Part shown: positions 1 to 64,000 of the stretch, in pieces
Numbering within the stretch: position 1 is the stretch's first letter
Layout of the letters: each line of letters starts with the position of its first letter
Notes under the pieces: model-generated
Database searches by the model: none
Told to the model about the DNA's origin: nothing
What the model saw: only the letters and a program-made list of their open reading frames with translations
DNA from: a virus
Lineage: Duplodnaviria > Caudoviricetes
IMG/VR virus record: IMGVR_UViG_3300033076_001146
Coordinates: 5,284 to 69,283 of that record
Length of the DNA stretch: 64,000 nucleotides
Direction: 5' to 3' (one strand)
Position numbers and translations under genes: made by a program

Positions 1-303
1 GTCTTGCATCAGCACAATCGGGATTTCGCGCCGGACGTGGTATGTGTCCGTCTCGTCTACCGTATGAACCAAAAACGGGCGGCCAAAATCGCCTGCCCCG
101 ATCAAGTAGTCTTCCTGCCCCTCATTGACCGTCAACAACGTTTTGTCCACGCTCCAATGATTGCGCGTGTTGGCCAGGCCCGCCGTAAAATTGGCGATTT
201 GGTCAATCAGGAGCTGCATCAACATTGGATCGCTGGGCGCATCCGCCAGCGGCATTCCCAGCCGTCGGCGGATGGCAGCGATGTTGTCAGAATGAGTTGG
301 CAT
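1..303 (-). CDS. Putative head-tail adaptor (partial, runs off left end)
   Basis: Manually read open frame MPTHSDNIAAIRRRLG...NEGQEDYLIGAGDFG from ATG 303 to base 1; downstream of head genes. Confidence 0.5.
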   Translation of the reverse strand, partial: MPTHSDNIAAIRRRLGMPLADAPSDPMLMQLLIDQIANFTAGLANTRNHWSVDKTLLTVNEGQEDYLIGAGDFGRPFLVHTVDETDTYHVRREIPIVLMQD

Positions 304-306
304 GGC

Positions 307-1401
307 TTACTTCTTGGCAGAGGCTGGCGCAGGCTTGGCCGATTCAGCGGGCGTGATCATCGTGCCCAGCTTTTCAAGTAGAGACATCAAGCGGGCATTT
401 TGTTCACGCAGTTCCGCTTTTTGGTCACGCTCGCGTTCGGCTTGCTGCAAACTCATTTCGAGTTGCTTGGCCTGCAACTCGACCAGTTTGGCAAGTGAAC
501 CGTCTTCGCGCGGTGATGCCAGCTTGTCCAGCGCGTTCGCGGTCGTGATGTCAGCGCTATGCACACGCGGGATGCCCGTGCGCAACAACATCTCTTCGTC
601 CACCGCGTCGTATTCCCGCTTAAAGTTGCCCGTGGGGTCATTCGCCGGCAGCTTCATACAAGTATGCGTCCATTCCAGGCGTTTGCGTTGCAGTCGGTCG
701 GACAATTCCGCTGCGGCAATCAGTTGATCCGCCACGCTCAACAGCATGGGCCGGAAATGTTCCGGCATCGTAAGCAATCGGCCATCGGTGACGGCTTCGA
801 CCTTTTCGTTTTCGAGTTCAATCCGCCGCTGCTTCAAGTGCGCGATCATTGCAGCATTCTGCACAGGCAGCGCGGCCAACCCTTGCGGATAAAACACGGC
901 AGTCAGATCAAGATTCTTGTACAACCGGTCGAGCGCGCCGTCAGGGTCTTCAATTTCAACCAGCCCTTGCCGGATTTCCGTGGCCGCTTCGTTGTTGCGC
1001 AACCGTTCCGCCTCGAAGTGCGCGCGCCGCAGATACTTGCCGTAGACCTCGCGCCCATCCTTGTCCGCTTCCTGACTGCCGGGGATCAACTCCCCTTCCC
1101 GAATCTCGATCAGGTTGGCCTTTTGCGCATAACTCACACAGGGCGTGATTTCACCGCGCAAAAGGTAGCGGTTCGGGATGGCGTTAGTGTCTACATCCAG
1201 ACGCTCCCAGCCGAATTGTACGAAGTAATGCGGCTGATCCAGGTTGATACCGGGGCGCAAGTCGCCGCCCAGATTGGCATTGACTGCCTCGCGTGCGCTA
1301 CGCGGCCCGTTCGGTGCCGCTGCTACTGCTGCTGACATTGGTTGAATCCTTTGTTGGTGTGCCCGATTTATTGTGCCCGCTGAGCCAGTGGAATTTTCCA
1401 T
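307..1401 (-). CDS. Hypothetical late protein with coiled-coil C-terminus
   Basis: 364-aa ORF in late operon; alternative start at 1338. Confidence 0.6.
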   Translation of the reverse strand: MENSTGSAGTINRAHQQRIQPMSAAVAAAPNGPRSAREAVNANLGGDLRPGINLDQPHYFVQFGWERLDVDTNAIPNRYLLRGEITPCVSYAQKANLIEIREGELIPGSQEADKDGREVYGKYLRRAHFEAERLRNNEAATEIRQGLVEIEDPDGALDRLYKNLDLTAVFYPQGLAALPVQNAAMIAHLKQRRIELENEKVEAVTDGRLLTMPEHFRPMLLSVADQLIAAAELSDRLQRKRLEWTHTCMKLPANDPTGNFKREYDAVDEEMLLRTGIPRVHSADITTANALDKLASPREDGSLAKLVELQAKQLEMSLQQAERERDQKAELREQNARLMSLLEKLGTMITPAESAKPAPASAKK

Positions 1402-2134
1402 TGCTCAGCCGTGTCGGGTCGTGTTCAGTGAAGCGCCAGGCGTGCGACTTCATAAAGTCATCCACGGCCTCTGTTACCCGCGTGTGCCGCTCGGCATCAC
1501 GGGCGGCGCTGTGCTCCGCAGCTTTCTTGCTGATCTCTTCGACGGTCGGTGCAAGCTGTGCGAGTGTCGCCGCGTTGCGGTTTTGGTGCATCCGGCGGAT
1601 GCGTTGCAGGTCGGAATCATTGGGCAACCGAAACGCTCCTAAGCAGCGCTCCGTTTTGACTGTCTCGCGTCCGCCGCAGCACAACTCGTCGTGATGCGCG
1701 ATCATGAAGACATCGGTGTAATACCCGTCCAGCGGCATCGGGCCCAACACGTCCGCCAGGATGATGCCTGTTTGCGGATGTCGCTGATACCGTGCTCGTT
1801 CCCAGTTATCCCCTGCGCCCAATTCCGAAACGTCGTGCAATTCCTCCACAAAGAAACGTGGCGTGCCGATGTCGCGGATTTCTTCCCCGTCCATATAGCG
1901 GTAGAACGGATACATCGCCCGCCATTGACCGCAAATAATCTGTCGCGCCACGTCCAGATTCTGTCCCCAGACAATGCGCAAGCGGGGTTTGTTGCTGACA
2001 GTGTGACCGACTATCCGGTTGATTCGCTCTTGCCAAGGAGTGAGATCAACCGGACTCGGTGTATTGCCTGCTTTGATAATCGCATCTTCGTTGTCGTAAA
2101 CGTGATGCGATTGGAAAGCGTGTGAATTGATCAT
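1298..2134 (-). CDS. Hypothetical late protein
   Basis: 278-aa ORF co-oriented after capsid/decoration genes. Confidence 0.65.
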   Translation of the reverse strand: MINSHAFQSHHVYDNEDAIIKAGNTPSPVDLTPWQERINRIVGHTVSNKPRLRIVWGQNLDVARQIICGQWRAMYPFYRYMDGEEIRDIGTPRFFVEELHDVSELGAGDNWERARYQRHPQTGIILADVLGPMPLDGYYTDVFMIAHHDELCCGGRETVKTERCLGAFRLPNDSDLQRIRRMHQNRNAATLAQLAPTVEEISKKAAEHSAARDAERHTRVTEAVDDFMKSHAWRFTEHDPTRLSNGKFHWLSGHNKSGTPTKDSTNVSSSSSGTERAA

Positions 2135-2137
2135 AGG

Positions 2138-2419
2138 TTATTCAGCAACCAGCAACTGCACATCGAATGTGGCAGTTGTCGCGGCTGAACTCAGTAAGGT
2201 AAGCGTAACGTTAGTGTCCGTGCCCAGTGTGCTCAGGTTGTTTGTCGCCGGGCCACCGATGACGCTAACGACGTAACGGCCACGCTTGGGCGTGATCGCT
2301 GCGGTGTCAGCTACTGCACCCATCGCCACGCGCCAATGCTCGATGTGCAAGCCGCTTTGTGGGGCGGGTTGCGCAATCGCGTCATGGCTGGTGACTTGGG
2401 TTGAAGCTAAAGTTGCCAT
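2138..2419 (-). CDS. Putative head decoration protein (paralogue B)
   Basis: MATLASTQVT..., Thr/Ala-rich beta protein just after capsid; paralogue of next gene. Confidence 0.55.
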   Translation of the reverse strand: MATLASTQVTSHDAIAQPAPQSGLHIEHWRVAMGAVADTAAITPKRGRYVVSVIGGPATNNLSTLGTDTNVTLTLLSSAATTATFDVQLLVAE

Positions 2420-2433
2420 CTCAAGTCACCTCC

Positions 2434-2730
2434 TTATTCGCGGTTGCCGATGATCCAAGCATCAAAGGTGACGCTGGTGGCCGCCGAAGCCAACAGCGTC
2501 AATGTGACGTTGGTGGGCCCGGTTGTGGTCGGATTGCTTGATGCGGCTTGGCCAGACACAACAGACTTCACCTTTTTGACGTATTTCGGGGTCAGCGCTA
2601 CCGTGTCGCCGACTGCGCCACCCGCACAGCGAAAGGTTTCAATCATCAAACCGCTTTGCCCAAAGGCAAACGGCTCTTCACCGTTTGGGGAGAGATTCCC
2701 GGTGACGTTCGTACTCGCTAAAGTAGCCAT
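2434..2730 (-). CDS. Putative head decoration protein (paralogue A)
   Basis: Start at ATG 2730 (MATLASTNVT); shares TNVTLTLLxSAAT motif with 2138..2419. Confidence 0.55.
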   Translation of the reverse strand: MATLASTNVTGNLSPNGEEPFAFGQSGLMIETFRCAGGAVGDTVALTPKYVKKVKSVVSGQAASSNPTTTGPTNVTLTLLASAATSVTFDAWIIGNRE

Positions 2731-2804
2731 TGAATGTACCTCTGCCCGAAAACGGGCAAACAAAGGGGGTCTGGCGATACCAGACCCCTCGTGATTACCT
2801 GTTT

Positions 2805-4067
2805 TTAAGCATTAGCTGCGACTTGCGTGGCCAAGCCGGTCACGGCGCAACGTGCGATTTTCGCCATGCAGCGCGGTTCAGGCGTCCCGAAGTTGTAATG
2901 CGCTCCGAGCGCACCCGTCCAAGCGTCTGAACCGTAGCCCGCAACACCGGAACGCATCCGCAGCGTGTTGCCGTCGTGATCGTAAAGGCCAAACGGCTTC
3001 TCTTCGTACTTCTTGAGTTCCGAGCCAACCACGAGCCAGATGTCGGACTCGCCGCAATCCGGGTCTTTGTGAAACAACGTGTCGCCGTGGCCGAAGGCGT
3101 CAAACGAGCCGTCGAACTTCTTCGCATCGCCGTCGAAGCGCTTGTAGTTCTGGCCCAAGCGCGTCAACGCATCGTCTTGCGCCAGCGACAGAATCGCCAT
3201 GACCTTCTTTGCCTTGCCGACACCAGCGCGCGCTTCGAGCAGGCGCTTGGTGTAGCTAAACGTCGAAACCTGAATCGCGGCCCCGGCCAGGTCGGTCACG
3301 GGCGAGCGCAATTCGGGATAGGTCGAGCGGCTTTGCAGTTGGAACGTGCCTGTATCGTTGTTGACGATATGGGCCAAGCCGCGCGGCGACTTGTAGAGCG
3401 TCGAAGCCAACAGAATCCAGTCACCGTCCGTCGCGCCAGAAATGGCCGCGCCGATTGTGATGGTCTTGTTGGTCTTGGCCGTCGGCTGGATCGTGCCGCG
3501 ATAGGTCGCGAGCGTCGAGTCATACCAGTCGTAAGTTTCACCAACGCGCATGTGAACCGCGCCCTTGGTGACTTGCGGCGAGGTCGTCGGCGTGTGGTCA
3601 ATCGCGTTGTACAGCGTGACCGTTGTCGTCCCCGACTTGTACAGCGCACGGACGCCCGATCCGTCGTTAAACATTTGGATGTTGGCCTCTTTCATCAGCG
3701 CTTCGGTGCGCTTGGAAAGAATGCCGCCCATCCCTTTGATAAGGCTGGATTCGGACTCGGCATTGCGCAGAGCTTTGCCGGTCAATTCGAAGGCCATCGT
3801 CAAGTTCATCGGCGAGACGAACATATCGTCCAACGTCTCAGAACCCGGTTGTTTGAAACTGCCACCTTCCGCGATGGAACCCACACCAGTGGGCGGACGG
3901 AGGTAGGAAGGAATGCGGAAACCTTTGCCGTTGACAAACTGGCTTTCGGTGTCCCGCTCGAACATGTTGTATGTGGCCGGTTCTTGTTCGAACTGATCAC
4001 GCAAGGCATTGGCCGAAATCTGCTGCAACGCAGGCAGAATCGTGGCGATATTTACTTGAACGCCCAT
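2805..4067 (-). CDS. Major capsid protein
   Basis: 420 aa; follows scaffold and portal; size and composition fit an HK97-fold capsid. Confidence 0.75.
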   Translation of the reverse strand: MGVQVNIATILPALQQISANALRDQFEQEPATYNMFERDTESQFVNGKGFRIPSYLRPPTGVGSIAEGGSFKQPGSETLDDMFVSPMNLTMAFELTGKALRNAESESSLIKGMGGILSKRTEALMKEANIQMFNDGSGVRALYKSGTTTVTLYNAIDHTPTTSPQVTKGAVHMRVGETYDWYDSTLATYRGTIQPTAKTNKTITIGAAISGATDGDWILLASTLYKSPRGLAHIVNNDTGTFQLQSRSTYPELRSPVTDLAGAAIQVSTFSYTKRLLEARAGVGKAKKVMAILSLAQDDALTRLGQNYKRFDGDAKKFDGSFDAFGHGDTLFHKDPDCGESDIWLVVGSELKKYEEKPFGLYDHDGNTLRMRSGVAGYGSDAWTGALGAHYNFGTPEPRCMAKIARCAVTGLATQVAANA

Positions 4068-4103
4068 TAGCGGTTACTCCCGCCCCGTCACCGATCTGTG
4101 TGG

Positions 4104-5480
4104 CTATGTCGCGCGCTGGCTGCCGTACTGTCTGCTGACTTCTTCAAGGTAGGCAGGATTGATGCGCCCGTCTTTGAGTGTGGGCACACCTCTGACGCCG
4201 GTAGCCTGGCTGCTGGGGCCCCCTATTTCGGTGCGAGACTGTGTTTGAGACTGTTGATGTTCGCGCCACTTCCGGGCATCGGAATACACCGCCTCGCGTT
4301 CTTTCACGCGCTCGCGAATCAACTGGCCAAGCCGGGTGTTTACCCGTGCGGCATAGTGCCGCGCCTGTTGCTCATCGCGTGCTGCGTTCATCGCGTCGCG
4401 CTGAAGACGACGCAGGGGAGCGTTTTCGAGTAGGGTTTGCGAGTCCTGGTACATCTGCGCGTACTGTTTGTCGCGCAAAAGTTCGGCCATCGCCCCTTCG
4501 ACAACTTCCCCGTAAAGACGCTGGTTAGCGGCTGCATTTTCCGGCCCGTAGGGCTGCCATTTGCTAAGAATTTGCAGGTTGGCTTGTTCGTACTGATTGG
4601 TTAGCTCGACGACGGCTTGCCGGCCTTGCTGTTGGGCCGACTGGTATTGCTGCTGATATTGCTCTTGTGCGCGGGCCCGGTCGCTGGCATCCAGACGGCT
4701 CAGCTTCAATTCCCGTTCGAGATTGAAGTTGCGGACCTCTTCCGGTTGCTGTAACAGGTCTTCCTGTACGTGCGCGGGCAGCGCCTTGGCAATTTCCTGT
4801 AAATGCGCAGGAATGCCCGCCAGAGTATCAGCGGTAAAAACGTTGCTGGCGGCTGGCGCTTCGGTTGGAATCTCAGGCAAATGCCCAGACTCCTGCAATA
4901 CTTGAATTGCCAGCTCTGGTGTGCCTAGCACGGCATCTTTGAGCAAACGCTCAAACGCGGGATAGGCATTCGCGTGCAACTCATCCAAAAACGGATTGGC
5001 TCCGTGCTCGGATTGCGGTGCCTGCAAAAGCTGCATCCAGGTTTGCGCGCCCGTCTCGCCGCCAACTTGCTCCAAAGTGGTTTTCAACCGCGTGTTTTCT
5101 TCGCGTAGTTGGAAATTTTCTTTAGCGGTCGTGCGGGCGGCAGAGCGCGCTTCACGGAGCGCTACTACCACTCCAGGAACCTTTTCCGGGTCAACTCCGG
5201 GTTCTTGGATTAGTTTGTCTACGTCGTCGTCGTTTTCAGGAACAAGCGCGGCTGATTCCGTCTCATCATCCAAATTCCAACCCGCGTCAATTGACGGCTC
5301 GGTTGGCACAGGCGTGGTCACGCTCTGACTGGCTGCGGGAGCGGCTTCAGGTGTGGCAGACGTCGAAACGGCTGCCGAAGAAGTGTCAACACTGCTCGCG
5401 GAAGCAGCAGCGCCCGACGAATCGGGAACGCTGGCACCGGTTGACTCCGATGCGGTACTCGCGGCTGAAAAATCGTCCAT
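4104..5480 (-). CDS. Putative scaffolding protein
   Basis: 458 aa; S/A-rich disordered N-terminus and Q/E-rich coiled coils; directly upstream of capsid. Confidence 0.6.
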   Translation of the reverse strand: MDDFSAASTASESTGASVPDSSGAAASASSVDTSSAAVSTSATPEAAPAASQSVTTPVPTEPSIDAGWNLDDETESAALVPENDDDVDKLIQEPGVDPEKVPGVVVALREARSAARTTAKENFQLREENTRLKTTLEQVGGETGAQTWMQLLQAPQSEHGANPFLDELHANAYPAFERLLKDAVLGTPELAIQVLQESGHLPEIPTEAPAASNVFTADTLAGIPAHLQEIAKALPAHVQEDLLQQPEEVRNFNLERELKLSRLDASDRARAQEQYQQQYQSAQQQGRQAVVELTNQYEQANLQILSKWQPYGPENAAANQRLYGEVVEGAMAELLRDKQYAQMYQDSQTLLENAPLRRLQRDAMNAARDEQQARHYAARVNTRLGQLIRERVKEREAVYSDARKWREHQQSQTQSRTEIGGPSSQATGVRGVPTLKDGRINPAYLEEVSRQYGSQRAT

Positions 5481-5501
5481 AATCGGTCTGTAAAAACGAA
5501 A

Positions 5502-5544
5502 AAGCCCGCGTTGGACGGTCGTTTGACCATCGCAACGCGGGCTT
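5502..5544 (-). terminator. Long hairpin followed by U-tract on minus strand, upstream of scaffold gene
   Basis: AAGCCCGCGTTG...CAACGCGGGCTT stem, then TTTTCGTTTTT on minus strand. Confidence 0.55.
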
Positions 5545-5720
5545 AAAGTGTTCTTGATCGCGTACAGGCTTGCGCGTGGACGCGGAATTAACTCAAGACT
5601 GCGGTTTTATGTAGTTATGAAGCTTGTTTTTGCTCTAACTCGTCAATGAAAGCTTTGATTTCACCTCGAAAGAGGCACGTTATTTTGTAAATAATGCGCA
5701 GGGAGCGCAGGAAAAGGGCT

Positions 5721-6206
5721 TTACTGTCCATCTTCAATAGATCGCTGGGCTACTTGGGCCTTTATCTGCTTAATCTCGGCTTCCAGTGTCGCAAGCCGTT
5801 CACGCTCTGCGGGTAAAAGGTCGCCCTTGAAGGCCAGGCCATAGAAAGCCAACATATTCGTCATCTCAGTGACCGTATGCCGCCCGCATCTTCTCAGCTT
5901 AAGCATGTCCTTGGACGTGTGCTTAGCTAAGCACGCAAAGACATTATCCCAGCTCCCCTAAGAACGTTGTACGCGCGAAGGATGACTTGGCAAAACTCAG
6001 CTTTGATCTGAAAGCAAAGCAGCAGACTTTGAAAGAGATTGAAGCGCAACTTCGTCAGAAATATGCGCGTCGGCCATGGGGCCGAACATCCTCTGTCGGA
6101 GCGATTGCCACTCAGCATCAAACCGTTTGAGATTTTCGGCTTCATCTTCAGTCGCAACAATTTCAATTGAATAGAACCGACTGCCAATCATCGAATCATT
6201 GATCAT
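5721..6206 (-). pseudogene. Frameshifted gene with RNA polymerase alpha-CTD-like domain
   Basis: LRAYNVLRGAGIMSLR (ORF 5927..6187 frame) continues as LAKHTSKDMLKLRRCGRHTVTEMTNMLAFYGL in the 5721..5906 frame; this matches the alpha-CTD pattern. Confidence 0.6.
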
Positions 6207-6212
6207 AATGTT

Positions 6213-6554
6213 ATGTCATATAGGCGGCCAAGGCGTAAGCCAGCCACCAGAAGAATATCAAGAGCGCACCGCCAAGCAGTAAAAGTCCAACAAGCCCCGC
6301 ATATCTTAAAGCGCATTCCAACATGGGCTTACATGATATTCCTTGGGATAATGACCTTTCTAGGCTGGTTTGGTGACGTTTTACCATTTGTGTCTCGCGT
6401 TACCGTATCAACTGCAAACGTTCTTGATCCTAATAAACCTTTTTCAACTCAATTCCAGGTTTCAAATGATGGGATGTTCAGCATATACCTTGACGTTAAA
6501 TTTATGACGAAGAGGGACGCTAACAATCAGCTTGTATGGGTTCCGCGAGCCTAA
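6213..6554 (+). CDS. Single-pass membrane protein (moron-like, AT-richer)
   Basis: Basic N-terminus plus hydrophobic helix WAYMIFLGIMTFLGWF; opposite strand to late operon. Confidence 0.5.
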   Translation: MSYRRPRRKPATRRISRAHRQAVKVQQAPHILKRIPTWAYMIFLGIMTFLGWFGDVLPFVSRVTVSTANVLDPNKPFSTQFQVSNDGMFSIYLDVKFMTKRDANNQLVWVPRA

Positions 6555-6608
6555 CCACGTTTATCCCACCCCACTGAATCAAATATATTAACGCCGCAAG
6601 ATGTCCAT

Positions 6609-8360
6609 CTACGCCGCCTGCCTTTCTTCCTGCCAGTCCTTCACCGTCTGATAGCCCACGGTTAAAACGCCGTCTTCCAACTGCGGCCAGGAAACAACCT
6701 CTTCCCCGTGACCCACGACCACCTGCGTGGCCAAAAACGGCTTGCAGCCACTAGCGATCACATTGCGCCAAAAACCGATGTCCGCATCCACGCGCCCCTC
6801 ACCCCAACCACCATCTGGCGCGGGCTTTTCCCAAAACCAAGGCTTGTTGAGCCGTTCAAAGACTTCGCGCTTGAACAGCGTAAATCCAAAGTGCCCGGTC
6901 ACAATCGGCACCAACGGCTTTGTCAGATCAACCGGTCCATCAGTGCCGGCAAGAATTTCGCCGCCCGCGCGCTTGGCCTGCATCGGCACAACAATATCCA
7001 CTTCGGGATTGTCCGCCAGCAACACAGCCAGCTTGCCCAGGTTGTCGAGCGTGACGTAAGAGTCGTAATCAATCGTCAGGATGTAATCGGCAGCCTTACC
7101 GTCGGACGTGCGCCAGTCGAGCGCCTTTTCGATGCCGCGTGTCAGAGCGTGGTGCCAAAACACGCCGTAACACATCCCCAGCGGCGCTTTGGCCTGTGCC
7201 AGCACGCCCTGAATCTGGTTGAGCGTGTCGAGGTAGCCAAGGCGCGGCACGGACATCACGGCAGCGATTTGGACGGATTGCTTTTTAGGGACTTCGTCTT
7301 TTCGGTATCGTTCGCGCAAAATCTCATTCATCTTACGTAATTCAAAGCCGAAACGATCGCCACTAAGCCGCTCACGTACCTTGTCAGCAATCTCCAACGG
7401 CACGAGGTCTGACATCCCATTTACCGATCCGCCTAACTGGAAAACTTCTCGGATAATCTGCGCACTCTCGACCTTTAGCTCTTTCGCTAAATGGTACACG
7501 CTAATAGGCCCACGCTGTTTGGCAATGGAAGCCTGATCAACCTGTCGTTGTTCCAAAGCCTCGCGCACAATCTTTAACGCCTCATAGCTGCCCTTGATAA
7601 ACAAATCGCCGCTGCCTTCCCCTACGCCCATCACGCACTCGCCGTCGCTTCCTTCCTCCGCGCGCTTCAAATAGCGAGTTGCGGCTTGCGGCTCCGGCTC
7701 GCTGGCAGGTTCTTCCAGCAACTTTGCTAAATCCTTGCGCACGCACACCAGATTCGTCGCAGTGCGGCAGATCACTTCATAGCCGCGCGCTTCGGCGACG
7801 TAACGCAATGCCAAGTGCCCTGCTTGCCCCGGCCCGTTCAGTTCGGGGATAAACATCGGGTCGGCATCGGGTGCAAATTCAACAAGGATCACGCGCGGGC
7901 GATATTTAACAATTGAATTCAACAGGTAGTAATCCTGCGAATCAATATCAATGACAACGAGGTCAATATCTTTTGGCGCGTCGTTCAGTTCTAAAATGCG
8001 ATCAACGGTGAACTCGTGATTGCCGCCACGGTTGAGCGCTACGAGATAAGCGCGCTCAACATTGACACGCTCATTACGCTCAAAAACCTGCTGGAGTCGC
8101 TGATAGTCCCCTTCTTCCCATTCCACCAGCACCGCATGCCACCCCTGGTCAATCAGCAGCTTTGTGTTGCTGAAAAACAGCCCATCCGCCGCCCCGCATT
8201 CAAAGCACCACTTGTTTGCAGTGCCGATGCGCTCAAAGATTGCGGCGAGGATACTGTCTTCGCAGTTTTGGCTGTAAACGTTCCAAAGATTGATGCCTTG
8301 CAGAAAAGCTGCGTAGCGCGTGTCAACCGGTGTGCCCGGCTTCGTATGATATGAACTCAA
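6609..8360 (-). CDS. Fusion of FkbM-like methyltransferase, IF2 N-terminal-like HTH and GT-A glycosyltransferase-like domain
   Basis: YSQNCED/FECGA/IDIDSQDY N-terminus; SVYHLAKELKV middle; ILTIDYD and DADIGFW C-terminus. Confidence 0.65.
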   Translation of the reverse strand: MSSYHTKPGTPVDTRYAAFLQGINLWNVYSQNCEDSILAAIFERIGTANKWCFECGAADGLFFSNTKLLIDQGWHAVLVEWEEGDYQRLQQVFERNERVNVERAYLVALNRGGNHEFTVDRILELNDAPKDIDLVVIDIDSQDYYLLNSIVKYRPRVILVEFAPDADPMFIPELNGPGQAGHLALRYVAEARGYEVICRTATNLVCVRKDLAKLLEEPASEPEPQAATRYLKRAEEGSDGECVMGVGEGSGDLFIKGSYEALKIVREALEQRQVDQASIAKQRGPISVYHLAKELKVESAQIIREVFQLGGSVNGMSDLVPLEIADKVRERLSGDRFGFELRKMNEILRERYRKDEVPKKQSVQIAAVMSVPRLGYLDTLNQIQGVLAQAKAPLGMCYGVFWHHALTRGIEKALDWRTSDGKAADYILTIDYDSYVTLDNLGKLAVLLADNPEVDIVVPMQAKRAGGEILAGTDGPVDLTKPLVPIVTGHFGFTLFKREVFERLNKPWFWEKPAPDGGWGEGRVDADIGFWRNVIASGCKPFLATQVVVGHGEEVVSWPQLEDGVLTVGYQTVKDWQEERQAA

Positions 8361-11116
8361 GCCATCGCCCCCTGTTTTTGCGCTTGCGGTCGCCCACCGC
8401 TCCGCGCTCCCTGCTCTTTTGAATTGCCGCCGGATTTGTTTTTCTTCCCGTCAGCATCCTGCTCAGGCATCACGGGCGCAGGCTGCCCCATTGCCTGCAC
8501 CGCGCCACTGATCTGCGCTTCGGCCATCAACCCTTCGAGATGCGTGTGCAACATCGCCTTGACGCCCGCGCGCAACTCTTGCGGTGATTCCAGCGCCTCA
8601 TCTTCCGTGAGCCAACTGCGACTCCAATTAATCGCGGCCATGTGGCCAAACTCTTCCAATTCAATCGGCGGCTGCAACATCGAAACCAGGAATTGACCCG
8701 CCTCGGCCAGCGGATCAACCGGCACCTCGACCGCCATCCCCGACAGCGGATCAACTTCCATCTGCGTGGGCGGCATCCCCTGCAACCAGACACTCAGCAT
8801 CGGCAACGCCTGCTTCATCTGCTGGAGTCGCCGTCGGCACAACTCGGACACCGCCGTGTAATCTTCGGCGCCAAGGTCCACGTCGTATAGCTCGGTAATC
8901 TGTTCGAGCAATTGGGGCATCTCGGCTTGCGCCATCTTCAGCCCTGGCAATCCGCCCAAATCCAGCAGCATCCCCTGCCAGCGCCGACGCCGTTCGAGGT
9001 TTGTTTGTGGCAGGTAGCTTTCGGGGATAATCTCCGCCTGCAATTCAAGCTGGACATCGGCGCCACTCAACCAGACGCCTTCCTGTTTGCCGCGCTTACC
9101 CGAAATCGCAACAAACCGTTCGAACGGCACATATCTGCGCCACAGTTCTAACTCGATCTCAGCGCCACGCCGATCCAGTTCGGCTTTCAATGCCAACTGC
9201 GGCCCAAAGAGCGACTGGCTCAACGACTGTGCAATCTCAGCGCCGCCCAGTGTGTTTTGATCAACCCCAAGTTCTGAACTGAACTCCGTCGTGCGCGCCG
9301 CCATTCGCATAAACTCGTTGAGTTTGTCGGCAAACCCGAAATGCTGCGCGGTCGGCGGCTGCGGCATGAGCTGATGCACGGCATCGCCAAGTCGCTTATT
9401 CGTTTCATCAAATGGGGCGAGGTTGACAGGAATGTTTTGCAGGCTGCCCAGGTAGCTGCTGACCCCGTTGGGTAGCAGCCGCTCATCGAACAGGGTCGCG
9501 GGCATCGCCGACGTGCGCAATTGCGTGTAAATCAGCGACATCATCAGATCGTATTGGCGATTGGCTTCGATGATGTCCTCGATGCCGCTGCCCAGTGCGC
9601 TCATCACCCGCGGACGATACACCTGGCCTACCCAAAAGTCTTTGTGATGCTCATCGCGCAGCTCGACGCAGCCCTCAACGCCCTCAATCCAGCACTGATA
9701 CATGCCAGTTGGGAAAAGGTCTATCAACTTCGTGCCTGCTGGAATGACCTGGCCGCCGACGGTGCGAAACTCTTCTTTGAGCACGTTGCGCTGGTACAGC
9801 GCCGGGTCAAGCCAAATCTGGATGAAATCGGTCGTTTGTTCGCGCTCGACATCGCCGCGCCGCAATCCCAAACCCGTGTAATTGGCCGCGCCATAAACGC
9901 TGTACTTCAAGTTCTCAGCCGCCTGCATCTGCGCATTGTCCGAGTTGGCGGGCTTGATCTTGAGGTATGGGAATTTGCTTTGCAGCACCGCCACGCGCAC
10001 GCGGCGACGGCGGATCAGGTACGGCGACTCGTGCGGATTGCAGGACAGATCGTGTTTGAGTTCGAACGCGCTGACCGTCTCGCATGCAATATCACCCATC
10101 TCTACCGGTTCGTATCCAGTAACGGCTTCGACGGTGAGGGGGTCAACTTGTTCGCGTTCGACGTTGGGAGAACCACAGGATGGACATACGGCGGCAGGCT
10201 GAGCACTGGTCCCCAATCCCCCACTGCCAGGTTGTACTGGTATTTCTCCCCCGCCACCACCAGAACCGCCAAGCCCCAAGGCTTCGTAGTGTTGCTGTTC
10301 ATCTTGCTCATACGGCTCCAATCCCGGCGGATGCGGTTGCTCTAGTCCTGCTTGGTATTCGGCGAGTTCGTTGTGACCAAAAGCGGCATCAATCCCGCCA
10401 TCCAGCGGCAAAGCTGGTATGCCCGCTCCATTCTGCGCAGATAATCCTGCCTGAGCCACGTTACCGCCCATTGCGGAAATTCCAGCGTCCGCTTGTCCGC
10501 CTTCCCCGCAGTCTGGACAGAACCAGCTTCCCCCGCCGAAATCAAGCTGCTGCTGCTCGATTCGCTCTCGTCTGCCGACGACTTTGAGATCGTTGGTGTA
10601 GTAGTAATACCGGGCGTATTTCCCGCACTGTGCATGGCGTGCCTCTTGCTGCTTGAATGACTCGGTGTAGAGTTTCCCGCTCAGGTATTCGTGAATCTTG
10701 TTCGCCGCATTTGCCGCCCCAAGCAACTCGTCATCGTCGCTCGTGCCACGCCAGCGAATTCCTGTGCGTGATTGCGTCCATTTTGAGGCAATCGTCTCGG
10801 CAAAAAACCCGGCCAGATTATAGCCGTACACTGGCGTGTCTGTGCGTTCCGGCAATGCCACCGCGCGCCAACCGCCCGACCGCCCCCGCCGCAGCAAGTG
10901 CTTGCCCTCAACAAAGAGGTACAGCATCTCCCACAGAAGCGCCTGATTCTTCCACGTCAGCGCATTCTCGTTTTCCAACTCGTGCCGCGTCTTGCCGAAC
11001 CACTCCATATCAATCTCAATGGACTGATCCTGTTGTGACTCGCTAAAAGCGCGGTCAAGCTTTGCGGCAGGAGCAAGGTTGGTCCCGTCGGACGTGGCAA
11101 AGGCTAAGGCTGGCAT
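8357..11116 (-). CDS. Portal protein
   Basis: 919 aa between terminase and scaffold; Q/P-rich tail typical of podovirus-type portals; two CxxC motifs. Confidence 0.75.
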   Translation of the reverse strand: MPALAFATSDGTNLAPAAKLDRAFSESQQDQSIEIDMEWFGKTRHELENENALTWKNQALLWEMLYLFVEGKHLLRRGRSGGWRAVALPERTDTPVYGYNLAGFFAETIASKWTQSRTGIRWRGTSDDDELLGAANAANKIHEYLSGKLYTESFKQQEARHAQCGKYARYYYYTNDLKVVGRRERIEQQQLDFGGGSWFCPDCGEGGQADAGISAMGGNVAQAGLSAQNGAGIPALPLDGGIDAAFGHNELAEYQAGLEQPHPPGLEPYEQDEQQHYEALGLGGSGGGGGEIPVQPGSGGLGTSAQPAAVCPSCGSPNVEREQVDPLTVEAVTGYEPVEMGDIACETVSAFELKHDLSCNPHESPYLIRRRRVRVAVLQSKFPYLKIKPANSDNAQMQAAENLKYSVYGAANYTGLGLRRGDVEREQTTDFIQIWLDPALYQRNVLKEEFRTVGGQVIPAGTKLIDLFPTGMYQCWIEGVEGCVELRDEHHKDFWVGQVYRPRVMSALGSGIEDIIEANRQYDLMMSLIYTQLRTSAMPATLFDERLLPNGVSSYLGSLQNIPVNLAPFDETNKRLGDAVHQLMPQPPTAQHFGFADKLNEFMRMAARTTEFSSELGVDQNTLGGAEIAQSLSQSLFGPQLALKAELDRRGAEIELELWRRYVPFERFVAISGKRGKQEGVWLSGADVQLELQAEIIPESYLPQTNLERRRRWQGMLLDLGGLPGLKMAQAEMPQLLEQITELYDVDLGAEDYTAVSELCRRRLQQMKQALPMLSVWLQGMPPTQMEVDPLSGMAVEVPVDPLAEAGQFLVSMLQPPIELEEFGHMAAINWSRSWLTEDEALESPQELRAGVKAMLHTHLEGLMAEAQISGAVQAMGQPAPVMPEQDADGKKNKSGGNSKEQGARSGGRPQAQKQGAMA

Positions 11117-11129
11117 TTGGTGCTAACGA

Positions 11130-11336
11130 TCAGTGGCCCTGTTCAACAGCCGAAGCTTTCTCAGCGTCGCCCTTGAGCAATTTCAATTCTTGCATCAGCC
11201 GCTTAACAGCCATCTGAGGTGTCTCGTTTTCAGCCTGATACCCTTGTAACGTTTGCTGAATTTTCACCAATTGCCCTTCGGCAAAGACTTGTGCTGCTCT
11301 TCGCTGCTGCTTGCGTCCTGTTTTTATTGTCAACAT
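11130..11336 (-). CDS. Hypothetical protein
   Basis: 68-aa ORF in operon. Confidence 0.5.
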   Translation of the reverse strand: MLTIKTGRKQQRRAAQVFAEGQLVKIQQTLQGYQAENETPQMAVKRLMQELKLLKGDAEKASAVEQGH

Positions 11337-11346
11337 AGTTTTCTAC

Positions 11347-11766
11347 TCACACGCGCAACGGCGTCTGCTCCACTGCAAATTGCGCTTCCGCTTGTTTCCA
11401 CAGGTCCGGCCACTGCGCACGCGTTTCCTCAATGGATTCCCACGCGGCAGCCGGATTCATAGCTTCGACAATCTCTTTGATCTGGTCCAAGCGAAACGCT
11501 TCATCCACGAAATTGCTGGGCTTGGTCGCCTCCGGATCAGGCAGCCTGAGCACCTGCTCGCGCTCGACCAGCGGTGAAACGTTCTGTTTGCGCAGATAGG
11601 TGTCTATCAACGCAAATTCACGGTCGCGAGCCTGATCCTCCAGCGCCTGACATCTCCGCTCCCACTGCAAAAGCTGCTGGGCAGTGAGACGCGAGCAATA
11701 CTCACGGCAAACTGCCCAGCCAAGGACCATCCCTAACAGGAGGAATAGAGACGAGAGAAGGAGCAT
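11347..11766 (-). CDS. Hypothetical protein with N-terminal membrane anchor
   Basis: MLLLSSLFLLLGMVLGWAV followed by coiled coil. Confidence 0.55.
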   Translation of the reverse strand: MLLLSSLFLLLGMVLGWAVCREYCSRLTAQQLLQWERRCQALEDQARDREFALIDTYLRKQNVSPLVEREQVLRLPDPEATKPSNFVDEAFRLDQIKEIVEAMNPAAAWESIEETRAQWPDLWKQAEAQFAVEQTPLRV

Positions 11767-12089
11767 TATTGATACGCGGCGCCGGTGAACGTGGCAGGCA
11801 AAGTCGGATCAGCCGCGGTAAACAGTGCCCGCGCACCCGCGACAGTGGTAACCGCGTGCGTTTCCGGCATCGCGCCCGACAACTGGCCAATGCGCAATCC
11901 GCGCGCAACGCGTTCGAGATCGTCTTGCGAAAATCCCAAACCGAGCGTTGCCGCACGAACGGCGGCAATCACAGCGGTCACGGTCGAATTGCCGGACCAG
12001 AGCGAATCGCCCAACCCGCACAGGTTGGCTTGATTCACGGCGGAAAGACCGGCAGCGACACCGGATAGATAGTCTTGTGATTGTGGCAT
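11766..12089 (-). CDS. Hypothetical protein
   Basis: 107-aa ORF coupled to next gene by stop/start overlap. Confidence 0.55.
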   Translation of the reverse strand: MPQSQDYLSGVAAGLSAVNQANLCGLGDSLWSGNSTVTAVIAAVRAATLGLGFSQDDLERVARGLRIGQLSGAMPETHAVTTVAGARALFTAADPTLPATFTGAAYQ

Positions 12090-12097
12090 GATTTACC

Positions 12098-12406
12098 TCA
12101 CTTCTTTTTGCTGGGAGCTTTGGCTGCACCCGGTTCAGGCGCAACCACTGGCTCAGATTGTGGATTTTCGCTCACAACGGGAGCGATAATTTCAGGCGCA
12201 ACCACTGGCTCAGGCGCAGCCGCACGCCGCTCCATTACAGCGCGGATAGCTTGCTCCATCGCTGTCTGCGCGGGCACTCTCGGATTTTCCAGATCGCGCA
12301 CGGCTGACACCCAGCGCGCCTTTTGATCTGGTGTCAATGCATTCCAGTCCATACTTAATGCCGGAACGGCGGCTTCGGCGATCTCGTAATAATCCTGTTC
12401 AGTCAT
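12098..12406 (-). CDS. Hypothetical protein
   Basis: ATG 12406 overlaps the TerL stop; PEPVVAPE repeat. Confidence 0.55.
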   Translation of the reverse strand: MTEQDYYEIAEAAVPALSMDWNALTPDQKARWVSAVRDLENPRVPAQTAMEQAIRAVMERRAAAPEPVVAPEIIAPVVSENPQSEPVVAPEPGAAKAPSKKK

Positions 12407-13916
12407 TTCCAAAACTCCAATCTGCATTATTTGTGAACGGCGATGTCGGCTCGAAAGCGTCATCTAAATTCTTGAATTTGCCCTTGATGTGCTTTTTGAT
12501 TTCGGCGCGTTTGATTTCGCGGCCCATCTCCCAGCCTTCGATCTTCCAGGGATCGCCATCGGGTTCGGGGGCGTTTTCAACGCGATAGCCGGCGGGGAGC
12601 GCCTCTTCGATTTGCTCTTCCTCGCTCAGTTCGACCGGCATAAATCGCGCGGCCATCCGGCGAGCCAGCGCACGGGCAATCACTGTGTCGTCCCAGCCAC
12701 CTTCGGGCGCGTTGTATTTGATATGCCCGGAGTCGGTGACAGTCGCCTCGTAGCTAATGAGCTCAAAACGGGCGACCTGATCAGACAGCCAGCGCAATTG
12801 CTGCTTTTCAAAGCAGAGCGCCAAGGCCTGAATTAGCTTCGGCTTGCTTTTGGCAGTTGTCTCAAAACCGTTGAAATAGACGCCTTTCGGCGCGACATCG
12901 TTCAACGCTTCGAGATTGGGAGAGCCGATGGAATTGGATTCGACCAGCGTGTATTTCACGCCCCAACGTTCAATTGTGGATAAAATGCGCGCTCGCTGGA
13001 AATCCCAGCCGATCTGATTGAACCGATCCAACTCAACTTCGCAACCGCAAGTGCAACAAATCACCGAACAGGCTGTGAAATCGTGCAGCCGGGCCCAGTC
13101 CACGCCCGCGACAAGCAAATGGCCATGATGCTCTGCTGGCGTCGTCGGCAATGCAGTCAAGCACGCATCCACCTTGCGAAAAACCGCACCTTCACTGCTC
13201 AGAAATTCCGCAAGGTATTCTTGCTTAAACGCCAGTTCCGGCAATTCGCGCTGGGCCGCATCAATTTCGCCCGGCGGAAGAAACGGGTTGACCGCGCTGG
13301 GGAGCTGCCACGCCTTCCAATCTGGCTGTAGCGGGTCAATGCCCCGCTGAAACAGATCGTAGAAATAGTTCAGCCCTTTTGGCGTCGAGGGGAACCACGC
13401 ATCGCCCTGTAAATCGGTGAGCGTTGGGCGAATAGCGTTTTGCCAGGCTGCCTTGAGGCGTGGGGCCATTGCCGCCTCGTCAACCACAACGCGTTTGTAT
13501 TTACGTCCGCGCCCAGCGTCTTCGTTTTCGAGCGTCCAAATCTCAACGACCCCGCCATTCGGCAATTCAATACGCCGCTCGGTGGCGTTGACTTTGGTGG
13601 CAATATGTTTGATAGGCCGAACAATGTCGCGCCACGCTTCGATAGCGACTTTGTAATCCGGCACAAACCACGCGGCTGGGAATCCTGCTAGCGCAGTTTC
13701 TAAAATCAAATTTGTACTGAGATAGGTCTTGCCAGCGCGACGACCAATGCACAAAACATTAAACCGCGCAGCTTCAGCTTTGATTTGTTCTTGCAGCGGA
13801 TAAAGTGCAGGTAAATTTACCTGCGCATGCCAGTCTGGCTGCCCCGATTTTTGTTCGACCTCTATGCGCCCGCGTGCCGCTCGCGCCTTTTCAAGTTCAA
13901 TCTCGTAATCGGTCAC
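12399..13916 (-). CDS. terL: Terminase large subunit
   Basis: Walker A GRRAGKT, Walker B VVVDEA, STPKG coupling motif, GVDWARLHD nuclease motif. Confidence 0.92.
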   Translation of the reverse strand: MTDYEIELEKARAARGRIEVEQKSGQPDWHAQVNLPALYPLQEQIKAEAARFNVLCIGRRAGKTYLSTNLILETALAGFPAAWFVPDYKVAIEAWRDIVRPIKHIATKVNATERRIELPNGGVVEIWTLENEDAGRGRKYKRVVVDEAAMAPRLKAAWQNAIRPTLTDLQGDAWFPSTPKGLNYFYDLFQRGIDPLQPDWKAWQLPSAVNPFLPPGEIDAAQRELPELAFKQEYLAEFLSSEGAVFRKVDACLTALPTTPAEHHGHLLVAGVDWARLHDFTACSVICCTCGCEVELDRFNQIGWDFQRARILSTIERWGVKYTLVESNSIGSPNLEALNDVAPKGVYFNGFETTAKSKPKLIQALALCFEKQQLRWLSDQVARFELISYEATVTDSGHIKYNAPEGGWDDTVIARALARRMAARFMPVELSEEEQIEEALPAGYRVENAPEPDGDPWKIEGWEMGREIKRAEIKKHIKGKFKNLDDAFEPTSPFTNNADWSFGND

Positions 13917-14006
13917 GTTTCACGGTTTTCCACAGGCAACGGAGTATTTACCCCGCGTATAGCGACACCTTGCAGTGTGAAATGCTACAATTCTTCCCGT
14001 GGAACG

Positions 14007-14690
14007 TTATTGAATCAGCGGCGAGACTTCAGGGTAGACTTCAGCAATCAACTGATTAGCCCGCTCAATCGTCCATCCCTTTTCGCCGACCAGTTCCGCG
14101 TGTTTTCGGGCCGCCTCACGCCGTAACGCTTCCAGACGTTCGAGTTTGGCCGGATTCTCGTCCGGCTGTTTGGTCATGCCGTACACGCTGATCAGTTTTT
14201 GCGCTGCCCCCTGAGGATCGTGCAATTCAATCTCGGTCGTATACTCGTACTCGACGCCTTTGCCGTCCGTTGCCGGACGAGGCGTAGCACGGTGTTTCAG
14301 TTTTTTGATCGAACGCGAAACGCCGAACCGCTTGGCAGCCTCTAAATCAATCTGGCCGTTTGGTTTGAAACAGTCAGACAGGTCGGCAATATCCACACGC
14401 AAGTGATTTGCCAGGAGCGACAAAACCTCATCCGTTGTGGCGTGAATTGTTTTCAGCCGCTCACACACGCGCATGCGAGCGTTTGCTGAATAATCTGAAT
14501 GGGTTTCCTTGCTGACATTGACGCCACTGGCCCACTGATGGAGCGTGCGATACTCAATGCCAAGCACGCGCGCAGCCTCGGCAACGTTACCACCACAGGC
14601 AATTACAGTTTCTAAAGCTGCGCCTTTTTCGTCATCGGAATACGTGCGCCGTGTTTTTGTAACTGGTTTTGCGGCTTTCTTCACTGCCAT
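14007..14690 (-). CDS. terS: Terminase small subunit
   Basis: N-terminal HTH, EIELHDPQGAAQKL motif, upstream of terL. Confidence 0.7.
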   Translation of the reverse strand: MAVKKAAKPVTKTRRTYSDDEKGAALETVIACGGNVAEAARVLGIEYRTLHQWASGVNVSKETHSDYSANARMRVCERLKTIHATTDEVLSLLANHLRVDIADLSDCFKPNGQIDLEAAKRFGVSRSIKKLKHRATPRPATDGKGVEYEYTTEIELHDPQGAAQKLISVYGMTKQPDENPAKLERLEALRREAARKHAELVGEKGWTIERANQLIAEVYPEVSPLIQ

Positions 14691-15191
14691 CTACGCTACC
14701 TGCCCCAGCCGCGCCGCCATCAACCAATCCAGCATCGGCAGCGTCGAAGCGTCCGCCTTCCGCTCAACCTCCACACTCTCCTGCTGGTGATCCTCCGCAA
14801 GTGCCCGCAGCAATTCCGGCATCGTCCACCCGCCCCCGTCGCTGTAAATAAACGACCGCCAAAACACAGCCCAGAAATTGGAACGCAGCTTGACCGGTCG
14901 GCTGTCTGTTTCCAGCGCGACAACAATCGCTTCCCCGCTGGCGTCCACGCGCACCGTGTAACCAGGTCGGACACGCGCAATTGGCGAATTGGTGCCAATC
15001 GGCTCAATCAGGAACGACGCGCGATATTGCGCCCAGCGCATGGGCGAGAGTTCGCGGCGACGACCAGCAGCATCGAGCACGAGATACGTGCCGACGGCGA
15101 CAGCAGACGCAACGGCTTTGAGCCGCGCTTTGTTGCGGGAGCGTTTTTTAGACACAGTTCGGGTATTTGAGAGGGTTGTGGGTGGCCGCAC
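14691..15191 (-). CDS. Hypothetical protein
   Basis: 166-aa ORF abutting terS. Confidence 0.5.
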   Translation of the reverse strand: MRPPTTLSNTRTVSKKRSRNKARLKAVASAVAVGTYLVLDAAGRRRELSPMRWAQYRASFLIEPIGTNSPIARVRPGYTVRVDASGEAIVVALETDSRPVKLRSNFWAVFWRSFIYSDGGGWTMPELLRALAEDHQQESVEVERKADASTLPMLDWLMAARLGQVA

Positions 15192-15433
15192 TCAACCGGT
15201 GAATTCCAGGAGCGCTGGCAATTGTAGGGCTGCAAAAACAAAAAACCGCCAGTCTCTCCAAGCGGCTCACAAATCGTGGCAGGCTCGGCAAACGGGCGGC
15301 GGATTGCGATTACTCGCGTCGGCCTATGCAATTTTTCAGGGAGAATATAGCGGGATTGGGAATTCTGTGCAAGCGGTTATTCCTGCAACAAGTTTTGTCA
15401 GGCGCTTCCCTGTTCAAATAATACTGCTGAGCT

Positions 15434-15655
15434 TTATCCAACTTTGCGCCTTGGCGGACGCGGTTGAGCAGTTTTGGTTGTCGCCCGCGGCTGATCCACG
15501 ACAGGCGCTGACGCGATAGCACTCGCCAACATCCGGCGCATCTCCCGAACGTCGGCCAGTAGGCGACCCAGCGTACTGGCCATGCGCTGCAATTGCAGAT
15601 CGTATTGCCGCACCTGGTCGGCGTCCGTTGCCGGTATTTCGTGAGGATTTGCCAT
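15434..15655 (-). CDS. Hypothetical coiled-coil protein
   Basis: 73-aa ORF. Confidence 0.5.
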   Translation of the reverse strand: MANPHEIPATDADQVRQYDLQLQRMASTLGRLLADVREMRRMLASAIASAPVVDQPRATTKTAQPRPPRRKVG

Positions 15656-15663
15656 GCACCGTC

Positions 15664-15852
15664 CTATTGGATATTCAGCCGTCCCGTCCGGTATAACTCG
15701 TAGGCTAACTTCTCTGCCGCATCCTGTGACAACCCGCCGTCATATTCGGCAATCGCGGCCCGCTCGACCAGTGCGAATTGCTCTGGCTCGTCGAGTCCTT
15801 CGAACAAATCAATAAACAAAGGGTTTATGGGTTGCGTGGGTTGCTCAGCCAC
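15664..15852 (-). CDS. Small phage protein (ERAAIxEYDGGL motif)
   Basis: Motif recurrent in phage replication regions. Confidence 0.55.
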   Translation of the reverse strand: MAEQPTQPINPLFIDLFEGLDEPEQFALVERAAIAEYDGGLSQDAAEKLAYELYRTGRLNIQ

Positions 15853-16013
15853 TACGCGGCCTCTTCCTTGACCAGTCGCAATGCTGCGATCTCCCGCATC
15901 TCAGCCTCGCGACGTTGCAACGCACTCCAAACACAGCGCCGCATATCACGCAACAATTGCGCTTCGCGCTCGTCCGAAGTCATCGCAATGTGCTCGTCCA
16001 GCCATGTAATCAT
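15852..16013 (-). CDS. Hypothetical 53-aa protein
   Basis: Manually read MITWLDEHIA...KEEAA between dnaB and next gene. Confidence 0.45.
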   Translation of the reverse strand: MITWLDEHIAMTSDEREAQLLRDMRRCVWSALQRREAEMREIAALRLVKEEAA

Positions 16014-16030
16014 TTCGCTTTCGTTGGTCA

Positions 16031-17404
16031 TTAGTAACTCCTTGCTAAATCGCGGAATGCCGCCTGTTGTTTGAAAAACAGCATCTCAATCTCGCCTGTC
16101 GGCCCATTGCGTTGCTTGCCGACGATGATGTCGGCCTTCCCCTGGCGCTCGGTGTCCGGCTTGTAGTATTCCTCTCTGTGAATCATCAGCACAACATCGG
16201 GCTCATAGCCGCCTACATAAGACAGGTCACTTAGCTGGGGCTTCGGGTTGCCACGCTCGGGTTTGTTTAACGGCACAACGACGACGACTGGCGTGTCGAA
16301 TTCCTTGCCCAGCGCCTTCAAGTCCTGACTGATCGCCTCGCAGCGCACCTTCTCGCTGGATTCCTGCGCGCGGCTCGCGCCAGGTAAACGTACCAGATTG
16401 AGATAATCCACCAGCACCAGCCCCAGCTTGCCCTTTAACCGGCGCAGTTTGGCGCGCATCTGCATAACCGACAGGCCGGGCCGGTCATCCGTCACAATTG
16501 GCAACTCCCCCAATTCATAGCGAGCGCGGGCCAAATTGGTCCATTCTTCCTTGTTGAGCATTCCCAAGCGCAATCGGTGCAAATCCAGCTTGGCAAGATT
16601 GGCAAGCCAGCGGTCGGCGACCGTTTTGCGTGACATTTCGAGCGAAAATACGGCAACTGTGCGGTTCTGATTGCTCGTTGCCTGCGCAGCCTGCAACGCC
16701 AAGCCAAACCCGAACGCGCTCTTGCCCATCGAAGGCCGACCCGCCACGTACACCAAATCCCCCGGTTGTAGACCGCCGGTCATGTAATCCAGATCAACAA
16801 ACCCTGTCGCCGTCCCTGTGATCAACTGACCGGAGCTGGCAGTGTCTTCGATTTCGCCAAACCGCTGTGCCGCCATTTCCTCTGCCGTCGCCCAAGTGTC
16901 CTCCGTACCCGCGACTTCAAGCTTTAGCACCGCGCGCTGCGCCTGTTCCAGCACGCTTTCAACGGGCTCGCTTAGGTCGAAAGCGGATTCGCGCTGGACG
17001 GTTGATTGCGTAATCAGCGCACGGCGCAGGGCGTGCTCGCGAATCGTGCGAATCCAGCTATCCACGTTCGAGTAGCGCGGCATATAGTTTGTCAATTCAG
17101 CAATCCCGCTCACCCCGCCCACCTGATCAAGCTCATCCGTCGTGCGCAATTCCGCCGCCAGCGTAATGAAATCCAGATCGCGCTTTTGCGCCAGGACGCG
17201 CCCCATCGCCAGAAATATCCGCCGATACGACGGCACAAAAAACGCATCGGCAGACAACTGCGCGGCAATCTCGGCGTACAGCCTGTTGTCCAGAATGCTG
17301 CATCCCAACACCACCCGCTCGGCATCGCGGTCGTGCGGTATCATGCGCTCAAGTTGAATTGAATTACTCGTTGCCATCCGACTTGCCTTTTCTCGCTGCG
17401 GCAA
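16031..17404 (-). CDS. dnaB: Replicative DNA helicase
   Basis: PHDxDAERxVLG N-terminus, AGRPSMGKS Walker A, FSLEMS, LVDYL, GKQRNGPTG. Confidence 0.95.
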   Translation of the reverse strand: MPQREKASRMATSNSIQLERMIPHDRDAERVVLGCSILDNRLYAEIAAQLSADAFFVPSYRRIFLAMGRVLAQKRDLDFITLAAELRTTDELDQVGGVSGIAELTNYMPRYSNVDSWIRTIREHALRRALITQSTVQRESAFDLSEPVESVLEQAQRAVLKLEVAGTEDTWATAEEMAAQRFGEIEDTASSGQLITGTATGFVDLDYMTGGLQPGDLVYVAGRPSMGKSAFGFGLALQAAQATSNQNRTVAVFSLEMSRKTVADRWLANLAKLDLHRLRLGMLNKEEWTNLARARYELGELPIVTDDRPGLSVMQMRAKLRRLKGKLGLVLVDYLNLVRLPGASRAQESSEKVRCEAISQDLKALGKEFDTPVVVVVPLNKPERGNPKPQLSDLSYVGGYEPDVVLMIHREEYYKPDTERQGKADIIVGKQRNGPTGEIEMLFFKQQAAFRDLARSY

Positions 17405-18209
17405 TCATCGCCGCCCCACGGCCTGTGAAATCCTCGTACTTGGGCGATTTGACGACTTCTGGCGGCGAAAGTGCCTGATCCGCTCGCCATTTGAGAAAAT
17501 CCTGCGCGTAGAACCCAAGCGTGACAGCCTTGCGCCGCGAATGGTCAAACGTCTCAATTTCTGCCAGCGTCGCACCGCTTTCCACCAACGCCGCAACCTC
17601 GCCGTTTACGCGTTTTTCGATATTCCCGTTGCCGTTGTGCAGCGTGCCAGTGCGATTGCGCACCAATCGCTCAAGGGAATCTCGGAACTCCTCCGACGCC
17701 TTCTGCCCGTTTGGGTCTCCAGCCGGCACGGCATCCGGCGCGGAAGCTCGCGCGCACGCGCGATTGCCTGTCTGACTGACTGCATGACTGACTGCATTGG
17801 CTAAGCAGTGCTTAGCAGTGCTTAGCAGTGCTTCCTGTCCGTCTGTCTGTATTAGCTGTGCTTCTTTTTGCGGGCTTTTGCTTGGCCTTGCCTTGCCACC
17901 TTCGGAGCCTGCCCTTGCTTTTTTTTCAGCAAACTCAGCGCGCTCAGCTAATACCTCGTCTAAGAAATCCAGGTGCAATTGCCCGTCTTCTGTTCGTCCG
18001 AGATATTCCCAGAACTGAGCCATCTCGTTGACCACTTCCAAGGGCAGCGATGTTTTGAAAGCAATTTTTGCGTTATCGGCGGGCAACCCGCCTTCGTCCA
18101 GGTAGACAACGGCAATTTGCATCAGGTAAGCACGCTGTAAGCCGTTTGGCAGCGAAGATGCTACGGTGCGAAGTTTACCGGGCCAGATTTTGAACCAGTT
18201 GGAGTCCAT
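17364..18209 (-). CDS. Replication initiator, YdaU/DUF1376-like N-terminus
   Basis: Upstream of dnaB; EGGLP motif and KKARAGSEGGK; internal tandem repeats. Confidence 0.6.
   Translation of the reverse strand: MDSNWFKIWPGKLRTVASSLPNGLQRAYLMQIAVVYLDEGGLPADNAKIAFKTSLPLEVVNEMAQFWEYLGRTEDGQLHLDFLDEVLAERAEFAEKKARAGSEGGKARPSKSPQKEAQLIQTDGQEALLSTAKHCLANAVSHAVSQTGNRACARASAPDAVPAGDPNGQKASEEFRDSLERLVRNRTGTLHNGNGNIEKRVNGEVAALVESGATLAEIETFDHSRRKAVTLGFYAQDFLKWRADQALSPPEVVKSPKYEDFTGRGAAMIAAARKGKSDGNE
17773..17833. repeat. Iteron-like repeats inside initiator gene (putative origin)
   Basis: TGACTGACTGCA x2 (17773-17796) and CT(A/T)AGCAGTG x3 (17801-17830). Confidence 0.55.
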
Positions 18210-18775
18210 TAGGACTTCACCTCCATAAACTTGGCAAACTCTACTGGCTCACCACCAAACCATAGGATGCTCATTCTTGCTTCTTTGAGCGTCCTGCCGC
18301 CTTTCCGAGAATTACACTGTAAACAAGCTGCAATTAAATTATCTGTGGTGTTATCGCCGCCTAATATCCGTGGGAATATATGATCCACACACCGTGCTTG
18401 ACTGCCGCAGTAGCCGCAAATGTAATTATCGCGCTTAAGAATTGCCTTTCGTATCTGACTCCAATTGCCGCGCAGCAGATTCTGCACCCGCTCCATTTCA
18501 GTTCGCTCGGCCAGCATTTCACTGACCACGTTGAAAAACAGCCTGCCGTCTCTGGTCTCGGTGACTCGTTTGACGCAGCGTAAATCACGGATAGCAAGGA
18601 TGGTCTCCAAGGGTAATCGGGTAATGTCCGAAATCTCCTCGTTGTTGTCAGGGAGCCCGCCTTCGTTAAGACAGTGCATCATCATCATCATCAGGCCACT
18701 GGCTAGCTGCGGGTCTGCTACCTGATATGTAAGATTTACCCAGTCTGCCGATGTAATCTTGTGCCAATCTGCCAT
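18209..18775 (-). CDS. YdaU-like N-terminus fused to HNH endonuclease
   Basis: CGYCG...VDHIFP...GG.N...NLIAACLQCNSRKG; N-terminus paralogous to initiator. Confidence 0.8.
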   Translation of the reverse strand: MADWHKITSADWVNLTYQVADPQLASGLMMMMMHCLNEGGLPDNNEEISDITRLPLETILAIRDLRCVKRVTETRDGRLFFNVVSEMLAERTEMERVQNLLRGNWSQIRKAILKRDNYICGYCGSQARCVDHIFPRILGGDNTTDNLIAACLQCNSRKGGRTLKEARMSILWFGGEPVEFAKFMEVKS

Positions 18776-19269
18776 TAAAACACCTGTGAGAACGCGCCTG
18801 CGCGCGGGTAATCGTGCTAGTCCTGTGTCCTGGCCGCCAGTGCCGCCAGTGCCCTGTTAAATTCAGCCTCTGCAATCCCCAAATACGCGCCGCTCAGCGT
18901 CTTTTTGGCGCAGGCGTGTACCAATGAGCGCAGCGCATACTCGCGGATTGCAAAAGCGATCTCTTCGTCGGTCATAAATCCTCGCTGGTTGTGATTGATC
19001 GAAAAGGCAGGCGGCTGAAACTCGAAAGCCCGTCCGCTTTGCCTTGCTGCTCAGGTTTGCGAGACGCTGAATCAGGTAAGACGCCACGGACGGGCTTGGT
19101 GCATTAATTGCAGATGGAAATGAAATACACAAGGCCGATAGGCCGTGCATCTTACCATTTGATGATTCAACGTCTCGCATCTTCAATATAGCCCTTCCCG
19201 CCCAGTGCTTCAAGTATGAATCTCGTTTTTCGGCCAATAATGACAAGGGGTTTGGCCGGTTGGTACTAT

Positions 19270-20022
19270 TTACGACTCGCTCACTGCCTCTCGCTGTGTA
19301 CCCAGGCTTTGCATAAGCTGGCGTCCGATGAATTCGGTGTACGCCGGCGGAATTGCCTGCGAAAGTTCATTGCCAGTCATCCACAATATCCCCATTGCTT
19401 CCGCGCGTTCCGTTGTCGAATACTGTTTTACGTTATCGCGCACGCTGATGCCGCCCGCGTTACCCCAAACACCAATTGAGCGCGGCCTGTTATAGCCTGA
19501 CAACGGATCGAAAATTGGCGGCCCTTCGTTATGTTGACAATACAAAGTACAAGTCAGATGGAAATTGATTAGCTCAAATAGCCGATGGCGACGAAGTTCA
19601 GCGCCTGTGGGTAAGCCTAAACCAAACATCGTGCCGCAAAGAGTGATTGCGTTTATGCCCAGCAGGGGCAAATCTACAATTGGAGCACCTTCGACGTTCT
19701 CGATTACAGAAGGTTGAGACAGTCCGTTTAGAATTTCTCGTACCGGCGTGAGTAAGTCGTTATGCGCTTTCGCTTTCGGCATCGTGCGTAAATTTGAAAA
19801 AGCCTGGCACGGCGGGCTGGCGTGAATAACCTCGAACTGCTGGACCTCGCCGGATTCGATCAGTCCGCGCAGGTATTCCAAAGCGTCAGCTTGGATAAAC
19901 TCTTCGCCGACGTAGCGCGGTTGCGGCTTGACATCTACACCACGCACGCGGAATCCGGCTTGTTGATAGCCTTTCGTGCAGCCGCCAGCGCCGCAAAAAA
20001 GGTCAAGTAAAAACGGCTTCAC
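19270..20022 (-). CDS. DNA cytosine-5 methyltransferase
   Basis: LDLFCGAGG motif I, SPPCQ motif IV, IENV motif VI; GTG start 20022. Confidence 0.88.
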   Translation of the reverse strand: MKPFLLDLFCGAGGCTKGYQQAGFRVRGVDVKPQPRYVGEEFIQADALEYLRGLIESGEVQQFEVIHASPPCQAFSNLRTMPKAKAHNDLLTPVREILNGLSQPSVIENVEGAPIVDLPLLGINAITLCGTMFGLGLPTGAELRRHRLFELINFHLTCTLYCQHNEGPPIFDPLSGYNRPRSIGVWGNAGGISVRDNVKQYSTTERAEAMGILWMTGNELSQAIPPAYTEFIGRQLMQSLGTQREAVSES

Positions 20023-20282
20023 GCGCTTACCTCGCTCTCTCCCGCTTCCAGCATCGCCTGCTGTGCCCAGAATGCCTCTTTCTCTGCCTCGCTCTTCCAT
20101 GCGTGCAATAGCGCCCGATTGGCCCAATGCTTGCGCGTGTATTCACTCTGCAACTCTTTCGCCCGTTTGGCCGCCGCGTCGGCCTCCGCTTCGAGGCGAT
20201 AGGCCTCACTGGCGAGCGCAGCCAGTTCGAATTCAATCGTCTCGCGCAATAAAACCTGTTCCGGTGTGAGGATGTCGCTCAT
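20019..20282 (-). CDS. Hypothetical coiled-coil protein
   Basis: MSDILTPEQ; overlaps both neighbours. Confidence 0.55.
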   Translation of the reverse strand: MSDILTPEQVLLRETIEFELAALASEAYRLEAEADAAAKRAKELQSEYTRKHWANRALLHAWKSEAEKEAFWAQQAMLEAGESEVSA

Positions 20283-20671
20283 TACGCTTTCACCTGTCCC
20301 AAATAGTCCAAGATCGTGTGCCGGGCCTCGTCCCAGCCCTTGCAAACCTGAACCGCATAGCCTTGCTCCGCCAGCCGTTCATGCCAGCGCTGCTGCTCTG
20401 GGCTGACGTCAGAAGGTCGCGCGTTTCTGCGCTTCATCTCGATATACAGTCCGAACTTCCCCTTGCACGCCACGGGCAAGCACAAATCCGGCACGCCAGG
20501 TTTCACACCCTCTGCACGCAGCTTCATGGCGATGACCACGTTGCGTTTGCCACCATTCGGCACGGCATAGAGCAATTCGAGTTCAGGAATCGTGACCGCT
20601 TGCAGTGACGCCCATTTCATCAGCGCAACCTGCTCTTGGTGTTCATCGGGGTATTTGATTTTGCCTTTCAT
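20282..20671 (-). CDS. VRR-NUC domain nuclease
   Basis: EHQEQ, AVPNGG, GVKPGVPDL, IEMK motifs. Confidence 0.88.
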   Translation of the reverse strand: MKGKIKYPDEHQEQVALMKWASLQAVTIPELELLYAVPNGGKRNVVIAMKLRAEGVKPGVPDLCLPVACKGKFGLYIEMKRRNARPSDVSPEQQRWHERLAEQGYAVQVCKGWDEARHTILDYLGQVKA

Positions 20672-21049
20672 TTACGCCCCCACTCCCTGTCCGTAACGAA
20701 CCGCCGCAGCTTCTTCGATGTCGCGCCGTAGCAGGCTTTGCACGGCGCTGATTTGCGTGCGCAAGCTCAGCACCAATTGCAATGCGGCTTCCTTTTCTCC
20801 CTCGGCAATCCGTACGCGATACATAATGGTGTCCGTGGCTTTATCCACGATGGCCCCACGATGCGGCTCGGTGAGCTTCTTGCCGTTCTCATCTGTCTGA
20901 AGTGCGGCTTTCAGGTAGTGCGTTGAGCGTGCCTGTCGGTAAGCGTGCTCCGCCTCACCAAGCTCGCGGCAGGCTTTGGCAAGCTGCCGGTTGGCCTCGC
21001 TCAATTGCTCCACCCCGTTCAATATCTTTTCCTGCAACAACTCGCTCAT
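20672..21049 (-). CDS. Hypothetical coiled-coil protein
   Basis: Start MSELLQEK at 21049. Confidence 0.55.
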   Translation of the reverse strand: MSELLQEKILNGVEQLSEANRQLAKACRELGEAEHAYRQARSTHYLKAALQTDENGKKLTEPHRGAIVDKATDTIMYRVRIAEGEKEAALQLVLSLRTQISAVQSLLRRDIEEAAAVRYGQGVGA

Positions 21050-21217
21050 AATTTGCCAAAAATGCCGACCGTGACCCGCACCAGGAGTGAGCCACGGCCA
21101 GCGCCAAACATTTCCAAACTTCACTGCACCCTCATGCAGTGACTGCGAGAACGCTCGCAGCCGGGACGCCGCTTGGCCTCCGCGCGCCGCTCTGATCGGA
21201 GCGACACGCGCAAACCA

Positions 21218-21985
21218 TCAGGCAATCACCTCGACGCCTTCTACACGGCGCTCCTTGAATTGGTCAGCAATGTATTTGGCAATGCTTTGTCGGGCCGTGT
21301 TCGCCCATGCACCGTTATCGGCTTCCCAGAGGCCGCAAGTCGGCAACGCGCCTTCCTTGTTGCCTCGCAAGCGCAGTAAGAATCGGCGCGCAGGCTGCTC
21401 GACTTCGGCAAACGTCGAAAACGGATGCAGATGTACAACCCCAGGCATTACCGCCGATTCAGTCCGCAGCCCCGTCCTAATCACCACCTGTTGTGTAATG
21501 CCGTCATCGGTGCTGGTTTTGACCGTTTCCGCCGCCAGATTACCAATGCGCTTCACCACCTCCGCCAGCTCCTCGCTGTCTTTGAACAGCGACAACAAAG
21601 CGATCATCATGCTTTCCTGCTCGCAGTAGGCGTTGAATTGAAACCCGCGCACTTCGGGCGCGTCGTAAACAGCCTGCAAATAGGTGCGCCGCTGTTTGTG
21701 CTCAATCAGCTTGCCGCACACGCTGACCAGGCGCGGCCCTTCAACGTGCACAAACAGGTCCTCATCGCCTTCTAGCGGCTGCACCGCGTCCAAGTAATCC
21801 ACCAACCCTGTCAGGCTGTAGACCTTGAGCGTCGCGGGCATATCGGGCAGGTTTTTGGGCAACGCATACACCGGCTTGGTGGTGAAGCGCTGGGATTCGT
21901 TTTCGATTGGTTTGCCATCCAGTGTGAGCAATTGCGCGTGCTCGCCTTTCTGGATCGCTTCTAAAATTTGCCGTAACCCTTCCAT
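21218..21985 (-). CDS. Conserved phage protein (pair with upstream gene)
   Basis: 255 aa, PFSTFAEVEQP motif; stop/start overlap with 21985..22353. Confidence 0.65.
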   Translation of the reverse strand: MEGLRQILEAIQKGEHAQLLTLDGKPIENESQRFTTKPVYALPKNLPDMPATLKVYSLTGLVDYLDAVQPLEGDEDLFVHVEGPRLVSVCGKLIEHKQRRTYLQAVYDAPEVRGFQFNAYCEQESMMIALLSLFKDSEELAEVVKRIGNLAAETVKTSTDDGITQQVVIRTGLRTESAVMPGVVHLHPFSTFAEVEQPARRFLLRLRGNKEGALPTCGLWEADNGAWANTARQSIAKYIADQFKERRVEGVEVIA

Positions 21986-22353
21986 TAGTTAATCCTCTCT
22001 TCCTGAAATTCGGCTGCGGTTTTGGCAATCCCTGGCAAGACTTCCTGCTTTTCCGGCTTGAAAGCGGAAACCTGAATCTTCTTGCCTGGTTGCGCGCTGA
22101 CGTACAGCCGGCCGTCAGCTTCGATCTTCTGCGGCGCTGGTGTTTTGACGTCGTAACTCGACGCCACTTTCGCGCGCCCGTTCTCGTCAAAATCCAACTC
22201 CACTTTGAAGGTGATGACGCGCTTGGCCTTTTTAGGCTTGCGCGCGTCTGCGTAATCCTCGGCAACCTCTTGCAATGCTTCAGACCACATCGCCGCCAAA
22301 TTGCCATCACAGATTTCCGTGATTCCCACGTAATCCTGTTCCACTTCCGGCAT
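21985..22353 (-). CDS. Conserved phage protein
   Basis: 122 aa, KRVITFKVELDFDE motif. Confidence 0.6.
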   Translation of the reverse strand: MPEVEQDYVGITEICDGNLAAMWSEALQEVAEDYADARKPKKAKRVITFKVELDFDENGRAKVASSYDVKTPAPQKIEADGRLYVSAQPGKKIQVSAFKPEKQEVLPGIAKTAAEFQEERIN

Positions 22354-22425
22354 ACAACCTCACTTTCTCGACTATTCATCTTTGACCGCCGCGACAACGT
22401 GCGCATGCACGTCCACGAGCGACCG

Positions 22426-23016
22426 CTACGCATCAATCGGCGACACATATTGGTCAAATCGCCGGACATTATGCCGATCAAACTCAGCTAGCAGCACTGG
22501 CGCAGTGCCAGGCTGGTCAATCTCTTTGATGGCAACGTCTAACGATTCCAGCACCACGCGCGCAATGCTGGCCGTTGTACTATTTGCTTGGGTTACGCCA
22601 CGCCAATGCCGCTGTTCGATCTTTCTCGCCAAGGCAAGCACGCGCTCAGCATCCGGGCGCTGTTGGACTTTGCTTAATGCTGCGCAAATTTCACGACGTT
22701 CTTTTTGACTCAGCAACACCATGGCCGGCGCGGGCGTTGTCGCCGCTTCTTGCGCCAGCAGTGCCGCCTTGTCCGTACACTTGAAGCAGTGGGTTTTCCC
22801 TGGTAAGTGTTTGCGTCTTTTGCAAATCTTGCAGCCAGTCGCTTCCAGCCGCAATTTCTGAGCTTGGCAATTTTGTTCGCGGCACTGCTTGCAGCGTCGA
22901 ATCTGCCAGCGCGCGCCGACCTTAACTGGCGGAATGTCACGACTGCCGCAGCCGTCAATGCACTCGCCCGCGTCAATTCTGGCTTGCTCCTGTGCGTTGT
23001 ATCGTGGTCGTGCCAT
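22426..23016 (-). CDS. Cys-rich hypothetical protein
   Basis: Several CxxC motifs; ATG 23016. Confidence 0.5.
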   Translation of the reverse strand: MARPRYNAQEQARIDAGECIDGCGSRDIPPVKVGARWQIRRCKQCREQNCQAQKLRLEATGCKICKRRKHLPGKTHCFKCTDKAALLAQEAATTPAPAMVLLSQKERREICAALSKVQQRPDAERVLALARKIEQRHWRGVTQANSTTASIARVVLESLDVAIKEIDQPGTAPVLLAEFDRHNVRRFDQYVSPIDA

Positions 23017-23192
23017 TATTTTGCCCTCGTTGCACGGGTCGTCTTGACCGGCGCTGCGTTCGCCAATTCCGAAATTTTCACGCCGATCAGCACAAGGCCG
23101 ACGCAAATGGCCACGAAGAGGATCGCTGCGCCCAACCGAGTGCCTGCCTCGCGTATGGTTTCTTCCGTTTCAATCTGTTTTGCCTTAGTCAT
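23016..23192 (-). CDS. Small membrane protein
   Basis: Manually read 58-aa ORF with helix LGAAILFVAICVGLVLIGV; stop overlaps next ATG. Confidence 0.5.
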   Translation of the reverse strand: MTKAKQIETEETIREAGTRLGAAILFVAICVGLVLIGVKISELANAAPVKTTRATRAK

Positions 23193-23330
23193 GATGTGTG
23201 TAGTTGCTAGTCATTCAGTGCCAGATGCGCGTTGCGCGGGCTTCCGCGTGCGTGCATTCTGATTATCAAAAAATGAATCCAGCGAATTGGCCCGGTAAGC
23301 GGTGAGGCTTGGGCCGTTAGTCAGTACAAC

Positions 23331-23609
23331 TTAATCAGCTTGTCGCTTCGCTTTCAGTTTCGTAATTTGGCCACGTAAAGCGCTAATCGTGCGGTCGCGC
23401 TTCGCAATTTTTTCTTGCGCTATGCCGTACTGCCGCTTGTAAAAATCCATGTCTGCCTGCAACTGTAAAAAGTTGCGCGCCATCGCCTCTGTAGCGTCAG
23501 CAATGCGCTGAAGCGAGCCGCAATTGATTTCGTCAAATGTCGCTGAGTCTTTCTTTTCACGGCCAAAGACACGCTTTGAAACCTCTCGGTATGATTCTCG
23601 CTCTGCCAT
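23331..23609 (-). CDS. Hypothetical protein
   Basis: MAERESYREVS; coiled-coil C-terminus. Confidence 0.55.
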   Translation of the reverse strand: MAERESYREVSKRVFGREKKDSATFDEINCGSLQRIADATEAMARNFLQLQADMDFYKRQYGIAQEKIAKRDRTISALRGQITKLKAKRQAD

Positions 23610-23875
23610 CGCTCTCACTCCTGCCGGACAGCCTGCATGCCCTCCGCACAGACTGTCCGGCCACTCAGGGGGCACGAAAAGATTGCCGTAGCTTGTTTTT
23701 CCGCCCAATTGCCACTATCGCGCGGTGCGATCAGCAAGAGCAGCTACGGCAAGGGTTTTGCGAGGAAGCTTGCACAACGTTCACGGTGGATGTCGTACAC
23801 TTCTCAGAGTGCCTACAAGCAAACCCTCAATGCGGTGTCCCTCCGCATTGCCAGCCCTCGCAAACTTGTAAAAGA

Positions 23876-24237
23876 TCATTCAAGCTCTTTGCCGTACATC
23901 GCGGCGATGTGCGCGCGGAATTCCAGCTTGTACAGCGCAAACTCATTGCGATTGCGTTCCAGTCTTGCGCTCCGCATTGCAGTCAACCGCTCCCCTTCGG
24001 TAATCAACTGCTGCAATTCGTTATAACGAGGATGTTGCGCCAGCGTCGCTTTGACTTCCGCCTTGCGTGCCAGCTCGTTTTTGAATGCGGGATTGGTCGC
24101 CACGTCTACCGTATGAAAATCAGCAATCTCTGCCGATTCGCGCCGTAGCTCGGCAACCTTTCTGCTTTCGTCAAAAACTTCCAACGACAGCAGTTCAATT
24201 AGCTCAATCAACTCACGTCCTATATTGGTATCCACTA
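23876..24237 (-). CDS. Coiled-coil protein (start approximate)
   Basis: Coding-like from VDTNIGRELIEL. Confidence 0.45.
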
Positions 24238-24331
24238 CAATGTCCTTTCCCTTTTTGTTGTTAAATCCAGCGTCCGAACCCGCGAGCCCGGACGCTGGCG
24301 CATCACCGACAGTTGCAACCACGCCGCTGCC

Positions 24332-24365
24332 GATTCCAGTGATTCCCAGTGATTCCCAGTGATTC
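24332..24365. repeat. Tandem GATTCCCAGT x3.5
   Basis: gattccagt gattcccagt gattcccagt gattc. Confidence 0.7.
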
Positions 24366-24449
24366 AAAGATGGCGGGCAGTGCATCCCCCGAAGCCTGCC
24401 CGCCTTGGCGCGCGTCCATTCCACGCTATCCCTTGGACGCGCTCCATTC

Positions 24450-24905
24450 TCAGGCCGCTTGGGCCTGTGCTAACTCAATCTCTTTGCGCGAATGCGCCGG
24501 TTGTTCGGCAAGCCACTCGCGTGCTGCGTTGACCACAGCGGCCATCAGATGCCGCGCGGTGCTGGCCGCTTCGGTTTCGATCACTGCTAGCGCATCATCC
24601 AGCGCAACCAGCGCAGGCAACGTCGCCTGAATCGCTGGCACAGCGCCAGGATTGCCGAGGCAGTAAAACGCCCCCAACTCCTTGACCACCCTGATTTGCG
24701 ACAGCGTTACGGGCCCGATGGCAACCGCGCTGTTTGCCGTCGCCATTTCAAGGATCATTTCAGAACGGCGCGCAAACACCGCTCCGATTTCTGTGCAATT
24801 CAACGGTTCCAGTTCGGGTTGCCAGCGTGCGCCTGCTGGCATCAAGGGTCTGACGCGGCTGGCGGCTCTCATTGCTCCCTCGCAGTCGTGAAAGCAATCG
24901 TGCAA
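24450..24905 (-). CDS. Hypothetical protein
   Basis: ORF in early leftward operon. Confidence 0.5.
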   Translation of the reverse strand: MHDCFHDCEGAMRAASRVRPLMPAGARWQPELEPLNCTEIGAVFARRSEMILEMATANSAVAIGPVTLSQIRVVKELGAFYCLGNPGAVPAIQATLPALVALDDALAVIETEAASTARHLMAAVVNAAREWLAEQPAHSRKEIELAQAQAA

Positions 24906-25240
24906 GCCGACAGCAGTACGCGATGTGCCTGACGAGCGGCGGGCGTGCCCGTCTGGACAAGCTCCATCTCGATTTTAAGCAACGCAATTGCCCACTCGCG
25001 CCACAACCCGTTGGCAAGCGGCGCACCGCCCAGGCAAATAAAGCCCCAAATCGTATTGGCAACCGCTTGCACGATCAGTGCCGCCTTGATTGCCTCTAAT
25101 TCGTTATCATGCTCGGCGGCGGCTTTTACCACGTCGAGATGACCCCAAAAGAGGTCGTCAAAAAGCGTGGCCGTCTTTTCTGTCAGTCTTGGCCGTCTAT
25201 TTAATGCTTTGCGTTCTTGCGCATTCTTTATCTCTTTCAT
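24869..25240 (-). CDS. Hypothetical protein
   Basis: ORF in early leftward operon. Confidence 0.5.
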   Translation of the reverse strand: MKEIKNAQERKALNRRPRLTEKTATLFDDLFWGHLDVVKAAAEHDNELEAIKAALIVQAVANTIWGFICLGGAPLANGLWREWAIALLKIEMELVQTGTPAARQAHRVLLSACTIAFTTAREQ

Positions 25241-25403
25241 CCAACACCACCAATCCTGTGAGGGGCACCGTTAAAAAGTGCTGGCGACGGGCCATGCCGC
25301 CAGCGTCACTTAGGAGATCGAGCGAGGTAGCTGGACGGGCGCGTCGTTGGTGCTCAGCTTCTACCTGCCTAGTGGTAGCGGGCTGAAACGCGCCCATAAA
25401 TCG

Positions 25404-25595
25404 TTAAAGCACCGGACAACCAACCGGCGGCACATTCAACAGCATGTGCGCTTCGTCATCGCTGGCAGGCAGCTTGAACGTGTGCCACTCGGTCAGCAGC
25501 GCTTCAATGTGCGCCTCAAGTGACAAGTCCTGCTCTGCCGCCTCAACGCTCAGGCTGGCAATCACGTCCTCTGACAAATTCAAGGTGATCGTCAT
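25404..25595 (-). CDS. Small protein, possible ribbon-helix-helix DNA binder
   Basis: MTITLNLSEDV...L...AAEQDLSLEAHIEALL pattern. Confidence 0.45.
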   Translation of the reverse strand: MTITLNLSEDVIASLSVEAAEQDLSLEAHIEALLTEWHTFKLPASDDEAHMLLNVPPVGCPVL

Positions 25596-25960
25596 GCTGT
25601 CATCCTTCCGGCAATTCTTAGCAGCGAACGCCGCGCGACCGGGTTGGGGATCGTGTGCGCCACACGGGCCAGTGCATTCGCCGCTACGGCGGGCGCTTCC
25701 TGTTGTGCGCGTCGGCGTGCGCGTTGTGCCTGCAGTTCAGCCACCAGTGCATTCACCGCATCCTCATCAAAATACAACGCAGGGCCCCGCGCGCCCTTCG
25801 TACCGGACGGACCGGATTGCTCCGCAATCAGCACAGTCTGCAACTCTGTGGGCAATGCCACGCGTCCCGTGATCCGGTCGCGTTCGTCAATCAGCCGCAC
25901 GATGGCCGGAAGTTCCGGCTTCAGGCGACCGATGGCGAGTTTTGCTTTGATAAGTGGCAT
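25592..25960 (-). CDS. Hypothetical protein, possibly DNA-binding/excisionase-like
   Basis: MPLIKAK start; LYFDEDAV motif. Confidence 0.45.
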   Translation of the reverse strand: MPLIKAKLAIGRLKPELPAIVRLIDERDRITGRVALPTELQTVLIAEQSGPSGTKGARGPALYFDEDAVNALVAELQAQRARRRAQQEAPAVAANALARVAHTIPNPVARRSLLRIAGRMTA

Positions 25961-26024
25961 TGCTTGTCTTCGATCAATCCAACGAGGCGTGAGGGATGTC
26001 GCACGCCTCGTTGGCGGGGATGCT

Positions 26025-26846
26025 CTAACTCGGTAATTGGGCGATGGCCTGCTGCCAAGTAATTTTGCGGTCAATTGCCTGCTGGGCAATCATGTCCGCG
26101 TCCTGCCGCTGAAGGCCGACCTTTTTGACGGCTTCCCAAAACTGTGTAGGGCCAATCTCTGCTGTGCTTGGTTTCTTTTTGAGCAATCCCTTGCTGAAAA
26201 ACTGGCTGGCACCAGTCGCCAGATTGACGACCCCGACATAGGCACGCTTCTGCGCACGCTTGCTGATATTGTTCATATTGGTGGACGGATTGGGATGGTC
26301 CCGCTTTTCCTGCCACACAGGCGGATTACCAAACTTTGACCAGCGACCCAATTTGTTGGCAATCAGGTATTGCTGATCTGCTTTGGACGGTGGCGCGGGC
26401 GCATCTACCCACAGTTTGAAGCTGTCCTCTTCGCTATGACAAACACCGTCACATTGCGCAATCAGGACGCCTCCCTTTTTCGCGGTTGCCTTGAACCGAT
26501 AGAAAAACCAGCCATTGGCACGGTCACGCTCCGCTTCTTGCAAGCTAACCTCGACGGAAAGCCCAAAGAATGTGGCCAGCTTCTCGGCGCCACACAACAA
26601 CAATGTGTCGCCGTCCGTGCCTGGGATCGTGCCGAAATCCTTGCCCTCTTCAAGCAGTGAGCCGATTACCTGGCGCATCTGCTCATATCGTGCTGTCACG
26701 TCCGAAACTGACAGAGCAGGCATCAGCAGCTCTTGGTAATCCCGTGCCTCTAATGCTTGCGCGGCCATCGCCATCGGCGCGACCGTCGCCAATGCTGTTT
26801 GCGGCTTTGCGTCCTCTTGAAATTCGCCTTCGATAAATCCTTCCAT
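26025..26846 (-). CDS. Putative single-strand annealing/recombination protein
   Basis: GAEKL and NISKRAQKRAYV...ATGASQFF motifs recurrent in phage early regions. Confidence 0.5.
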   Translation of the reverse strand: MEGFIEGEFQEDAKPQTALATVAPMAMAAQALEARDYQELLMPALSVSDVTARYEQMRQVIGSLLEEGKDFGTIPGTDGDTLLLCGAEKLATFFGLSVEVSLQEAERDRANGWFFYRFKATAKKGGVLIAQCDGVCHSEEDSFKLWVDAPAPPSKADQQYLIANKLGRWSKFGNPPVWQEKRDHPNPSTNMNNISKRAQKRAYVGVVNLATGASQFFSKGLLKKKPSTAEIGPTQFWEAVKKVGLQRQDADMIAQQAIDRKITWQQAIAQLPS

Positions 26847-26854
26847 GATGCCCC

Positions 26855-27244
26855 CTAGATAAGAATGCCGCCCACGCGCTCAAAGCCTGCGAGGTTCGTA
26901 TTGATCGCCAACGGCGACGATGCGTGCTGATATGCTCGGACGCACGACGCACCGCATAACTCGCGCCCTTCTTCATCAGTCGGCCCGCCGTAGCGTTCAA
27001 AGTCGCGCTCGCACATTGGGCAAGTGGCGATTTTAGCCGCAGCGACCAATGCCTGATATTCAGCTTCCGACATTCCTGCTTCACTGCTTATTGCAGTCGC
27101 AGCGGTTCCACCGAAATAGCCTTCCAATGCGGCTTCAAGCTGGGTCGTCTCTCCTGCATATCGAAATCCTGTGTGTACCAACGTCCACCTCCGCGAAAAA
27201 CACCCGGCGGAAACGAATTCCTCAAGACGATCCCGCCGGGTCAA
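26855..27244 (-). CDS. Hypothetical protein
   Basis: 129 aa with CxxC motifs. Confidence 0.45.
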   Translation of the reverse strand: MTRRDRLEEFVSAGCFSRRWTLVHTGFRYAGETTQLEAALEGYFGGTAATAISSEAGMSEAEYQALVAAAKIATCPMCERDFERYGGPTDEEGRELCGASCVRAYQHASSPLAINTNLAGFERVGGILI

Positions 27245-27320
27245 TCAACACCCACGCTCGGAAGGCGTTTCAAACCTTCCCAGCGGACTTGTGTCAGACC
27301 GCGTTGATCTGACGGGGCGG

Positions 27321-27369
27321 AATGTAGCATCGAATGTCGCATTTTGTCAACGTGAAAAGTAGACATCGA
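27321..27369. promoter_or_regulatory. Operator-like cluster downstream of cro
   Basis: AATGTAGCAT, AATGTCGCATT, AGTAGACAT; 27330-27343 is the exact inverse of 27686-27699. Confidence 0.5.
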
Positions 27370-27382
27370 AACGATTATTTTA

Positions 27383-27607
27383 CTAGGCGGCTTGTGCCAT
27401 AGGGAACGGATGTAACAGATCAGTTACCGGCAAGGCGTACAAAGCGGCCAATTGGCACAACAATTCATAGGACGCTTGTGTACCCTTTTCTAGCCGGTAT
27501 ATCGTCTGCCTGTCGCAATCAACTCTTTTCGCAACATCGCTTTGCGCCCAGCCGCGCGCCTCGCGTAAGGCCTTCAGCTTTTGATGGTTATAATGTGTTG
27601 CATTCAT
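27383..27607 (-). CDS. cro: Cro-like XRE HTH regulator
   Basis: LKALREARGWAQSDVAKRV HTH; divergent from repressor. Confidence 0.8.
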   Translation of the reverse strand: MNATHYNHQKLKALREARGWAQSDVAKRVDCDRQTIYRLEKGTQASYELLCQLAALYALPVTDLLHPFPMAQAA

Positions 27608-27629
27608 AGGCTAAGGGTAATAAGTCCAA

Positions 27630-27714
27630 CGCCTAATGTCAACATTCAATGTAGACATCTTGCTTCTTGTTTTGTTTAGTCGCCTAATGCGACATTCGAA
27701 GTGTGACATCGCCT
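27630..27714. promoter_or_regulatory. Divergent immunity control region with operator repeats
   Basis: CGCCTAATG..ACATTC..TG..GACATC unit occurs twice; palindromes AATGTCAACATT and AATGCGACATT. Confidence 0.6.
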
Positions 27715-28347
27715 ACAAATCAAAATCGGGACGTCTGGCAAAATTTTGGACGGCTGGTAAAAGCTCGACGCAAGCAATCTCGGCTGTCCCAGCAGGAGTG
27801 TGCCGACCGCGCACAGATAGACCGTCAAACCTGGTATCGCATAGAGGCAGGCCAGCCCACCAAGCGAGAAACCGTGGTTCGCGTGGCCGAAGCCTTGCGC
27901 GTGCCGGTCGCGGATTATTTGCTTGCCAGCGGCTTTGCCGTTTCGATTACGCCAGCCAATTCCGACACGGAACGCTTGCGGGAAATCTGGACTGATTTAC
28001 TTCCCGACAAACGTGCTGATCTGCTTGCAATTGCACAAGCACTTGCTGTTCGACAATCCGAAACTACTCACGTCCAGCCCCAACCCGACGCCACGTCGCC
28101 TTTGCCCTTAACACCACACACGAGGCGGCTCAAAATTGAAACCATTGACGACCTGGCCACCGAGTTACGGCAATTGGAAGCCGACCCTGCACAAGCCACC
28201 AAGGCCGACTTTCTCCGTGAATTGATTGCCGATCTACGCGCCAGAGAAAGGGCATGTAGCAGCAATGAATTGCTCCCTGACAGGCAGCCTAATCCCTCCG
28301 ACGCTCCCGCGCTGCACACGCGGACGCTCTTTGACACTCGCCACTGA
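27703..28347 (+). CDS. CI-like repressor (XRE HTH, no LexA-type peptidase domain)
   Basis: RLSQQECADRAQIDRQTWYRIEAG HTH; divergent from cro. Confidence 0.8.
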   Translation: MTSPTNQNRDVWQNFGRLVKARRKQSRLSQQECADRAQIDRQTWYRIEAGQPTKRETVVRVAEALRVPVADYLLASGFAVSITPANSDTERLREIWTDLLPDKRADLLAIAQALAVRQSETTHVQPQPDATSPLPLTPHTRRLKIETIDDLATELRQLEADPAQATKADFLRELIADLRARERACSSNELLPDRQPNPSDAPALHTRTLFDTRH

Positions 28348-28921
28348 TTACGGTCGCAACCCGATCCGCTACGCCGCCATCCCGGCACTGGCGCGCGAAG
28401 TTGGGTTGCAATTCGCAACGTGGCACAGACTGGAATCCCCAGCCCGGTTGATCACACATCGCCTCGGCGCGGTGCTCTACGTCAACCCGTTATTTCCCGA
28501 AGGCAAGCGCTGGCTGACTGCGCTGGAACTTATCGGTCTGTGGCTAGGCATCCCGTCACGCGATGCGCCGCATTTTGCTGTCACAGCGGCGCTGGGCGCA
28601 CTCGCCAACGCTGGCTCACTGGAAGATGGCGCGGTCTATCGCACAGATGCCACAGGTAAGTGTATCTATGCCAACGAGGCTGCCTGCGCGCTGATCGGAT
28701 ATTCGCCGCACGAACTTAGCTGGCTTGAAGCTATCGAACCGGCGGCACGACCCGAAACCATCGCGCGCTGGCAGGAAACCGTCCGGCGTGGCATCAGTGC
28801 TCGCCGCAACCACACGTTTGTCCATTCCAATGGCCGGCACGTTCCCGTGTGCAGTCTGGCCCTGCCGGTGAAGATGGGCGATCACCTGATTGGATATGAG
28901 GGGCAGTTGAGTGCCCGATGA
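28331..28921 (+). CDS. Degenerate ImmA/IrrE-like domain fused to PAS domain
   Basis: C-terminal PAS (TDATGKCIYANEAACALIGYSPHEL); N-terminal LYVN...RWLTALELIG; TTG start overlaps repressor end. Confidence 0.6.
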   Translation: MTLATDYGRNPIRYAAIPALAREVGLQFATWHRLESPARLITHRLGAVLYVNPLFPEGKRWLTALELIGLWLGIPSRDAPHFAVTAALGALANAGSLEDGAVYRTDATGKCIYANEAACALIGYSPHELSWLEAIEPAARPETIARWQETVRRGISARRNHTFVHSNGRHVPVCSLALPVKMGDHLIGYEGQLSAR

Positions 28922-29680
28922 ATGAAATCTGATTTGGAATGGCAAAAATGGGGCGAGCGCGATCCGCTCTTTGCTGTGGCGACGTGGGCAGGCAAAGAGC
29001 GGACTTCGCCTGCCGCTTGGACAGACGCCGAGTTTTATCAACTTGGCGCTGCTGACTGGGCCGACTTCTGGCGGCATTGGCAGCAATACGGCATCGCGCT
29101 CGAATGCTGCCTTGAAATCGGCTGTGGCGCTGGCAGGCTCACGCGCCATCTCGCGCAAGTTTTCCAACGCGTCGAGGCAACCGATGTGTCCCCGCATCAA
29201 ATCGCCTACGCGCAAGCTCGTGTCCCGGCAAATGTCCACTTCCATCTTTCTGATTCCGTCCGTCTGCCCCTGGCTTCGCAAAGCTGCTCTGGTGTCTTTT
29301 CGACACACGTCTTTCAACACTTTGACAGCTACGCCGATGCGCTGGATGTCTTTCGAGAAGCTTATCGCGTGCTCCGTCCAGGTGGTTCGCTGATGGTGCA
29401 TTTGCCGTTGATAGATTGGCCTGTCGGCACCCAATGGCTACGCATAGTGCACAATTTGCGTCACTGGCTCAGCACGCAACGCGCAGCCTACTACCGCCAC
29501 CTTTTACGGCGCGGAAAGTGGCGACCTGTGATGGGCGGCCTCACGTTTGAGCGAAAGCGGCTGGCGGGCGATCTAACGGCAATCGGTTTTCGGCAGATTG
29601 AGTTTCGCGGTTTTTCCGTGACCAGTAATCAGGCAGCGCACGAATTCGTGCTTGCGCGAAAGGCGTTCAATGAAAGCTGA
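28922..29680 (+). CDS. Class I SAM-dependent methyltransferase
   Basis: LEIGCGAGR, TDVS, VLRPGG motifs. Confidence 0.85.
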   Translation: MKSDLEWQKWGERDPLFAVATWAGKERTSPAAWTDAEFYQLGAADWADFWRHWQQYGIALECCLEIGCGAGRLTRHLAQVFQRVEATDVSPHQIAYAQARVPANVHFHLSDSVRLPLASQSCSGVFSTHVFQHFDSYADALDVFREAYRVLRPGGSLMVHLPLIDWPVGTQWLRIVHNLRHWLSTQRAAYYRHLLRRGKWRPVMGGLTFERKRLAGDLTAIGFRQIEFRGFSVTSNQAAHEFVLARKAFNES

Positions 29681-29774
29681 AGAGGCTATTGGCGCGGCGT
29701 TGGGCATCGTCATGGCAATCATTTTGCTATTCGTGCTCAACGTGATGGAAAAAGCCAGTCACAAGCGCAAGTAA
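29670..29774 (+). CDS. 34-aa membrane peptide
   Basis: MKAEEAIGAALGIVMAIILLFVLNVMEKASHKRK; overlaps methyltransferase end. Confidence 0.4.
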   Translation: MKAEEAIGAALGIVMAIILLFVLNVMEKASHKRK

Positions 29775-29781
29775 CTTGACC

Positions 29782-29907
29782 TTGCCGCGACCTCGCCAGG
29801 TTCAGCGGCAATGACGGCGGCGGGGCTGGGGGTGAGAACCTGACCCGCCGCCGAACGTAACCCGACATAAATCAAAAGTGCGCTCGGACGTTCGTTGATT
29901 TATGTCG
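29782..29907 (+). promoter_or_regulatory. Triple-hairpin leader upstream of integrase
   Basis: Stems 29782-29811, 29815-29853 (GAGA loop) and a 13-bp IR 29863-29875/29895-29907. Confidence 0.5.
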
Positions 29908-31134
29908 CTTTCGATTATGCCCAAACTTAAAGACGGCGCGCATCGCCAATCCCAATATCCCGGCATCTGCCGCCGCTACAGCGCCAAGCTGAATGACTGG
30001 CAATGGGGCTACCGGCTCAGGCTGGGCGACGGCTGGACTCACGTTCACCCCTGCACGACACTTGAGGAAGCCCGCGCGCTGGCGCACCTGATCCAGCAAG
30101 GACACGCCGCAACCGTGCTCGAACTCGCTGCGCCTGCCCAACCGCTCCTGGCCGCGCTTTTTCGCCGTTACCTCGACAGCCAGCAACAAGGCAAGCCGCG
30201 CGTAGACGCAAACCGAGCTTTGCGCCGCTTTGCTATGATCCTGACGAAAGACACCGCTCTTGCCCAAGCCGATGACTGGCTCGACCGGCTGGCACTCGCG
30301 GGCATCACAATTGAGCAAGTAAAAAAGGCGCGGTTGTCTGAATACGTTGATTTCCGCCGGCAGAAAGGCGCGGCCCCAGCTTCAATCAACCGCGAACTGA
30401 ATTTCATCGCTGCAGCACTGCACCGGGCCGGTGATTGGTTCGATATGCTTGAACAGTGGCGACCGCCCGCCATTCCGCGTGTGCCCGTCAGTCATAACGG
30501 AGCCAAACGGCTGATCAATGATGATGAATACCAGCGCCTGCTAGACTGGCTTTCTGCCGATACTCACCCCGGCGAACGAGGCCACCAAGCCAAAGGCCGC
30601 AAGCACGTCTACTGGATTTTGCGCGGCCTGATGCTGACTGGCGCTCGTGTCAGCGAGTTGTACAAGCTGCGCTGGGCCGATGTGGACCTCGCGTCTGATC
30701 CACCACGCTTGACCATCCACGGCACCAAAACAGCCAAGAAAAAGCCATCCGTCCGCGTGCTGATGATTACGTCCGACCTCCGCGAAGTGCTCGAAGCGCA
30801 ACGCCCTTACGCTGCCAAGCGCAAATATGTATTCACCGAAGGCGGCAACCATTCGCCCAAATACTACAAGATTATCCGCCGGGCCTGCGCCGCGCTCGGC
30901 ATCCCCTATGGCCGGTTCGTGGTGGACGGCCTCCAATTCCGCCACGCCAGGCACACGCTTGCCACGGAACTGTTACGCGCTGGTAGGCCAATCCACGCCG
31001 TCGGGCAGCGCCTCGGCCACGATCCGAAAACCATGCTGCGACACTATGCGGGGGTGAATGCGGCGGATGATGCGCGCGACATTGAAGCGTTGGAATTGAT
31101 TGAGGCGCGACGAGCCGGAAAAGCAGTACCTTAA
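29902..31134 (+). CDS. int: Tyrosine integrase
   Basis: TGARVSEL, HxxRH-like RHARH, LGH and catalytic Tyr (MLRHY). Confidence 0.92.
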   Translation: MSLSIMPKLKDGAHRQSQYPGICRRYSAKLNDWQWGYRLRLGDGWTHVHPCTTLEEARALAHLIQQGHAATVLELAAPAQPLLAALFRRYLDSQQQGKPRVDANRALRRFAMILTKDTALAQADDWLDRLALAGITIEQVKKARLSEYVDFRRQKGAAPASINRELNFIAAALHRAGDWFDMLEQWRPPAIPRVPVSHNGAKRLINDDEYQRLLDWLSADTHPGERGHQAKGRKHVYWILRGLMLTGARVSELYKLRWADVDLASDPPRLTIHGTKTAKKKPSVRVLMITSDLREVLEAQRPYAAKRKYVFTEGGNHSPKYYKIIRRACAALGIPYGRFVVDGLQFRHARHTLATELLRAGRPIHAVGQRLGHDPKTMLRHYAGVNAADDARDIEALELIEARRAGKAVP

Positions 31135-31188
31135 AAATAAATTTGCCACCAAACGGCAAATTCTCGTTTTCGACCGGCAATAGAGAGT

Positions 31189-31416
31189 ATGAACTATAAA
31201 ACCTTGCTCGACTTTCTTATTGACCTTGACGACGACTACGAACCAACACCGGACGAATGCCGGGCTTATTTACGCGCGTCAGGCATTGACCCTGACGCCC
31301 TTATAGCAAAGCTAAAGTCGCGAGTACGCGAGCTATTAAATGCTGAAAACGATGACGAAAATTTGTCAAAATTTGTCAATGCCCACCCGCAAACCGGGCA
31401 AAAAAGGCAAATTTGA
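31189..31416 (+). CDS. Hypothetical protein
   Basis: 75-aa ORF with AGAG RBS-like site. Confidence 0.45.
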   Translation: MNYKTLLDFLIDLDDDYEPTPDECRAYLRASGIDPDALIAKLKSRVRELLNAENDDENLSKFVNAHPQTGQKRQI

Positions 31417-31472
31417 CACCCGAAGGGAAAGCATTAAATGAGAGAAACATTGACAGTTAAGGGGATAGCGGC

Positions 31473-31497
31473 GCGGGTTCGATTCCCGCCCTCGGCA
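31473..31497 (+). other. attP core: 3' end of a tRNA-Leu-like gene
   Basis: GCGGG TTCGATT CCCGC (T arm) + CCTCGGC A (acceptor 3' strand and discriminator); no 5' half upstream. Confidence 0.8.
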
Positions 31498-31515
31498 TTA
31501 CCCAACAAACTTCAC

Positions 31516-31551
31516 AGGCTTGGCATTCACCGCCAAGCCTTTTGTTTTGTT
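31516..31551 (+). terminator. Intrinsic terminator after tRNA fragment
   Basis: AGGCTTGGC/GCCAAGCCT 9-bp stem then TTTGTTTTGTT. Confidence 0.8.
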
Positions 31552-31627
31552 CAGTTGCGGAGTATTTTGCCTTCTCTCGCCAGCCTTGCGCCAAAAATTT
31601 TGACAAGAATTTGTCAATTGAAATCGC

Positions 31628-31656
31628 TTTACAGCCAACCCGGCGCGGAGTATATT
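31628..31656 (+). promoter_or_regulatory. Putative sigma70 promoter for accessory cluster
   Basis: TTTACA-17 nt-TATATT. Confidence 0.45.
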
Positions 31657-31754
31657 CCCGCACGCATCACTGACAGTTCCAACCCCGCCGCCGCTTATCA
31701 ACCACTACGCGGCGGCAACAATTCAAAGCCGTCGCCTTTACCGAAAGGAAAGGC

Positions 31755-32114
31755 GTGAGCACTCCTACCAAAAGCATTATTCACGTTGGCGATTTCGTTA
31801 TCATCAACGAAACGGACGCGCCACAAACCAAACTTGTCGCCCGTGTCACTAAAATTGATCCAGGTAATGACTACATCACTGCAAAATATATCTGCGCAAC
31901 TACGCACCTGACGAAATGCGCCGGGCGATTGTCTGAAGCGACTTTGTTGGCGGATTTTGGTGTTGAGCTTCAATTTGAAGGCAATATGGTGACAGGCATC
32001 CAAACACGCCCCTCTCAAGCGTTTTACTTGGACGATGGAGCGCCTCGCGATTGGCAGCCTGGCAGCGCGGCTCCGACACAACCGCTCCGTAAAAAACGGG
32101 AGGTGAAGGCGTGA
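31755..32114 (+). CDS. Hypothetical protein
   Basis: 119 aa; GGAAAGG RBS; GTG start. Confidence 0.6.
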   Translation: MSTPTKSIIHVGDFVIINETDAPQTKLVARVTKIDPGNDYITAKYICATTHLTKCAGRLSEATLLADFGVELQFEGNMVTGIQTRPSQAFYLDDGAPRDWQPGSAAPTQPLRKKREVKA

Positions 32115-32512
32115 GCACTCAGGCTAAGAAATACACGCGAGCAGAGGCAAATATAGAAATTGCCAAGCGCCTTTGGCCGAACGCCGAAGTCGAGCTTCTG
32201 CCGCTCAGTAAGCAAGTCAATGTTCTGATCTACGACAAGCCAAACGAGACACGAAGCTGGCACGGGTTTGACGTTTTCACAGACCGCGATGCCGCTGTGA
32301 AAGCCGTGCGCGCTTTGCTGGCCGAAGGCCAGGTTGAAGCATGGGACGTCTTTATCGGGCAATTCCACGGCTACAACCTGGACGATCAGCTAAAAACCAG
32401 TACCCGCCCGTATGAGAAGTTCTTCGCGGCGGGCTTGCTGGCAGAGACAAAAAATATTGGCCGTGCGTTGTGTGCGGCATGGGGGATAGAGTTGGAGGGA
32501 GAAGTAGAATGA
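32111..32512 (+). CDS. Phage ABA-sandwich-like protein
   Basis: NIEIAKRL...DVFTDRDAAVKAV...RALCAAW pattern. Confidence 0.45.
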   Translation: MSTQAKKYTRAEANIEIAKRLWPNAEVELLPLSKQVNVLIYDKPNETRSWHGFDVFTDRDAAVKAVRALLAEGQVEAWDVFIGQFHGYNLDDQLKTSTRPYEKFFAAGLLAETKNIGRALCAAWGIELEGEVE

Positions 32513-33291
32513 AAGGCAAAACCAACTGGTCACAATTGGCATTCTTTGGCGCAACGGCGGTGCTGCTGGAAAGTATCGCCACATGGTCCAGCATTGACGT
32601 GTTTCCGCAAATGAAAGGCAAGCTACTGTTGACCTTCGTGGCGACGGTTGTACTGGCTTGGCTGATTCATCGGATTGCAGATGAACACGATCCTGACTTG
32701 AAACAAAAAGGCGTCGTGGCGTTCGTAATTCTAAACATTGCCCTACTGGTCAACTGCGTGCAGCACTTCGATTTTGGCCGCGAAATTGACGCCAGCAAGC
32801 AAAGCGCCGTCGAGATCGAATCGCAAAAAGACAAAGACCTTGAACGTGAAAAGCAGCGTGCCAATATCGCTGCGCAATTGGCCGACGCCAACACGCGCCA
32901 GCTTAAAGCCGGTCGTGACACCCTGATCCACACGCCTGCCAAAAAAGCCGGGGCGTTTATGGACAAATTGCAATCGGCACTCGTCACCGCACCGACCGCC
33001 GCGCCTGCGCCTGTCAATCCAAATCCCGCTCCCGCGATCATCACACGCACGCCCGCCGAAGTGCGCGCCGAAATGATGCCCAAACTATTCTGGGGCTTTG
33101 TGCTCTCGTTCGGCCTGAGCGTTCTGTTGGCTACCCTGCTGTTTGCCTACAAGCAGCTTGACCGGGACGGCGACAACATTCCTGACTGGATTCAGCGCGC
33201 GGCCAAGAATCTAGGGGAAGAACGATTTATTGAAGTGTACAAAAAAGAGTATGGACTATACGGCCCGCAACTCTTCCCCCCAAAAGCCTAG
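32509..33291 (+). CDS. Multi-pass membrane protein with coiled coil
   Basis: Three N-terminal hydrophobic helices, coiled coil, C-terminal helix and DRDGDNIPD. Confidence 0.65.
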   Translation: MKGKTNWSQLAFFGATAVLLESIATWSSIDVFPQMKGKLLLTFVATVVLAWLIHRIADEHDPDLKQKGVVAFVILNIALLVNCVQHFDFGREIDASKQSAVEIESQKDKDLEREKQRANIAAQLADANTRQLKAGRDTLIHTPAKKAGAFMDKLQSALVTAPTAAPAPVNPNPAPAIITRTPAEVRAEMMPKLFWGFVLSFGLSVLLATLLFAYKQLDRDGDNIPDWIQRAAKNLGEERFIEVYKKEYGLYGPQLFPPKA

Positions 33292-33317
33292 CGCCAGCGG
33301 ATGACGAGGCCGGACCG

Positions 33318-34106
33318 GTGGCGGATGGAGAGGCTAGCAGGGAAGGGGGCTTCCCCCCTGTGGAAAACTTTGAAACGGTAGAAAGTGAGGCTGTGGAAAA
33401 CGATGAGGCAACAACTACTTTTGGCAATACTTTTTGCAGTGTTGACCCTGATACTGGCGGCGATTTCCGACTGGGTTCTTTGGCCAAACCTGAGATTGGC
33501 GATGCAATTTTTAACGACACTGGCGGCGGTGGCAACAGTAATTATGACGGCGAGAATCGTTCTGCCGAACTTCTGGATGGATTAGGTGATGCGCCGGTGA
33601 TTGATCGGGTGGCGAGCGATGTGGCAAGCCCAGTTTCCAGCCCATTCGCAAGGCTGGAAACTGACCGGCTTCCAGTACTGGAAACCACTCCTGCCCAGCC
33701 CGCGCAAGTACTCGCTTTCCAGCCCCGTTCCAGTACTGGGCGTCCAGTACTGGAAATTCCACGTAAGTGGAAGGAAACACAGAGAGATAAGCCGCCCTGT
33801 CCAGTCGGCTATGAATTGAACCCAAAAGGGGAGCGATTGATTGGAAAAAAGAAGTGGGTAGGCTATCAATTTTTGCGGGTGGATAACTGCTCAGAATGCG
33901 GTAAACGTGCCCGCCGTCCAGTAGTGGGATTTATCAGTCCAACAGCAGTTTGGAGGCTGCTACAGCGTGACCAAGAAACTCAAAAAAGACTTATCCAAAT
34001 CAAACTCATCGGCGGCAACCGGCGCAAGCCAGTGCCAGTCAATTTGCGATGTACCGGATGCGCTGCTCGAACTGGAAGCAGCACTTTGCGAAGCATTGGA
34101 GAGTGA
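33318..34106 (+). CDS. Hypothetical protein (acidic N-terminus, CxxC pairs)
   Basis: 262-aa ORF. Confidence 0.5.
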   Translation: MADGEASREGGFPPVENFETVESEAVENDEATTTFGNTFCSVDPDTGGDFRLGSLAKPEIGDAIFNDTGGGGNSNYDGENRSAELLDGLGDAPVIDRVASDVASPVSSPFARLETDRLPVLETTPAQPAQVLAFQPRSSTGRPVLEIPRKWKETQRDKPPCPVGYELNPKGERLIGKKKWVGYQFLRVDNCSECGKRARRPVVGFISPTAVWRLLQRDQETQKRLIQIKLIGGNRRKPVPVNLRCTGCAARTGSSTLRSIGE

Positions 34107-34273
34107 CGACCTGAAGAAGATCAAGCTCCAAATGGAACAGGCAATGGAGTGCTTTCTATCGCCCGCAATTGTCGCGGTTGCGGCTGGGGTTGAACAGATT
34201 TCACGGCTGGAAAATGCCGCCTAAAAGGGAAGTGTCCGACCTGCGCGGCGGGTTTATCAACTGAGGGAGAAGT

Positions 34274-34549
34274 ATGAATCAATCAAAGTCCCAGCAATTT
34301 GCCCTTGATACCGTGCTTGCCATTCAGGGCTTGATGGACAAAAACGGCATTAGCCAGGCGGAATTGGCGCGACGTATCGGCGTTTCCCGCTCTGCTGTAA
34401 CACAGATGTTTTCGGAACCTAACTGGACAATGGCGCGACTTTTTGAGGTTGTCACGGTGATGGGTGCGGAAGTTGGAATTATCATTGGGCCGAATGTTGA
34501 ACAGTTTCGCCATTTGATCGCTGACACTGAAGAAGGCGAGGCAACATGA
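34274..34549 (+). CDS. XRE HTH regulator
   Basis: GISQAELARRIGVSRSAVTQ. Confidence 0.85.
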   Translation: MNQSKSQQFALDTVLAIQGLMDKNGISQAELARRIGVSRSAVTQMFSEPNWTMARLFEVVTVMGAEVGIIIGPNVEQFRHLIADTEEGEAT

Positions 34550-34740
34550 CACTCGCTGAAACCCGGCAACTCGTCGCTGATCTATGGAACGCGGGTCCCG
34601 CTGAACGCTTGGCCGCGCTCAGAATGCAGCAGTCCACCCGTAAACTTGCGCCGCACGAATTGGCCGAAGTGGTCAATTTGACGACGCTTTCGATCCGCGT
34701 GAGGCAGGCGATACCGAAACAGAAACAGAAGGGTTCATGA
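34546..34740 (+). CDS. Hypothetical protein
   Basis: ATGA overlaps with both neighbours. Confidence 0.5.
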   Translation: MTLAETRQLVADLWNAGPAERLAALRMQQSTRKLAPHELAEVVNLTTLSIRVRQAIPKQKQKGS

Positions 34741-35267
34741 AAAAGAAAACACCAAAATCACTCCGTCCGCGCGGCTATCGCTGGTCACTACATCTTTGCT
34801 GCAACGATCCCGATAACGGCATGCCACAAGGATTTATTGTGGGGGCTCAATTTGGCGCCGGACGCGGCAATTACACATATGGCACTGACTGGCTGGATGT
34901 GTATCGCCTACATCTGAGCGGATGCGAGGTAGAAGTTCCGTTTGGCTGGGTGGATGACACGCATTTTCGACTTGGCGAGCAAGTTTTCGAGTGTTGCGGA
35001 CGTCAAAACAGTATCGGCAATTGGTGCTGGGATGGCTGCTTCATTACCAAGCAGACACTTCGCCAAGTTGCGCCGATCTTAAAGGCTGGCGGGCTCAGCC
35101 CAGACGAGGGATCAGAATGGCTTTGGCGTTGGTGGGAGAATGTATTTGTGCCACCAGTCGAACAACGCGGGTCGCTATTTGCGGCGGCTAGTCAACCTGT
35201 ACCTGTCAAACCGCGTGGCTGGATGGGCGACCGCAGCGGCAACCCGTACGGACCTTTCGAGGATTAA
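34737..35267 (+). CDS. Hypothetical protein
   Basis: 176-aa Trp/Cys-rich ORF. Confidence 0.55.
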   Translation: MKKKTPKSLRPRGYRWSLHLCCNDPDNGMPQGFIVGAQFGAGRGNYTYGTDWLDVYRLHLSGCEVEVPFGWVDDTHFRLGEQVFECCGRQNSIGNWCWDGCFITKQTLRQVAPILKAGGLSPDEGSEWLWRWWENVFVPPVEQRGSLFAAASQPVPVKPRGWMGDRSGNPYGPFED

Positions 35268-35272
35268 AAAAG

Positions 35273-35548
35273 ATGAGCAAAAGTAACAGAGCAGACAAAT
35301 CGCTTGAAGTCGCCAACATGATGCATGACATCCACGCGACGATGCGCAACGTTTATGGCGAAGACTTCTCCAAATTAGTGGCGAAGTATGAACCCATCTT
35401 GAAAGCCGTGATGAAGCGAGACAACTGTGATGAGGCCTTAGCCTCGCTGAAGCTTTGCCAAGAACTGAAACGCGTAAACAAAGAATCCTCATCCGCGACA
35501 CTGGCGATCATTGCGACGGCCTGCGAGATGATTACACGCCCCGCATAA
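35273..35548 (+). CDS. Hypothetical protein
   Basis: 91-aa ORF. Confidence 0.55.
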   Translation: MSKSNRADKSLEVANMMHDIHATMRNVYGEDFSKLVAKYEPILKAVMKRDNCDEALASLKLCQELKRVNKESSSATLAIIATACEMITRPA

Positions 35549-35700
35549 CGACTTCCCTGAAACCGATGGATACTGAGGCAGATTCTTGCCGCTTTTGTAA
35601 GAAATATGACATAACGCCTATTATCGGACGGAAACGGTACATTTATTCAATCACGTACAAATAGTGGCCGGGGGGGGGTCTCCGCAATTAAGGTGAGGCA

Positions 35701-35883
35701 ATGACAACACACAAGCGCGACGCATCCGGCATCTGCTGGAAAACAATCAAGGTTAAGAGTGACGAAGCTTGGATATTGACTGGACGCTCTTCTTATACGG
35801 CAAAGTTGCGATGCAATGAGCACAACCCGCCGTTAGCTGCCCAACCCGCCGCCCCGCCAGCGGCACCGGAGGAAGCGCGGTGA
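35701..35883 (+). CDS. Hypothetical protein
   Basis: GAGG RBS; 60 aa. Confidence 0.45.
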   Translation: MTTHKRDASGICWKTIKVKSDEAWILTGRSSYTAKLRCNEHNPPLAAQPAAPPAAPEEAR

Positions 35884-36248
35884 ATGTAGCATCCTTAAAA
35901 AACACACTAATTTTCTACACGTCGCATGGCGACGGTACGGCAACGGTAAGTGTCCGCTTCCCCAACTTGAAAGATGCGCAGATGCTGAATAGTGCGTTAG
36001 TTGAACAGCGCGAACGCGACCAGTCGCCACAGTTTGAGAAACTGCTTGAGGAATACAGTTATCAGGATTTTATGATAAGCATTTGGCAAAACGAGGACGG
36101 CTATTTTTATCGAGTTGCTGGCCGAAAGGGTTGGCCAGGTCAAGGCATTTGTGATGCCGCTGGCACGACGCTGGCAGAGGCGCGCCGGGAGGCAAATGCG
36201 GACGCTGATCGAATTGTGGCAAGACGAAAAGCAAAAGCCCAGCAATGA
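35880..36248 (+). CDS. Hypothetical protein
   Basis: GTGA overlap; GGAGG RBS. Confidence 0.55.
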   Translation: MNVASLKNTLIFYTSHGDGTATVSVRFPNLKDAQMLNSALVEQRERDQSPQFEKLLEEYSYQDFMISIWQNEDGYFYRVAGRKGWPGQGICDAAGTTLAEARREANADADRIVARRKAKAQQ

Positions 36249-36268
36249 CGCTGGGCTGAAAGGATGAT

Positions 36269-36658
36269 ATGACATCAGAACAGTTAGACCTGATCCAATC
36301 CCACTACAAGCCGCCCTTTACCTACGATCCGCAAGGGCAAATGATTTTCGACAGTCTAAGCCGACTCGTGTTGGACGTGCGCGGCTGGGGCTGGATTCAG
36401 CATTTACACGACTCCGAGGCAATTCAAGACAGCTTTGGCAAATGGGTAGCAGAAGTGCTAACCCGCGAGATAAAGGCAATTTCAATCACACCTACTGCCC
36501 CGCCCTCGGCATCACCGGACGGCCGGCTTTCTTCTGGGCTTCCTTTATCTTCTGATCCTCATAAAACCGCGTCTGACGCAGCGGCGTGCCCATCAGGCCA
36601 TAGCCTGCCGTCTCAAGCGCCGTCATCGGCACCTTCTGGCGACCAAGCTGCATCGTAG
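36269..36658 (+). CDS. Hypothetical protein (3' end overlaps giant gene antisense)
   Basis: YKPPFTYDPQGQMIFD...LDVRGWG motif. Confidence 0.5.
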   Translation: MTSEQLDLIQSHYKPPFTYDPQGQMIFDSLSRLVLDVRGWGWIQHLHDSEAIQDSFGKWVAEVLTREIKAISITPTAPPSASPDGRLSSGLPLSSDPHKTASDAAACPSGHSLPSQAPSSAPSGDQAAS

Positions 36659-39600
36659 GCCGTTTGCCCTGTGCCAGTGCGGCGACCGTCTCGGCGGTCT
36701 TGGTGTACGGTGTCACGGCTTTGGCCGCACGATAGAGCGCATTGTTGCGTTTTTCCGGCGTCTTGGCGTTGTCGTAGTTCTCTTTCTGCGTCCACAGTTC
36801 TGCCATGAGTCCCACAGTCGGGCCACCGATGGCGTTCAGCGCCTTCTCTTTCGGCGTCTTGCCGAAGGGCGCATCCAGCAGCATCATCGAAGACGACAAA
36901 TCCTGCTCCAGCAAGGCCGGCGCACCAAAGTAGACGCCCTCGGCGATCTTGTTGGCGAGGTGTTTGTCTTCGGGCGGGAGTTTGTCTTCAAGGGTTTTGG
37001 CCAGCGTGCCCAGGATGATGATGCCGGGGATCGAGGACAGCGCCGAAATGCTGCGCACGCCACCCACGGCCACCTGTGACACGACCATCTTGGAAATGCG
37101 CGCCAGCTTGCCGGTTTCACTTCCCTGCGGCGCACGTTGGGCATCTGCCCAGATGCGTTCCAGGTTCTTCACCGTGTAGCCTTTGAATTGCAGCAACACG
37201 CGGGCGAGCGGTTCCCGGAACAGCGGCGGAGCCCCAAAGCGGCCATTGTCGAACTCGACCTTGGCGGCCCAATCGGCGGCCATCCGCGCCTTCTCTTGGC
37301 CAGTCAAGCCTAGCTTATCGGCCATCAGCTCCCCGGCCAGATGCCCGACGATGCGGTTGGAGTCCGACACTGTGCCGAACAGTGTCCAGGGGCCGCGCTT
37401 CTCTATCCCTTCGACCTGACCGCCGGATTCTTTCTCGGCAATCTCTTTCAAGCGGGCCCGGATTTCAGGACGGCGCGCATCGGCCATCACTTTGGCGAAT
37501 TCGCGCGTGGTCAGATGCGGCCACAACGTTTGGAAGGGCTGCAACCAGTTCACCGCCGCTGAACGCGGGTTATACGCCAGCACGCGGTAATAGTTGAACT
37601 TGGTCAGGAAGTTGGCGAGGCCTGACCACGGCTCATTGCCCCCACGCACGGCGTCAAGGTGGGCTTCGATGTAGTTGGCCAGTTGCGGCTTCCCTGCCAG
37701 GCGCAATTCCTGTTGATAGGGTTTGACCGTCTTGGCCAGATTGTCGAGCGTGGCGTTGCGCGCCTGCGGATTGCGGGCAAGTTCCACCTGTGCGTCTTTG
37801 AAGGCCTCGCTGATGGCCTTCCCTGCCGCGCCGCCCAGCTTTTCATAGGTGCCGATGTAATTGAGATTGCTGAGCGGCGAGCGCAGCGTGTCGCGCGCAT
37901 CAGCGTCGCGGGTCAGCTTGGCCTGCTCGCGTCCGCTGAAGGTCTGTGCGATTTGCTGCTGTATTTTGCGATACGCGATGCCGTCTTTCGCCTTGCGCGC
38001 CGCTTCAAGCTGCGCCTCGTAGCCTTCAAAGCGCGTAAACAGCGCGTCCGCGTCGAGGTCAATGCCCTGCCTCTCGGCTGCGCTGACGTAGCGGTCCAGC
38101 GTCTTGACCACTTTGTCTAAGTAACGGTCGTGTGCGGCGTCATCCGGCAAGCGACGACGTTCGGCCCAGGCGGACAGTTCGCGATAGGCTTGGGCGATGT
38201 TGAGGCCGGATGAGCGGGTGTCGGGCGTGGATTTCTGCCCCATCACCTCGCGCATTTCTTCTAGCTGTTTCTTTGTTCCTATCTCTTTGCCTGGTTGCGT
38301 GATGTTCTTGGTACGCATTGGCATCAATGCCGCAACTGGCTGTCCGTTTTTCCGAAAGACGAGCACCCCGGTGTTATCTTTACCCGCTTGGGCAATCTCG
38401 TCTGGCGCGTGCGCGTCCATAATCGCACGTAAATAAGCCGCGTCTGCCGCTGTTACTTGATTCTTGGCATCTGTCAAAAAGGCGTAGGGCGTTTTCTGGT
38501 CGCCCATATACATCACGCCTTCAATCTTTAACGGACGCTTGGCCTGTTTATTCCAATCGGCGAAATGCGTCTCTAAATCCTCGTCTGATTTGTATACTTT
38601 GGAATCTTCGTTCTTTTTTAGCATTGCGGGCGGCAACTTTTTCGCACCTTCCGCTCTAATCACGAGATGTCCATCTGTGACGAATTTTTTACCAGTCGCA
38701 ATGTTGCCATTTGTGGCCACATCTGGCTTAACGCTTTCGAATGGCACAATTGCTTGCCGCACAGACGATTCGCCTGCATCTTCCCAAGCAAAATCGCGTG
38801 ACAACGGTGTCTGACGCGGCGCTGTCAGTCCTTTTAGCGGTGCACGTCCTGTCACCTTCGGACGATCAAGCCGGGATTCAAGCGCGCGAGCTTCCTGCGG
38901 TCCTCGCAAAGTAAACCGCCCATCTCCCGGCACCGGGATTGTGACATCGCGCCCTTCGGCCAGCATGGGCTTGGCCTCTTTGATCTTGCCGCGCAAATAC
39001 TGCTCTTGTGTCGGCGTTAATCCGGTTTTGCCAATCTTTTCTTTTTCGGCGGCGTTCTCGACGCGAATCTTTTCGCTTAACTCAGGCTTCAGCATTTGTA
39101 CTTGGCCCGACTCTGCGCGGGCCAATCTCTCTTGCGCCTGTTTCAGTTCTTTCGCGGCTTCATTTGATGTTGGGCTAAATTGACGTGCTTGCTCTGCCAG
39201 TCCCACTTGACGCCGTTTCGCTTCAGTATAGTCGCCTTCCTCAAAGAGCGATTGCCGCAATTCCGCATCCGTGGCACGCGGTTTCGCCACTTCCCCGCGC
39301 GGCGGAGCTTGCTCGGCGACGGGTTGAACCGGGGCATATACATCCCCTTGTCGTCTGTAGCCTTGTGGTAAGCTGTCTTTTAATCTGTAGGTGTCTACCG
39401 CCTCGGCATTGACTGGTTGGCCCTTTCGTGCGGCTTTTAAGACTTCGGCATCATTTGCAGGCCCTAGACCCGCCGCCTTGTATTGCGCAGGCGTCATTAG
39501 ATGTGGCGCGACTTGCTCGGCGACGGGCTGCGGCTGGGCTGGTGCGGCTCCTGCTGGCTTCTCAATCACCACCATCCGCGCATTCACGCCCGTATTCACC

Positions 39601-42600
39601 GGCAAGGACGGATCAAGGAATGAGCCAGGTTCCAGCTTTTCGGATGTCCCGCCGACGCTTTCCAGCCATTCGCGAAACTCGGTGGCCTTCTTATCGCTGC
39701 CAAAGAACGAGCCTTCGCCCATAATCGCGACAAGTCGCCCTTCGGGTTTGAGCAAGTCGTAAGCATGGCGAACGTGTTCGATGTCACGCCGATTGCTAAA
39801 CGGCGGATTCATCACGATGCGGTCATATTGGCCCTGCGTTTCCAGAAAGTCTTGCCCGACAAGATTATGGCCCTTTGCCTCTAACAACTCGCGCCGGTCG
39901 CTCGCCATTTCCACGACGTCAGGATCAACGCCCGCTTCGCGCAACCGGTCGGCAATGTGGCCCATCCCGGCGGACGGCTCCAGCACGGCCATTCCCTCTT
40001 TCACGTCGGCGACTTCAATCATTCGATCAGCCACGCTGGCGGGCGTCGGGAAGAAATCCAACCCGTCATTCTTGCGGCCAATCATCGCCCGCTCCATCTC
40101 TTTGATCTTGTCGGGCGCTTTGGCTTGTTCGCGCAGCCCGATGAATTCACGCAAGGCGGCGCGCAGTTCGGCGGGCGTCTCAATGCCCATCCCGGCCAAT
40201 CGCTTCCGCTTGTCATAGGCAGACTCGAACGTCCACGGCACATCAATTTCGCGCCGTTTGAGCGTCTTCAGCTTGGCGACCAGTTCGTCGCCGATGTCAT
40301 TGCCCAACGTGATGCGCTTGTCGTTGTCGCCTGCCCAGATGCCACGCTCGCGCGCCGCTGACGGACTCAGAATGATGAGGTTTTGCCCGCGCTTGAACGG
40401 CAACACGATGGCTTGGCCCTTAAAGCCACTGCGCGCAATCGCAGCTTCAGCGGTCGCCTTGCTGCCAAAAACAGCGCGTTCACCATCCTTGCGGCTAAAC
40501 GTCGAAACCTTATGCACATTCTCTTTGGCAAACTTCAGATAGGCGTCGGTCACATCATCGGCTTCTTTGAGGATTGCCGCACCGAGCTTCTTTGTGCCTT
40601 CCTGCTCGATCAACTGGCGGCCCAGCTTCGCCAAATCCGAACGGTACGCCGTATAGGTCGGGAACGTCGCGTGATCAGCGGCTTCTTTGGTTGGCGGCTC
40701 GCCGAAGTGTTTTTCCTGTTCGGCGTAGGTCGGATACTTCGAACGCAGGTAATCGCCCTGGCCCGAATGGACGAAACTTTGCAACATCTCGACCTGCACC
40801 TTTTGGCGCACGCGATCCAGGAATTTGGCCTTGCCGGCTTCGATGGCGTCGGCAATGTTGCGCATGGTCTTCGCCATTGCCTTGCTCGCATTGGCGGCAG
40901 ATTCCGCGCTTGCCGCAAAGCGCGCGCGCCGGTCGGTGTTGGCTTTGCGTTCAACCGACAAGGATTCGTCTGCACGCGCGTCCAGCGCGTCGGCCATCTC
41001 GCGTAACCGCTCCACAGCCGTCTGGCTCTTGTCGTCTTGCATCGCATCGCGACGCGCCTGCACTGTCTCTTTGGCCTTATCCACCTTGCCGCCCAGATAT
41101 TCCAAGAATGCCTCGGCGTTCGCGCGCGTCTTGAATTGGAAGCCAGGAACAGCGCCAGCCGCACGATAGGATGAATACCAGCCGCCCAGCCGTTTCGCCG
41201 TCGCGTTCCATTGGTTGTACACGTCGCGCTCGACACGTTCGGCGGCTTTGACCACGAACAGCGGCTCGCCGGTCTTGGTGTGTTTGGTTTCGATTACGTC
41301 GCCGGTCATTGACTGGCTGGCTGCGCGCACTTCGGTGCGTTGCTGGTCAGCACGCGCACGGCGTTCATCGCGTGATTTGGTCGCGGCCAGTTCGTCGTAT
41401 TGCGCCCGCTGTTCCGGCGTCAGCGACATCCGCACCTGTTGAAAGGTGACGCCCTCGCCAATCTCGGCAGCCTTGGCCCGGATCACGCGGTTAAAGTCTT
41501 CGAGCGTCTTCGGGTCTTCCATCCCCTCCAGCGCGGCTTTCTTCTTTTGTTCGCGTTCGGCGGCAGCTTGTTTGACCTTCTCGGCGTATTGGCTCAGTGA
41601 TTCGTCGGTGTGCTTCTCGACAACCGCGCGAATGCCCTTCGTGTAAGAGTCGTCACCCATACCATAGTTGAAGCTTTGGTTCAGGGTGTAATCGCTCTGC
41701 ATTTCACGGAACGCCGCGTCAACAACTTCGGCTTTTGTCTCGTTCTTGTAGCGCCAGCGCAGATCGGGAAACTTCTCAAAAATGCCATCCTTGGTCAGCT
41801 TGGACAATTCCGCCTTGATGGCTTCCTTGTTGGTGGCTAGCGCTTCAAAGGACGCCTTGATTTCAGCGGCAGTGGCTTGGCCCTTCTCAATGCGGTCGAA
41901 GAGGTCGGCGTGTGCTTCGACATTGGTGCGCGCTCTCTCGACAGATTGCGCGGAGGCTTCCGCGACAGGCTTCGACTTTGCCTCATACTCAGCATCGCGC
42001 CGCGCTTCTTCTGCCCATTCCTGCGGCGTCAGATCGCGCACAACGCGATATTTGCCCGGCTCGCTCGGATGTTCTTGCGCTCGCCACTGCGGCCCCATCT
42101 TCTTGGCGCGAATCTCAGCGGAGCGCTTGCTGATCATGTCACCGCCGCGCGTTCGATCAACAATGACTTTCTCTTTCCTTGCTGGCGTTTGCGCAGGGTT
42201 CACACGGGGCGCACTGGCAACGCTTCCCTCCCCTTTTGGCTGAGCAGGCTGGGTGGCTTTGGACGGTGAGGATTGTGAGGATTCTCCTTGCAGTTTGATT
42301 TCAGTTTGAACACCGTTCTTACTGCTAAACAGCAAGCGATCAAGGGTAACTTCTTGGCCTTCTAAATCAGTCAAACCAGCATATTTCTTGCCCGTACCTG
42401 GCTTGACATAAGCGATTGTCGCGTGTGGTTTGTAATCAGGATGCGTGTCCGTGTGCGGCATTGCATCCGCAATCTTCTTGTTTAAGCGCTGCAAATCAGG
42501 CGAGTCAACATCCACTTTCACCACATCGGCATCTTCATTTTCAAACAGTGAGGTCTTACCGAGACGCACGCGTACTGGCGGTTCACCTGCTAGAATCTGT

Positions 42601-45600
42601 TGAATCTTGGCGGGGTCTTCATCGTGCAATCCATACTTTACGGTGATGTGTGACTCTGTTTCGCGTCCGTCTTCGGTCAAATCGGCATCGGGAATTTTCT
42701 CGCCCAAAGCTCGCATTTTTTCTGCTACCGCATCAGGCAAGTTGACTTGCGTGCTGGAGAATTTGCCCTGCTTGCCTTTTACGATGCTGACGCCCGTTTT
42801 ATTTTCAGGATTGGCTACAACAAAACGCCCGTCGGCTGTTTCGGCAATTATTGGCTTGCCTGAAATGGCCGGATTATCATGACGTACTTTTTGCTGTCCT
42901 GGCTGCGACACTTCCTCCGCCCGCACCTCGCCCGCCCTGCGCAGCGTGTTGCCCTCTTCGACAATGCGGCCCTGCTGTTTCAGTGCTTCGAGTGCGGGAT
43001 TGATGCGGCCACGGGTCAGCCCGCTTTCACGGATGAGGCTGTCGCGGGTGATGGTGCCGGTGTCGGGAATGAGTCCGTGGATGAAATCGGCATCGGGGTT
43101 GGATTTATTACTCGCGGCATTATCCTGAACCCTTTGCTGCTCGCGACTGACGCCTTTGGCAGTATCTGTTCGAGGATTGCCTGACTGGTCTGCTCCTGAT
43201 TGCGTCCGGCGAACATCCGGCGCAACGCGGTTCCCTGTCGAGCGTGCATCCGGTTGCACGCTGCCTGCACTTTGTTCTGGTCTTTCGGTATCCGACGCTT
43301 GAATGCTCTCATTGATCGCCTTTGCCCTTTCGATGTCCTGCGTATTTTGAATGGTCTGCTGATACCGCCGCCTGTCTTCGGCTCCCAATCGGGAAGCATT
43401 GCGGCGCATCCACGCATCCCACGCCCATTGCGGCACCTGTGTCAAAGATACCTCATCGGCATTGACTTTCATCATGCGCGCAAAGGTATTTTTGAAGGCT
43501 TGGCGTGTTTCGCCTGCGCTCGCGTCGGCATCCAGCCCCAATGCCCCTTTGACATTTGGCGACTCATAAAACGAAGTGATCCCCTTCTCGCCATCGGGCA
43601 CGGTGCTTCTGAATACCTGCTGCGCAAAACGGCCAAACGGGCCTTTCCCTTCGGTGCCGGTGGCGCGCGCCTCTTCGACCACACGCCCCTGGCGCACCAG
43701 ATTGCGTTGCTCGCGCGGGAAGACTGCAGACTTGTCGGACGGGCCAGCCGTGCGCAACGGACGGCGCGGGGCTGTTGGCGCGGGCGGACGGCGACGGAAC
43801 GGCAAGACGTCGGCGGATTGCGGTTGCGGTTCTGGCGCAGGCTTTGCGCCATATTCCCCAACTTCCGGCACGCGGTAATAATCCCGCACTTCCCCGCCTT
43901 CATATTCGCTGAACTGGCGGCGCGGCATCCGTTCGACATTCGACGGTCGCACGTTCGGGCGCATCGGCTGTGCTGGTGGCACACCACGACGAACCGCCGC
44001 TAAGGGTTGCTGCGGGATTTCTTCGACGGGCGGGGTTTGGGTTTCGGCGGCGGCGGAAGTTTCTTGCCCAAGAGGTTGCCTTTCAATGACGGGTTGACGT
44101 GGTTGCTGTGGCGGACGTTGGCCGTGTGGCGGTCGCGCCGCTCTTTGCCGGTCGGCAATTTCAGCCTGAATACCCTGCGCTTCGGTGCGTGTGATGCCCA
44201 GCCGGTCGCGGATTTCTGTCAATTGCGGCAGGCGCCCACGCTGCACGAATTCCTGAATGATCGCATCGGCATCCGTGGCGCGCGTGCTGATGTTTGCCTC
44301 AAAGCCAGTTTCCGGCGGCGCGGAGCGCGGTTCAAAAACCGGCGCATTGTCGGCGCTCGTCGGCATCTGCTGCGGGCTGGTGACGGGACGGGCAACCGGT
44401 TGCTGCATCCGGCGCTCGCTGGCCTGCTCAATCTCGCGCTTGGCTTTGGCACTGGCCGCGCTCGCGTTGATCTGCTTCGGATCGTATTCAATCAGATGCT
44501 CGACATCGCCCACCTTAACGACCGATTGCCGATAACCTGGCGTTGGGTCGTTGTTCCATTCGCTCTGATCAAGCACGACAAACGGCGCTTGCTTGCCTGT
44601 GCGTCCGGTCGGACTGGCGGGCTGTCCGTCAGTGGCGGGAGCTTCCGTGCGTGCGGCGCGTAACCCAGCAATGCGCGAAGTCGGCGCGACTGGCACAGTC
44701 GCGGGCTGTGTTGCATCCAAATTCGGCGAAATTTCTGGCGCGGCGATTTTGGATGACGGCGGGGCTTGCGCGCGCCGGGCGGCCCGGTCGGCCAATCCCT
44801 GTTGCGCGGCGTCGCTAATCCCAAACGCAGCACCGACGGCGGCGTCTTCTGCCAGCTTGTTCGGATCAATCTTGCCGGTCAGTAACGGCTGCGTCACCAA
44901 CGATTGCCCGACGTTGCCGGCTGCGCCAACACCCATTTCACCAGCGGTGCGCGCCAAGGTGCGCGGAATCGGGCGCATGGCCTGTGTGGCATTGTTGAGC
45001 ATCGGACGCGCGGCCCGCGTCAGCGCCATCGGCACGGCAGTGCTCGCCATATTGACGGCAGTGTCCAACGGTCGCTCAATGTCGCCCATTGCAGCCTGTG
45101 TGCCCAGCGCGGCGGGCAATCCGCCAACTGCGCCCAATGCCACGGCGGGCAAAGCATCGCCCACGGCACGGGTCACATTTCCGGCTGTCGTTTGCCGGGT
45201 GGCTGCGTCCGCCGCTTCCTGTGCGGCAACCTGCTGCAACTGATCGTAATTCAGCGCGTTCGGGTCGGTCAGATATTTGCGCGCGGCTTCTTCATAGGCT
45301 TTGCGCGCATTCGCTTTGACGGCTTCGGCATTGGCGTAAGAAAACCGCCCCAACTGCTGTTGGATGGCTTCCCGCGCGGCAGGATTCGACGTTGTGCCAG
45401 GTTCTTGCAGGTAATTTGCGACGTTGCCCGCGACATCCTGAATCCCTGTCACTAATCCGCCCGCCAACTGCGCGCCGGTCGCCGTCAACGGCGTCACGTC
45501 GCCCCGCACCAACCCTTGCCCGATGGTTTCAACACGCTGGCCGGTTTGCGCCAGTCCGGTCATCAGGCGTCCGGGGACGCGTTTGGCTTCTTCGTAAATC

Positions 45601-46403
45601 TGGCTCGTAACAGGTTTTTGCGCGAATTCTTCCGCCGCCTTGCGCTTGGCTTGGAGTTCTGGCGTTTCCGGCAACACTTGCTCGCGCTGCGCCATTCCCT
45701 GCTGCAACGTCTCAAAAGGCGACGTGCGCAGGCCTTGAATCTGCTTCGTCAGCGGACGGCGAACGTCCACACTCGGCATTGCGCTGATGCGCGGTCCCAT
45801 TGGTCTGGCAGGTTGTTGCGGCGCTTGCACAGGCCGCTTGGACGGCTGCGGCAGCATTTCGTTGGGAATGTCTGGCCCATACGCGCCCGGGTTTTGCTGG
45901 CTGGGGCGTGGCGTGTTGGATTTCCAGGCTTCGGCGCGCGGTTGCGCCTGTTGCTTCCATTGTTCAAACCGTCCGGCTGGCTGCGCAGTCTCGGCGGGAC
46001 CACCCACCACGTCGGCATAGTGCTGGGTTTCCGGGATATTGGGCACACCGCCAGCCTTCCGCACGCGACCGGGCCCAGCATTGTACGCCGCGGCGGCCAA
46101 GCGCCGGTCCCCGCCAAACTGGTCAAGCATCTGCTTGCTGTAGCGCACCCCACCTACGATGTTCTGATCCACGTCGTATGGGTCAACGCCTAAATCGCGC
46201 GCCGTGCCCGGCATCAACTGCATGGCACCGATCGCGCCCGCCTTGGACTTCTTGTGCCCAAGGATGACGTCCGGGTCGCCGCCAGTTTCCTGCTTGTGCT
46301 GGCGCGCGGCGTAATCTTCTGGCACGCCTTGATTGCGCGCCTCTTCACGGACACGCCGGTCAGCATACCCTGTCACCCAATTGCGGAAGCGTCCTTGCGG
46401 CAT
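36492..46403 (-). CDS. Giant polyvalent ejection-type virion protein: SLT, 2H phosphoesterase (Acb1-like), N6-adenine methyltransferase, LPD38-like C-terminus
   Basis: QETGG/GAMQLMP/AYNAGPG (about 46010-46350); HITVKY and PHATIAY (42310-42770); FFPTP/LEPSAG/NPPF (39558-40060). Confidence 0.85.
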   Translation of the reverse strand: MPQGRFRNWVTGYADRRVREEARNQGVPEDYAARQHKQETGGDPDVILGHKKSKAGAIGAMQLMPGTARDLGVDPYDVDQNIVGGVRYSKQMLDQFGGDRRLAAAAYNAGPGRVRKAGGVPNIPETQHYADVVGGPAETAQPAGRFEQWKQQAQPRAEAWKSNTPRPSQQNPGAYGPDIPNEMLPQPSKRPVQAPQQPARPMGPRISAMPSVDVRRPLTKQIQGLRTSPFETLQQGMAQREQVLPETPELQAKRKAAEEFAQKPVTSQIYEEAKRVPGRLMTGLAQTGQRVETIGQGLVRGDVTPLTATGAQLAGGLVTGIQDVAGNVANYLQEPGTTSNPAAREAIQQQLGRFSYANAEAVKANARKAYEEAARKYLTDPNALNYDQLQQVAAQEAADAATRQTTAGNVTRAVGDALPAVALGAVGGLPAALGTQAAMGDIERPLDTAVNMASTAVPMALTRAARPMLNNATQAMRPIPRTLARTAGEMGVGAAGNVGQSLVTQPLLTGKIDPNKLAEDAAVGAAFGISDAAQQGLADRAARRAQAPPSSKIAAPEISPNLDATQPATVPVAPTSRIAGLRAARTEAPATDGQPASPTGRTGKQAPFVVLDQSEWNNDPTPGYRQSVVKVGDVEHLIEYDPKQINASAASAKAKREIEQASERRMQQPVARPVTSPQQMPTSADNAPVFEPRSAPPETGFEANISTRATDADAIIQEFVQRGRLPQLTEIRDRLGITRTEAQGIQAEIADRQRAARPPHGQRPPQQPRQPVIERQPLGQETSAAAETQTPPVEEIPQQPLAAVRRGVPPAQPMRPNVRPSNVERMPRRQFSEYEGGEVRDYYRVPEVGEYGAKPAPEPQPQSADVLPFRRRPPAPTAPRRPLRTAGPSDKSAVFPREQRNLVRQGRVVEEARATGTEGKGPFGRFAQQVFRSTVPDGEKGITSFYESPNVKGALGLDADASAGETRQAFKNTFARMMKVNADEVSLTQVPQWAWDAWMRRNASRLGAEDRRRYQQTIQNTQDIERAKAINESIQASDTERPEQSAGSVQPDARSTGNRVAPDVRRTQSGADQSGNPRTDTAKGVSREQQRVQDNAASNKSNPDADFIHGLIPDTGTITRDSLIRESGLTRGRINPALEALKQQGRIVEEGNTLRRAGEVRAEEVSQPGQQKVRHDNPAISGKPIIAETADGRFVVANPENKTGVSIVKGKQGKFSSTQVNLPDAVAEKMRALGEKIPDADLTEDGRETESHITVKYGLHDEDPAKIQQILAGEPPVRVRLGKTSLFENEDADVVKVDVDSPDLQRLNKKIADAMPHTDTHPDYKPHATIAYVKPGTGKKYAGLTDLEGQEVTLDRLLFSSKNGVQTEIKLQGESSQSSPSKATQPAQPKGEGSVASAPRVNPAQTPARKEKVIVDRTRGGDMISKRSAEIRAKKMGPQWRAQEHPSEPGKYRVVRDLTPQEWAEEARRDAEYEAKSKPVAEASAQSVERARTNVEAHADLFDRIEKGQATAAEIKASFEALATNKEAIKAELSKLTKDGIFEKFPDLRWRYKNETKAEVVDAAFREMQSDYTLNQSFNYGMGDDSYTKGIRAVVEKHTDESLSQYAEKVKQAAAEREQKKKAALEGMEDPKTLEDFNRVIRAKAAEIGEGVTFQQVRMSLTPEQRAQYDELAATKSRDERRARADQQRTEVRAASQSMTGDVIETKHTKTGEPLFVVKAAERVERDVYNQWNATAKRLGGWYSSYRAAGAVPGFQFKTRANAEAFLEYLGGKVDKAKETVQARRDAMQDDKSQTAVERLREMADALDARADESLSVERKANTDRRARFAASAESAANASKAMAKTMRNIADAIEAGKAKFLDRVRQKVQVEMLQSFVHSGQGDYLRSKYPTYAEQEKHFGEPPTKEAADHATFPTYTAYRSDLAKLGRQLIEQEGTKKLGAAILKEADDVTDAYLKFAKENVHKVSTFSRKDGERAVFGSKATAEAAIARSGFKGQAIVLPFKRGQNLIILSPSAARERGIWAGDNDKRITLGNDIGDELVAKLKTLKRREIDVPWTFESAYDKRKRLAGMGIETPAELRAALREFIGLREQAKAPDKIKEMERAMIGRKNDGLDFFPTPASVADRMIEVADVKEGMAVLEPSAGMGHIADRLREAGVDPDVVEMASDRRELLEAKGHNLVGQDFLETQGQYDRIVMNPPFSNRRDIEHVRHAYDLLKPEGRLVAIMGEGSFFGSDKKATEFREWLESVGGTSEKLEPGSFLDPSLPVNTGVNARMVVIEKPAGAAPAQPQPVAEQVAPHLMTPAQYKAAGLGPANDAEVLKAARKGQPVNAEAVDTYRLKDSLPQGYRRQGDVYAPVQPVAEQAPPRGEVAKPRATDAELRQSLFEEGDYTEAKRRQVGLAEQARQFSPTSNEAAKELKQAQERLARAESGQVQMLKPELSEKIRVENAAEKEKIGKTGLTPTQEQYLRGKIKEAKPMLAEGRDVTIPVPGDGRFTLRGPQEARALESRLDRPKVTGRAPLKGLTAPRQTPLSRDFAWEDAGESSVRQAIVPFESVKPDVATNGNIATGKKFVTDGHLVIRAEGAKKLPPAMLKKNEDSKVYKSDEDLETHFADWNKQAKRPLKIEGVMYMGDQKTPYAFLTDAKNQVTAADAAYLRAIMDAHAPDEIAQAGKDNTGVLVFRKNGQPVAALMPMRTKNITQPGKEIGTKKQLEEMREVMGQKSTPDTRSSGLNIAQAYRELSAWAERRRLPDDAAHDRYLDKVVKTLDRYVSAAERQGIDLDADALFTRFEGYEAQLEAARKAKDGIAYRKIQQQIAQTFSGREQAKLTRDADARDTLRSPLSNLNYIGTYEKLGGAAGKAISEAFKDAQVELARNPQARNATLDNLAKTVKPYQQELRLAGKPQLANYIEAHLDAVRGGNEPWSGLANFLTKFNYYRVLAYNPRSAAVNWLQPFQTLWPHLTTREFAKVMADARRPEIRARLKEIAEKESGGQVEGIEKRGPWTLFGTVSDSNRIVGHLAGELMADKLGLTGQEKARMAADWAAKVEFDNGRFGAPPLFREPLARVLLQFKGYTVKNLERIWADAQRAPQGSETGKLARISKMVVSQVAVGGVRSISALSSIPGIIILGTLAKTLEDKLPPEDKHLANKIAEGVYFGAPALLEQDLSSSMMLLDAPFGKTPKEKALNAIGGPTVGLMAELWTQKENYDNAKTPEKRNNALYRAAKAVTPYTKTAETVAALAQGKRPTMQLGRQKVPMTALETAGYGLMGTPLRQTRFYEDQKIKEAQKKAGRPVMPRAGQ

Positions 46404-46407
46404 AGTT

Positions 46408-47829
46408 TTACCTTACGTCGTAACCATCGGCCCGTGCATCTTCCAGCGCCTTTTCAAAACTGACGCCGTTGTCTTTTGCGTATTGTTCGACCATTGCGCG
46501 GCTGATTGGCTTCAGCTTGCCGCCACTGGCGGGCATCGCCGGACGCGCAGACGACTTGCCGCCGACACGCACACCTGCTTTCCGTTTGATTTCCCCTTGA
46601 ATCCCGGAGCGAATCTTGCGGCGTTCGGCTTCTTCAATGGCCGCGACACGCTGGCGCACTTTGGCCTGCTCTTCCAGACTGGGCGGCTCGTTGGATTCGA
46701 CAAACGAGCCTTGCTGCGCATCCCAACGCTTTTTCGGGACAGGTTTTTGTGGCTCGTAGAGGATTTGTCTTTCGAGCGGGGAAAGCTGCGCATCCAGCAC
46801 GGCTTGCTTGCGGCCCTGCCAAGTGTCTTCCTCAATCTGTGCCGGGTTGCCATCTTCGGCCAAAACATCATCTTCGGCTTGGCGGCGCAATTCTCCCGTA
46901 GAGAGTTGACGATCTGCGCCCGGCTTGACATACGCTGGCCCGACTTCCCTGTTATTCACGTAGTCATACACCGTCGGCACACCATTGCGCATCACTGTCG
47001 TTACCGCCGGACGTGGCGGCGCAACGGGCGTTTGCGGCGCTTGGTAAACCTGCCTGCCGGTTGTGTCAATTACCGAATTATTGCGAGGGACGTTGTGAAA
47101 CACATCGCGCCGTTTGGCTGCTTCGGCTTGTTGGCGATTCTCTTCAATCTGCGCCTCTTGCCCGCGTACCTTCAGTCCGTACAATTCATCATCCCGCTGC
47201 ATCTGCTGATCCGCCAGCACGCGCCGCCCCGGTCCCATCGCAAACCGCGCCTGCGCCATCTGTTCCGGCGCAATCGTCTGCCCCAATGCACCACCCGCAA
47301 AGCCGCCAATCAACCCACCAAGGCCGCCTTGTCCGCCAGACATCGCCATCCCGTACAAGCCACCCTTCAACGCTTCCTTCCAGTCGCGTTTGCCGTGTTC
47401 GCCGACATATTCATTTTCTGCCGCCTTGTACGGCGTGGCGAACCGTGGGCGCGTGGCGATCGGACGTTCCAGCGCGGGCGCTTCTGTCGCGGGCGCATCA
47501 AGCGGCGGCATTACCTGACGCGGGCGCGTATTTACGGGCATCGCGGGCCGGTCGCTTGCGCCACCAGAGTACGAATCACGTAAATTGCCGCCCGGTTGAT
47601 AGTCCGGCATTACTGCGCGCGGACGGCTCGCCGGATTGGGCTGTCCGCTTATTCCCGGCGTCAGATACTCGCGCACCTGCTCCAACTCCGCCGGATTCAC
47701 ATCCGCGCCCGGCGGCATGGGCTGACGACGCGTCGGATTGATTTGGTCTTCGAGCGCGCCGATGCCACGCCGGACACCGCCGACGCCGCGACGAATGGGG
47801 TTAATCAGGAAATCAAGAGGGTTTGGCAT
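46408..47829 (-). CDS. Putative internal virion/ejection protein
   Basis: 473 aa, P/Q-rich with Gly-rich hydrophobic segment; directly upstream of giant gene. Confidence 0.55.
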   Translation of the reverse strand: MPNPLDFLINPIRRGVGGVRRGIGALEDQINPTRRQPMPPGADVNPAELEQVREYLTPGISGQPNPASRPRAVMPDYQPGGNLRDSYSGGASDRPAMPVNTRPRQVMPPLDAPATEAPALERPIATRPRFATPYKAAENEYVGEHGKRDWKEALKGGLYGMAMSGGQGGLGGLIGGFAGGALGQTIAPEQMAQARFAMGPGRRVLADQQMQRDDELYGLKVRGQEAQIEENRQQAEAAKRRDVFHNVPRNNSVIDTTGRQVYQAPQTPVAPPRPAVTTVMRNGVPTVYDYVNNREVGPAYVKPGADRQLSTGELRRQAEDDVLAEDGNPAQIEEDTWQGRKQAVLDAQLSPLERQILYEPQKPVPKKRWDAQQGSFVESNEPPSLEEQAKVRQRVAAIEEAERRKIRSGIQGEIKRKAGVRVGGKSSARPAMPASGGKLKPISRAMVEQYAKDNGVSFEKALEDARADGYDVR

Positions 47830-47844
47830 ACGTCCTCAGTTCAG

Positions 47845-47931
47845 CTAGTCGCAGCCGAAGAATAAATACACGAGTCCCAGGAGGTTGAGCGCAATCAGAA
47901 GCAGGGGCGGCAATGGTGATAGGCAGCGCAT
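47845..47931 (-). CDS. 28-aa hydrophobic peptide
   Basis: MRCLSPLPPLLLIALNLLGLVYLFFGCD; TGATG overlap with fibre stop. Confidence 0.35.
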   Translation of the reverse strand: MRCLSPLPPLLLIALNLLGLVYLFFGCD

Positions 47932-49898
47932 CAATTTGCTATCCGCAAGCACCTGAACCCCGTGCCGCCACTATCTGCCGCGCCTCGCGTTACGCGCTTC
48001 AGACTCCCTGCCGTTACGTCCCATAATCGCAGCCGGGTATCGTCTGCCGTGCTACTAGGGTCTATCTCTAGTACCACCGTATCGCCTACGGTCAACTTAT
48101 GACTGCCGACACTGCCAGCATGATAAAACACACTCGCACCATCCCCTGAGTCACGCCAGATCCCAACGTCATTGGCCGTTCCGCCGCCGTTGCTGAATAC
48201 CACCCCAGTAATTGCGCTAACTGCGCCCGTTCCGGTTAGAGCGATTGATCCCAGCGATAGACCTGCGTCACTAATCGAAAGCCGCTCGACGCCAGCCGTG
48301 CGAAAGCTGAGCGATGAACCGCTGGACGTGTTGAAAACGATATTGCTGGACGAATCGCGGCCAATGAATACGTCATTTGTTGCCCCGCCATTGTCCGCGA
48401 AAATCAATCCGGCTGGCGTGGTGCTTGAGCCATCCCAGGTGTTTGAAATCGTGGCCGAGGACGAGAAGGTTTGCAGGCTCGAAAACGTCTGCGCCAAATT
48501 CGTGCCTGCAATTGTGTAGCTCGCGTCTTGCGGCGTAAGCGTGCGCGTTGTGCCAGTCGTGAGGCCGTCAACCTCAAAGGCCAGTAATTTTGTAGCGTCT
48601 GAGGAACCTTTGACCAGCGCAGTTGAATCCACGAACGGCTGAGACGAACCGGAAGGCGTGCGCCAACTGCCGCCGCTGTAGAAATAGAAATTATTATTGG
48701 TCGTGTCTACGTGAATCGGCGCGCGCCCTGTGTACGTGGTTGGTGTTCCGCTGGGCGCACCCGCTGAAGTAGACACGTAAACAAACCCATCAGTGGCATT
48801 TGTGGCAAGTGCCCCGCTGCCGGGAACGATATTCTTCAAGGCCGTTATCGTCAGCGCGTCGGCGTACGTATTGGCCGTGCTTGAACTACTGCCCGGCGTG
48901 GCAGTCTGAATCACTAGGCTCCCGCTGCCGCCTGTGCCTGTGCCGTTACCGGGTTTTAGTGTCAGGTTCACCCCAGCGTTATTCAATCCCGCCGTATAGC
49001 TCGCCCCGCGAATGGTGGAAGCGGCGGGCGCGGTGCCATCACCAGCCCCGACTAAAATGTTACCAGCCACAGCCAGCTTCTCGCGGATAGAGTTGGAGTC
49101 GTCCGCGTAACCTACCTGCAAGCCTGCGTTGCCGAATGAGCCACGATTTGTGCCCTGTGTGTAAAAGCTGACAAGATTAGTCGTGGTACTCCCGGTGATT
49201 CCCGGCCCGCTGCTAATTGCGCCAATCTGGTCGGATTGCAGCGTAAGCGTATCTGAGCCGTCCACGGAACTGGCGAGTTGCAGCGAAGCCCCTAGACTCG
49301 CATAAGGCGCAGGGTCGCCGCCCGCCAGTTTCAAAATTGCCAATTCACTGCTAGGTGTCGCCACACTGCCCACGAAAAAACGCATTTGCGTTGTAACATG
49401 GTCATTGGTGGGCACACTGGTCGTGTAGATGTCAATTTTCCCACTCGGCCAAAACTCGTCGCCATCGTAGCCTTGCCATTCAATTGCGCCCAACGAGCGC
49501 CCGGTCAGTACTACGGTCGGGCTGCCGCTTGTGCCATAGGCTTTGCGAAAGCGAAAATTTGCCGCGCTGGTGTCGCTGCCGTAATAGGTGGTTGCGGTTG
49601 TACGGGCGTCAATGCGTGCCAAAGGCGAGTCCGCAAAAGCGGTAGGACTTGAACGGTACGGGATAGTACCATTCGTGCTATTGATAGAAGCTCCCCCACT
49701 ACCCCCGCTACTTGTCCAAGTGCCAGAGGCGCAGACCCAGATCACACCAGTCGTCGTCAACTGCACTTCTTGCGCTTTACACGTGCCAGATGGGTCCGTG
49801 GCCGAGCCTTTAAGTTTATTGGCTGTCACGTTCACCGCCTGCCCGTAGGTAGGCAGGCCAAGGACCAGCAAAAGCACTAAAGTCTTGAGAGATTTCAT
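47931..49898 (-). CDS. Tail-fibre-like protein with N-terminal signal peptide
   Basis: G/S/T-rich beta repeats; MKSLKTLVLLLVLGLPTYG-Q. Confidence 0.7.
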   Translation of the reverse strand: MKSLKTLVLLLVLGLPTYGQAVNVTANKLKGSATDPSGTCKAQEVQLTTTGVIWVCASGTWTSSGGSGGASINSTNGTIPYRSSPTAFADSPLARIDARTTATTYYGSDTSAANFRFRKAYGTSGSPTVVLTGRSLGAIEWQGYDGDEFWPSGKIDIYTTSVPTNDHVTTQMRFFVGSVATPSSELAILKLAGGDPAPYASLGASLQLASSVDGSDTLTLQSDQIGAISSGPGITGSTTTNLVSFYTQGTNRGSFGNAGLQVGYADDSNSIREKLAVAGNILVGAGDGTAPAASTIRGASYTAGLNNAGVNLTLKPGNGTGTGGSGSLVIQTATPGSSSSTANTYADALTITALKNIVPGSGALATNATDGFVYVSTSAGAPSGTPTTYTGRAPIHVDTTNNNFYFYSGGSWRTPSGSSQPFVDSTALVKGSSDATKLLAFEVDGLTTGTTRTLTPQDASYTIAGTNLAQTFSSLQTFSSSATISNTWDGSSTTPAGLIFADNGGATNDVFIGRDSSSNIVFNTSSGSSLSFRTAGVERLSISDAGLSLGSIALTGTGAVSAITGVVFSNGGGTANDVGIWRDSGDGASVFYHAGSVGSHKLTVGDTVVLEIDPSSTADDTRLRLWDVTAGSLKRVTRGAADSGGTGFRCLRIAN

Positions 49899-49938
49899 CT
49901 GATTGACTCCGAAATAATGATGAGGAAGGAGAGGGAGA

Positions 49939-50355
49939 TTACTGCGCAGACTTCGGTTTAATCACCAACGTTTTGCCATCCGGCGCGACTGTAATCACAC
50001 AAGACGGGCAGGTATACTTGCTCTGCATCTTGGCCAGGAACGCTTCATAGGTCGCGCCGTCGCGCTGGTTACGCAGAAAGGCCGTTTCCAGATCGCTCCA
50101 CAATTGCGCCTTGGTCGCCACGTCTTTCGGTGCGGCAAGTTGCGCCGTCTCCACCAGTTTGTTCAACGCCGTCTGATTGTCAAGCAGGGGTTGCTGTACC
50201 GCCTGCCATGCTTTCACGTCCTCAGCGTCGTCAATCGTTTTTGCGGCTGGGGCGGATGGCTTCTTGTCTTCCACCTTCTTGCCGTCGTTCTTCGCCAAGT
50301 CCTGTCCCAGAATAAAGGGACAAATTAGCATCATGATCAAAAATGCTTTCTTCAA
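49939..50355 (-). CDS. Signal-peptide protein, helical (possible assembly chaperone)
   Basis: MKKAFLIMMLICPFILG-Q. Confidence 0.6.
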   Translation of the reverse strand: MKKAFLIMMLICPFILGQDLAKNDGKKVEDKKPSAPAAKTIDDAEDVKAWQAVQQPLLDNQTALNKLVETAQLAAPKDVATKAQLWSDLETAFLRNQRDGATYEAFLAKMQSKYTCPSCVITVAPDGKTLVIKPKSAQ

Positions 50356-51002
50356 AACGAAACTCCTTGTTGTTTGGTTGAAACATTGTGCGCCTGTCCG
50401 ATCACAGTCCGGCGCGGTGAAGTGCCTGCCGCTGGCGCTTCAGTGTAGGTGATAATGATCTGCACGTAATCAATATACAGATAGCTGTCGCCGCTGACGC
50501 CCGATGTGGTGCCGACCGAAATGGCGCAGCCCGCGTCGGCGTCGTTCCAGTCAATCGCGGTGGACTCTCCGGCCCAGGTGTCTGCCGATCCGCCAAAGCT
50601 GGATGTCGTGAACGTTGTAAAAAGCCCGCCCGTGGCTTTATTCGCACTGCCAATAGTGCCACTGGCGTTGACCAGTTTGATTGCGTTCCAGGCAAAACCG
50701 CCTGATCCGGCCGGAATCCCGGCAGCATTGACCTGCAATTGAACGCCATTGATCGTTGCGCCGACAGGCAAAGCAAAGCCGAAGTTTGTCAACTTCAGGT
50801 AATGCGTGTATTCACTGCCTGTGGTGGCAATGACCGAAGCGTAAGAGCCTGTCCCGCTACCCGTCGCGTTGGACGGGTCCGTCCACGTCAGCGTGCCGAT
50901 GCTGCTGTCATCTACTGCCGTGCCTGCGTATTTGCTGGACGTGGCGAAATAGGCGGGGCTGGCACTCAGCCAGAAGGCCAGAAACCAATTTAGAAAAAGC
51001 AT
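50352..51002 (-). CDS. Beta-sandwich fibre-associated protein with signal-like N-terminus
   Basis: MLFLNWFLAFWLSASPA; coupled by overlaps to both neighbours. Confidence 0.55.
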   Translation of the reverse strand: MLFLNWFLAFWLSASPAYFATSSKYAGTAVDDSSIGTLTWTDPSNATGSGTGSYASVIATTGSEYTHYLKLTNFGFALPVGATINGVQLQVNAAGIPAGSGGFAWNAIKLVNASGTIGSANKATGGLFTTFTTSSFGGSADTWAGESTAIDWNDADAGCAISVGTTSGVSGDSYLYIDYVQIIITYTEAPAAGTSPRRTVIGQAHNVSTKQQGVSF

Positions 51003-54000
51003 CAGAGTGCGCGCCTCCAGGTTAATTCGACGCCAATCAGCCGTGCCGTGCCTGCCATCGTGTCGCCTGCTTGACTCAATCGCCGCGCCACTTTGACGTG
51101 CATCAATTCACCCGCCGCACAGCCTGTAACCGTGATGGAACTAATTGCGGCGTCATTGGTCTGGTTGGTCGTGCCCTTGGTCGTGTCGGTCACATCGCTA
51201 TAGCTGTTAAATGACGGATCATTCGTTTCACCGTCGGCTACGCACGCCGTCGCTACGCCCCAGATCACATCGCCGCTCGTGGTCGCAGACAGCCACTTAA
51301 AGTTAATGTCTACGTTCCCTGTCCAATCTGAAGGCAAACGCAAGGTGCGCTGCATCGTCAGATCGGTCGCGCCGTCGGCAAAGTCCATCACCCCCTGCAA
51401 CACATTCGTGCCACTGATGGCTGCTGCGGCAGGCGCATTCGAGCTTGGCAAATCCCAATTGGCCGCCGCTGTGCCTGCGTTATTTGCGGCGGCATCTATC
51501 CAAACCTTGATGGGAATGGTGAGCGTGTTGCCCGTGCCTTCGGCGTCAAGTGTTTTATTGGTGAGCGTGTCGGTTGTCGCCTTGCCGACCAGCGTGTCTG
51601 TGGCGGCAGGCAGTGTCAGCGTGCCAGAGGCCGCCGCCGCAGCCGTGATGGTGGTTGATCCTGACGACGAGCCGTAAAACGCCAGCCCGGAGGATGTCAG
51701 GCGTAAGTGTTCTACCGATCCCAAGAGAAAGCGCATCGAGCCGCCGCTTTGCCCTTTGATGATGGCTGCTGCGCCATCCATATCCAACACCGCCGCGCCC
51801 GCCACGATGCCCGCTGAAGGCGAAAAGCCGCTTGAATACGCGGCGATGGCAATGGCTGGGCCGCTTGCGTCACTGACTGCGCTAATCCGGGCTTGCGCCG
51901 CATTGCCGCTGCTGGCATTCGTCACCACCAGCGGCACGGAACTGTTGAGCGATTTGCTGATGTCCAGCCGTCCGGTTGCTGTGACATAGGTAAAATCTGC
52001 GCTGCTGGTGATTGCCCCGCTTGAGCCAAACGCAAGTTCTGCCGCGCCAACGGTGCCTGTTAAGAGCGTGCCCGTAACAGATGGCAGCGTTGCCACAACG
52101 TTACTTGCAAGCGAAGACGGAGCCAACAGCGACGCATAATTACTGCCATTGTCCGTGTCTTCAAACAATCGCAGGTCTGTCGGGCCGGAAGCCGTCGCCA
52201 AAAGCCGGTAAACGCCCGTACCCTTTACCTGGAAATCAAGCCCGACATTGGTGTCGCCGCCCGAAGCGGTGAAAGTTGGATTCGCGCCGGTTGCGGCATT
52301 GGCAAACGTGACCTCGTTGACTGCGCTCGTTACCGTATCAAAGATCAGTAATTCGTTGCCGTTTGCGTCAGCAATAAAGCCCAGGTCGGCAAACTTCGGC
52401 GCGGTCAGTGTCTTGCTAGCCAGCGTAGCCGTGCCATCCGCTGTCACCAAACCACCAGAGGCGTTGTTGAGTGTGACGCCCAGCGCCGTCAGTACGTTCG
52501 TGCCGGGCACAGTTACTGACAACGTGCCATCGCCGCCGCTGGTTGTGACCAAGCCGTTACTGGTTAGGCTGCCCAGCTTCTTATTCGTCAGCGACTCACT
52601 ACCCGCCAGCGTGGCAAGCGTGCCAGAAGTCGGCAACGTGACCGACGAGCCGCCTGCACCATTGAATGTCACGCCCCCGTTGGTTGTCGTGAGCGACGAA
52701 GCAAGCACGAGATTGCCGCCAAGATTGATCGTCTTGGCAGCGTCGTTTAGCGTGATAGTCAGCGCTTTGTTGCCGGTCAGATTCTCCGTGTTGATAATTT
52801 GCAGATCAAACGCGCCTGTACCCGTCGAGCGTATGCCTAGTGAGGTCAAGGCGTCTGCCGTTCCGCCGTTGATATCGGGCGCGGTCAATACCTTATTCGT
52901 CAGCGTCTGACTGTCTGAAGTGCCAACAATCGTGCCGGATGGTGCCGTGACTGCGGTAAAAGCGCTGGTCCCATTGCCGATCAGCACGCCGGTCAACGTG
53001 CCTGCACCTGTTCCACCGCGACTGACCGCCAGTGTGCCTGTCCAGCCCGCCGTAACGCGCAAATTGGTTGAGGATGTATTCGACCACGCCAAGGTAACGT
53101 TGGTGTCGTCCGCGTCGTCAATCGTCAAGTCTGCCGCTGTCAGCGTGTTCAGCGAAGCAATGCCCGAACCGCCGCCGCTAGTTTGATCTGTGCCGCAAGA
53201 GAAAGTCTGCGTGGAATTGTCGTAAAGCAGCTTGGAGGTTGTCGCGTTTGAACAAGACGGCAACGTTTTCAATGCGCCTGTATTTGTGCCTGTGCCAACC
53301 AAGACTTCATTGGCTGCCCAAGTGCCCTGCCCCGTTCCGCCGCGCGTCAATCCCAGCGTGCCCGAAATCACCGCCGCTGCACTGATGCCGCCTGTACCAA
53401 CGGCTGTTACAACGCCAGCGGTAGACATTGCCAGCCCGTGCGAACCGCTCAGGATTTGCAAGGGTGTGGCTGCGTCAGATGAAATCGTGAACGTGGTCGA
53501 ACTAAATCCCAGCTTGCCATAAGCCGTGTTTGTATTGTCGTTGCGGACGTACAACGAGGACGGCCCAACGTGAACTTCTGCCCAGCGCAAGGCCGACGTG
53601 CCCAGGCTGTACATATTGTCGGCGCTCGGGTTGATCTGTGTAGTGGTCAACGTAGACGAAAGCGTTTTGGCCCCGGCAATTGTTTGACTGCCAGTCGTGA
53701 TCAAACCACGCGCCGACCCGGAAGCATCGGGGATATTGAGCGTAATCGTGCCACTGCTGGTAATCGGCGAACCGCTGACGTTGACATCTGAGCCGGACGT
53801 GCCCGCTGCCAAGGCCACACTGGTAACAGAACCGCCCCCGCCGCCTCCTCCGCCCGCTGTGGTCTGCGATGTGCCATCCGGGAAAATGATCGAAGTGCCG
53901 ACGTAGATATTGCGTGGCCGATTCCCTGTTGCGCCAAGGTCTTTGGTGTTAGTCGTGCCGTAAAGGATGTGCCCTGTTGTTACGATGTCGCTGCCAAACT

Positions 54001-56668
54001 TGTACAACGGGCCGGACGCGCTCAGTGTCCCGTTGGTGCTTGACCACGACGGGAAATAATCCAAATTCGGGCCACTCTCAAATTTTGCCCGTTTGTCGAA
54101 GCTCAGTGTCCCGCCATCCGCCACCATGACATCGGCATTCGTCGGCGAAGCTTCGGCAGTGGCCGCAGGTAGAGTGAACGTCAGGTTGGCCGAGGCGGAG
54201 TTCGACGGCTTGAGCGTCGTCTTGTAGCCGCTGTTGTTGTACAAGGCCAGATTCAGTCCCGACGGCAACCGGGCCGCTTCGGTAAAGACGCCCGCCCGCC
54301 CAAACGTGATCGAAACCCCGTCAATGTAATAAATGCCTGCCGCTGCACTTGCGCTGTTCACGAACGCCGCTTGCACCTGCGTGGCGTTTGAAGGTACGGG
54401 CGAAGTCAGCCGCACCGGCACCCACTGATCCGTAGCCGTGATGGCCGCGATGCCGTAAGCCGATGTCCCGCCGTTATACCAGACCTGTAAAGCGACTACA
54501 GGCTGTGTCGCCTGCCCTGATGCCACATACACCCAACCCGTGATGGTGATGGACTGGCCGAGGACACGCGGCAATTCTTCCGCAGGCAGATTGACCAGCG
54601 TGGTTGCCGTCCCGCCAGACACCTTGACCGCATAATCACCATACAACTTGCGCGTATCACCCAGCCCTGTGCCGGTCTGCGTCAACGTGCCGGATGAGAC
54701 GCCCCATTCGGTCGGGTTACTGCCCGCCCACACTTCCGCCCCGCCATTGCGTAATAAGTTGTGGCTTGGCGCTGCGCCCGCTGGACCAGTTGGCGAAGCG
54801 TTTGCGTTGCCTGCGTTGCGGAGCTGGCCTGTGTACGTGCTTTCTGTGCCGTTGTCGGCGAAGGTGCCCGTGCCGGATAGATTCCAGGTTAGGTTGCTAA
54901 AACGATTGCGCTGACTGGCTGAATCCACCGAGAGGTTGTTAATAGCGAGATTTTCAACGGTGATGTCGTCGGCATTGACGAATTCAAGGTTATTGCCGAA
55001 TGAACCCGCACCAATGAAGCCGGACGCCGAGTTTTCAATCTTGATGTTGGCTTTGGTAAAGGTACTGGAAAGGTCTTCGACGTGGACATTGGAGACGCTG
55101 AAATAGTTGGCTCCCTTGATGTGGATGCCGTAGGTCATCGTCGCGCTTTCAATCGTGCCGCCGACAATCCAGTTGTTCGTGGTGCCGGTTGTGCCCGTCG
55201 CGCCGTCAATGAAGATACCCTTCCCCGCCCCAGGCTCAATGACGCAGTTCTTGATGAGATTGGCGTTACTGGGATAAGTCGAACTACCCTTAAACAGCAT
55301 GCCACCGTCCGGCGTGCCATAGGTGTACGGGAATGGTGTCGAATTGCTGACAACTACCTGTTCAAAGGTGTTAATCAAGCAGCCTTCGCACACAAAGCCA
55401 TAACCGCCAGAGGGCGTGCCCGTGCCGATGTACACGTTGCGCACGTCGCCGCGCACGAAGTTTTTCAATAGTAAGCCGTTCTGGGCGCTGTTGGTCGTGC
55501 CCACGATGGCAAGATTTTCAATGCGCGCCGTTTCAATCAGCGTCGAGCCGCCCCGGTCAAAGACGACGCAATCCGTACTGATGCCGACATTGCAGGTAAT
55601 GGCCGAGCCAATGCCGTCGCCGATCAGATTGATGCGCTTGTTGACGAGTACCTGGCTGTTTGTCTTGTAATTGCCATAGGGCAGATACAACGTGTCGCCG
55701 TCGCTCATCGCTGCAATGCAGGAACTAAACGCGCTGGCGTTATTGGTCGAACCGTCCCCCACGCCGCCACAATCGCGGGCAAAGTTGACGGCTTCAATTA
55801 CGCCGGTCAGGTTCGTGCCCGCCGTTGCGCTCAACGTGCCTCCGCTCAACGATAGTCCACTGCCGATGTTTAGGCAGCTTTGCGCGCGGCCCGTCGCGGC
55901 GAAGTAAATCGCCTGATTGGCTGTGCAGCTTGGCAACAGCGAATTTAGCGCACTGGTCGTAACGTAAGTTTCAGGGAGTTGTACCTGTGGCGCAGCATTG
56001 TAGGTGCAGATGTCTTTCCACGATGTTGGGGTAGTCGTCGGGATTCTGAATTGCGTGACGCTGTTGCAGCTATAACTTTGCGCCGCTCCGCCCACTAAGG
56101 CGCCATCAGTCCGATGAAAGAACATTGAGATACGCGCCTGATTGCTGGGCGTGCCGTCCGTCGTCGCGGGCAAGACCATCTCTGGCAGGTATAACGTATC
56201 AATCCCGCTCGCGTTGATCACACTGGCAGCGTAGCGCCGAAATGCGGGCCCGCCATTGTTCGGCGCACCAGGCAACACCGGATTGTTTGAACCGTTCGGG
56301 TAAAAAGAGATGGACGAATAAAGGCGAGCTTCGACGTAGGGATAGAAAATGACTGTGGTGGCACCTGACGAGCCGACATAGTTGCTGGTCAGCGTCAGCG
56401 CCGAAGTCGAAGAGACATAGCTGACATAGTAAAACGTGCCATTGATCGAAATGCGGAATCCGCCGAGTCCGACCCATTGCGTGCGGAACGCGGCGGAACT
56501 GGTCACGCTGGCTGAGCCGTTTGTCACCGTCGCACTCAGGCTGACTTGCTGCCCAAGGTTGGCAGGCTGAAAACCTTGAATTTGATGTGCCGCGATGACA
56601 ACATCGGAGGCCATCACGGGCGCAGCTAACGCCAGCGCAATCAAAAGTGAGAGGATAAACTGCTTCAT
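51002..56668 (-). CDS. 1888-aa tailspike/fibre with pectin-lyase-like beta-helix and CBM-like domain, N-terminal signal peptide
   Basis: DCGGVGDGSTNNASAF...GDTLYLPYGNY beta-helix start (about 55.8 kb); NLLRNGG CBM-like (about 54.75 kb); QTLTNK repeats; ATG 56668 MKQFILSLLIALALAAPVMA. Confidence 0.8.
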   Translation of the reverse strand: MKQFILSLLIALALAAPVMASDVVIAAHQIQGFQPANLGQQVSLSATVTNGSASVTSSAAFRTQWVGLGGFRISINGTFYYVSYVSSTSALTLTSNYVGSSGATTVIFYPYVEARLYSSISFYPNGSNNPVLPGAPNNGGPAFRRYAASVINASGIDTLYLPEMVLPATTDGTPSNQARISMFFHRTDGALVGGAAQSYSCNSVTQFRIPTTTPTSWKDICTYNAAPQVQLPETYVTTSALNSLLPSCTANQAIYFAATGRAQSCLNIGSGLSLSGGTLSATAGTNLTGVIEAVNFARDCGGVGDGSTNNASAFSSCIAAMSDGDTLYLPYGNYKTNSQVLVNKRINLIGDGIGSAITCNVGISTDCVVFDRGGSTLIETARIENLAIVGTTNSAQNGLLLKNFVRGDVRNVYIGTGTPSGGYGFVCEGCLINTFEQVVVSNSTPFPYTYGTPDGGMLFKGSSTYPSNANLIKNCVIEPGAGKGIFIDGATGTTGTTNNWIVGGTIESATMTYGIHIKGANYFSVSNVHVEDLSSTFTKANIKIENSASGFIGAGSFGNNLEFVNADDITVENLAINNLSVDSASQRNRFSNLTWNLSGTGTFADNGTESTYTGQLRNAGNANASPTGPAGAAPSHNLLRNGGAEVWAGSNPTEWGVSSGTLTQTGTGLGDTRKLYGDYAVKVSGGTATTLVNLPAEELPRVLGQSITITGWVYVASGQATQPVVALQVWYNGGTSAYGIAAITATDQWVPVRLTSPVPSNATQVQAAFVNSASAAAGIYYIDGVSITFGRAGVFTEAARLPSGLNLALYNNSGYKTTLKPSNSASANLTFTLPAATAEASPTNADVMVADGGTLSFDKRAKFESGPNLDYFPSWSSTNGTLSASGPLYKFGSDIVTTGHILYGTTNTKDLGATGNRPRNIYVGTSIIFPDGTSQTTAGGGGGGGGSVTSVALAAGTSGSDVNVSGSPITSSGTITLNIPDASGSARGLITTGSQTIAGAKTLSSTLTTTQINPSADNMYSLGTSALRWAEVHVGPSSLYVRNDNTNTAYGKLGFSSTTFTISSDAATPLQILSGSHGLAMSTAGVVTAVGTGGISAAAVISGTLGLTRGGTGQGTWAANEVLVGTGTNTGALKTLPSCSNATTSKLLYDNSTQTFSCGTDQTSGGGSGIASLNTLTAADLTIDDADDTNVTLAWSNTSSTNLRVTAGWTGTLAVSRGGTGAGTLTGVLIGNGTSAFTAVTAPSGTIVGTSDSQTLTNKVLTAPDINGGTADALTSLGIRSTGTGAFDLQIINTENLTGNKALTITLNDAAKTINLGGNLVLASSLTTTNGGVTFNGAGGSSVTLPTSGTLATLAGSESLTNKKLGSLTSNGLVTTSGGDGTLSVTVPGTNVLTALGVTLNNASGGLVTADGTATLASKTLTAPKFADLGFIADANGNELLIFDTVTSAVNEVTFANAATGANPTFTASGGDTNVGLDFQVKGTGVYRLLATASGPTDLRLFEDTDNGSNYASLLAPSSLASNVVATLPSVTGTLLTGTVGAAELAFGSSGAITSSADFTYVTATGRLDISKSLNSSVPLVVTNASSGNAAQARISAVSDASGPAIAIAAYSSGFSPSAGIVAGAAVLDMDGAAAIIKGQSGGSMRFLLGSVEHLRLTSSGLAFYGSSSGSTTITAAAAASGTLTLPAATDTLVGKATTDTLTNKTLDAEGTGNTLTIPIKVWIDAAANNAGTAAANWDLPSSNAPAAAAISGTNVLQGVMDFADGATDLTMQRTLRLPSDWTGNVDINFKWLSATTSGDVIWGVATACVADGETNDPSFNSYSDVTDTTKGTTNQTNDAAISSITVTGCAAGELMHVKVARRLSQAGDTMAGTARLIGVELTWRRAL

Positions 56669-56686
56669 ATTTGGTAGAATTGGGTT

Positions 56687-56875
56687 ATGAATTGGGATAA
56701 GTTTTTCTTTTTTAGTTTTGGTTTTCTGAGCAGTGCTTGGCTGTACACTTTTGCAAAAATAAGCGAAACAAATGACAAACGTTACGCTGTCGTGCTGGCG
56801 ATGCAAACTGTCTGGCTCATTTTTATGACGTATGTGGCCGCTAGGAAAACCGCCCAACCAAAGGACACGCAATGA
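56687..56875 (+). CDS. Small two-helix membrane protein
   Basis: 62 aa, two hydrophobic segments. Confidence 0.45.
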   Translation: MNWDKFFFFSFGFLSSAWLYTFAKISETNDKRYAVVLAMQTVWLIFMTYVAARKTAQPKDTQ

Positions 56876-57049
56876 ACATAGACGACTTGAGAGTTTATCT
56901 ACTGGCTCGCTACGAAACACTTACGCGCGACTTGACGCAGATACAAGACCTTACGGAACGGCTGGCCATGCTGGCTAGAATCAACGAAGTAGCGGACTTG
57001 GTACGCTTACTTGATGTCAAAACACCCGCCCAACCAAAGGACACGCAAT
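56850..57049 (+). repeat. 24-bp direct repeat CCGCCCAACCAAAGGACACGCAAT at gene junctions
   Basis: Identical copies at 56850-56873 and 57026-57049. Confidence 0.9.
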
Positions 57050-57050
57050 A
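56872..57050 (+). CDS. Small hypothetical protein between repeats (end approximate)
   Basis: MNIDDLRVYLLARY...PAQPKDTQ, AAAGGA RBS inside repeat. Confidence 0.5.
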
Positions 57051-57263
57051 ATGACAAACGGAACCAGGCTTACCGACATCTTTCCTGCCGGCATAATTGC
57101 CGCCTTCAATCCTGCTGGCGAATGCGTTGCTGTCGAGTCAGTCACAGATGCTAAGAGTGGGATTGTTTGCGGCAGCGAAGCTAAAACACGCGCCCAATCC
57201 CAAAATGCCCCTGAAAGCTCCACACATTCACCTTCCCCGCCAACGGCCCCGTCGGTTGTATAA
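57051..57263 (+). CDS. Hypothetical protein
   Basis: ATG follows second repeat/RBS. Confidence 0.45.
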   Translation: MTNGTRLTDIFPAGIIAAFNPAGECVAVESVTDAKSGIVCGSEAKTRAQSQNAPESSTHSPSPPTAPSVV

Positions 57264-57810
57264 ACCGCGTATTCACGCCCGCCAAACCCGCGCGGAAGCG
57301 CCAGCGCGTGTCATTCAGCGGTAGATAGAATTCCCCGCCAAACTCATCGGCATTCACCCGGTTCTGCGTCTGTCCTTCGGGGAAGAAGTGCCGCCAATAC
57401 CCTACAAACCGCTGATCAATCACGACGCCTGCGCCGGCTGTCCAGTTTGTTGCGCTCTTGGTGTATTGGCTGGTCGTCTGGTGTACGCCGGACACGCCGA
57501 CCGTCGCGAACGGCACTACCGGCACCGTCGCCTGATCCGCGAAATAGACGCGACTCTCGACGCGACCGCGCCAGGCCGAGCCGGAACCGTCACCCAGATA
57601 CAGCTTAGGTTCGTGTTGCCACTGCCCTTCGGCAACCACGGCGAAAAAGTCTTGCACTGGCAAGACTAGATCGAAGCGCAGCCCCAGCCCCGCCCCGTTG
57701 CCCGTGCCTTCGGATTTGGAATAGACGACGCCGATCCCGGCTTGGCGCTCTTGTCCGAGCACGGCAACGCTGGCAATCAACAGGATTGCGAGAAGAAGTA
57801 AGTTTTTCAT
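57181..57810 (-). CDS. Outer-membrane beta-barrel protein
   Basis: Signal peptide, alternating amphipathic strands, C-terminal GHFGIGRVF beta-signal. Confidence 0.75.
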   Translation of the reverse strand: MKNLLLLAILLIASVAVLGQERQAGIGVVYSKSEGTGNGAGLGLRFDLVLPVQDFFAVVAEGQWQHEPKLYLGDGSGSAWRGRVESRVYFADQATVPVVPFATVGVSGVHQTTSQYTKSATNWTAGAGVVIDQRFVGYWRHFFPEGQTQNRVNADEFGGEFYLPLNDTRWRFRAGLAGVNTRFIQPTGPLAGKVNVWSFQGHFGIGRVF

Positions 57811-58130
57811 TGGATTGTGAAGGAAAAGGGATAGTAGGGAGAAGACTCAAGTTTTACTCGGAGCAAGCACTTGTTGAGATATTGAGTCGCCTTCTTTGAG
57901 CCGTGATACACCATCGCGTGCATATTTCGACGCACACGGCTTGCGCTACACTTTTGCGCCAATCGCTCCGATACCCAGGACTGCCCGTCGGGCTTGAGAT
58001 ACGCTATCTCAGCGCCTGCCACTCCCAGCGTCAACAGCTTGAGCTCTACTCGCCCTATTGATCCCTGCTCCTGCGCGTGGCTCACGCCGGCAACCAGTAG
58101 AATTGCAATCAAAAGTGATAGTTGTTTCAT
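57807..58130 (-). CDS. Secreted protein
   Basis: MKQLSLLIAILLVAGVSHA-Q; two Cys. Confidence 0.6.
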   Translation of the reverse strand: MKQLSLLIAILLVAGVSHAQEQGSIGRVELKLLTLGVAGAEIAYLKPDGQSWVSERLAQKCSASRVRRNMHAMVYHGSKKATQYLNKCLLRVKLESSPYYPFSFTIQ

Positions 58131-58343
58131 GGTGTGAGGTAAAAGGTAGGTGAACCGCCGTCGCTCGTCCTGTCTTTCCGATGCCTCGCCATCCAGAACG
58201 GGCGTTGCCCCAGGACGGCAGCCTTTGCGGCGCGACCGCTCAAAGTCGGAAATGCGAACGCACTTCCCTATGCCGCAAAGATGGAGCCGAGGGCGAACGC
58301 GGAAGGGAAAGGCGAGAAAGCAACGCGCCCGCCCCGGCAAAAG

Positions 58344-58874
58344 CTAAAACTTCAGACCGCGACTGGTCAGAATGCCGAATGCACCATCCAAAATGATGGC
58401 AATCCAGTTGTCCTTGGCGCTGCCATACCGCACGCGCAGCTTGGCAAACACCGCATCGCGCGCCGCTTTGACATCGGCGTTATTTTGCGAGCGCAACGCT
58501 TCTTCAAGGAACGTCAACGCATCGCCCAGCAACGGCTTGCCGTAAGTCTCGACAAACCCTTGCAGCCCGACGCGCGCAATTGCGCCCCAAATCTTGCCCC
58601 AGAGCCGCATAAACCAGTTTTCGCCCTTGGCCTTGTACTGCTCATAGGCGACCGCGACCGCGATGGCCAGATAGGCGCTGCTCAGCGTGTTGAATCTGGC
58701 GCGCAATTCACTCAACACGGACTCGCGCCACAAGTGAAACTCCTGATTGGTTTTCACCTTGGCGAGCCGTTCAATGATGGCACGCGCAAAGGCAACCGCC
58801 TCCGCGATCTGCGCTTCGATGGTCGGGCCAAGCTCTGCCCCGGTTGCTTTTCGGATCAATTCTTGCGTATTCAA
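58344..58874 (-). CDS. Hypothetical amphipathic helical protein
   Basis: 176 aa next to holin-like gene. Confidence 0.55.
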   Translation of the reverse strand: MNTQELIRKATGAELGPTIEAQIAEAVAFARAIIERLAKVKTNQEFHLWRESVLSELRARFNTLSSAYLAIAVAVAYEQYKAKGENWFMRLWGKIWGAIARVGLQGFVETYGKPLLGDALTFLEEALRSQNNADVKAARDAVFAKLRVRYGSAKDNWIAIILDGAFGILTSRGLKF

Positions 58875-58877
58875 TTC

Positions 58878-59078
58878 CTACTCCTTTGTTCCGCTGACGT
58901 TTCCGTCTTTACCGAAAACGCCCAACAGTGTGACACCCAGCCCAATGATGACTTCGGTAAGCTTTTGCTGCGCATCGGGGCTGATTTCGATGCCGTAGTT
59001 GACGAGCAACGTCGCCAACCCCGTCACGATGCCCACCGCAGTGGTGCGCCAGCTTTTCAATAAAACTTCCACAAACAT
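58878..59078 (-). CDS. Holin-like two-TM protein
   Basis: SWRTTAVG...GVFGKD pattern. Confidence 0.55.
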   Translation of the reverse strand: MFVEVLLKSWRTTAVGIVTGLATLLVNYGIEISPDAQQKLTEVIIGLGVTLLGVFGKDGNVSGTKE

Positions 59079-59134
59079 CTGATCACCTCGATTCTGCCCG
59101 TCTGGTGAGATTACGGGCTTGCCAAAGATTCAGG

Positions 59135-59521
59135 TTATTTTTTGTAGGTTTGCAAAACGCCGCGCTTTTTACGGTCAAGCTCGCGCTGCTTGTTCCACTG
59201 CAACGCCTCTTCAATCTTGGTAATACTGACGGAGTTTTCACGACAGGCAAATTCGCCTGCATTCGCCTTGCGAATGAAGTCTTGCAGGATTAACAGCAAG
59301 GTCTGATTGCCAATGCCATTGACGCCAATTTCTTTGGGATGGCCTTCTTGTAACTGTATCTGGCAAACCACCCAGGAAGGCTTACCATCGTGGCCATTCG
59401 TTCGCACTTCGTAATAATGCGGCACGCCGCCCGCACCGTCTGGTCCTGCGTAGACCTCAAGGAATTCTTCCGTGAAGCCGTCAATCATTGGGTGATCTAC
59501 TTTGCGTAACTCTTCAGACAT
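59135..59521 (-). CDS. tad1: Tad1-family anti-Thoeris immune-signal sponge
   Basis: GAGGVPHYY, IQLQEG..KE, GEFACRENSVSITKIEEALQW..R..DR..RGV; AAGGA RBS before ATG 59521. Confidence 0.8.
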   Translation of the reverse strand: MSEELRKVDHPMIDGFTEEFLEVYAGPDGAGGVPHYYEVRTNGHDGKPSWVVCQIQLQEGHPKEIGVNGIGNQTLLLILQDFIRKANAGEFACRENSVSITKIEEALQWNKQRELDRKKRGVLQTYKK

Positions 59522-59607
59522 TTTGTCTATCCTTTCTTGTCGCGTTTTGCGACGTAACCGACCGTTAATCGCACGAGGGCAATCGTGCCGCCCGCAAAAG
59601 CACCAAC

Positions 59608-59796
59608 TCATTGCCGCTTCTCGCCGTTCATTTGCTTGGCGCGTTTATCGGCATCTTGCCAATCGTTAAAGGTCAATGCCGGGCCTGCATCCGCCGCCGT
59701 CAGCAGCCAGCCTGTGCGCGTGTCTACGATGACATTGACGCCAGGGGCGCGGGTTTCGGCCTTGTAACGCGGTTGCTCGTCCGTGCTCACGTTCAT
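59608..59796 (-). CDS. Hypothetical protein
   Basis: 62 aa, ATGA overlaps. Confidence 0.45.
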   Translation of the reverse strand: MNVSTDEQPRYKAETRAPGVNVIVDTRTGWLLTAADAGPALTFNDWQDADKRAKQMNGEKRQ

Positions 59797-60095
59797 GCTG
59801 ATACGTCGTCGCCCATCTCTTTATGAACGCCAGCAAGCGTGTCTATCCCAAATGCAGCTTTCATAAATCGGGCGGCAGCTCGGTTAGCGGCTGGGCCGCG
59901 CATCCCTTCATCCATTGCTGCGCAGGCAAGATTGCAATGGTATGTCCAAGCCCATTCAGGATCAGCTTGTAAAGCCTGCTTGAATGCGTAATAAGCCGCC
60001 GAACCGTCAGTCGTCTCGCTCGCCAAAGAAGCAACAGGGCTTACCGTGACCGCCACTGCTGCGCCAGCGCTTTTCAACATTTCTCGTCTATTCAT
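59793..60095 (-). CDS. Protein with twin-arginine-like signal
   Basis: MNRREMLKSAGAAVAV. Confidence 0.5.
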   Translation of the reverse strand: MNRREMLKSAGAAVAVTVSPVASLASETTDGSAAYYAFKQALQADPEWAWTYHCNLACAAMDEGMRGPAANRAAARFMKAAFGIDTLAGVHKEMGDDVSA

Positions 60096-60109
60096 TGAAC
60101 TTCCCTTCT

Positions 60110-60865
60110 TTATAAAACCCCCAGCAAAACACTCAGCACACGCGCCAGGTTGAGCGGCTTCTGCCACTTCCGCGCCGTCGCTACCATCGGCGGCAATTCC
60201 GCAGTGGCAGCATCCAAGTTCACTGCAATATCCCCTGTCTCGCGCACCAGCCGTTCAGCCATCGCGATCATCTCTGGCAACTTCGGATCAGCCAATAACG
60301 CATTGACCTGCTCTGCCGACACGGTGCCCGACGCGATCAGCTTCTTGAATTCGCCCGCAATTTCCGGCACCGACACGGACAAGCCCGCCGCCAGTTGATT
60401 CAACCCAGCCGCCGTCGCGCGAACCTCAGACGTGACGCCTTTGGCTTCGACCAGTAATTCGCTGACGTGGCCACTGTTGACCGCCAAGGCGGCCTTGGTT
60501 TCCCAAATCGCAGCCTGCAATGCCGTGGTGGATTCGGTCAGCCCGTCAAGCGTCTTGTTCACCCGCGGCAGCGTCTCGGTCTGAACGTCGGCCAACATCG
60601 CATTGGTCAGCAACACCGTATCGCGGAACTTGCGGTTGATGTTGGCGTCTTCGATCTGTGCGCGCTGCGAATTGGTCAGATTCTGAACGGCGTAGGCTGT
60701 GGCCTTGATCTGGCCCGTCGTCGTTTTGATGTCGGCTAACACCGGCTCAACCGCTTGTAGATTGCGGCGCGCGGGTAATGTTAGAGCGATAGCGCAGGCC
60801 AACAAGCCAAAGCAGAGGATGATGCGCGCCAGCCGTTCGGCTTTGGAGAAACCGGAAAGGGTCAT
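60110..60865 (-). CDS. Membrane-anchored coiled-coil protein (spanin candidate)
   Basis: Hydrophobic N-terminus with LLAC, long coiled coil, hydrophobic C-terminus. Confidence 0.45.
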   Translation of the reverse strand: MTLSGFSKAERLARIILCFGLLACAIALTLPARRNLQAVEPVLADIKTTTGQIKATAYAVQNLTNSQRAQIEDANINRKFRDTVLLTNAMLADVQTETLPRVNKTLDGLTESTTALQAAIWETKAALAVNSGHVSELLVEAKGVTSEVRATAAGLNQLAAGLSVSVPEIAGEFKKLIASGTVSAEQVNALLADPKLPEMIAMAERLVRETGDIAVNLDAATAELPPMVATARKWQKPLNLARVLSVLLGVL

Positions 60866-60881
60866 TTAGATATATGGACGC

Positions 60882-61199
60882 CTACATCCCAGCTAGAACG
60901 GTTTCAATTGTCTCGTGAAAAATTTTCCGTCGCGTAGAATTGGATGCGAGATAATTTGCATCCAGCTCCATCACGTCCTCAACAATATCCTCGTCACCGT
61001 TGACTAAGACTTCAATGTGTAACTTACGCTCAAATAAAAACGCCTTTACTACATCCCAGAATGCGAGACGAATCGTAGTGCGGACGAATGGATCAGGAAT
61101 AATCTGATTGCGAATTGCCTGTCCGTTGATGCGGGTTTCTACGTTAAATCGCAGTCCCGTCTCTCGACTGTCGTAAGTTGGCTCTATTGATTTTCTCAT
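60882..61199 (-). CDS. Hypothetical protein (AT-richer)
   Basis: 105-aa ORF with AAGG RBS. Confidence 0.5.
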   Translation of the reverse strand: MRKSIEPTYDSRETGLRFNVETRINGQAIRNQIIPDPFVRTTIRLAFWDVVKAFLFERKLHIEVLVNGDEDIVEDVMELDANYLASNSTRRKIFHETIETVLAGM

Positions 61200-61214
61200 T
61201 ACTCAACCTTTCCC

Positions 61215-61421
61215 TTAATTACTAATTTGTTCCATATACAACCCACGCAACCGCGCCTCGAAGCATTCCCACATTTCCAGCACCGACCGCTGACCGTCGC
61301 CGTACAACTCGCGCAGATGGAAGATCAGATTTGCGTCCACCTTGCGGGCGCATCGCTCAGGCTGAACGATGTGCATCATACTCGTAAGATTTTCGGCGCG
61401 GACTTCTTCCGGTGATACCAT
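61215..61421 (-). CDS. Hypothetical protein
   Basis: 68 aa after endolysin. Confidence 0.45.
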   Translation of the reverse strand: MVSPEEVRAENLTSMMHIVQPERCARKVDANLIFHLRELYGDGQRSVLEMWECFEARLRGLYMEQISN

Positions 61422-61423
61422 AT

Positions 61424-62014
61424 TTAAGCCTGATACTTAGCGAACGCCTTGGCGAGCTTTACATCATAGCTGTTGATTTTGTAATCCGCGCCGTTATAAC
61501 CGCGCGCGAACCCCGCCCAATCCAGTCGCTGCAATTCATCCTGCAAGCCATTTTGTTGAACAAACTCAACGAACCCTTCAAGCTGTGCCCGTTCGCCTGT
61601 CTGGAATGCCGCAATCATTTCTTCAACGCTGGCATAGCCACAGACCGCAAAGTTAAACCCCATGATCTGAAACTTGCCGTAGCTGGCGCTGAGTTGAGCC
61701 GCCTGCGGATCAAGCGCAAAAGCTTTCTTGAAACGCTCCCATTCTTTTTCGCCGCGCTCATCAAAGGTCTTGCCGCTGCAATATCCGCCCGCCTTCGGCC
61801 AAGAAAATTCAGCATTTGCGCCAATCGAATACCGCCCCTTACTGTACTTGTGGAATTTGTGACGCTCAAACAAGATCACTAGCTTACCGTTGGAAAGAAA
61901 GCCTCCGCGTGGTGCTTCGACTTCACAGACGGCTTTGATGGCGGGCACTTTGCAAGCAAGTTCTTGCGCGGCCCAGGCAAAGTCTTCTTCGGTTAGTGTG
62001 AGGGGTTTACTCAT
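61424..62014 (-). CDS. Endolysin, N-acetylmuramidase (DUF3380-like)
   Basis: KAVCEVEA, ILFERHKF, SASYGKFQIMGFN, FARGYNG. Confidence 0.9.
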   Translation of the reverse strand: MSKPLTLTEEDFAWAAQELACKVPAIKAVCEVEAPRGGFLSNGKLVILFERHKFHKYSKGRYSIGANAEFSWPKAGGYCSGKTFDERGEKEWERFKKAFALDPQAAQLSASYGKFQIMGFNFAVCGYASVEEMIAAFQTGERAQLEGFVEFVQQNGLQDELQRLDWAGFARGYNGADYKINSYDVKLAKAFAKYQA

Positions 62015-62300
62015 CGGTATCTCTCCGCTTTTCAAGTAACCGCCGAATGCCGCGCATATCATCGTGCAGGTTGTCGAGCTTCGCGTTTACCGTGGCAAAC
62101 GCCACCTCTTGCGCCCCTTGCCTGCTTTCGATCTCTTTCAAACGCGCTTGCACGGCTGCAACTTCCGCCTTGGATGCGCGCGTTAAAAGCGTGCCAAGCA
62201 CGCCTGTGGCAATCCCTGTCAACGCCGTGCCGATGTTTTCGCCAAGCTTGTGCAGCCAATCACCTTCCAAAATCATTCCCTGATTCTCCGTGTTGTGCAT
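62007..62300 (-). CDS. Holin-like one-TM plus coiled-coil protein (start approximate)
   Basis: Hydrophobic GTALTGIATGVLGTLL; overlaps endolysin start. Confidence 0.5.
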   Translation of the reverse strand: MHNTENQGMILEGDWLHKLGENIGTALTGIATGVLGTLLTRASKAEVAAVQARLKEIESRQGAQEVAFATVNAKLDNLHDDMRGIRRLLEKRRDTDE

Positions 62301-62480
62301 TATTCGCTGCCTCGCAGATGGCTCGCTCGGTGAGAAAAGCGAATCGGTTGTGTGTGTCATTGGGTTATTGGGTAAATTCGCACGCCACCCACAACCCCAG
62401 ACACGCCACTGTCAGCAACGAGACGATGCCGCTGGCAATGGTTGAGAGGATGACCAAGGTGAGTTTGGCGGGCGAGGGCA

Positions 62481-62828
62481 TTATGATTTCCGGGACATAT
62501 TGATGCGGACGGTCACAGATGGAGCACCGCCGCCGCTGACAGGCGTGGTCACGCGAGCGCGGAAAAATCCGCCAACCGTTTCCACTGCTTCGCCGATGGT
62601 TGCGGGCGCGGTGATAGTCGAAGCATCCAGCGTGACCAAGGTTTGCCACGTTCCGCTGTAATCCTGTGTCGGCGCGCGTTCCAGCACAATCACGCCTGCC
62701 GTAACGCCCGTGGCAAAATCGCAATCCATGCCCACGCGGTCCATATCATTCCCGGCATACGCATTGGATGTGCCCGTCGTGACGGCACTTAATGCGGTAA
62801 CTGTTCTTGTCTCTCTGCCTGTGCTCAT
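62481..62828 (-). CDS. Small beta-rich virion-like protein
   Basis: 115 aa; ATGA overlap. Confidence 0.5.
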   Translation of the reverse strand: MSTGRETRTVTALSAVTTGTSNAYAGNDMDRVGMDCDFATGVTAGVIVLERAPTQDYSGTWQTLVTLDASTITAPATIGEAVETVGGFFRARVTTPVSGGGAPSVTVRINMSRKS

Positions 62829-63592
62829 GCGTTCCTCCGACCGGCAGCCATCTGACGCTGCCGCATCAGGGGGATGACCGAATCAATTTTTTCGTTGAGT
62901 TCCTTCACGCCTTGTAGCGCCTGCGCGGCCAAGCTGGGATCGCCGTAATTCACTTTCAACGGCTCCCCTTCCTCTTTGACGACAGCTTCAGGAAATGAAT
63001 CATCCAAGTCCTGCGCAATAACGCCGTCTTCGTGGCCGCTGCCGTCTTTCCAGTCCCATTCCTTCGCCTGGTAGCCGTCCAACTTGTCGAGCACGGGACG
63101 CGTGGGCTTGATATTGTCTTTGAGGCGTTCGTCGGAAGCGAGGATTGCGGCGCTCGCAACGCTTGCGCCTGCACCCATCGCTTTCCCCCAAAACGAATCC
63201 ACCACTTGCGAGTTGTAGCCGCTTTCCTTCGTCGCCAGCGGTCGCGGCACGGTCAGCCCCGCCAGGAAGGTGCGCCGCGCAAGTCCCTGTTGTTTGGCGT
63301 CATAAGCTGACTGCCCCAAGGCGGCGCCATAATCCGCCGTCAACCCGCGTTCTGCTTCGCCTTCCTGCGCGATCCGTGCTGCGGCAGTGGTGCCGCCTTG
63401 GTTGTATTGGCTACGGTAACGACGTGCGTTGTTTTCGCGCGCGCGGTTGTATTGGCCTTCAAGCGCAGGTTGCAGCGTTTCGGCAGTGTCGCCGTATTCA
63501 CGCAACGCTGTGATGTCGGCGGTATCTGGCGGCGTCCACGCCTCGTAAGTTGTGTTGCGCTCAAAGGGCGCTTTCTTCGCGGTTGATGTCAT
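62825..63592 (-). CDS. Pilot/ejection-like protein with C-terminal peptidase S74 (ICA) domain
   Basis: SDERLKDNI, GVIAQDL, PEAV, LKVNY, GVKEL. Confidence 0.75.
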   Translation of the reverse strand: MTSTAKKAPFERNTTYEAWTPPDTADITALREYGDTAETLQPALEGQYNRARENNARRYRSQYNQGGTTAAARIAQEGEAERGLTADYGAALGQSAYDAKQQGLARRTFLAGLTVPRPLATKESGYNSQVVDSFWGKAMGAGASVASAAILASDERLKDNIKPTRPVLDKLDGYQAKEWDWKDGSGHEDGVIAQDLDDSFPEAVVKEEGEPLKVNYGDPSLAAQALQGVKELNEKIDSVIPLMRQRQMAAGRRNA

Positions 63593-63944
63593 TGATTCTT
63601 CTCACGATGACCCACTCCGGGCCAGTTTCGACAATCTCGAACCCTGTATTACGGGCCAGTCGCAACGAAGCTTTGTTAGTTGGTGCGATTTCGGCGGTTA
63701 AGGCTTTGGCTCCGAGTTCAAACATTCGCGCAATCATTGCCTCTGCGATGGCAATCAACGTGCGAGGATGCACCTTGCGACGCTTGGCAAAGACGCCGAC
63801 CGTGAACCAGTCGCGCGGGCCAGGGGCTGCGCTGAAGTAAACAACCGGTTCGTCATCCAGCAGCACGCCCCAATTGATGACTGATGGTTCCTGCTCAAAC
63901 TGCGCGACTTCTTCCGGCGTGAGCGTGCGCGTGGTAAACTGCAA
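63561..63944 (-). CDS. GNAT-fold protein
   Basis: NKASLRLARNTGF motif; position before pilot protein as in podoviruses. Confidence 0.6.
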   Translation of the reverse strand: MQFTTRTLTPEEVAQFEQEPSVINWGVLLDDEPVVYFSAAPGPRDWFTVGVFAKRRKVHPRTLIAIAEAMIARMFELGAKALTAEIAPTNKASLRLARNTGFEIVETGPEWVIVRRINDINREESAL

Positions 63945-64000
63945 GGTATGGACAAGGTGATAGCGATAATCGAAGATCGCAAAATTGCGCTAGACAAGTT

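Follow-up and report, generated by a model that had tools for sequence, protein, structure and literature searches.

The virion RNA polymerase gp50 of phage N4 (~3500 aa) delivers an active enzyme into its host. This protein is a homologue of internal virion protein D, or IVP-D, with an embedded enzyme (Hardies et al. 2016, PMC4819975; Iyer et al. 2017, PMC5512222), and internal virion proteins host lysozyme domains as well as domains destined for the cytoplasm (Hardies et al. 2016). Phage polyvalent proteins carry multiple effector domains per polypeptide, lie near virion genes and have been listed with 2H, lysozyme/SLT, adenine-methylase and LPD38 domains (Iyer et al. 2017, PMC5512222). In the same study, their 2H domains were predicted to degrade defence nucleotides, this 2H type was never found beside an RNA ligase, and P1 DarB was described as protecting DNA in cis following injection. 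The concept has already been published, both for polyvalent proteins in which SLT, 2H and methylase domains occur (Iyer et al. 2017) and for IVP-D homologues with cytoplasm-bound domains (Hardies et al. 2016). Degradation of defence signals by a pre-loaded enzyme was also predicted (Iyer et al. 2017), and as far as we could find it has no demonstration in the literature.

We analysed a window of 64,000 nucleotides of viral DNA, which contains the gene for a protein of 3303 aa (P0001). This protein is an ordinary member of the class already described, a T7 gp16-type ejection protein with swappable enzyme modules. By analogy with the known systems, these modules are probably carried into the host along with the DNA. 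The genome to which the gene belongs is that of a 69-kb uncultured temperate phage.

The Pseudomonas phage H66 (Hollowayvirus) encodes gp60, a 'PLxRFG domain-containing protein' of 3787 aa with a split homologue in F116. Like P0001, gp60 is of giant size and has a central module ending in an NPPF methyltransferase (51% identity over P0001 aa 1447-2312), and the tail-700 modules at the C-termini of both proteins are homologous (88 bits). Neither an SLT nor a 2H domain was detectable in gp60, however; LPD23 and LPD3 are found in their stead, and there is no similarity beyond the two shared modules. H66 gp60 closes its structural block, and P0001 is similarly the last gene on its strand before a convergent cluster. 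T7 gp16 shares with P0001 the N-terminal SLT lytic transglycosylase and, C-terminally, the motif G-x-x-G-x-x-x-x-QFKxFTIKxL with a Gly-rich hydrophobic stretch after it. It differs from P0001 in its length of 1318 aa and in lacking enzyme cargo for the cytoplasm, and past the SLT domain the similarity amounts to ~14 bits in one motif region. N4 gp50 is comparable by design principle, with more than 3000 aa, an IVP-D-type C-terminus and an enzyme acting in the cytoplasm, but its cargo is an RNA polymerase and that of P0001 a phosphoesterase and a methyltransferase. Acb1 (T4 gp57B, FBB1 Acb1) and BCSR5 2H PDE-9 have, like P0001, a 2H fold with two HxT motifs. Acb1 is a free early protein of ~150 aa, whereas the 2H domain of P0001 sits within a giant putative virion protein.

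Polyvalent proteins are recognised by at least two unrelated effector domains on one polypeptide encoded by a phage or conjugative element, and P0001 carries SLT, 2H and methyltransferase domains. It differs from the class in several respects. No LPD domain and no SNF2 helicase were recognisable in Pfam searches, whereas the P1 DarB methylase has an SNF2 helicase partner, and no peptidase domain (zincin-like ones included) that could process the protein and free its cargo was detected. The tail is of the PLxRFG type and not LPD38.

Domains of the 3303-aa protein

The frame had been predicted to encode a single giant protein, and it is indeed unbroken over its full length (Table 1). The ORF has an AAGG ribosome-binding site 9 nt upstream and is coupled to the preceding gene, with a gap of 4 nt to the stop of that gene. 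The original prediction also named an N-terminal lytic transglycosylase, a 2H phosphoesterase and an adenine methyltransferase module. Our searches confirmed the first two; for the third the methyltransferase stood, and the adenine or DNA substrate is a prediction.

Table 1. Modules of P0001 and their positions in the window
Feature	Residues (aa)	Coordinates	Strand	Remarks
Whole ORF P0001	3303 aa	36492..46403	(-)	likely polyvalent ejection protein, IVP-D (T7 gp16) type
SLT lytic transglycosylase	19-119	46047..46349	(-)	PF01464 57.4 bits; SLT70 alignment; T7 gp16 BLAST
Ala/Gly/Gln-rich N-terminal region	~140-620	44544..45986	(-)	common to 'chassis' relative P0249
Conserved module	~838-1041	43281..43892	(-)	31-35% identity in P0247, P0248, P0249
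2H phosphoesterase	~1213-1374	42282..42767	(-)	PF13563; HxT at H1252, H1327; GC3 0.48
Central-module part	~1490-2095	40119..41936	(-)	conserved; invariably joined to methyltransferase
SAM methyltransferase	~2096-2290	39534..40118	(-)	FFPTP 2117; motif I LEPSAGMG 2141; motif IV NPPF 2199
Low-GC3 module	~2428-2721	38241..39122	(-)	weak relatives only in P0242, P0282, P0350
C-terminal all-alpha module (predicted)	~2865-3293	36525..37811	(-)	divergent PLxRFG/'tail-700' (IVP-D core), by sequence

The SLT domain scored far above its Pfam cutoff of 21.3 bits, and E39 (in KQETGG) aligned to the catalytic E478 of SLT70. The motifs GAMQLMPGT and AYNAGPG were found in the domain, and a BLAST comparison with the SLT domain of T7 gp16 gave an E value of 5e-5. 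P0001 has in this way a muralytic domain with its catalytic residue, which is a trait of many, not all, IVP-D members. The Ala/Gly/Gln-rich region that follows contains a moderately hydrophobic segment (aa 413-439). Relatives supplied no annotation for the modules at aa 838-1041 and aa 2428-2721.

For the 2H domain, PF13563 reached 45.4 bits (cutoff 27), both HxT motifs (H1252-I-T and H1327-A-T) were invariant across 40 homologues, and the AF2 model (pLDDT 92) confirmed the 2H fold. Judged from this model, P0001 has the structural trait of Acb1, a 2H fold that bears a pair of catalytic HxT/S motifs. The Pfam Acb1 family (PF23474) gave 19.6 bits, under its gathering threshold of 27. The same family scored 35.7 bits on the close homologue P0017, which is ~55% identical to P0001 over the 2H domain, and 128.6 bits on P0004, which has a different 2H domain; many close homologues of the P0001 domain exceed the threshold. 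The best PDB match by sequence was 9q2g (E 7e-5, 21-22% identity), a phage phosphodiesterase deposited as Acb1 (BCSR5 2H PDE-9). PDE-9 was shown to degrade 3′3′-cGAMP (bioRxiv 10.1101/2025.08.21.671373). When the model was ranked by structure, LigT-type enzymes came ahead of Acb1, and the core is larger than that of the Acb1 type and LigT-sized. The comparison of predicted folds leans towards LigT and is not decisive. No substrate-closing lid could be assigned in the P0001 domain; lid regions are poorly predicted even in known enzymes (bioRxiv 10.1101/2025.08.21.671373). The anti-CBASS reading of this domain is unproven: the domain falls short of the Pfam cutoff for Acb1, and LigT-type enzymes are structurally nearer to it than Acb1 is.

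At least 599 giant proteins have the central-module part at 50-70% identity, and H66 gp60 has it at 51%. Its relatives carry LPD37, LPD38, ART-PolyVal and GGDEF among other domains, and JGI labels some of them 'predicted RNA methylase'. The methyltransferase shows the gamma-type order, with the SAM motif I before the catalytic motif IV. It was matched by the PHROG 'DNA methyltransferase' families phrog_6263 (3e-31) and phrog_799 (2e-19), and by generic Pfam methyltransferase families below cutoff only. The nearest solved relative is an uncharacterised Ta1320-type enzyme (E 0.003), TaqI scores only E 0.22, and no target-recognition domain was detectable.

The C-terminal module and the IVP-D family

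The tail had been described as LPD38-like, which our searches contradict. Pfam LPD38 (PF18857) gave no match at E<=0.1, an HMM built from 61 LPD38 relatives did not match P0001 at E<=10, and the hhalign probability was just 0.1-0.3%. From its sequence relationships, the tail is instead a divergent PLxRFG/'tail-700' domain, the core of the internal virion protein D (T7 gp16) family. Its QFKGYTVKN motif occupies aa 3072-3080, aa 3107-3139 form a hydrophobic segment, and the predicted structure is all-alpha. The HMM of the P0001 C-terminal family matched H66 gp60 aa 3245-3683 with 88 bits, and this part of gp60 falls within NCBIfam NF032893 (PLxRFG 'tail-700'; 796 bits on H66 gp60). A jackhmmer search started from the NF032893-positive tail of P0061 reached P0001 at aa 2865-2977 (domain E 1e-11) and aa 3007-3293 (domain E 1e-42). 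NF032893 itself gave no match to P0001 at E<=0.1 (curated cutoff 100 bits) and 20.4 bits on the relative P0249. The P0001 tail, as far as its sequence is concerned, is a divergent relative of NF032893 and not a member under the curated rule.

H66 gp60 has been assigned to the T7 IVP-D family (Hardies et al. 2016, PMC4819975), and according to its GenBank record mass spectrometry verified it as a component of the virion. In a targeted test against T7 gp16, two HMMs matched aa 1099-1167 with 13.7-14.0 bits (single-target E about 1e-6), and 0 of 2000 shuffles attained 13 bits. Counted from the C-terminus, the QFK motif region has an equivalent position (~220-245 aa) in P0001 and gp16. The sequence correspondence with the helical core of IVP-D appears at the motif level only, because the link to T7 gp16 is short and weak. 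With the C-terminal model, Foldseek found nothing in the PDB at E<0.4 (E 1.2 and TM 0.10 for 9jyy_I, a T7 core protein), the VIA wide search returned only generic helical hairpins, and a profile search of PDB sequences with the module gave no match. The BFVD search found the predicted fold again in C-terminal pieces of viral giants (polyvalent, methylase and helicase proteins), and also in an 'Internal virion protein D'.

Genomic setting and compositional mosaic

The P0001 gene shares its strand with a run of large uncharacterised upstream proteins and is the last minus-strand gene before a convergent plus-strand cluster. The terminase and major head genes are on the same strand, but elsewhere in the genome. 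Megablast found no close DNA relatives among cultured phages, and in a synteny comparison the surrounding genes were unrelated to the neighbours of H66 gp60.

According to the original prediction the gene is placed after fibre and ejection genes, and here the evidence failed to appear. The ten upstream proteins had an unnamed PHROG (on a 158-aa protein) and a sub-threshold DUF948 as their only family matches, and cultured phages and the PDB offered next to nothing similar. The 1972-aa and 655-aa proteins had almost nothing in cultured phages and no convincing match in the PDB. For the 1972-aa protein, the Atlas leads to tail fibres and beta-helices were all below 0.9 and weak, and the sole Atlas lead of the 473-aa protein was the P22 Inj_translocase at 0.76. 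No upstream gene was identifiable as an ejection gene in the family, cultured-phage, PDB and Atlas searches.

AT-richer domain patches had also been proposed, and codon-window analysis with shuffles bore these out as two low-GC3 blocks. GC3 is 0.54 at aa 1001-1440 and 0.53 at aa 2281-2720, compared to 0.70 elsewhere, with 0.48 in the 2H domain; the blocks have z=9.0, and 0 of 1000 codon shuffles were as extreme. The steps at aa ~1000, 1440, 2280 and 2720 coincide with module borders. No punctuating peptides were present at these borders, and the sole repeat was QPVAEQ (aa 2292 and 2360). Module swaps would leave such compositional scars, here two blocks with GC3 about 0.17 below the rest.

The relatives show a similar modularity. 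At least 599 giants have the central module alone in common with P0001. The two ends of the protein, which we call the chassis, occur together in P0249, and the junction of the 2H domain to the central module recurs in the independent relatives P0017, P0103, P0066 and P0168. Typical giants of the family have 2-5.8 thousand aa, and the full P0001 architecture was absent from all 508 retrieved proteins. The constant parts of these giants appear to be the gp16-type ends (SLT and PLxRFG/tail-700 core), with the enzymes swapped between them.

A model for P0001 and its alternatives

We consider it likely that P0001 is the IVP-D (T7 gp16-type) of its phage, enlarged to 3303 aa by inserted cargo modules. 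From its parts we infer how the protein would be packaged and ejected, in which compartment each domain would act, on what and when. The chassis would have two parts, the SLT domain at the N-terminus and, at the C-terminus, the all-alpha PLxRFG/tail-700 module with its QFKxFTIK motif and hydrophobic segment. By analogy with T7 gp16, it would put a few copies of the protein in the capsid core. At infection these copies would be threaded out via the tail. The SLT domain would cut the periplasmic peptidoglycan, and the C-terminal module would help to build a conduit through the inner membrane. The cargo between the chassis parts would comprise the 2H domain, the conserved ~800-aa module with the NPPF methyltransferase at its end, and two or more further modules, and would reach the cytoplasm with the DNA, by analogy with the RNA polymerase in N4 gp50. 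There, the methyltransferase would most likely modify incoming DNA in cis, like P1 DarB, and hydrolysis by the 2H enzyme would be directed at a nucleotide related to defence or at an RNA end. For the 2H substrate, action on cyclic-oligonucleotide signals, as for Acb1, stands a little short of an even chance; the same holds for action on 2′,3′-cyclic-phosphate or 2′-5′ RNA ends, or as an RNase. That a few molecules of the 2H domain, tethered within an ejectosome protein at the site of DNA entry, destroy cyclic-oligonucleotide signals (CBASS, type III CRISPR or Thoeris-like) from the very start of infection, before phage expression, strikes us as rather unlikely. The original prediction of a pre-loaded toolkit against peptidoglycan, CBASS and restriction is in this respect retained in part: a probable ejection-type protein with SLT, 2H and methyltransferase domains stands, and the role against CBASS is unproven.

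It is a substantial possibility, with somewhat less than even chances, that the 2H domain is not directed at CBASS but is a LigT-like RNA enzyme, with the rest of the ejection model left standing. Such an enzyme might heal the 2′,3′-cyclic-phosphate ends that anticodon nucleases of the host or toxin RNases produce, break 2′-5′ linkages or serve as an RNase against RNA of the host. The top PDB sequence match to an enzyme degrading 3′3′-cGAMP speaks against this, as do the many close homologues, P0017 included, above the Pfam Acb1 threshold. Moreover, Iyer et al. never found this 2H type beside an RNA ligase, and none was detectable in P0001 with Pfam. Another reading, which we regard as improbable, accepts that P0001 is packaged but has its enzymes act in the producing cell or the capsid and not in the next host. 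The methyltransferase might mark progeny DNA during packaging, the 2H enzyme might quench late-induced defence signals while P0001 is still free in the cytoplasm, and nothing but the SLT domain and the C-terminal part of the chassis would be of importance after ejection. Since the gene seems to lie among structural genes, the protein is probably made late and is possibly abundant in the cytoplasm, which fits this reading. Late phage proteins are known to trigger many CBASS systems. IVP-D is also present in few copies per virion (about 3 in T7, according to the record note), and a chain of 3303 aa must unfold and refold to pass the tail channel. However, N4 gp50 does deliver an active enzyme. 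Once injected, P1 DarB protects DNA in cis (Iyer et al. 2017). Fusions of effectors to virion proteins in hundreds of lineages are hard to explain without delivery.

That the giant ORF is an artefact, with the mosaic made of mis-joined pieces through an assembly chimera or a multi-gene read-through, is very improbable. The sharp GC3 steps, and an architecture that as a whole is in no database protein, would agree with such an origin. On the other hand, the frame stays open across 9.9 kb in a 56% GC genome, the 2H-central junction is reproduced in the four relatives given above, and P0249 has both chassis ends. The length is usual for giants of this family, and the Atlas contains the product of the neighbouring gene, letter-for-letter identical.

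On the preferred reading as an enlarged IVP-D, P0001 is one further dissected example of a class that metagenomes commonly contain and that has hardly been studied in the laboratory. Its uncultured phage is unsuited to showing first-round protection; if protection by a virion-delivered 2H enzyme or methylase were shown in a cultivable relative, for instance an F116/H66-like Pseudomonas phage or one with this 2H subtype, an eight-year-old prediction would be confirmed. Should the pre-loaded 2H reading be true, it would represent a widespread strategy, with roughly 230 giants carrying the 2H subtype. As a cargo the subtype is frequent: it occurs in 232 giant proteins and in 318 shorter proteins, some of which bear Pfam portal families.

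Genomic setting of the giant gene

The source record of 69,283 bp, of which the window covers bases 5284-69283, is rated complete by CheckV. The window encodes a DnaB-type helicase as well as a large terminase and a major head protein. The gene of the giant protein P0001 is real and well-formed. It is preceded by a ribosome binding site (AAGG, 9 nt before the ATG), the gene before it (473 codons) stops only 4 nt away, and it is the final gene on the minus strand, followed by a convergent plus-strand cluster. The original prediction placed it after fibre and ejection genes. This could not be confirmed: family searches with the ten proteins encoded upstream gave almost no matches and almost nothing was found among cultured phages or in the PDB. 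These proteins also showed no similarity to the neighbours of gp60 of Pseudomonas phage H66, a PLxRFG-domain protein of 3787 aa. For a 1972-aa upstream protein, the protein lookup Atlas gave only weak tail-fibre or beta-helix leads.

A 158-aa protein (59135-59611, minus strand) matches phrog_2428 (E 2e-25; function unknown in PHROG). In a putative tail protein of 655 aa (47931-49898, minus strand), aa 572-627 weakly match the ubiquitin repeats of polyubiquitin chains, with 34.6 bits summed and no individual stretch passing; the match may reflect a ubiquitin-like beta-grasp domain or just noise.

Positions of the giant gene and of the enzyme domains of its product
Feature	Position	Strand	Details
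Giant ORF P0001	36492..46403	-	one open frame, 3303 codons
SLT lytic transglycosylase	P0001 aa 19-119	-	Pfam 57.4 bits, cutoff 21.3
2H phosphoesterase	P0001 aa ~1213-1374	-	PF13563 45.4 bits, cutoff 27
Methyltransferase	P0001 aa ~2096-2290	-	FFPTP, motif I LEPSAGMG, motif IV NPPF

Enzyme domains and relationship to T7 gp16

As predicted, P0001 starts with a lytic transglycosylase: besides the Pfam score, E39 aligns with the catalytic E478 of E. coli SLT70 in a phmmer alignment, and the motifs GAxGxMQxMPxT and AYNAGPG are present. The 2H phosphoesterase was likewise confirmed by its PF13563 score, its motifs and its predicted fold. Across an alignment that includes 39 stand-alone homologues, neither HxT motif (H1252-I-T, H1327-A-T) varies, and the AlphaFold model built on this alignment (mean pLDDT 92) has 2H enzymes throughout as structural matches. 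For the proposed adenine methyltransferase, the motifs stand in gamma order and PHROG families labelled DNA methyltransferase are matched. All generic Pfam methyltransferase matches to P0001 were under threshold, and the nearest solved structures are weak matches (Ta1320, E 0.003; M.TaqI, E 0.22). The assignment as an amino-methyltransferase is secure, with DNA as its putative substrate.

The SLT domain of T7 gp16 matches that of P0001 (E 5e-5). In addition, both C-terminal HMMs of P0001 match residues 1099-1167 of gp16 with about 14 bits and a single-target E near 1e-6, while 0 of 2000 shuffled gp16 controls reached 13 bits. The motif G-x-x-G-K-x-V-x-QFKSFTIKSL of gp16 has the counterpart LARVLLQFKGYTVKNL in P0001; in either case a Gly-rich hydrophobic stretch comes next, and the distance from the motif to the C-terminus is about 220-245 residues. 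The C-terminal and SLT matches together argue that P0001 is a greatly enlarged polyvalent ejection protein of the gp16 type (IVP-D, internal virion protein D). H66 gp60 has been shown to be the F116-group homologue of T7 gp16 (Hardies et al. 2016, PMC4819975), and the H66 record calls it a mass-spectrometry-verified virion component.

The tail had been described as LPD38-like. This identity is ruled out: Pfam found no LPD38 in P0001, an HMM made from 61 LPD38-bearing relatives matched neither P0001 nor any of its C-terminal relatives, and profile-profile comparison of the tail with LPD38 gave a probability of 0.1-0.3%. Since the claims on LPD38 and on the neighbouring genes both failed, the original observation was confirmed only in part. 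In an exhaustive search, aa ~2820-3300 formed a family of its own, with 195 representative large proteins carrying it at their C-terminus. The HMM of this family matches H66 gp60 aa 3245-3683 (88 bits), which fall within NCBIfam NF032893 (PLxRFG 'tail-700'; 796 bits on H66 gp60), and a stringent jackhmmer search from an NF032893-positive tail reached P0001 aa 2865-2977 and 3007-3293. As P0001 itself does not reach the curated threshold of NF032893, its tail is a divergent relative of the 'tail-700' domain. The predicted tail structure is all-alpha (pLDDT 82) and has no match among solved structures. In BFVD the same fold turns up among the C-terminal chunks of viral giants (polyvalent, methylase and helicase proteins), and also in an 'Internal virion protein D'.

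When aligned by BLAST, P0001 aa 918-948 (~43560-43652; EGKGPFGRFAQQVF...DGEKG...FYE) resemble aa 3104-3134 of H66 gp60, where its PLxRFG motif region lies, though not significantly (E 2.2). The segment lies in the N-terminal third, within a module (aa 838-1041) common to the relatives that have the same chassis (the SLT/N-terminal part plus the tail). Another candidate for the motif is PLSNLN at aa 2843, a short way upstream of where the tail module lies.

Predicted role of the cargo enzymes

Polyvalent proteins were defined by Iyer et al. 2017 (PMC5512222), whose inventory for the phage type includes 2H, lysozyme, adenine-methylase and LPD38 domains, and who argued for packaging and injection from gene context. 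The idea of a pre-loaded entry and anti-defence toolkit is therefore an already published model, and P0001 adds a member to the known class of gp16/IVP-D-type polyvalent ejection proteins. The same study proposed that 2H domains are RNases or, alternatively, that they degrade 2'-5' oligoadenylate or other nucleotides from nucleotide-activated defence systems. The top PDB match of the P0001 2H domain by sequence is the phosphodiesterase of Burkholderia phage BCSR5 (E 7e-5). This enzyme, whose deposited name is Acb1, degrades 3'3'-cGAMP (bioRxiv 10.1101/2025.08.21.671373), and close homologues of the P0001 domain exceed the Pfam Acb1 threshold. For the predicted 2H activity, we give signal degradation and RNA-directed chemistry (RNA-end or RNase) roughly equal odds. 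The original interpretation is supported in part. By analogy with P1 DarB, cis-protection of incoming DNA would be the most economical reading of the methylase.

Modular composition of P0001

A whole-length search gave at least 599 proteins, 1.8-5.8 thousand residues long, whose similarity to P0001 is confined to the central module (aa ~1490-2290, ending in the methyltransferase; 50-70% identity), and their other domains vary (LPD37, LPD38, ART-PolyVal, GGDEF, Acb1, SLT and others). The 2H subtype is present (55-65% identity) in 232 giants, where its partners differ widely and include SNF2 helicases, N12 class adenine-specific DNA methylases and Zeta toxins, and in 318 shorter proteins, among them stand-alone forms (160-190 aa) and carriers of Pfam portal families. 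The full architecture was absent from every retrieved protein. P0249 lacks the methylase module but has the chassis (SLT/N-terminal region, aa 847-1019 and tail), P0017 has the junction from 2H to central module, and H66 gp60 has nothing in common with P0001 beyond the central module (51% identity) and the tail.

The AT-richer patches noted originally are real, as seen in the third codon positions. GC3 drops to 0.54 in aa 1001-1440 (0.48 when only the 2H domain is counted) and to 0.53 in aa 2281-2720, compared to 0.67-0.76 in the rest of P0001 (z = 9.0; 0 of 1000 codon shuffles gave an equally low 440-codon block), and the steps fall on module borders. The patchwork sharing among relatives and this mosaic fit a mechanism in which cargo cassettes would be swapped inside a constant ejection-protein frame.

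A direct repeat of 35 nt (39301-39335 and 39505-39539; 77% identical, 16-nt exact core) has its copies 204 nt apart on either side of a 68-aa segment. They encode QPVAEQ at aa 2292 and 2360, directly following the methyltransferase at the end of the central module and the start of a low-GC3 block, and may be a recombination scar at the module junction. An exact 14-nt direct repeat, CCCGCCCTCGGCAT (31485-31498 and 36499-36512; two copies arose in none of 100 shuffles), encloses the 5-kb plus-strand accessory cluster. Because the C-terminal residues MPRAG of P0001 are encoded by the second copy, the cluster may represent an insertion right at the gene's 3' end, or att-like cores may bound it; these putative cores adjoin a candidate integrase ORF (29902-31134). 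The named closest relatives of the central module, P0004, P0008, P0061 and P0076, come out of Betaproteobacteria assemblies (Sideroxyarcus, Rhodocyclales, Pseudomethylobacillus, Methylotenera), which hints at the host range of the phage lineage.

Follow-up and report, generated by a model that had tools for sequence, protein, structure and literature searches.

Organization of the module

The locus lies in the 69-kb genome of an uncultured temperate phage, and the stretch analysed in this study (64,000 nt) is referred to as the window. Seven closely packed genes occupy positions 47845-58130 of its minus strand (Table 1). An earlier note on this sequence had described six co-oriented genes with signal-like N-termini here; all six are present on the minus strand, five with classical Sec-type leaders and one with an uncharged leader. 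The translational coupling reported in the same note is borne out by overlaps (ATGA, TGATG, TTGA and TGATG) at four junctions, including the 4-nt ATGA overlap between the genes for the 107-aa protein and the barrel. A 512-nt gap holding an antisense gene pair separates these two genes from the spike gene.

Table 1 Features of the module and its surroundings in the window
Feature	Position	Strand	Remarks
107-aa small protein	57807-58130	-	Classical leader; Cys 61, 88
209-aa outer-membrane beta-barrel	57181-57810	-	Leader; predicted from AF2 and Foldseek
1888-aa tailspike/fibre	51002-56668	-	Cleavable-type leader; beta-helix homologues
216-aa partner protein	50352-51002	-	Uncharged hydrophobic leader-like N-terminus
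138-aa small protein	49939-50355	-	TTG start; leader; C-terminal CxxC
655-aa mosaic tail fibre	47931-49898	-	Leader; modules common to other fibres
28-aa hydrophobic peptide	47845-47931	-	Start overlaps the stop of the 655-aa fibre
473-aa Cys-free protein	46408-47829	-	Next in operon; context gene
3303-aa Cys-free polyvalent protein	36492-46403	-	SLT, 2H phosphoesterase, methyltransferase; last gene of operon
255-aa ORF with S74 domain	62825-63592		Separate from spike and fibre

From the spike gene onwards, one gap-free operon runs through the 473-aa gene, which has a GAGG ribosome-binding site 15 nt after the stop of the 28-aa peptide, to the 3303-aa gene. The 473-aa protein is probably an ejection or internal virion protein. 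Gap-free coupling to the two ejection-type genes (473 aa and 3303 aa) marks the genes from spike to fibre as late. The membrane peptide that the earlier note placed after the fibre is hydrophobic and overlaps the fibre stop (TGATG), but its coding status is uncertain and it was not seen in the related phage L002. Consensus scans around the module found no clear promoter or terminator. Searches of all module proteins against Pfam, PHROGs and NCBIfam gave nothing usable, and megablast and tblastn against cultured phages returned no relatives of the module, the matches being short fibre modules only.

Leaderless fibre-type genes are found elsewhere in the genome, encoding a 664-aa tail protein and the S74-bearing 255-aa ORF. 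Peptidase_S74 is absent from both the spike and the 655-aa fibre (Pfam), as had been observed before. Upstream of the module lie genes for a muramidase and for a membrane-anchored coiled-coil protein, a possible spanin, a combination that fits a diderm host. The tests applied did not point to a Bacteroidota host, neither the glycosylation sequon D[ST][AILVMT] nor the promoter motif TAnnTTTG being enriched in the genome, in which Shine-Dalgarno use is 24%.

Leaders with the architecture of Sec signals

Leaders were scored by a crude Sec/SPI rule, a heuristic distinct from SignalP, that combines a basic n-region, an uncharged hydrophobic core (about 7-15 residues in the tripartite definition) and small residues at -3/-1. 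Only 6 of the 85 ORFs in the genome satisfied this rule, five of them inside the module and the sixth a doubtful 55-aa ORF (5/7 module genes versus 1/78 other ORFs; Fisher p = 3.8e-6). Among the six proteins with signal-like N-termini, five thus have the Sec/SPI architecture under the crude rule, the 216-aa protein being the exception on account of its n-region. None of the six leaders has the twin arginine (RR) of Tat signals. The only Tat-like motif lies elsewhere, in a 124-aa ORF (59793-60167). No match to a Por_Secre_tail or TIGR04183-type C-terminal domain was found in the module proteins with Pfam or NCBIfam, a search that divergent domains could escape.

When homologues were compared for whether they begin at the same Met, a check put forward in the earlier note, their starts agreed with the called ones. 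The same Met start, a divergent leader, and retained n/h/c architecture with AxA or a small residue followed by Gln were found in 14/14 spikes and in 32 of the 33 leader-bearing fibres. In the spike, the barrel family and the fibre relatives alike, the leader drifts while its architecture is kept, and conservation sets in at the mature N-terminus. The called starts are also favoured by their overlap with upstream stops at several loci. The leaders are therefore clustered, conserved and of the right architecture, as judged by the crude rule and the homologues, in agreement with the earlier proposal of Sec signal peptides on a tail-fibre module, and this supports the view that they behave as genuine cleavable Sec signals. 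From these sequence features we infer that the module proteins would be exported, relieved of their leaders and disulfide-bonded.

The spike and the fibre

The 1888-aa spike consists of a leader (residues 1-20), an N-terminal anchor-type domain (residues ~21-280), a pectate-lyase-type beta-helix starting at residue ~293, a long shaft and a conserved C-terminal tip. Over residues 23-278, identity to 12 relatives (1088-2938 aa) is 38-76%; in these relatives the distal parts are swapped and the N-terminal domain is conserved, as is characteristic of an attachment domain. All 13 other homologues of this domain begin with M-K/R, a hydrophobic core, AxA and a conserved mature N-terminus; AxA is thus present in all 14 sequences, followed in most by TDV. 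Across this 14-sequence alignment, identity is 31% in the leader versus 48% in the mature part, with hydrophobicity retained. All 14 sequences retain C201, C221, C248 and C265, and further cysteines occur in close pairs, while the 473-aa and 3303-aa proteins contain none. Paired and conserved cysteines of this kind are compatible with extracytoplasmic folding. A longer upstream frame (1972/1934 aa) is common to no homologue. A leaderless start at Met19 (Met at -2) was rejected, being available in only 1 of the 13 other sequences (L016 = P0140). Some database gene calls begin downstream or upstream of the leader (P0055, P0133).

The spike itself has no Pfam match; its homologues carry PF12708, PF13229 or PF26209 (pectate-lyase, beta-helix). 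The AF2 model of residues 292-380 matches tailspike helices at Z 6-7, and tail spikes were the top matches when an AF2 spike fragment was searched against BFVD. The N-terminal domain gave middling structural matches (Z 7-8, TM ~0.2), with nothing below E 1e-3 for its model in Foldseek against PDB, and phmmer against PDB sequences gave no match for the spike. Similarity to a domain in the 664-aa tail protein was seen for residues 45-103.

In the 655-aa fibre, the leader places Gly before Gln at +1. Residues 1-94 are conserved from residue 1 (65-72% identity) in four relatives that differ downstream, and Cys40 and Cys56 are kept in the L002 relative (l426). Residues 349-413 and 410-490 are modules common to leaderless fibres, and the modules of the fibre match annotated tail fibres; phmmer against PDB sequences gave only spurious polyubiquitin repeat matches. 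Judged by sequence and structural models, the spike and the fibre are tailspike/fibre-type proteins.

The barrel and the small partner proteins

The 209-aa protein, earlier described as a beta-barrel, is modelled as one by AF2 (pLDDT 93, 10 strands), and Foldseek matched it at probability 1.0 to the outer-membrane proteins OmpW, NspA, OpcA (TM 0.56), Pla and Ail, with OmpX also listed. It has a leader with Gln at +1 and the C-terminal Phe typical of outer-membrane proteins. Its relatives number 34 among 1.8 billion representatives; in an alignment of 26 sequences including the query, a small residue precedes Gln in 21 and an aromatic residue is among the last three in 18. It has no Pfam, PHROG or NCBIfam match and is therefore OMP-like yet outside every named family, and a metagenome scan gave no match. 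The barrel was found only in the window and L002 and is missing from L015, L016 and L017. Its model and sequence leave no doubt that it is a Sec/BAM client, and its leader is of the type seen on its neighbours. The barrel and the 107-aa protein are proposed to be an accessory, moron-like addition. The leader of the 107-aa protein has a predicted cleavage site after SHA with Gln at +1; no relatives of this protein were found, nor any Pfam, PHROG or NCBIfam match.

The 216-aa protein indeed lacks a basic n-region, as previously pointed out, and has a hydrophobic core and an SPA site. It is 83% identical in L002. Its hydrophobic N-terminus is kept in close relatives, distant ones beginning directly at the mature domain, and genome-contig and viral-contig scans gave distant matches only. 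The family, which includes leader-bearing and leaderless forms, is mostly viral (Atlas neighbours 82-92% viral), and its leader co-varies with leaders on neighbouring fibres (4/4 versus 0/4, p 0.03). In the 138-aa protein, a candidate periplasmic helper, the leader has Gly followed by Gln at +1 and the TTG start overlaps the preceding stop. The L002 counterpart has the same TTG/stop overlap and the same leader, and leader- or lipobox-bearing coiled-coil proteins hold this position in L015 and L016. The CxxC of the 138-aa protein occurs in the window and L002 only, being absent from L015/L016, and was discarded as a conserved feature.

Leader-bearing fibres in related and unrelated phages

The order of spike, 473-aa and giant genes is kept in L015 and L016, where tail-protein identity is only 33-37%. 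In both, a leader-bearing spike directly follows the tail genes, and giant SLT proteins lie in the place of the 3303-aa protein. L017, like these two, keeps a leader-bearing spike and has no barrel. In the unrelated siphovirus contigs L010-L014 and L018, leader-bearing fibres occupy the slot after the tape-measure and hub genes, and in the SU10-like L022 they are the sole fibre candidates.

Comparison with known systems

Textbooks describe tailed-phage assembly as wholly cytoplasmic, and we know of no tailed phage documented to add Sec-exported parts. A literature search found no description of Sec leaders on tailed-phage fibres. The suggestion in the earlier note that the system is undescribed thus holds for the searched literature, but the feature itself is already present in public phage records. 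In Cellulophaga phages phi18:3 (gp085-087, NC_021794) and phi10:1 (gp091-094, NC_021802), fibre-like or pectate-lyase-type proteins have, like the module, a classical leader with Gln at +1. These proteins form a block that ends the tail module near the lysis genes, the head, portal and inner proteins being leaderless, and their annotation as structural proteins derives from particle MS/MS. This detection could also reflect co-purifying envelope material or a cytoplasmic pool with uncleaved leaders. The leaders go unmentioned in the phage records. Without significant sequence similarity to the module proteins, the Cellulophaga proteins are analogues rather than homologues, and their host belongs to Bacteroidota, whereas no Bacteroidota sequon or promoter signal is seen here.

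Tailspikes of the P22/Sf6 and Vi1/CBA120 types share with the spike an N-terminal particle-binding module, a parallel beta-helix depolymerase and exchangeable distal parts. Tailspikes of this class, which an AF2 fragment of the spike matches, are added as the last assembly step, and their addition is possible in vitro. Unlike the spike, with a leader before its N-terminal module and four invariant cysteines, these tailspikes lack a signal peptide and reach their fold in the cytoplasm. Filamentous-phage pIII (g3p) is a receptor-binding protein that is made with a Sec signal peptide and acquires its disulfide-bonded fold in the periplasm, ahead of incorporation into virions. It differs in that inoviruses, which have no capsid, terminase or tail, are extruded at the membrane, to which pIII remains anchored until assembly. 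Lambda Lom, of the Lom/Ail family of outer-membrane proteins, is likewise a phage-encoded, leader-bearing barrel beside fibre genes, but the barrel here has 10 modelled strands rather than 8, no Pfam Ail_Lom match and a rare family of its own.

Pantoea stewartii WceF is a bacterial trimeric glycan enzyme of the tailspike fold that trims exopolysaccharide and has a Tat export signal (PMC7949094). WceF is thus a bacterial gene product exported folded through Tat, whereas the module leaders have no twin arginine. In Porphyromonas gingivalis phages, genes with predicted Q-rule signal peptides, whose cleavage exposes Gln, encode capsid proteins, spanins and five proteins of unknown function, and were read as modifiers of the host envelope (PMC10367356). 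That report does not mention tail fibres.

A putative route of export and late docking

The reading we favour, at a probability of roughly one half, is that the spike, the fibre and their partners are Sec-exported, oxidatively folded receptor-binding proteins that join particles after the inner membrane is breached. According to this model, built on sequence and analogy, the spike, the fibre and the 216-aa and 138-aa proteins would make up the receptor-binding and depolymerase apparatus, synthesised late with signal peptides of the cleavable Sec/SPI type. These proteins would cross the inner membrane unfolded, lose their leaders, and fold, trimerise and form disulfide bonds in the periplasm, while capsids and tail cores would be assembled in the cytoplasm. 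With the inner membrane breached by the holin and the wall degraded by the muramidase, the two populations would meet, either within an outer membrane that is still intact or immediately after its rupture, and the spikes would dock on the tail via their conserved N-terminal domain as the last assembly step, as P22 tailspikes do. Exported spikes might also cut the host's own surface glycan before lysis. The earlier idea of periplasmic fibre maturation followed by entry into virions at lysis thus finds indirect support in the late-operon coupling, the synteny, the phages whose only fibre candidates bear leaders, and the Cellulophaga MS/MS analogues. Dilution after lysis is a risk that counts against late docking. 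A broader version, put forward tentatively, is a two-compartment assembly in which several unrelated lineages have moved the whole receptor-binding module and its helpers to the periplasm via Sec leaders, for attachment after holin opening; the lineages proposed are a podovirus-like group with giant ejection proteins, SU10-like phages and siphoviruses.

Since the genome also encodes the leaderless 664-aa tail protein and the S74-bearing 255-aa ORF, the virion may not need the exported set. In a less probable scenario, the module proteins are exported but never enter virions. Free in the periplasm or released, they would serve as depolymerases and binders, trimming or masking the host surface glycan and so easing progeny release and blocking superinfection, while the virion would bind its host via those two leaderless fibre-type proteins. 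The real-looking leaders, the pectate-lyase-type domain and the bacterial precedent of WceF, an exported tailspike-fold enzyme, though via Tat (PMC7949094), are in keeping with this scenario. However, a conserved N-terminal domain of the anchor type with exchanged distal parts, together with the great length of the shaft, would be required of a fibre fixed to a particle but not of a free enzyme; L010-L018 and L022 would be left without a leaderless fibre candidate for the virion; and MS/MS annotation places leader-bearing analogues in the virions of two cultured phages.

It is improbable that the hydrophobic N-termini are start-choice artefacts, or helices that act within the particle or in membrane penetration, on proteins that stay cytoplasmic. 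Some database starts do miss the leader (P0055, P0133), and the spike Met at -2 could yield a leaderless isoform; yet that Met is found in just 1/13 other sequences, and the same-Met starts with kept architecture (14/14 spikes, 32/33 leader-bearing fibres), the starts overlapping upstream stops and the neighbouring Sec/BAM client with the same kind of leader all argue for export. Least probable is lysogenic conversion, in which a prophage-expressed barrel would anchor or display the fibres as adhesins on the lysogen surface: the barrel adjoins fibre genes, as lom does in lambda, and is set apart with the 107-aa gene by the antisense pair, but this display, also raised in the earlier note, is poorly supported given the coupling of the spike-to-fibre genes to the late 473-aa and 3303-aa genes, the leader-bearing spikes of the barrel-less L015, L016 and L017, the lack of any known route for a trimeric 1888-aa fibre through a 10-strand barrel, and the absence of Pfam or NCBIfam matches to a T9SS C-terminal domain or to any other signal for export through the outer membrane.

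Should many environmental phages send their receptor-binding proteins through Sec, the last step of virion assembly would be extracytoplasmic and tied to the timing of lysis. Disulfides and N-termini blocked as pyroglutamate would make the fibres more robust in soil and water, the phages would depend on host Sec, signal peptidase and Dsb, and recombinant depolymerases of this kind would be best produced in the periplasm. Pipelines that drop proteins with signal peptides as non-structural, or as host-modifying morons, would be mislabelling receptor-binding proteins, and the co-variation of leaders on fibres and small partners may serve as a simple genomic marker of the trait.

Genome layout and late operon

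The window covers bases 5284-69283 of a 69,283-bp virus record. This record encodes a major head protein, both terminase subunits (small and large), a DnaB helicase, an HNH nuclease, a C5 methylase, a muramidase endolysin, an oppositely oriented tyrosine integrase and a protein of 3303 aa that combines SLT, 2H-phosphoesterase and methyltransferase domains. Judging by the terminases, head protein, integrase, endolysin and 3303-aa protein, this is a temperate tailed phage. The final 77 nt of the record are an exact repeat, apparently a k=77 assembly overlap that closes a circle of ~68.45 kb, with genome bases 1-752 probably a spur outside the circle. Closure at this repeat makes the minus-strand late genes contiguous.

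Late-gene order on the closed circle and coordinates of associated features
Order	Feature	Position	Strand
1	664-aa tail protein, 139 aa, 127 aa		-
2	255 aa with S74 domain	window 62825-63592	-
3	Lysis genes		-
4	158 aa, 176 aa		-
5	Leader-bearing spike/fibre module	window 47845-58130	-
6	473 aa	window 46408-47829	-
7	3303 aa	window 36492-46403	-
	77-nt repeat of genome 753-829	record 69207-69283; window 63924-64000	
	124-aa ORF	window 59793-60167	-
	Antisense ORFs, 59 aa and 70 aa	window 56872-57263	+
	706-aa leader-bearing fibre	L016:2079-4199	
	993-aa leaderless fibre	L015:1156-4137	
	IS605-family insertion	L017:2340-4012	

The 255-aa ORF, an unusually short carrier for a Peptidase_S74 intramolecular-chaperone domain, fuses this domain to a 148-aa family that sits between the tail genes and the spike in two related phages (L015 and L016). 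The 124-aa ORF, in which a twin-arginine (Tat) signal-like motif begins at an internal Met, adjoins the muramidase and a 251-aa membrane-anchored coiled-coil protein (putative spanin).

The positions of the six module genes and the 28-aa peptide given in the earlier note match the window. Genes overlap at the 107/209 (ATGA), 1888/216 (TGATG), 216/138 (TTGA) and 655/28-aa (TGATG) junctions; the 473-aa gene starts 15 nt after the 28-aa peptide, with GAGG, and the giant 3303-aa gene 4 nt after the 473-aa gene. The sole break in the module is 512 nt separating the 209-aa barrel from the 1888-aa spike. This stretch contains the two small antisense ORFs, each preceded by an identical 24-nt sequence with an AAAGGA ribosome-binding site before its ATG; the second overlaps the 3' end of the barrel gene. 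A small opposite-strand ORF also lies at this spot in L002, a phage carrying the same module. The two ORFs could form a small toxin-antitoxin system or a regulatory pair.

Conserved signal-like leaders and cysteines

The earlier note had claimed that the module genes start with signal-like N-termini, and this was borne out: a crude Sec/SPI rule (basic n-region, hydrophobic core, small residues at -3/-1) picked 6 of the 85 genome ORFs, five of them in the module (Fisher p 3.8e-6). Comparison with homologues indicates that these leaders are real and behave like signal peptides; the predicted cleavage sites are VMA|S, YG|Q, LG|Q and HA|Q. The N-terminal domain of the spike (about residues 21-280) was found in 12 database proteins (1088-2938 aa) and in L002, all of which begin with M-K/R, a hydrophobic core and AxA, mostly followed by TDV. 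Pairwise identity among the 14 spike sequences is 31% in the leader versus 48% in the next 100 residues, and the hydrophobic maximum of the leader stays at 2.6-3.8 throughout. Four relatives of the 655-aa fibre align from residue 1 (residues 1-94, 65-72% identity). Such leaders occur in 33 of 97 fibre relatives, 32 of them ending in a small residue then Gln; the remaining relatives have the ordinary N-termini of leaderless fibres. Members of the barrel family typically have a leader, an A|Q site and a C-terminal aromatic residue.

The spike has 15 cysteines, of which C201, C221, C248 and C265 are invariant in the 14 sequences; further cysteines are closely paired, and C40/C56 of the fibre are kept in its L002 relative (l426). 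The 473-aa, 3303-aa and scaffold-position proteins contain no cysteine. This pattern is consistent with folding outside the cytoplasm.

Relationships of the module proteins

The module sequences themselves gave no usable matches in Pfam, PHROGs or NCBIfam. The domains carried by spike homologues are Pect-lyase_RHGA_epim, Beta_helix and Phage_phiTE_241_C. Modelled with AF2 (pLDDT 74), residues 1-380 of the spike form a leader helix, beta domains and the beginning of a beta-helix; the top BFVD matches to this model are pectate-lyase and tail-spike proteins. Within it, residues 292-380 superpose onto tailspike depolymerases (Z 6-7) and residues 40-111 onto a small barrel that is widespread among phage tail proteins, at a middling Z of 7-8. 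In addition, by profile comparison the leaderless 664-aa tail protein resembles spike residues 45-103 over its residues 253-309 (E 0.002, 36% identity), the stretch in which it matches tail-fibre PHROGs. The 655-aa fibre is a mosaic; its modules also occur in fibres without leaders, some of them annotated as tail fibres in cultured phages.

The barrel is modelled with 10 strands (pLDDT 93), and matches OmpW, NspA, OpcA, Pla and Ail. Among 1.8 billion representatives, only 34 are related to it. Together with the 107-aa protein it looks like a variable accessory, in a position comparable to that of lambda lom.

Leader-bearing fibres in other phages

In L002, the barrel is 64% identical to that of the window, the spike N- and C-termini about 40%, the 216-aa protein 83% and the fibre N-terminus 72%, and the 138-aa protein has the same TTG/stop overlap. 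In the more distantly related L015 and L016, whose tail proteins show 33-37% identity, a leader-bearing spike lies directly 3' of the tail genes. After it come a small leader-/lipobox-bearing coiled-coil protein, a protein related to the 473-aa one and a giant SLT protein. One tail-operon slot holds a leader-bearing fibre in L016 and a leaderless one in its close relative L015, having only an 86-residue module in common (55% identity); the two kinds of fibre seem interchangeable at one locus. L017, whose spike is closest to that of the window (76%), carries lysis genes, then the spike, then a second leader-bearing pectate-lyase-type protein, and lacks the barrel; its IS605-family insertion (OrfB/TnpB and Y1 transposase) lies among late genes. 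In unrelated siphovirus contigs (L010-L014, L018), a leader-bearing fibre follows tape-measure and hub-like genes, overlapping the hub-like stop. The SU10-like L022 has no fibre candidates other than four leader-bearing genes, which lie between its capsid genes and its adaptor and nozzle genes.

The family of the 216-aa protein is mostly viral. Its distant members begin with a conserved GPNxPGT...VGT..W motif; members near that of the window have a hydrophobic leader ahead of it. Where this protein has a leader (window, L002, L021, L022), fibre-like neighbours are leader-bearing in 4/4 loci; where it has none (L008, L019, L020, L023), in 0/4 (Fisher p 0.03, a small sample of eight loci). Such co-variation would be expected if interacting partners moved to one compartment together.

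Among cultured phages, gp085, gp086 and gp087 of Cellulophaga phage phi18:3 (NC_021794) and gp091-gp094 of phi10:1 (NC_021802), the latter including a 'pectate lyase' and a 'tail fiber protein', have a classical leader followed by Gln and are annotated as structural 'based on experimental MS/MS proteomics analysis'; the portal, capsid, tape-measure-region and inner proteins have no leader. These phages resemble ours in having leader-bearing fibre/pectate-lyase-type proteins, which are not homologous to the window's proteins.

Host and proposed role

A diderm host is probable, given that a muramidase, a putative spanin (a coiled-coil protein anchored in the membrane) and a BAM-type barrel are encoded in this genome. 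The Gln at +1 resembles the Bacteroidetes Q-rule (PMC5837995). However, the GC content is 57%, tests for the Bacteroidota glycosylation sequon and promoter motif found no enrichment in this phage, and the nearest terminases include that of a Tunturiibacter (Acidobacteriota) phage, at an identity of only 30%.

We consider export of the module very probable, and association of its proteins with the virion rather likely. In the most economical reading, to which we give a probability of about 50%, the receptor-binding module would consist of Sec/SPI clients produced late in infection that fold in the periplasm with disulfides; once the holin opens the inner membrane, they would meet cytoplasmic particles and dock via the conserved N-terminal domain. 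A possible second benefit would be trimming of the host's own glycan prior to release. Alternatively, the proteins could be exported enzymes or binders that never enter the virion, which we regard as unlikely, the Cellulophaga counterparts being annotated as structural. Hydrophobic N-termini with non-export roles, or mis-called starts, are improbable in view of the leaders shared by homologues. An adhesin system on the lysogen surface using the barrel is likewise improbable, as the module genes are tightly coupled to late genes and the barrel is absent from relatives.

A full-text literature search turned up no account of Sec leaders on the fibres of tailed phages. Closest is a paper on Porphyromonas phages that reports leaders of the Q-rule type on genes for capsid, spanin and unknown functions (PMC10367356). 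WceF, a tailspike-fold enzyme exported by the Tat route (PMC7949094), is encoded by a bacterial gene, whereas the window's module consists of phage genes with Sec-type leaders. What this phage adds is an instance outside the obvious Bacteroidota, together with invariant pairs of cysteines, a module coupled to a giant ejection-type protein and the leader co-variation in the 216-aa family.

Follow-up and report, generated by a model that had tools for sequence, protein, structure and literature searches.

What does a Tad1 protein capture when near-invariant residues of its side pocket have been exchanged? The question is raised by a small gene at positions 59135..59521 (minus strand) of the window, a stretch of 64,000 nucleotides that corresponds to bases 5284-69283 of the 69,283-bp IMG/VR record IMGVR_UViG_3300033076_001146 (CheckV completeness 100%). 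Seven phage sponge families have been characterised; Tad1 (Thoeris anti-defense 1) is among them, and gcADPR was revealed with its help. The family is already well known; judged from sequence comparison, what is new at this locus is a member of a clearly delimited sub-clade with a rebuilt side pocket.

A Tad1-family gene in a temperate phage

The phage record encodes a major head protein, a large terminase, a DnaB-type helicase and an integrase, together with a PF11860 endolysin and tail fibres; by this gene content, the source is an uncultured temperate tailed phage of 69 kb. As a host clue, tRNA genes were looked for in the phage sequence, and none were found. Among cultured phages, the best matches to the terminase reach only 27-32% identity (phages of Halorubrum, Tunturiibacter, and Thermus), and the capsid relatives are all metagenomic, with a Rhodothermales MAG providing the sole organism name among them. 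The single close match to the Tad1 protein in a MAG comes from a bin named "Heliomicrobium", on a contig of 10.6 kb that may itself derive from a phage.

The gene stands alone and encodes 128 amino acids plus a stop codon. Two observations support the start at 59521: a Shine-Dalgarno-like GAAAGGA, read from the sequence at 59530..59536 (minus strand), 8 nt before the ATG, and the homologues, which are 123-141 amino acids long and whose N-termini coincide with this start. Another in-frame ATG lies upstream at 59611 (59609-59611, minus strand), where it overlaps, as ATGA, the stop codon (59608-59610) of a 62-aa ORF at 59608-59796. Starting there would give a 158-aa product, yet its 30 additional residues, rich in Cys and Arg, occur in no homologue and this longer form was rejected. 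All the strings quoted in an earlier note on this DNA (GAGGVPHYYEV, IQLQEGHPKE, GVNG, GEFACRENSVSITKIEEALQW, and RGVL) are present in the 128-aa translation, and those it gave for CbTad1 (GPGGAYHEY, FQKG..KE, GPFSSRENA, EEALMW, and DR..R.V) agree with the CbTad1 chain in the HMMER output.

The earlier note had assigned the product to the Tad1 family, proposing profile and structure matches as the check, and both kinds of match were found. In a phmmer search against all PDB chains, only Tad1 entries and phiKZ gp184 were matched, with E values of 1.4e-14 to 2e-14 for CbTad1 (7UAV, 8KBE-8KBH) and 1.3e-13 for CmTad1 (8KBB); the Tad1 matches span query residues 17 or 25 to 126 of 128. The match to phrog_2428 is full length (E 2.7e-25). 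An AlphaFold2 model built from a 32-sequence alignment (pLDDT 90.4) places strands at residues 6-8, 21-25, 36-41, and 51-57 and helices at 72-88 and 94-120, that is, a four-stranded N-terminal beta-sheet followed by two long C-terminal helices; the published Tad1 architecture is an N-terminal antiparallel beta-sheet with two long C-terminal helices (Leavitt et al., 10.1101/2022.05.03.490397). When this model was compared with the PDB by Foldseek, the top 20 matches were all Tad1 (TM 0.80-0.84), only Tad1 fell at E < 1e-3, and the next match had E 0.16. VIA-align superposed 113-123 residues on the Tad1 chains (Z 11.9-13.7, rmsd 1.8-3.1), whereas the first unrelated chain gave Z 7.0 over 55 helical residues only. 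Thus, the product of 59135-59521 is a true Tad1 family member, and no other fold comes close. Pfam PF24729 (Acb2_Tad1_hairpin), on the other hand, scores 12.6 bits (E 0.16) over residues 90-109 only, below the gathering cut-off of 27, so that the gene would be missed by Pfam alone; a precomputed protein-database table lists PF24729 for the window's protein and its relatives. The PADLOC library, which models defence and not counter-defence, gave no match for the Tad1 protein or for the 2H domain described below. The family itself is large, a profile search retrieving 5485 clusters (50% identity) at E up to 1e-3 and 3345 at E up to 1e-10.

Several characterised relatives can be set beside the window's protein. 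CbTad1, from a Clostridium botulinum prophage (7UAV/7UAW/8SMD, 8KBE-8KBH), is of the same length class, about 31-33% identical, and has the same wedge of beta-sheet and two helices (TM 0.81-0.84, Z 11.9-13.3). CmTad1, from a Clostridioides mangenotii prophage (8KBB-8KBD), gives the best superposition of all (Z 13.7, rmsd 1.8, 119 residues), at 27-28% identity. The founding member, SBSphiJ7 Tad1 (142 aa), is likewise a free-standing small phage gene of the same family. Bacillus phage homologues match the window's protein over its full length at 39-41% identity, and, by sequence, presumably belong to the majority branch described below, with Arg and Phe at the two swapped positions; SBS Tad1 binds 3',3'-cGAMP and cUA tightly (published work).

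Conserved central site and altered peripheral pocket

The HMMER alignment to CbTad1 is free of gaps over residues 65-126 and anchored by D81, G89, F91, RENxxxxT, W109, R113, and R117, so that the residue mapping is secure over this range. In CbTad1, R90A or T97A abolishes both cA3 binding and NucC inhibition (Li et al., 10.1101/2023.11.15.567273). Both of these validated cyclic-trinucleotide contacts are kept in the alignment, as R94 and T101 (59219..59242, minus strand), within a CRENSVSIT segment that includes C93 one codon upstream (59243-59245, minus strand); C93, R94, and T101 are also the counterparts of pocket residues C87, R88, and T95 of CmTad1. Five of the six equivalents of CmTad1 R88, T95, K96, Q98, E99, and W103 are identical (R94, T101 and, at the hexamer interface, K102, E105, and W109), and the sixth, E104, resembles Q98. 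Differences from CmTad1 are S97/V98 for A91/M92 and, at the interface, Q108/Q112 for M102/K106. R94, T101, E104, W109, R113, and R117 are invariant in the 31-member clade defined below; the trinucleotide Arg is found in 31/31 clade sequences versus 172/217 of the remainder, and the Thr in 31/31 versus 177/217. On this comparison, the cyclic-trinucleotide (CBASS) site appears to be the best supported Tad1 function, and the two central pockets probably capture cA3/cAAG-type CBASS signals.

The peripheral gcADPR/dinucleotide pocket has fared differently. In CbTad1, F82 and R109 stack on gcADPR, N92 reads the base, R109 and R113 form a phosphate clamp with R57, and H29, G55, R78, and N122 read the ribose linkage (10.1101/2022.05.03.490397). 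Binding of gcADPR and 2',3'-cGAMP is abolished in the CbTad1 double mutant F82A/N92A and likewise in R109A/R113A (10.1101/2023.11.15.567273). The window's protein retains six of 11 gcADPR-contacting residues: H35, G60, F91, N96, R113, and R117 correspond to CbTad1 H29, G55, F87, N92, R109, and R113. The clamp arginines R113-R117 are encoded, according to the alignment, at 59171..59185 (minus strand). The other five are changed, with P62 for R57, F82 for R78, A86 for F82, Q124 for G120, and Y126 for N122. The pocket has therefore lost its adenine-stacking Phe (now A86), its ribose-linkage Arg (now F82), and its lid Gly and Asn (now Q124 and Y126), so that sequestration of the Thoeris signal gcADPR cannot be taken for granted. 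Since the arginine clamp and the base-reading Asn (N96) remain, the peripheral pocket is still expected to bind an adenine-containing phosphate ligand. The two helix alpha1 replacements, F82 and A86 (codons 59264..59278, minus strand), share one face of the helix in the AlphaFold2 model, spaced by four residues (i, i+4); F82 of the window's protein, one helical turn before the lost Phe, could compensate for it or stack on a second aromatic group. The aligned lid residues, Q124-Y126, are encoded at 59144..59152 (minus strand). At the N-terminal segment, through which CbTad1 contacts the guanine of 2',3'-cGAMP with Q8 and L13 (10.1101/2023.11.15.567273), the window's protein instead carries HPMIDGF, the motif of its clade.

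These replacements are not peculiar to one phage. The family profile served to align 248 Tad1 domains gathered in two protein searches; the sample is biased to the query's neighbourhood, and the counts thus describe these 248 domains and not the whole family. All sequences with Phe at the CbTad1 R78 position form one clade of 31 tips (FastTree support 0.997), whose stem branch measures 0.83 substitutions per site, the median branch being 0.13. The sub-clade is monophyletic and is marked by R78F, F82A, and G120Q (CbTad1 numbering). At R78, Phe occurs in 31/31 clade sequences and Arg in 217/217 of the rest; at F82, the clade has Ala in 26, Val in 2, Ile in 2, and Cys in 1, versus Phe in 209/217; at G120, it has Gln in 23, Leu in 3, Phe in 2, and Trp in 1, plus Arg and Gly variants, versus Gly in 212/217. 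The base-reading position N92 varies within the clade (Asn 15, Thr 12, Ser 2, Lys 1; Asn in 214/217 elsewhere). The two clamp positions, CbTad1 R109 and R113, are invariant in the clade and Arg in 217/217 and 216/217 of the rest, respectively. In the window's numbering, R113, R117, H35, G60, and F82 are invariant throughout the clade and F91 is present in 29/31. The CbTad1 R57 and N122 positions vary across the whole family and are thus uninformative on the clade. The clade is told apart from the other sequences at 16 positions; the lid change G120Q falls below the threshold of this screen. Read by position, most of the 16 sit in elements that build the peripheral pocket as described in 10.1101/2022.05.03.490397, namely the N-terminal segment, the two loops GxGG-H and beta4-alpha1, helix alpha1, and the beginning of helix alpha2. 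No clade member was found among cultured phages, where 160 records matched, all at 41% identity or less. We likewise found no experimentally tested clade member; the 20 Tad1 proteins tested by Hadary et al. (2025) stand outside this comparison. The earlier note had supposed that substitutions might shift ligand specificity, a view strengthened by the replacement of five of 11 gcADPR contacts, three of them diagnostic of a separate sub-clade.

Neighbourhood, accessory status and a second candidate counter-defence domain

The Tad1 gene belongs to a long minus-strand run, in which it lies between tail-fibre and endolysin genes and a tail-spike gene; a promoter and terminator scan of 58300-60300 gave nothing on the minus strand. 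It was previously described as lying next to lysis genes, which is roughly correct. The endolysin, an N-acetylmuramidase at 61424..62062 (minus strand; PF11860 E 1.1e-56, phrog_1224 E 1.1e-70), is encoded 1.9 kb upstream on the same strand. The 66-aa protein encoded 56 bp downstream of the gene (58878..59078, minus strand) contains two hydrophobic stretches and is holin-like by composition only, with no Pfam, PHROG, or holin-family match. In three other loci, a Phage_holin_10 gene (28.1 bits, cut-off 27) directly follows a clade Tad1 (L054:6464-6757, L055:1533-1826, and L056:967-1260). A relationship between the 66-aa protein and the L054 Phage_holin_10 was considered and rejected, as the two have no similarity. 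Placement of Tad1 beside membrane or lysis genes may nevertheless be recurrent. Two further proteins are encoded between the endolysin and Tad1, one of 124 aa (59793-60167, minus strand) that matches a twin-arginine signal weakly (20.5 bits, below cut-off), the other of 251 aa (60110-60865, minus strand) that has a hydrophobic segment in its N-terminal part and resembles DUF948 weakly; neither has a PHROG match. Just upstream of the lysis region, a 255-aa tail-fibre-like protein (62825-63592, minus strand) carries a Peptidase_S74 intramolecular chaperone (E 1.4e-12). No PDB, Pfam, or PHROG match marks a second anti-defence gene among the neighbouring small ORFs.

A further candidate is found at some distance, in a protein separate from Tad1. 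A 2H phosphoesterase domain (42393..42668, minus strand) occupies residues 1246-1337 of a 3303-aa protein (36492-46403, minus strand) that also has an N-terminal SLT lytic transglycosylase and weak methyltransferase matches, and which we read as a putative giant ejection-type protein with an Acb1-like 2H domain. The earlier note had spoken of an Acb1-like domain. The 2H phosphoesterase is genuine (PF13563, 45.4 bits, cut-off 27) and its best matches among solved structures are Acb1 (9q2g, E 1.9e-6; 9q2y, E 3.9e-5), but the likeness to Acb1 is weak, with Pfam Acb1 (PF23474) at 19.6 bits, below the cut-off of 27, and the T4-type 7t26 at only E 0.17. The pairing of a sponge with an enzyme against nucleotide-signal immunity, also put forward there, seems plausible, if weakly based.

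As for the history of the gene, comparison with four clade relatives yields pN of 0.17-0.26 and pS of 0.78-0.85, which indicates purifying selection; synonymous sites are saturated, so these proportions stand in place of dS. Its GC content is 49.4%, against 56.5% for the window, and locally GC falls to 0.47-0.51 across 59050-59500 between flanks of 0.57-0.60. A second dip, to 0.44-0.46 at 60850-61300, covers two small ORFs without assigned function. We searched for Tad1 in four phages with 65-70% identical capsid proteins: the complete 72-kb relative has no Tad1, the complete 51-kb relative has a 17-bit hairpin match only and no Tad1, and the other two, whose records are 64% and 86% complete, gave no Tad1 match. 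IMGVR_UViG_3300050501_000150, a phage whose capsid protein is 70% identical, has no Tad1, but its 64-aa ORF ending in SRERSLVVTKLEEAHMW (L066:1477-1671, minus strand), next to an HTH protein, is a Tad1/Acb2 hairpin motif standing on its own (17 bits against the Tad1 profile). Nine loci with Tad1 relatives, four of them close clade members, contain no match to any of the 13 proteins encoded around the gene. Tad1 relatives also occur on phage-like contigs, and all the contexts seen are phage-like. Given close relatives without the gene, neighbours that are not shared, and the local GC dip, the gene is accessory cargo moving between phages; tad1 in general has been reported as mobile between phages (10.1101/2022.05.03.490397).

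Candidate signals and meaning for the Tad1 family

Overall, we consider it probable that the gene encodes a stand-alone Tad1-family sponge, presumably hexameric, in which a central trinucleotide trap is combined with an altered peripheral pocket. The protein would assemble as the Tad1 hexamer of three interlocked dimers and would bind the alarm nucleotides of the host but leave them undegraded, the sequestered signal then never switching on the defence effector. Its two central pockets would take cA3/cAAG and so block CBASS with cA3-activated effectors such as NucC, and the six peripheral pockets at the dimer interfaces would keep an adenine/diphosphate core made of H35, G60, F91, N96, R113, and R117. 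With regard to the ligand of these six pockets, a move to another adenine-containing signal, either a cyclic dinucleotide or another ADPR derivative, has not far short of an even chance. Retention of useful affinity for canonical 1''-2'/1''-3' gcADPR is conceivable though somewhat doubtful, and a pocket no longer used at all is improbable.

A fully canonical Tad1, holding gcADPR in the peripheral pocket in addition to cyclic trinucleotides, with the window's F82 taking over adenine stacking, is unlikely but has a serious case. The six kept contacts, among them both clamp arginines and N96, are consistent with it, as are F82 and A86 at i, i+4 on one face of helix alpha1; moreover, Thoeris was inhibited by 10/10 diverse homologues tested (Leavitt et al., 10.1101/2022.05.03.490397), and gcADPR binding has been published as broadly conserved among tested homologues. 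Yet the clade-wide exchange of an Arg otherwise found in every sequence of the sample, along with F82A, G120Q, and a variable N92, suggests changed constraints, and the Phe replaced by A86 was one of the two residues mutated in the CbTad1 variant that no longer binds gcADPR or 2',3'-cGAMP. The long stem branch of the clade and its absence from the cultured phages matched here also speak against the canonical reading.

The same changes allow a bolder proposal, to which we assign a low probability: the 31-member F/A sub-clade would have been re-tooled as a whole, with the central trap kept and the six peripheral pockets rebuilt for a signal outside the present Tad1 ligands. The rebuild may comprise R78F, F82A, G120Q, a lid Tyr/His, and the HPMIDGF N-terminal segment, and candidate ligands may be His-ADPR, N7-cADPR, a 2',3'-linked dinucleotide decoy, or an undiscovered TIR product.

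Still less probable is a trinucleotide-only sponge with a decayed peripheral pocket, acting as the central site of Acb2 (anti-CBASS 2; Vs.4 family) does and blocking only cA3/cAAG-type signalling. Acb2 shares the helical hairpin (PF24729) with Tad1 and its hexamer has two central trinucleotide sites (10.1101/2023.11.15.567273); it differs in being without the N-terminal beta-sheet, and it was not found by phmmer against the PDB (E limit 10), by Foldseek at E < 1e-3, or among the VIA-align rows listed, where Tad1 alone stands on top. In favour of such a sponge, the clade shows no variation at the trinucleotide contacts and interface residues, which are less strictly kept in the remaining sequences, and the peripheral base-reading Asn drifts within the clade. 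The invariance of R113, R117, H35, G60, and F82, with F91 nearly so, would be unexpected for a dead pocket, though some of these residues may be structural, and the replacing residues show conservation of their own (F82 31/31, A86 26/31, Q124 23/31).

Finally, a role in the virion, whether as an associated or as a structural protein with a Tad1 fold, in place of a mainly free sponge in the cytoplasm, is very improbable: the gene does lie among late structural and lysis genes, many Bacillus phage homologues (records H13-H37) are labelled "putative structural protein", and the minor capsid protein gp184 of phiKZ (PDB 8y6v), located inside the capsid (PMC11297242), matches residues 49-126 (E 3e-10), but gp184 is itself regarded as Tad1, with packaging as a delivery route and not another function (10.1101/2025.11.23.690004), the window's protein is a 128-aa full-length match to free Tad1 without an N-terminal anchor, and complete related phages lack the gene, which is thus not a core virion part. 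In phiKZ gp184 (chain I, 230 aa), it is the C-terminal residues 150-227 that match; the preceding 150 or so residues have no counterpart in the window's protein. The gp184 N-terminus is wedged in the capsid and cut by the head protease, and the Tad1 part is released and injected (PMC11297242; 10.1101/2025.11.23.690004). With no such capsid anchor, nothing points to packaging of the window's protein.

[quoted passage not shown] The gene described here is a concrete and well-delimited case, with two near-invariant pocket residues swapped clade-wide and the trinucleotide site invariant. For annotation, it marks a predicted anti-CBASS, and possibly anti-Thoeris, function in a phage that also has an Acb1-like 2H domain. 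For the family, the clade could show whether the Tad1 side pocket is re-aimable, and might supply the bait for a new signal. If the sub-clade has indeed been re-tooled, the protein could pull that signal from infected cells, as Tad1 did for gcADPR and MoTad2 for His-ADPR.
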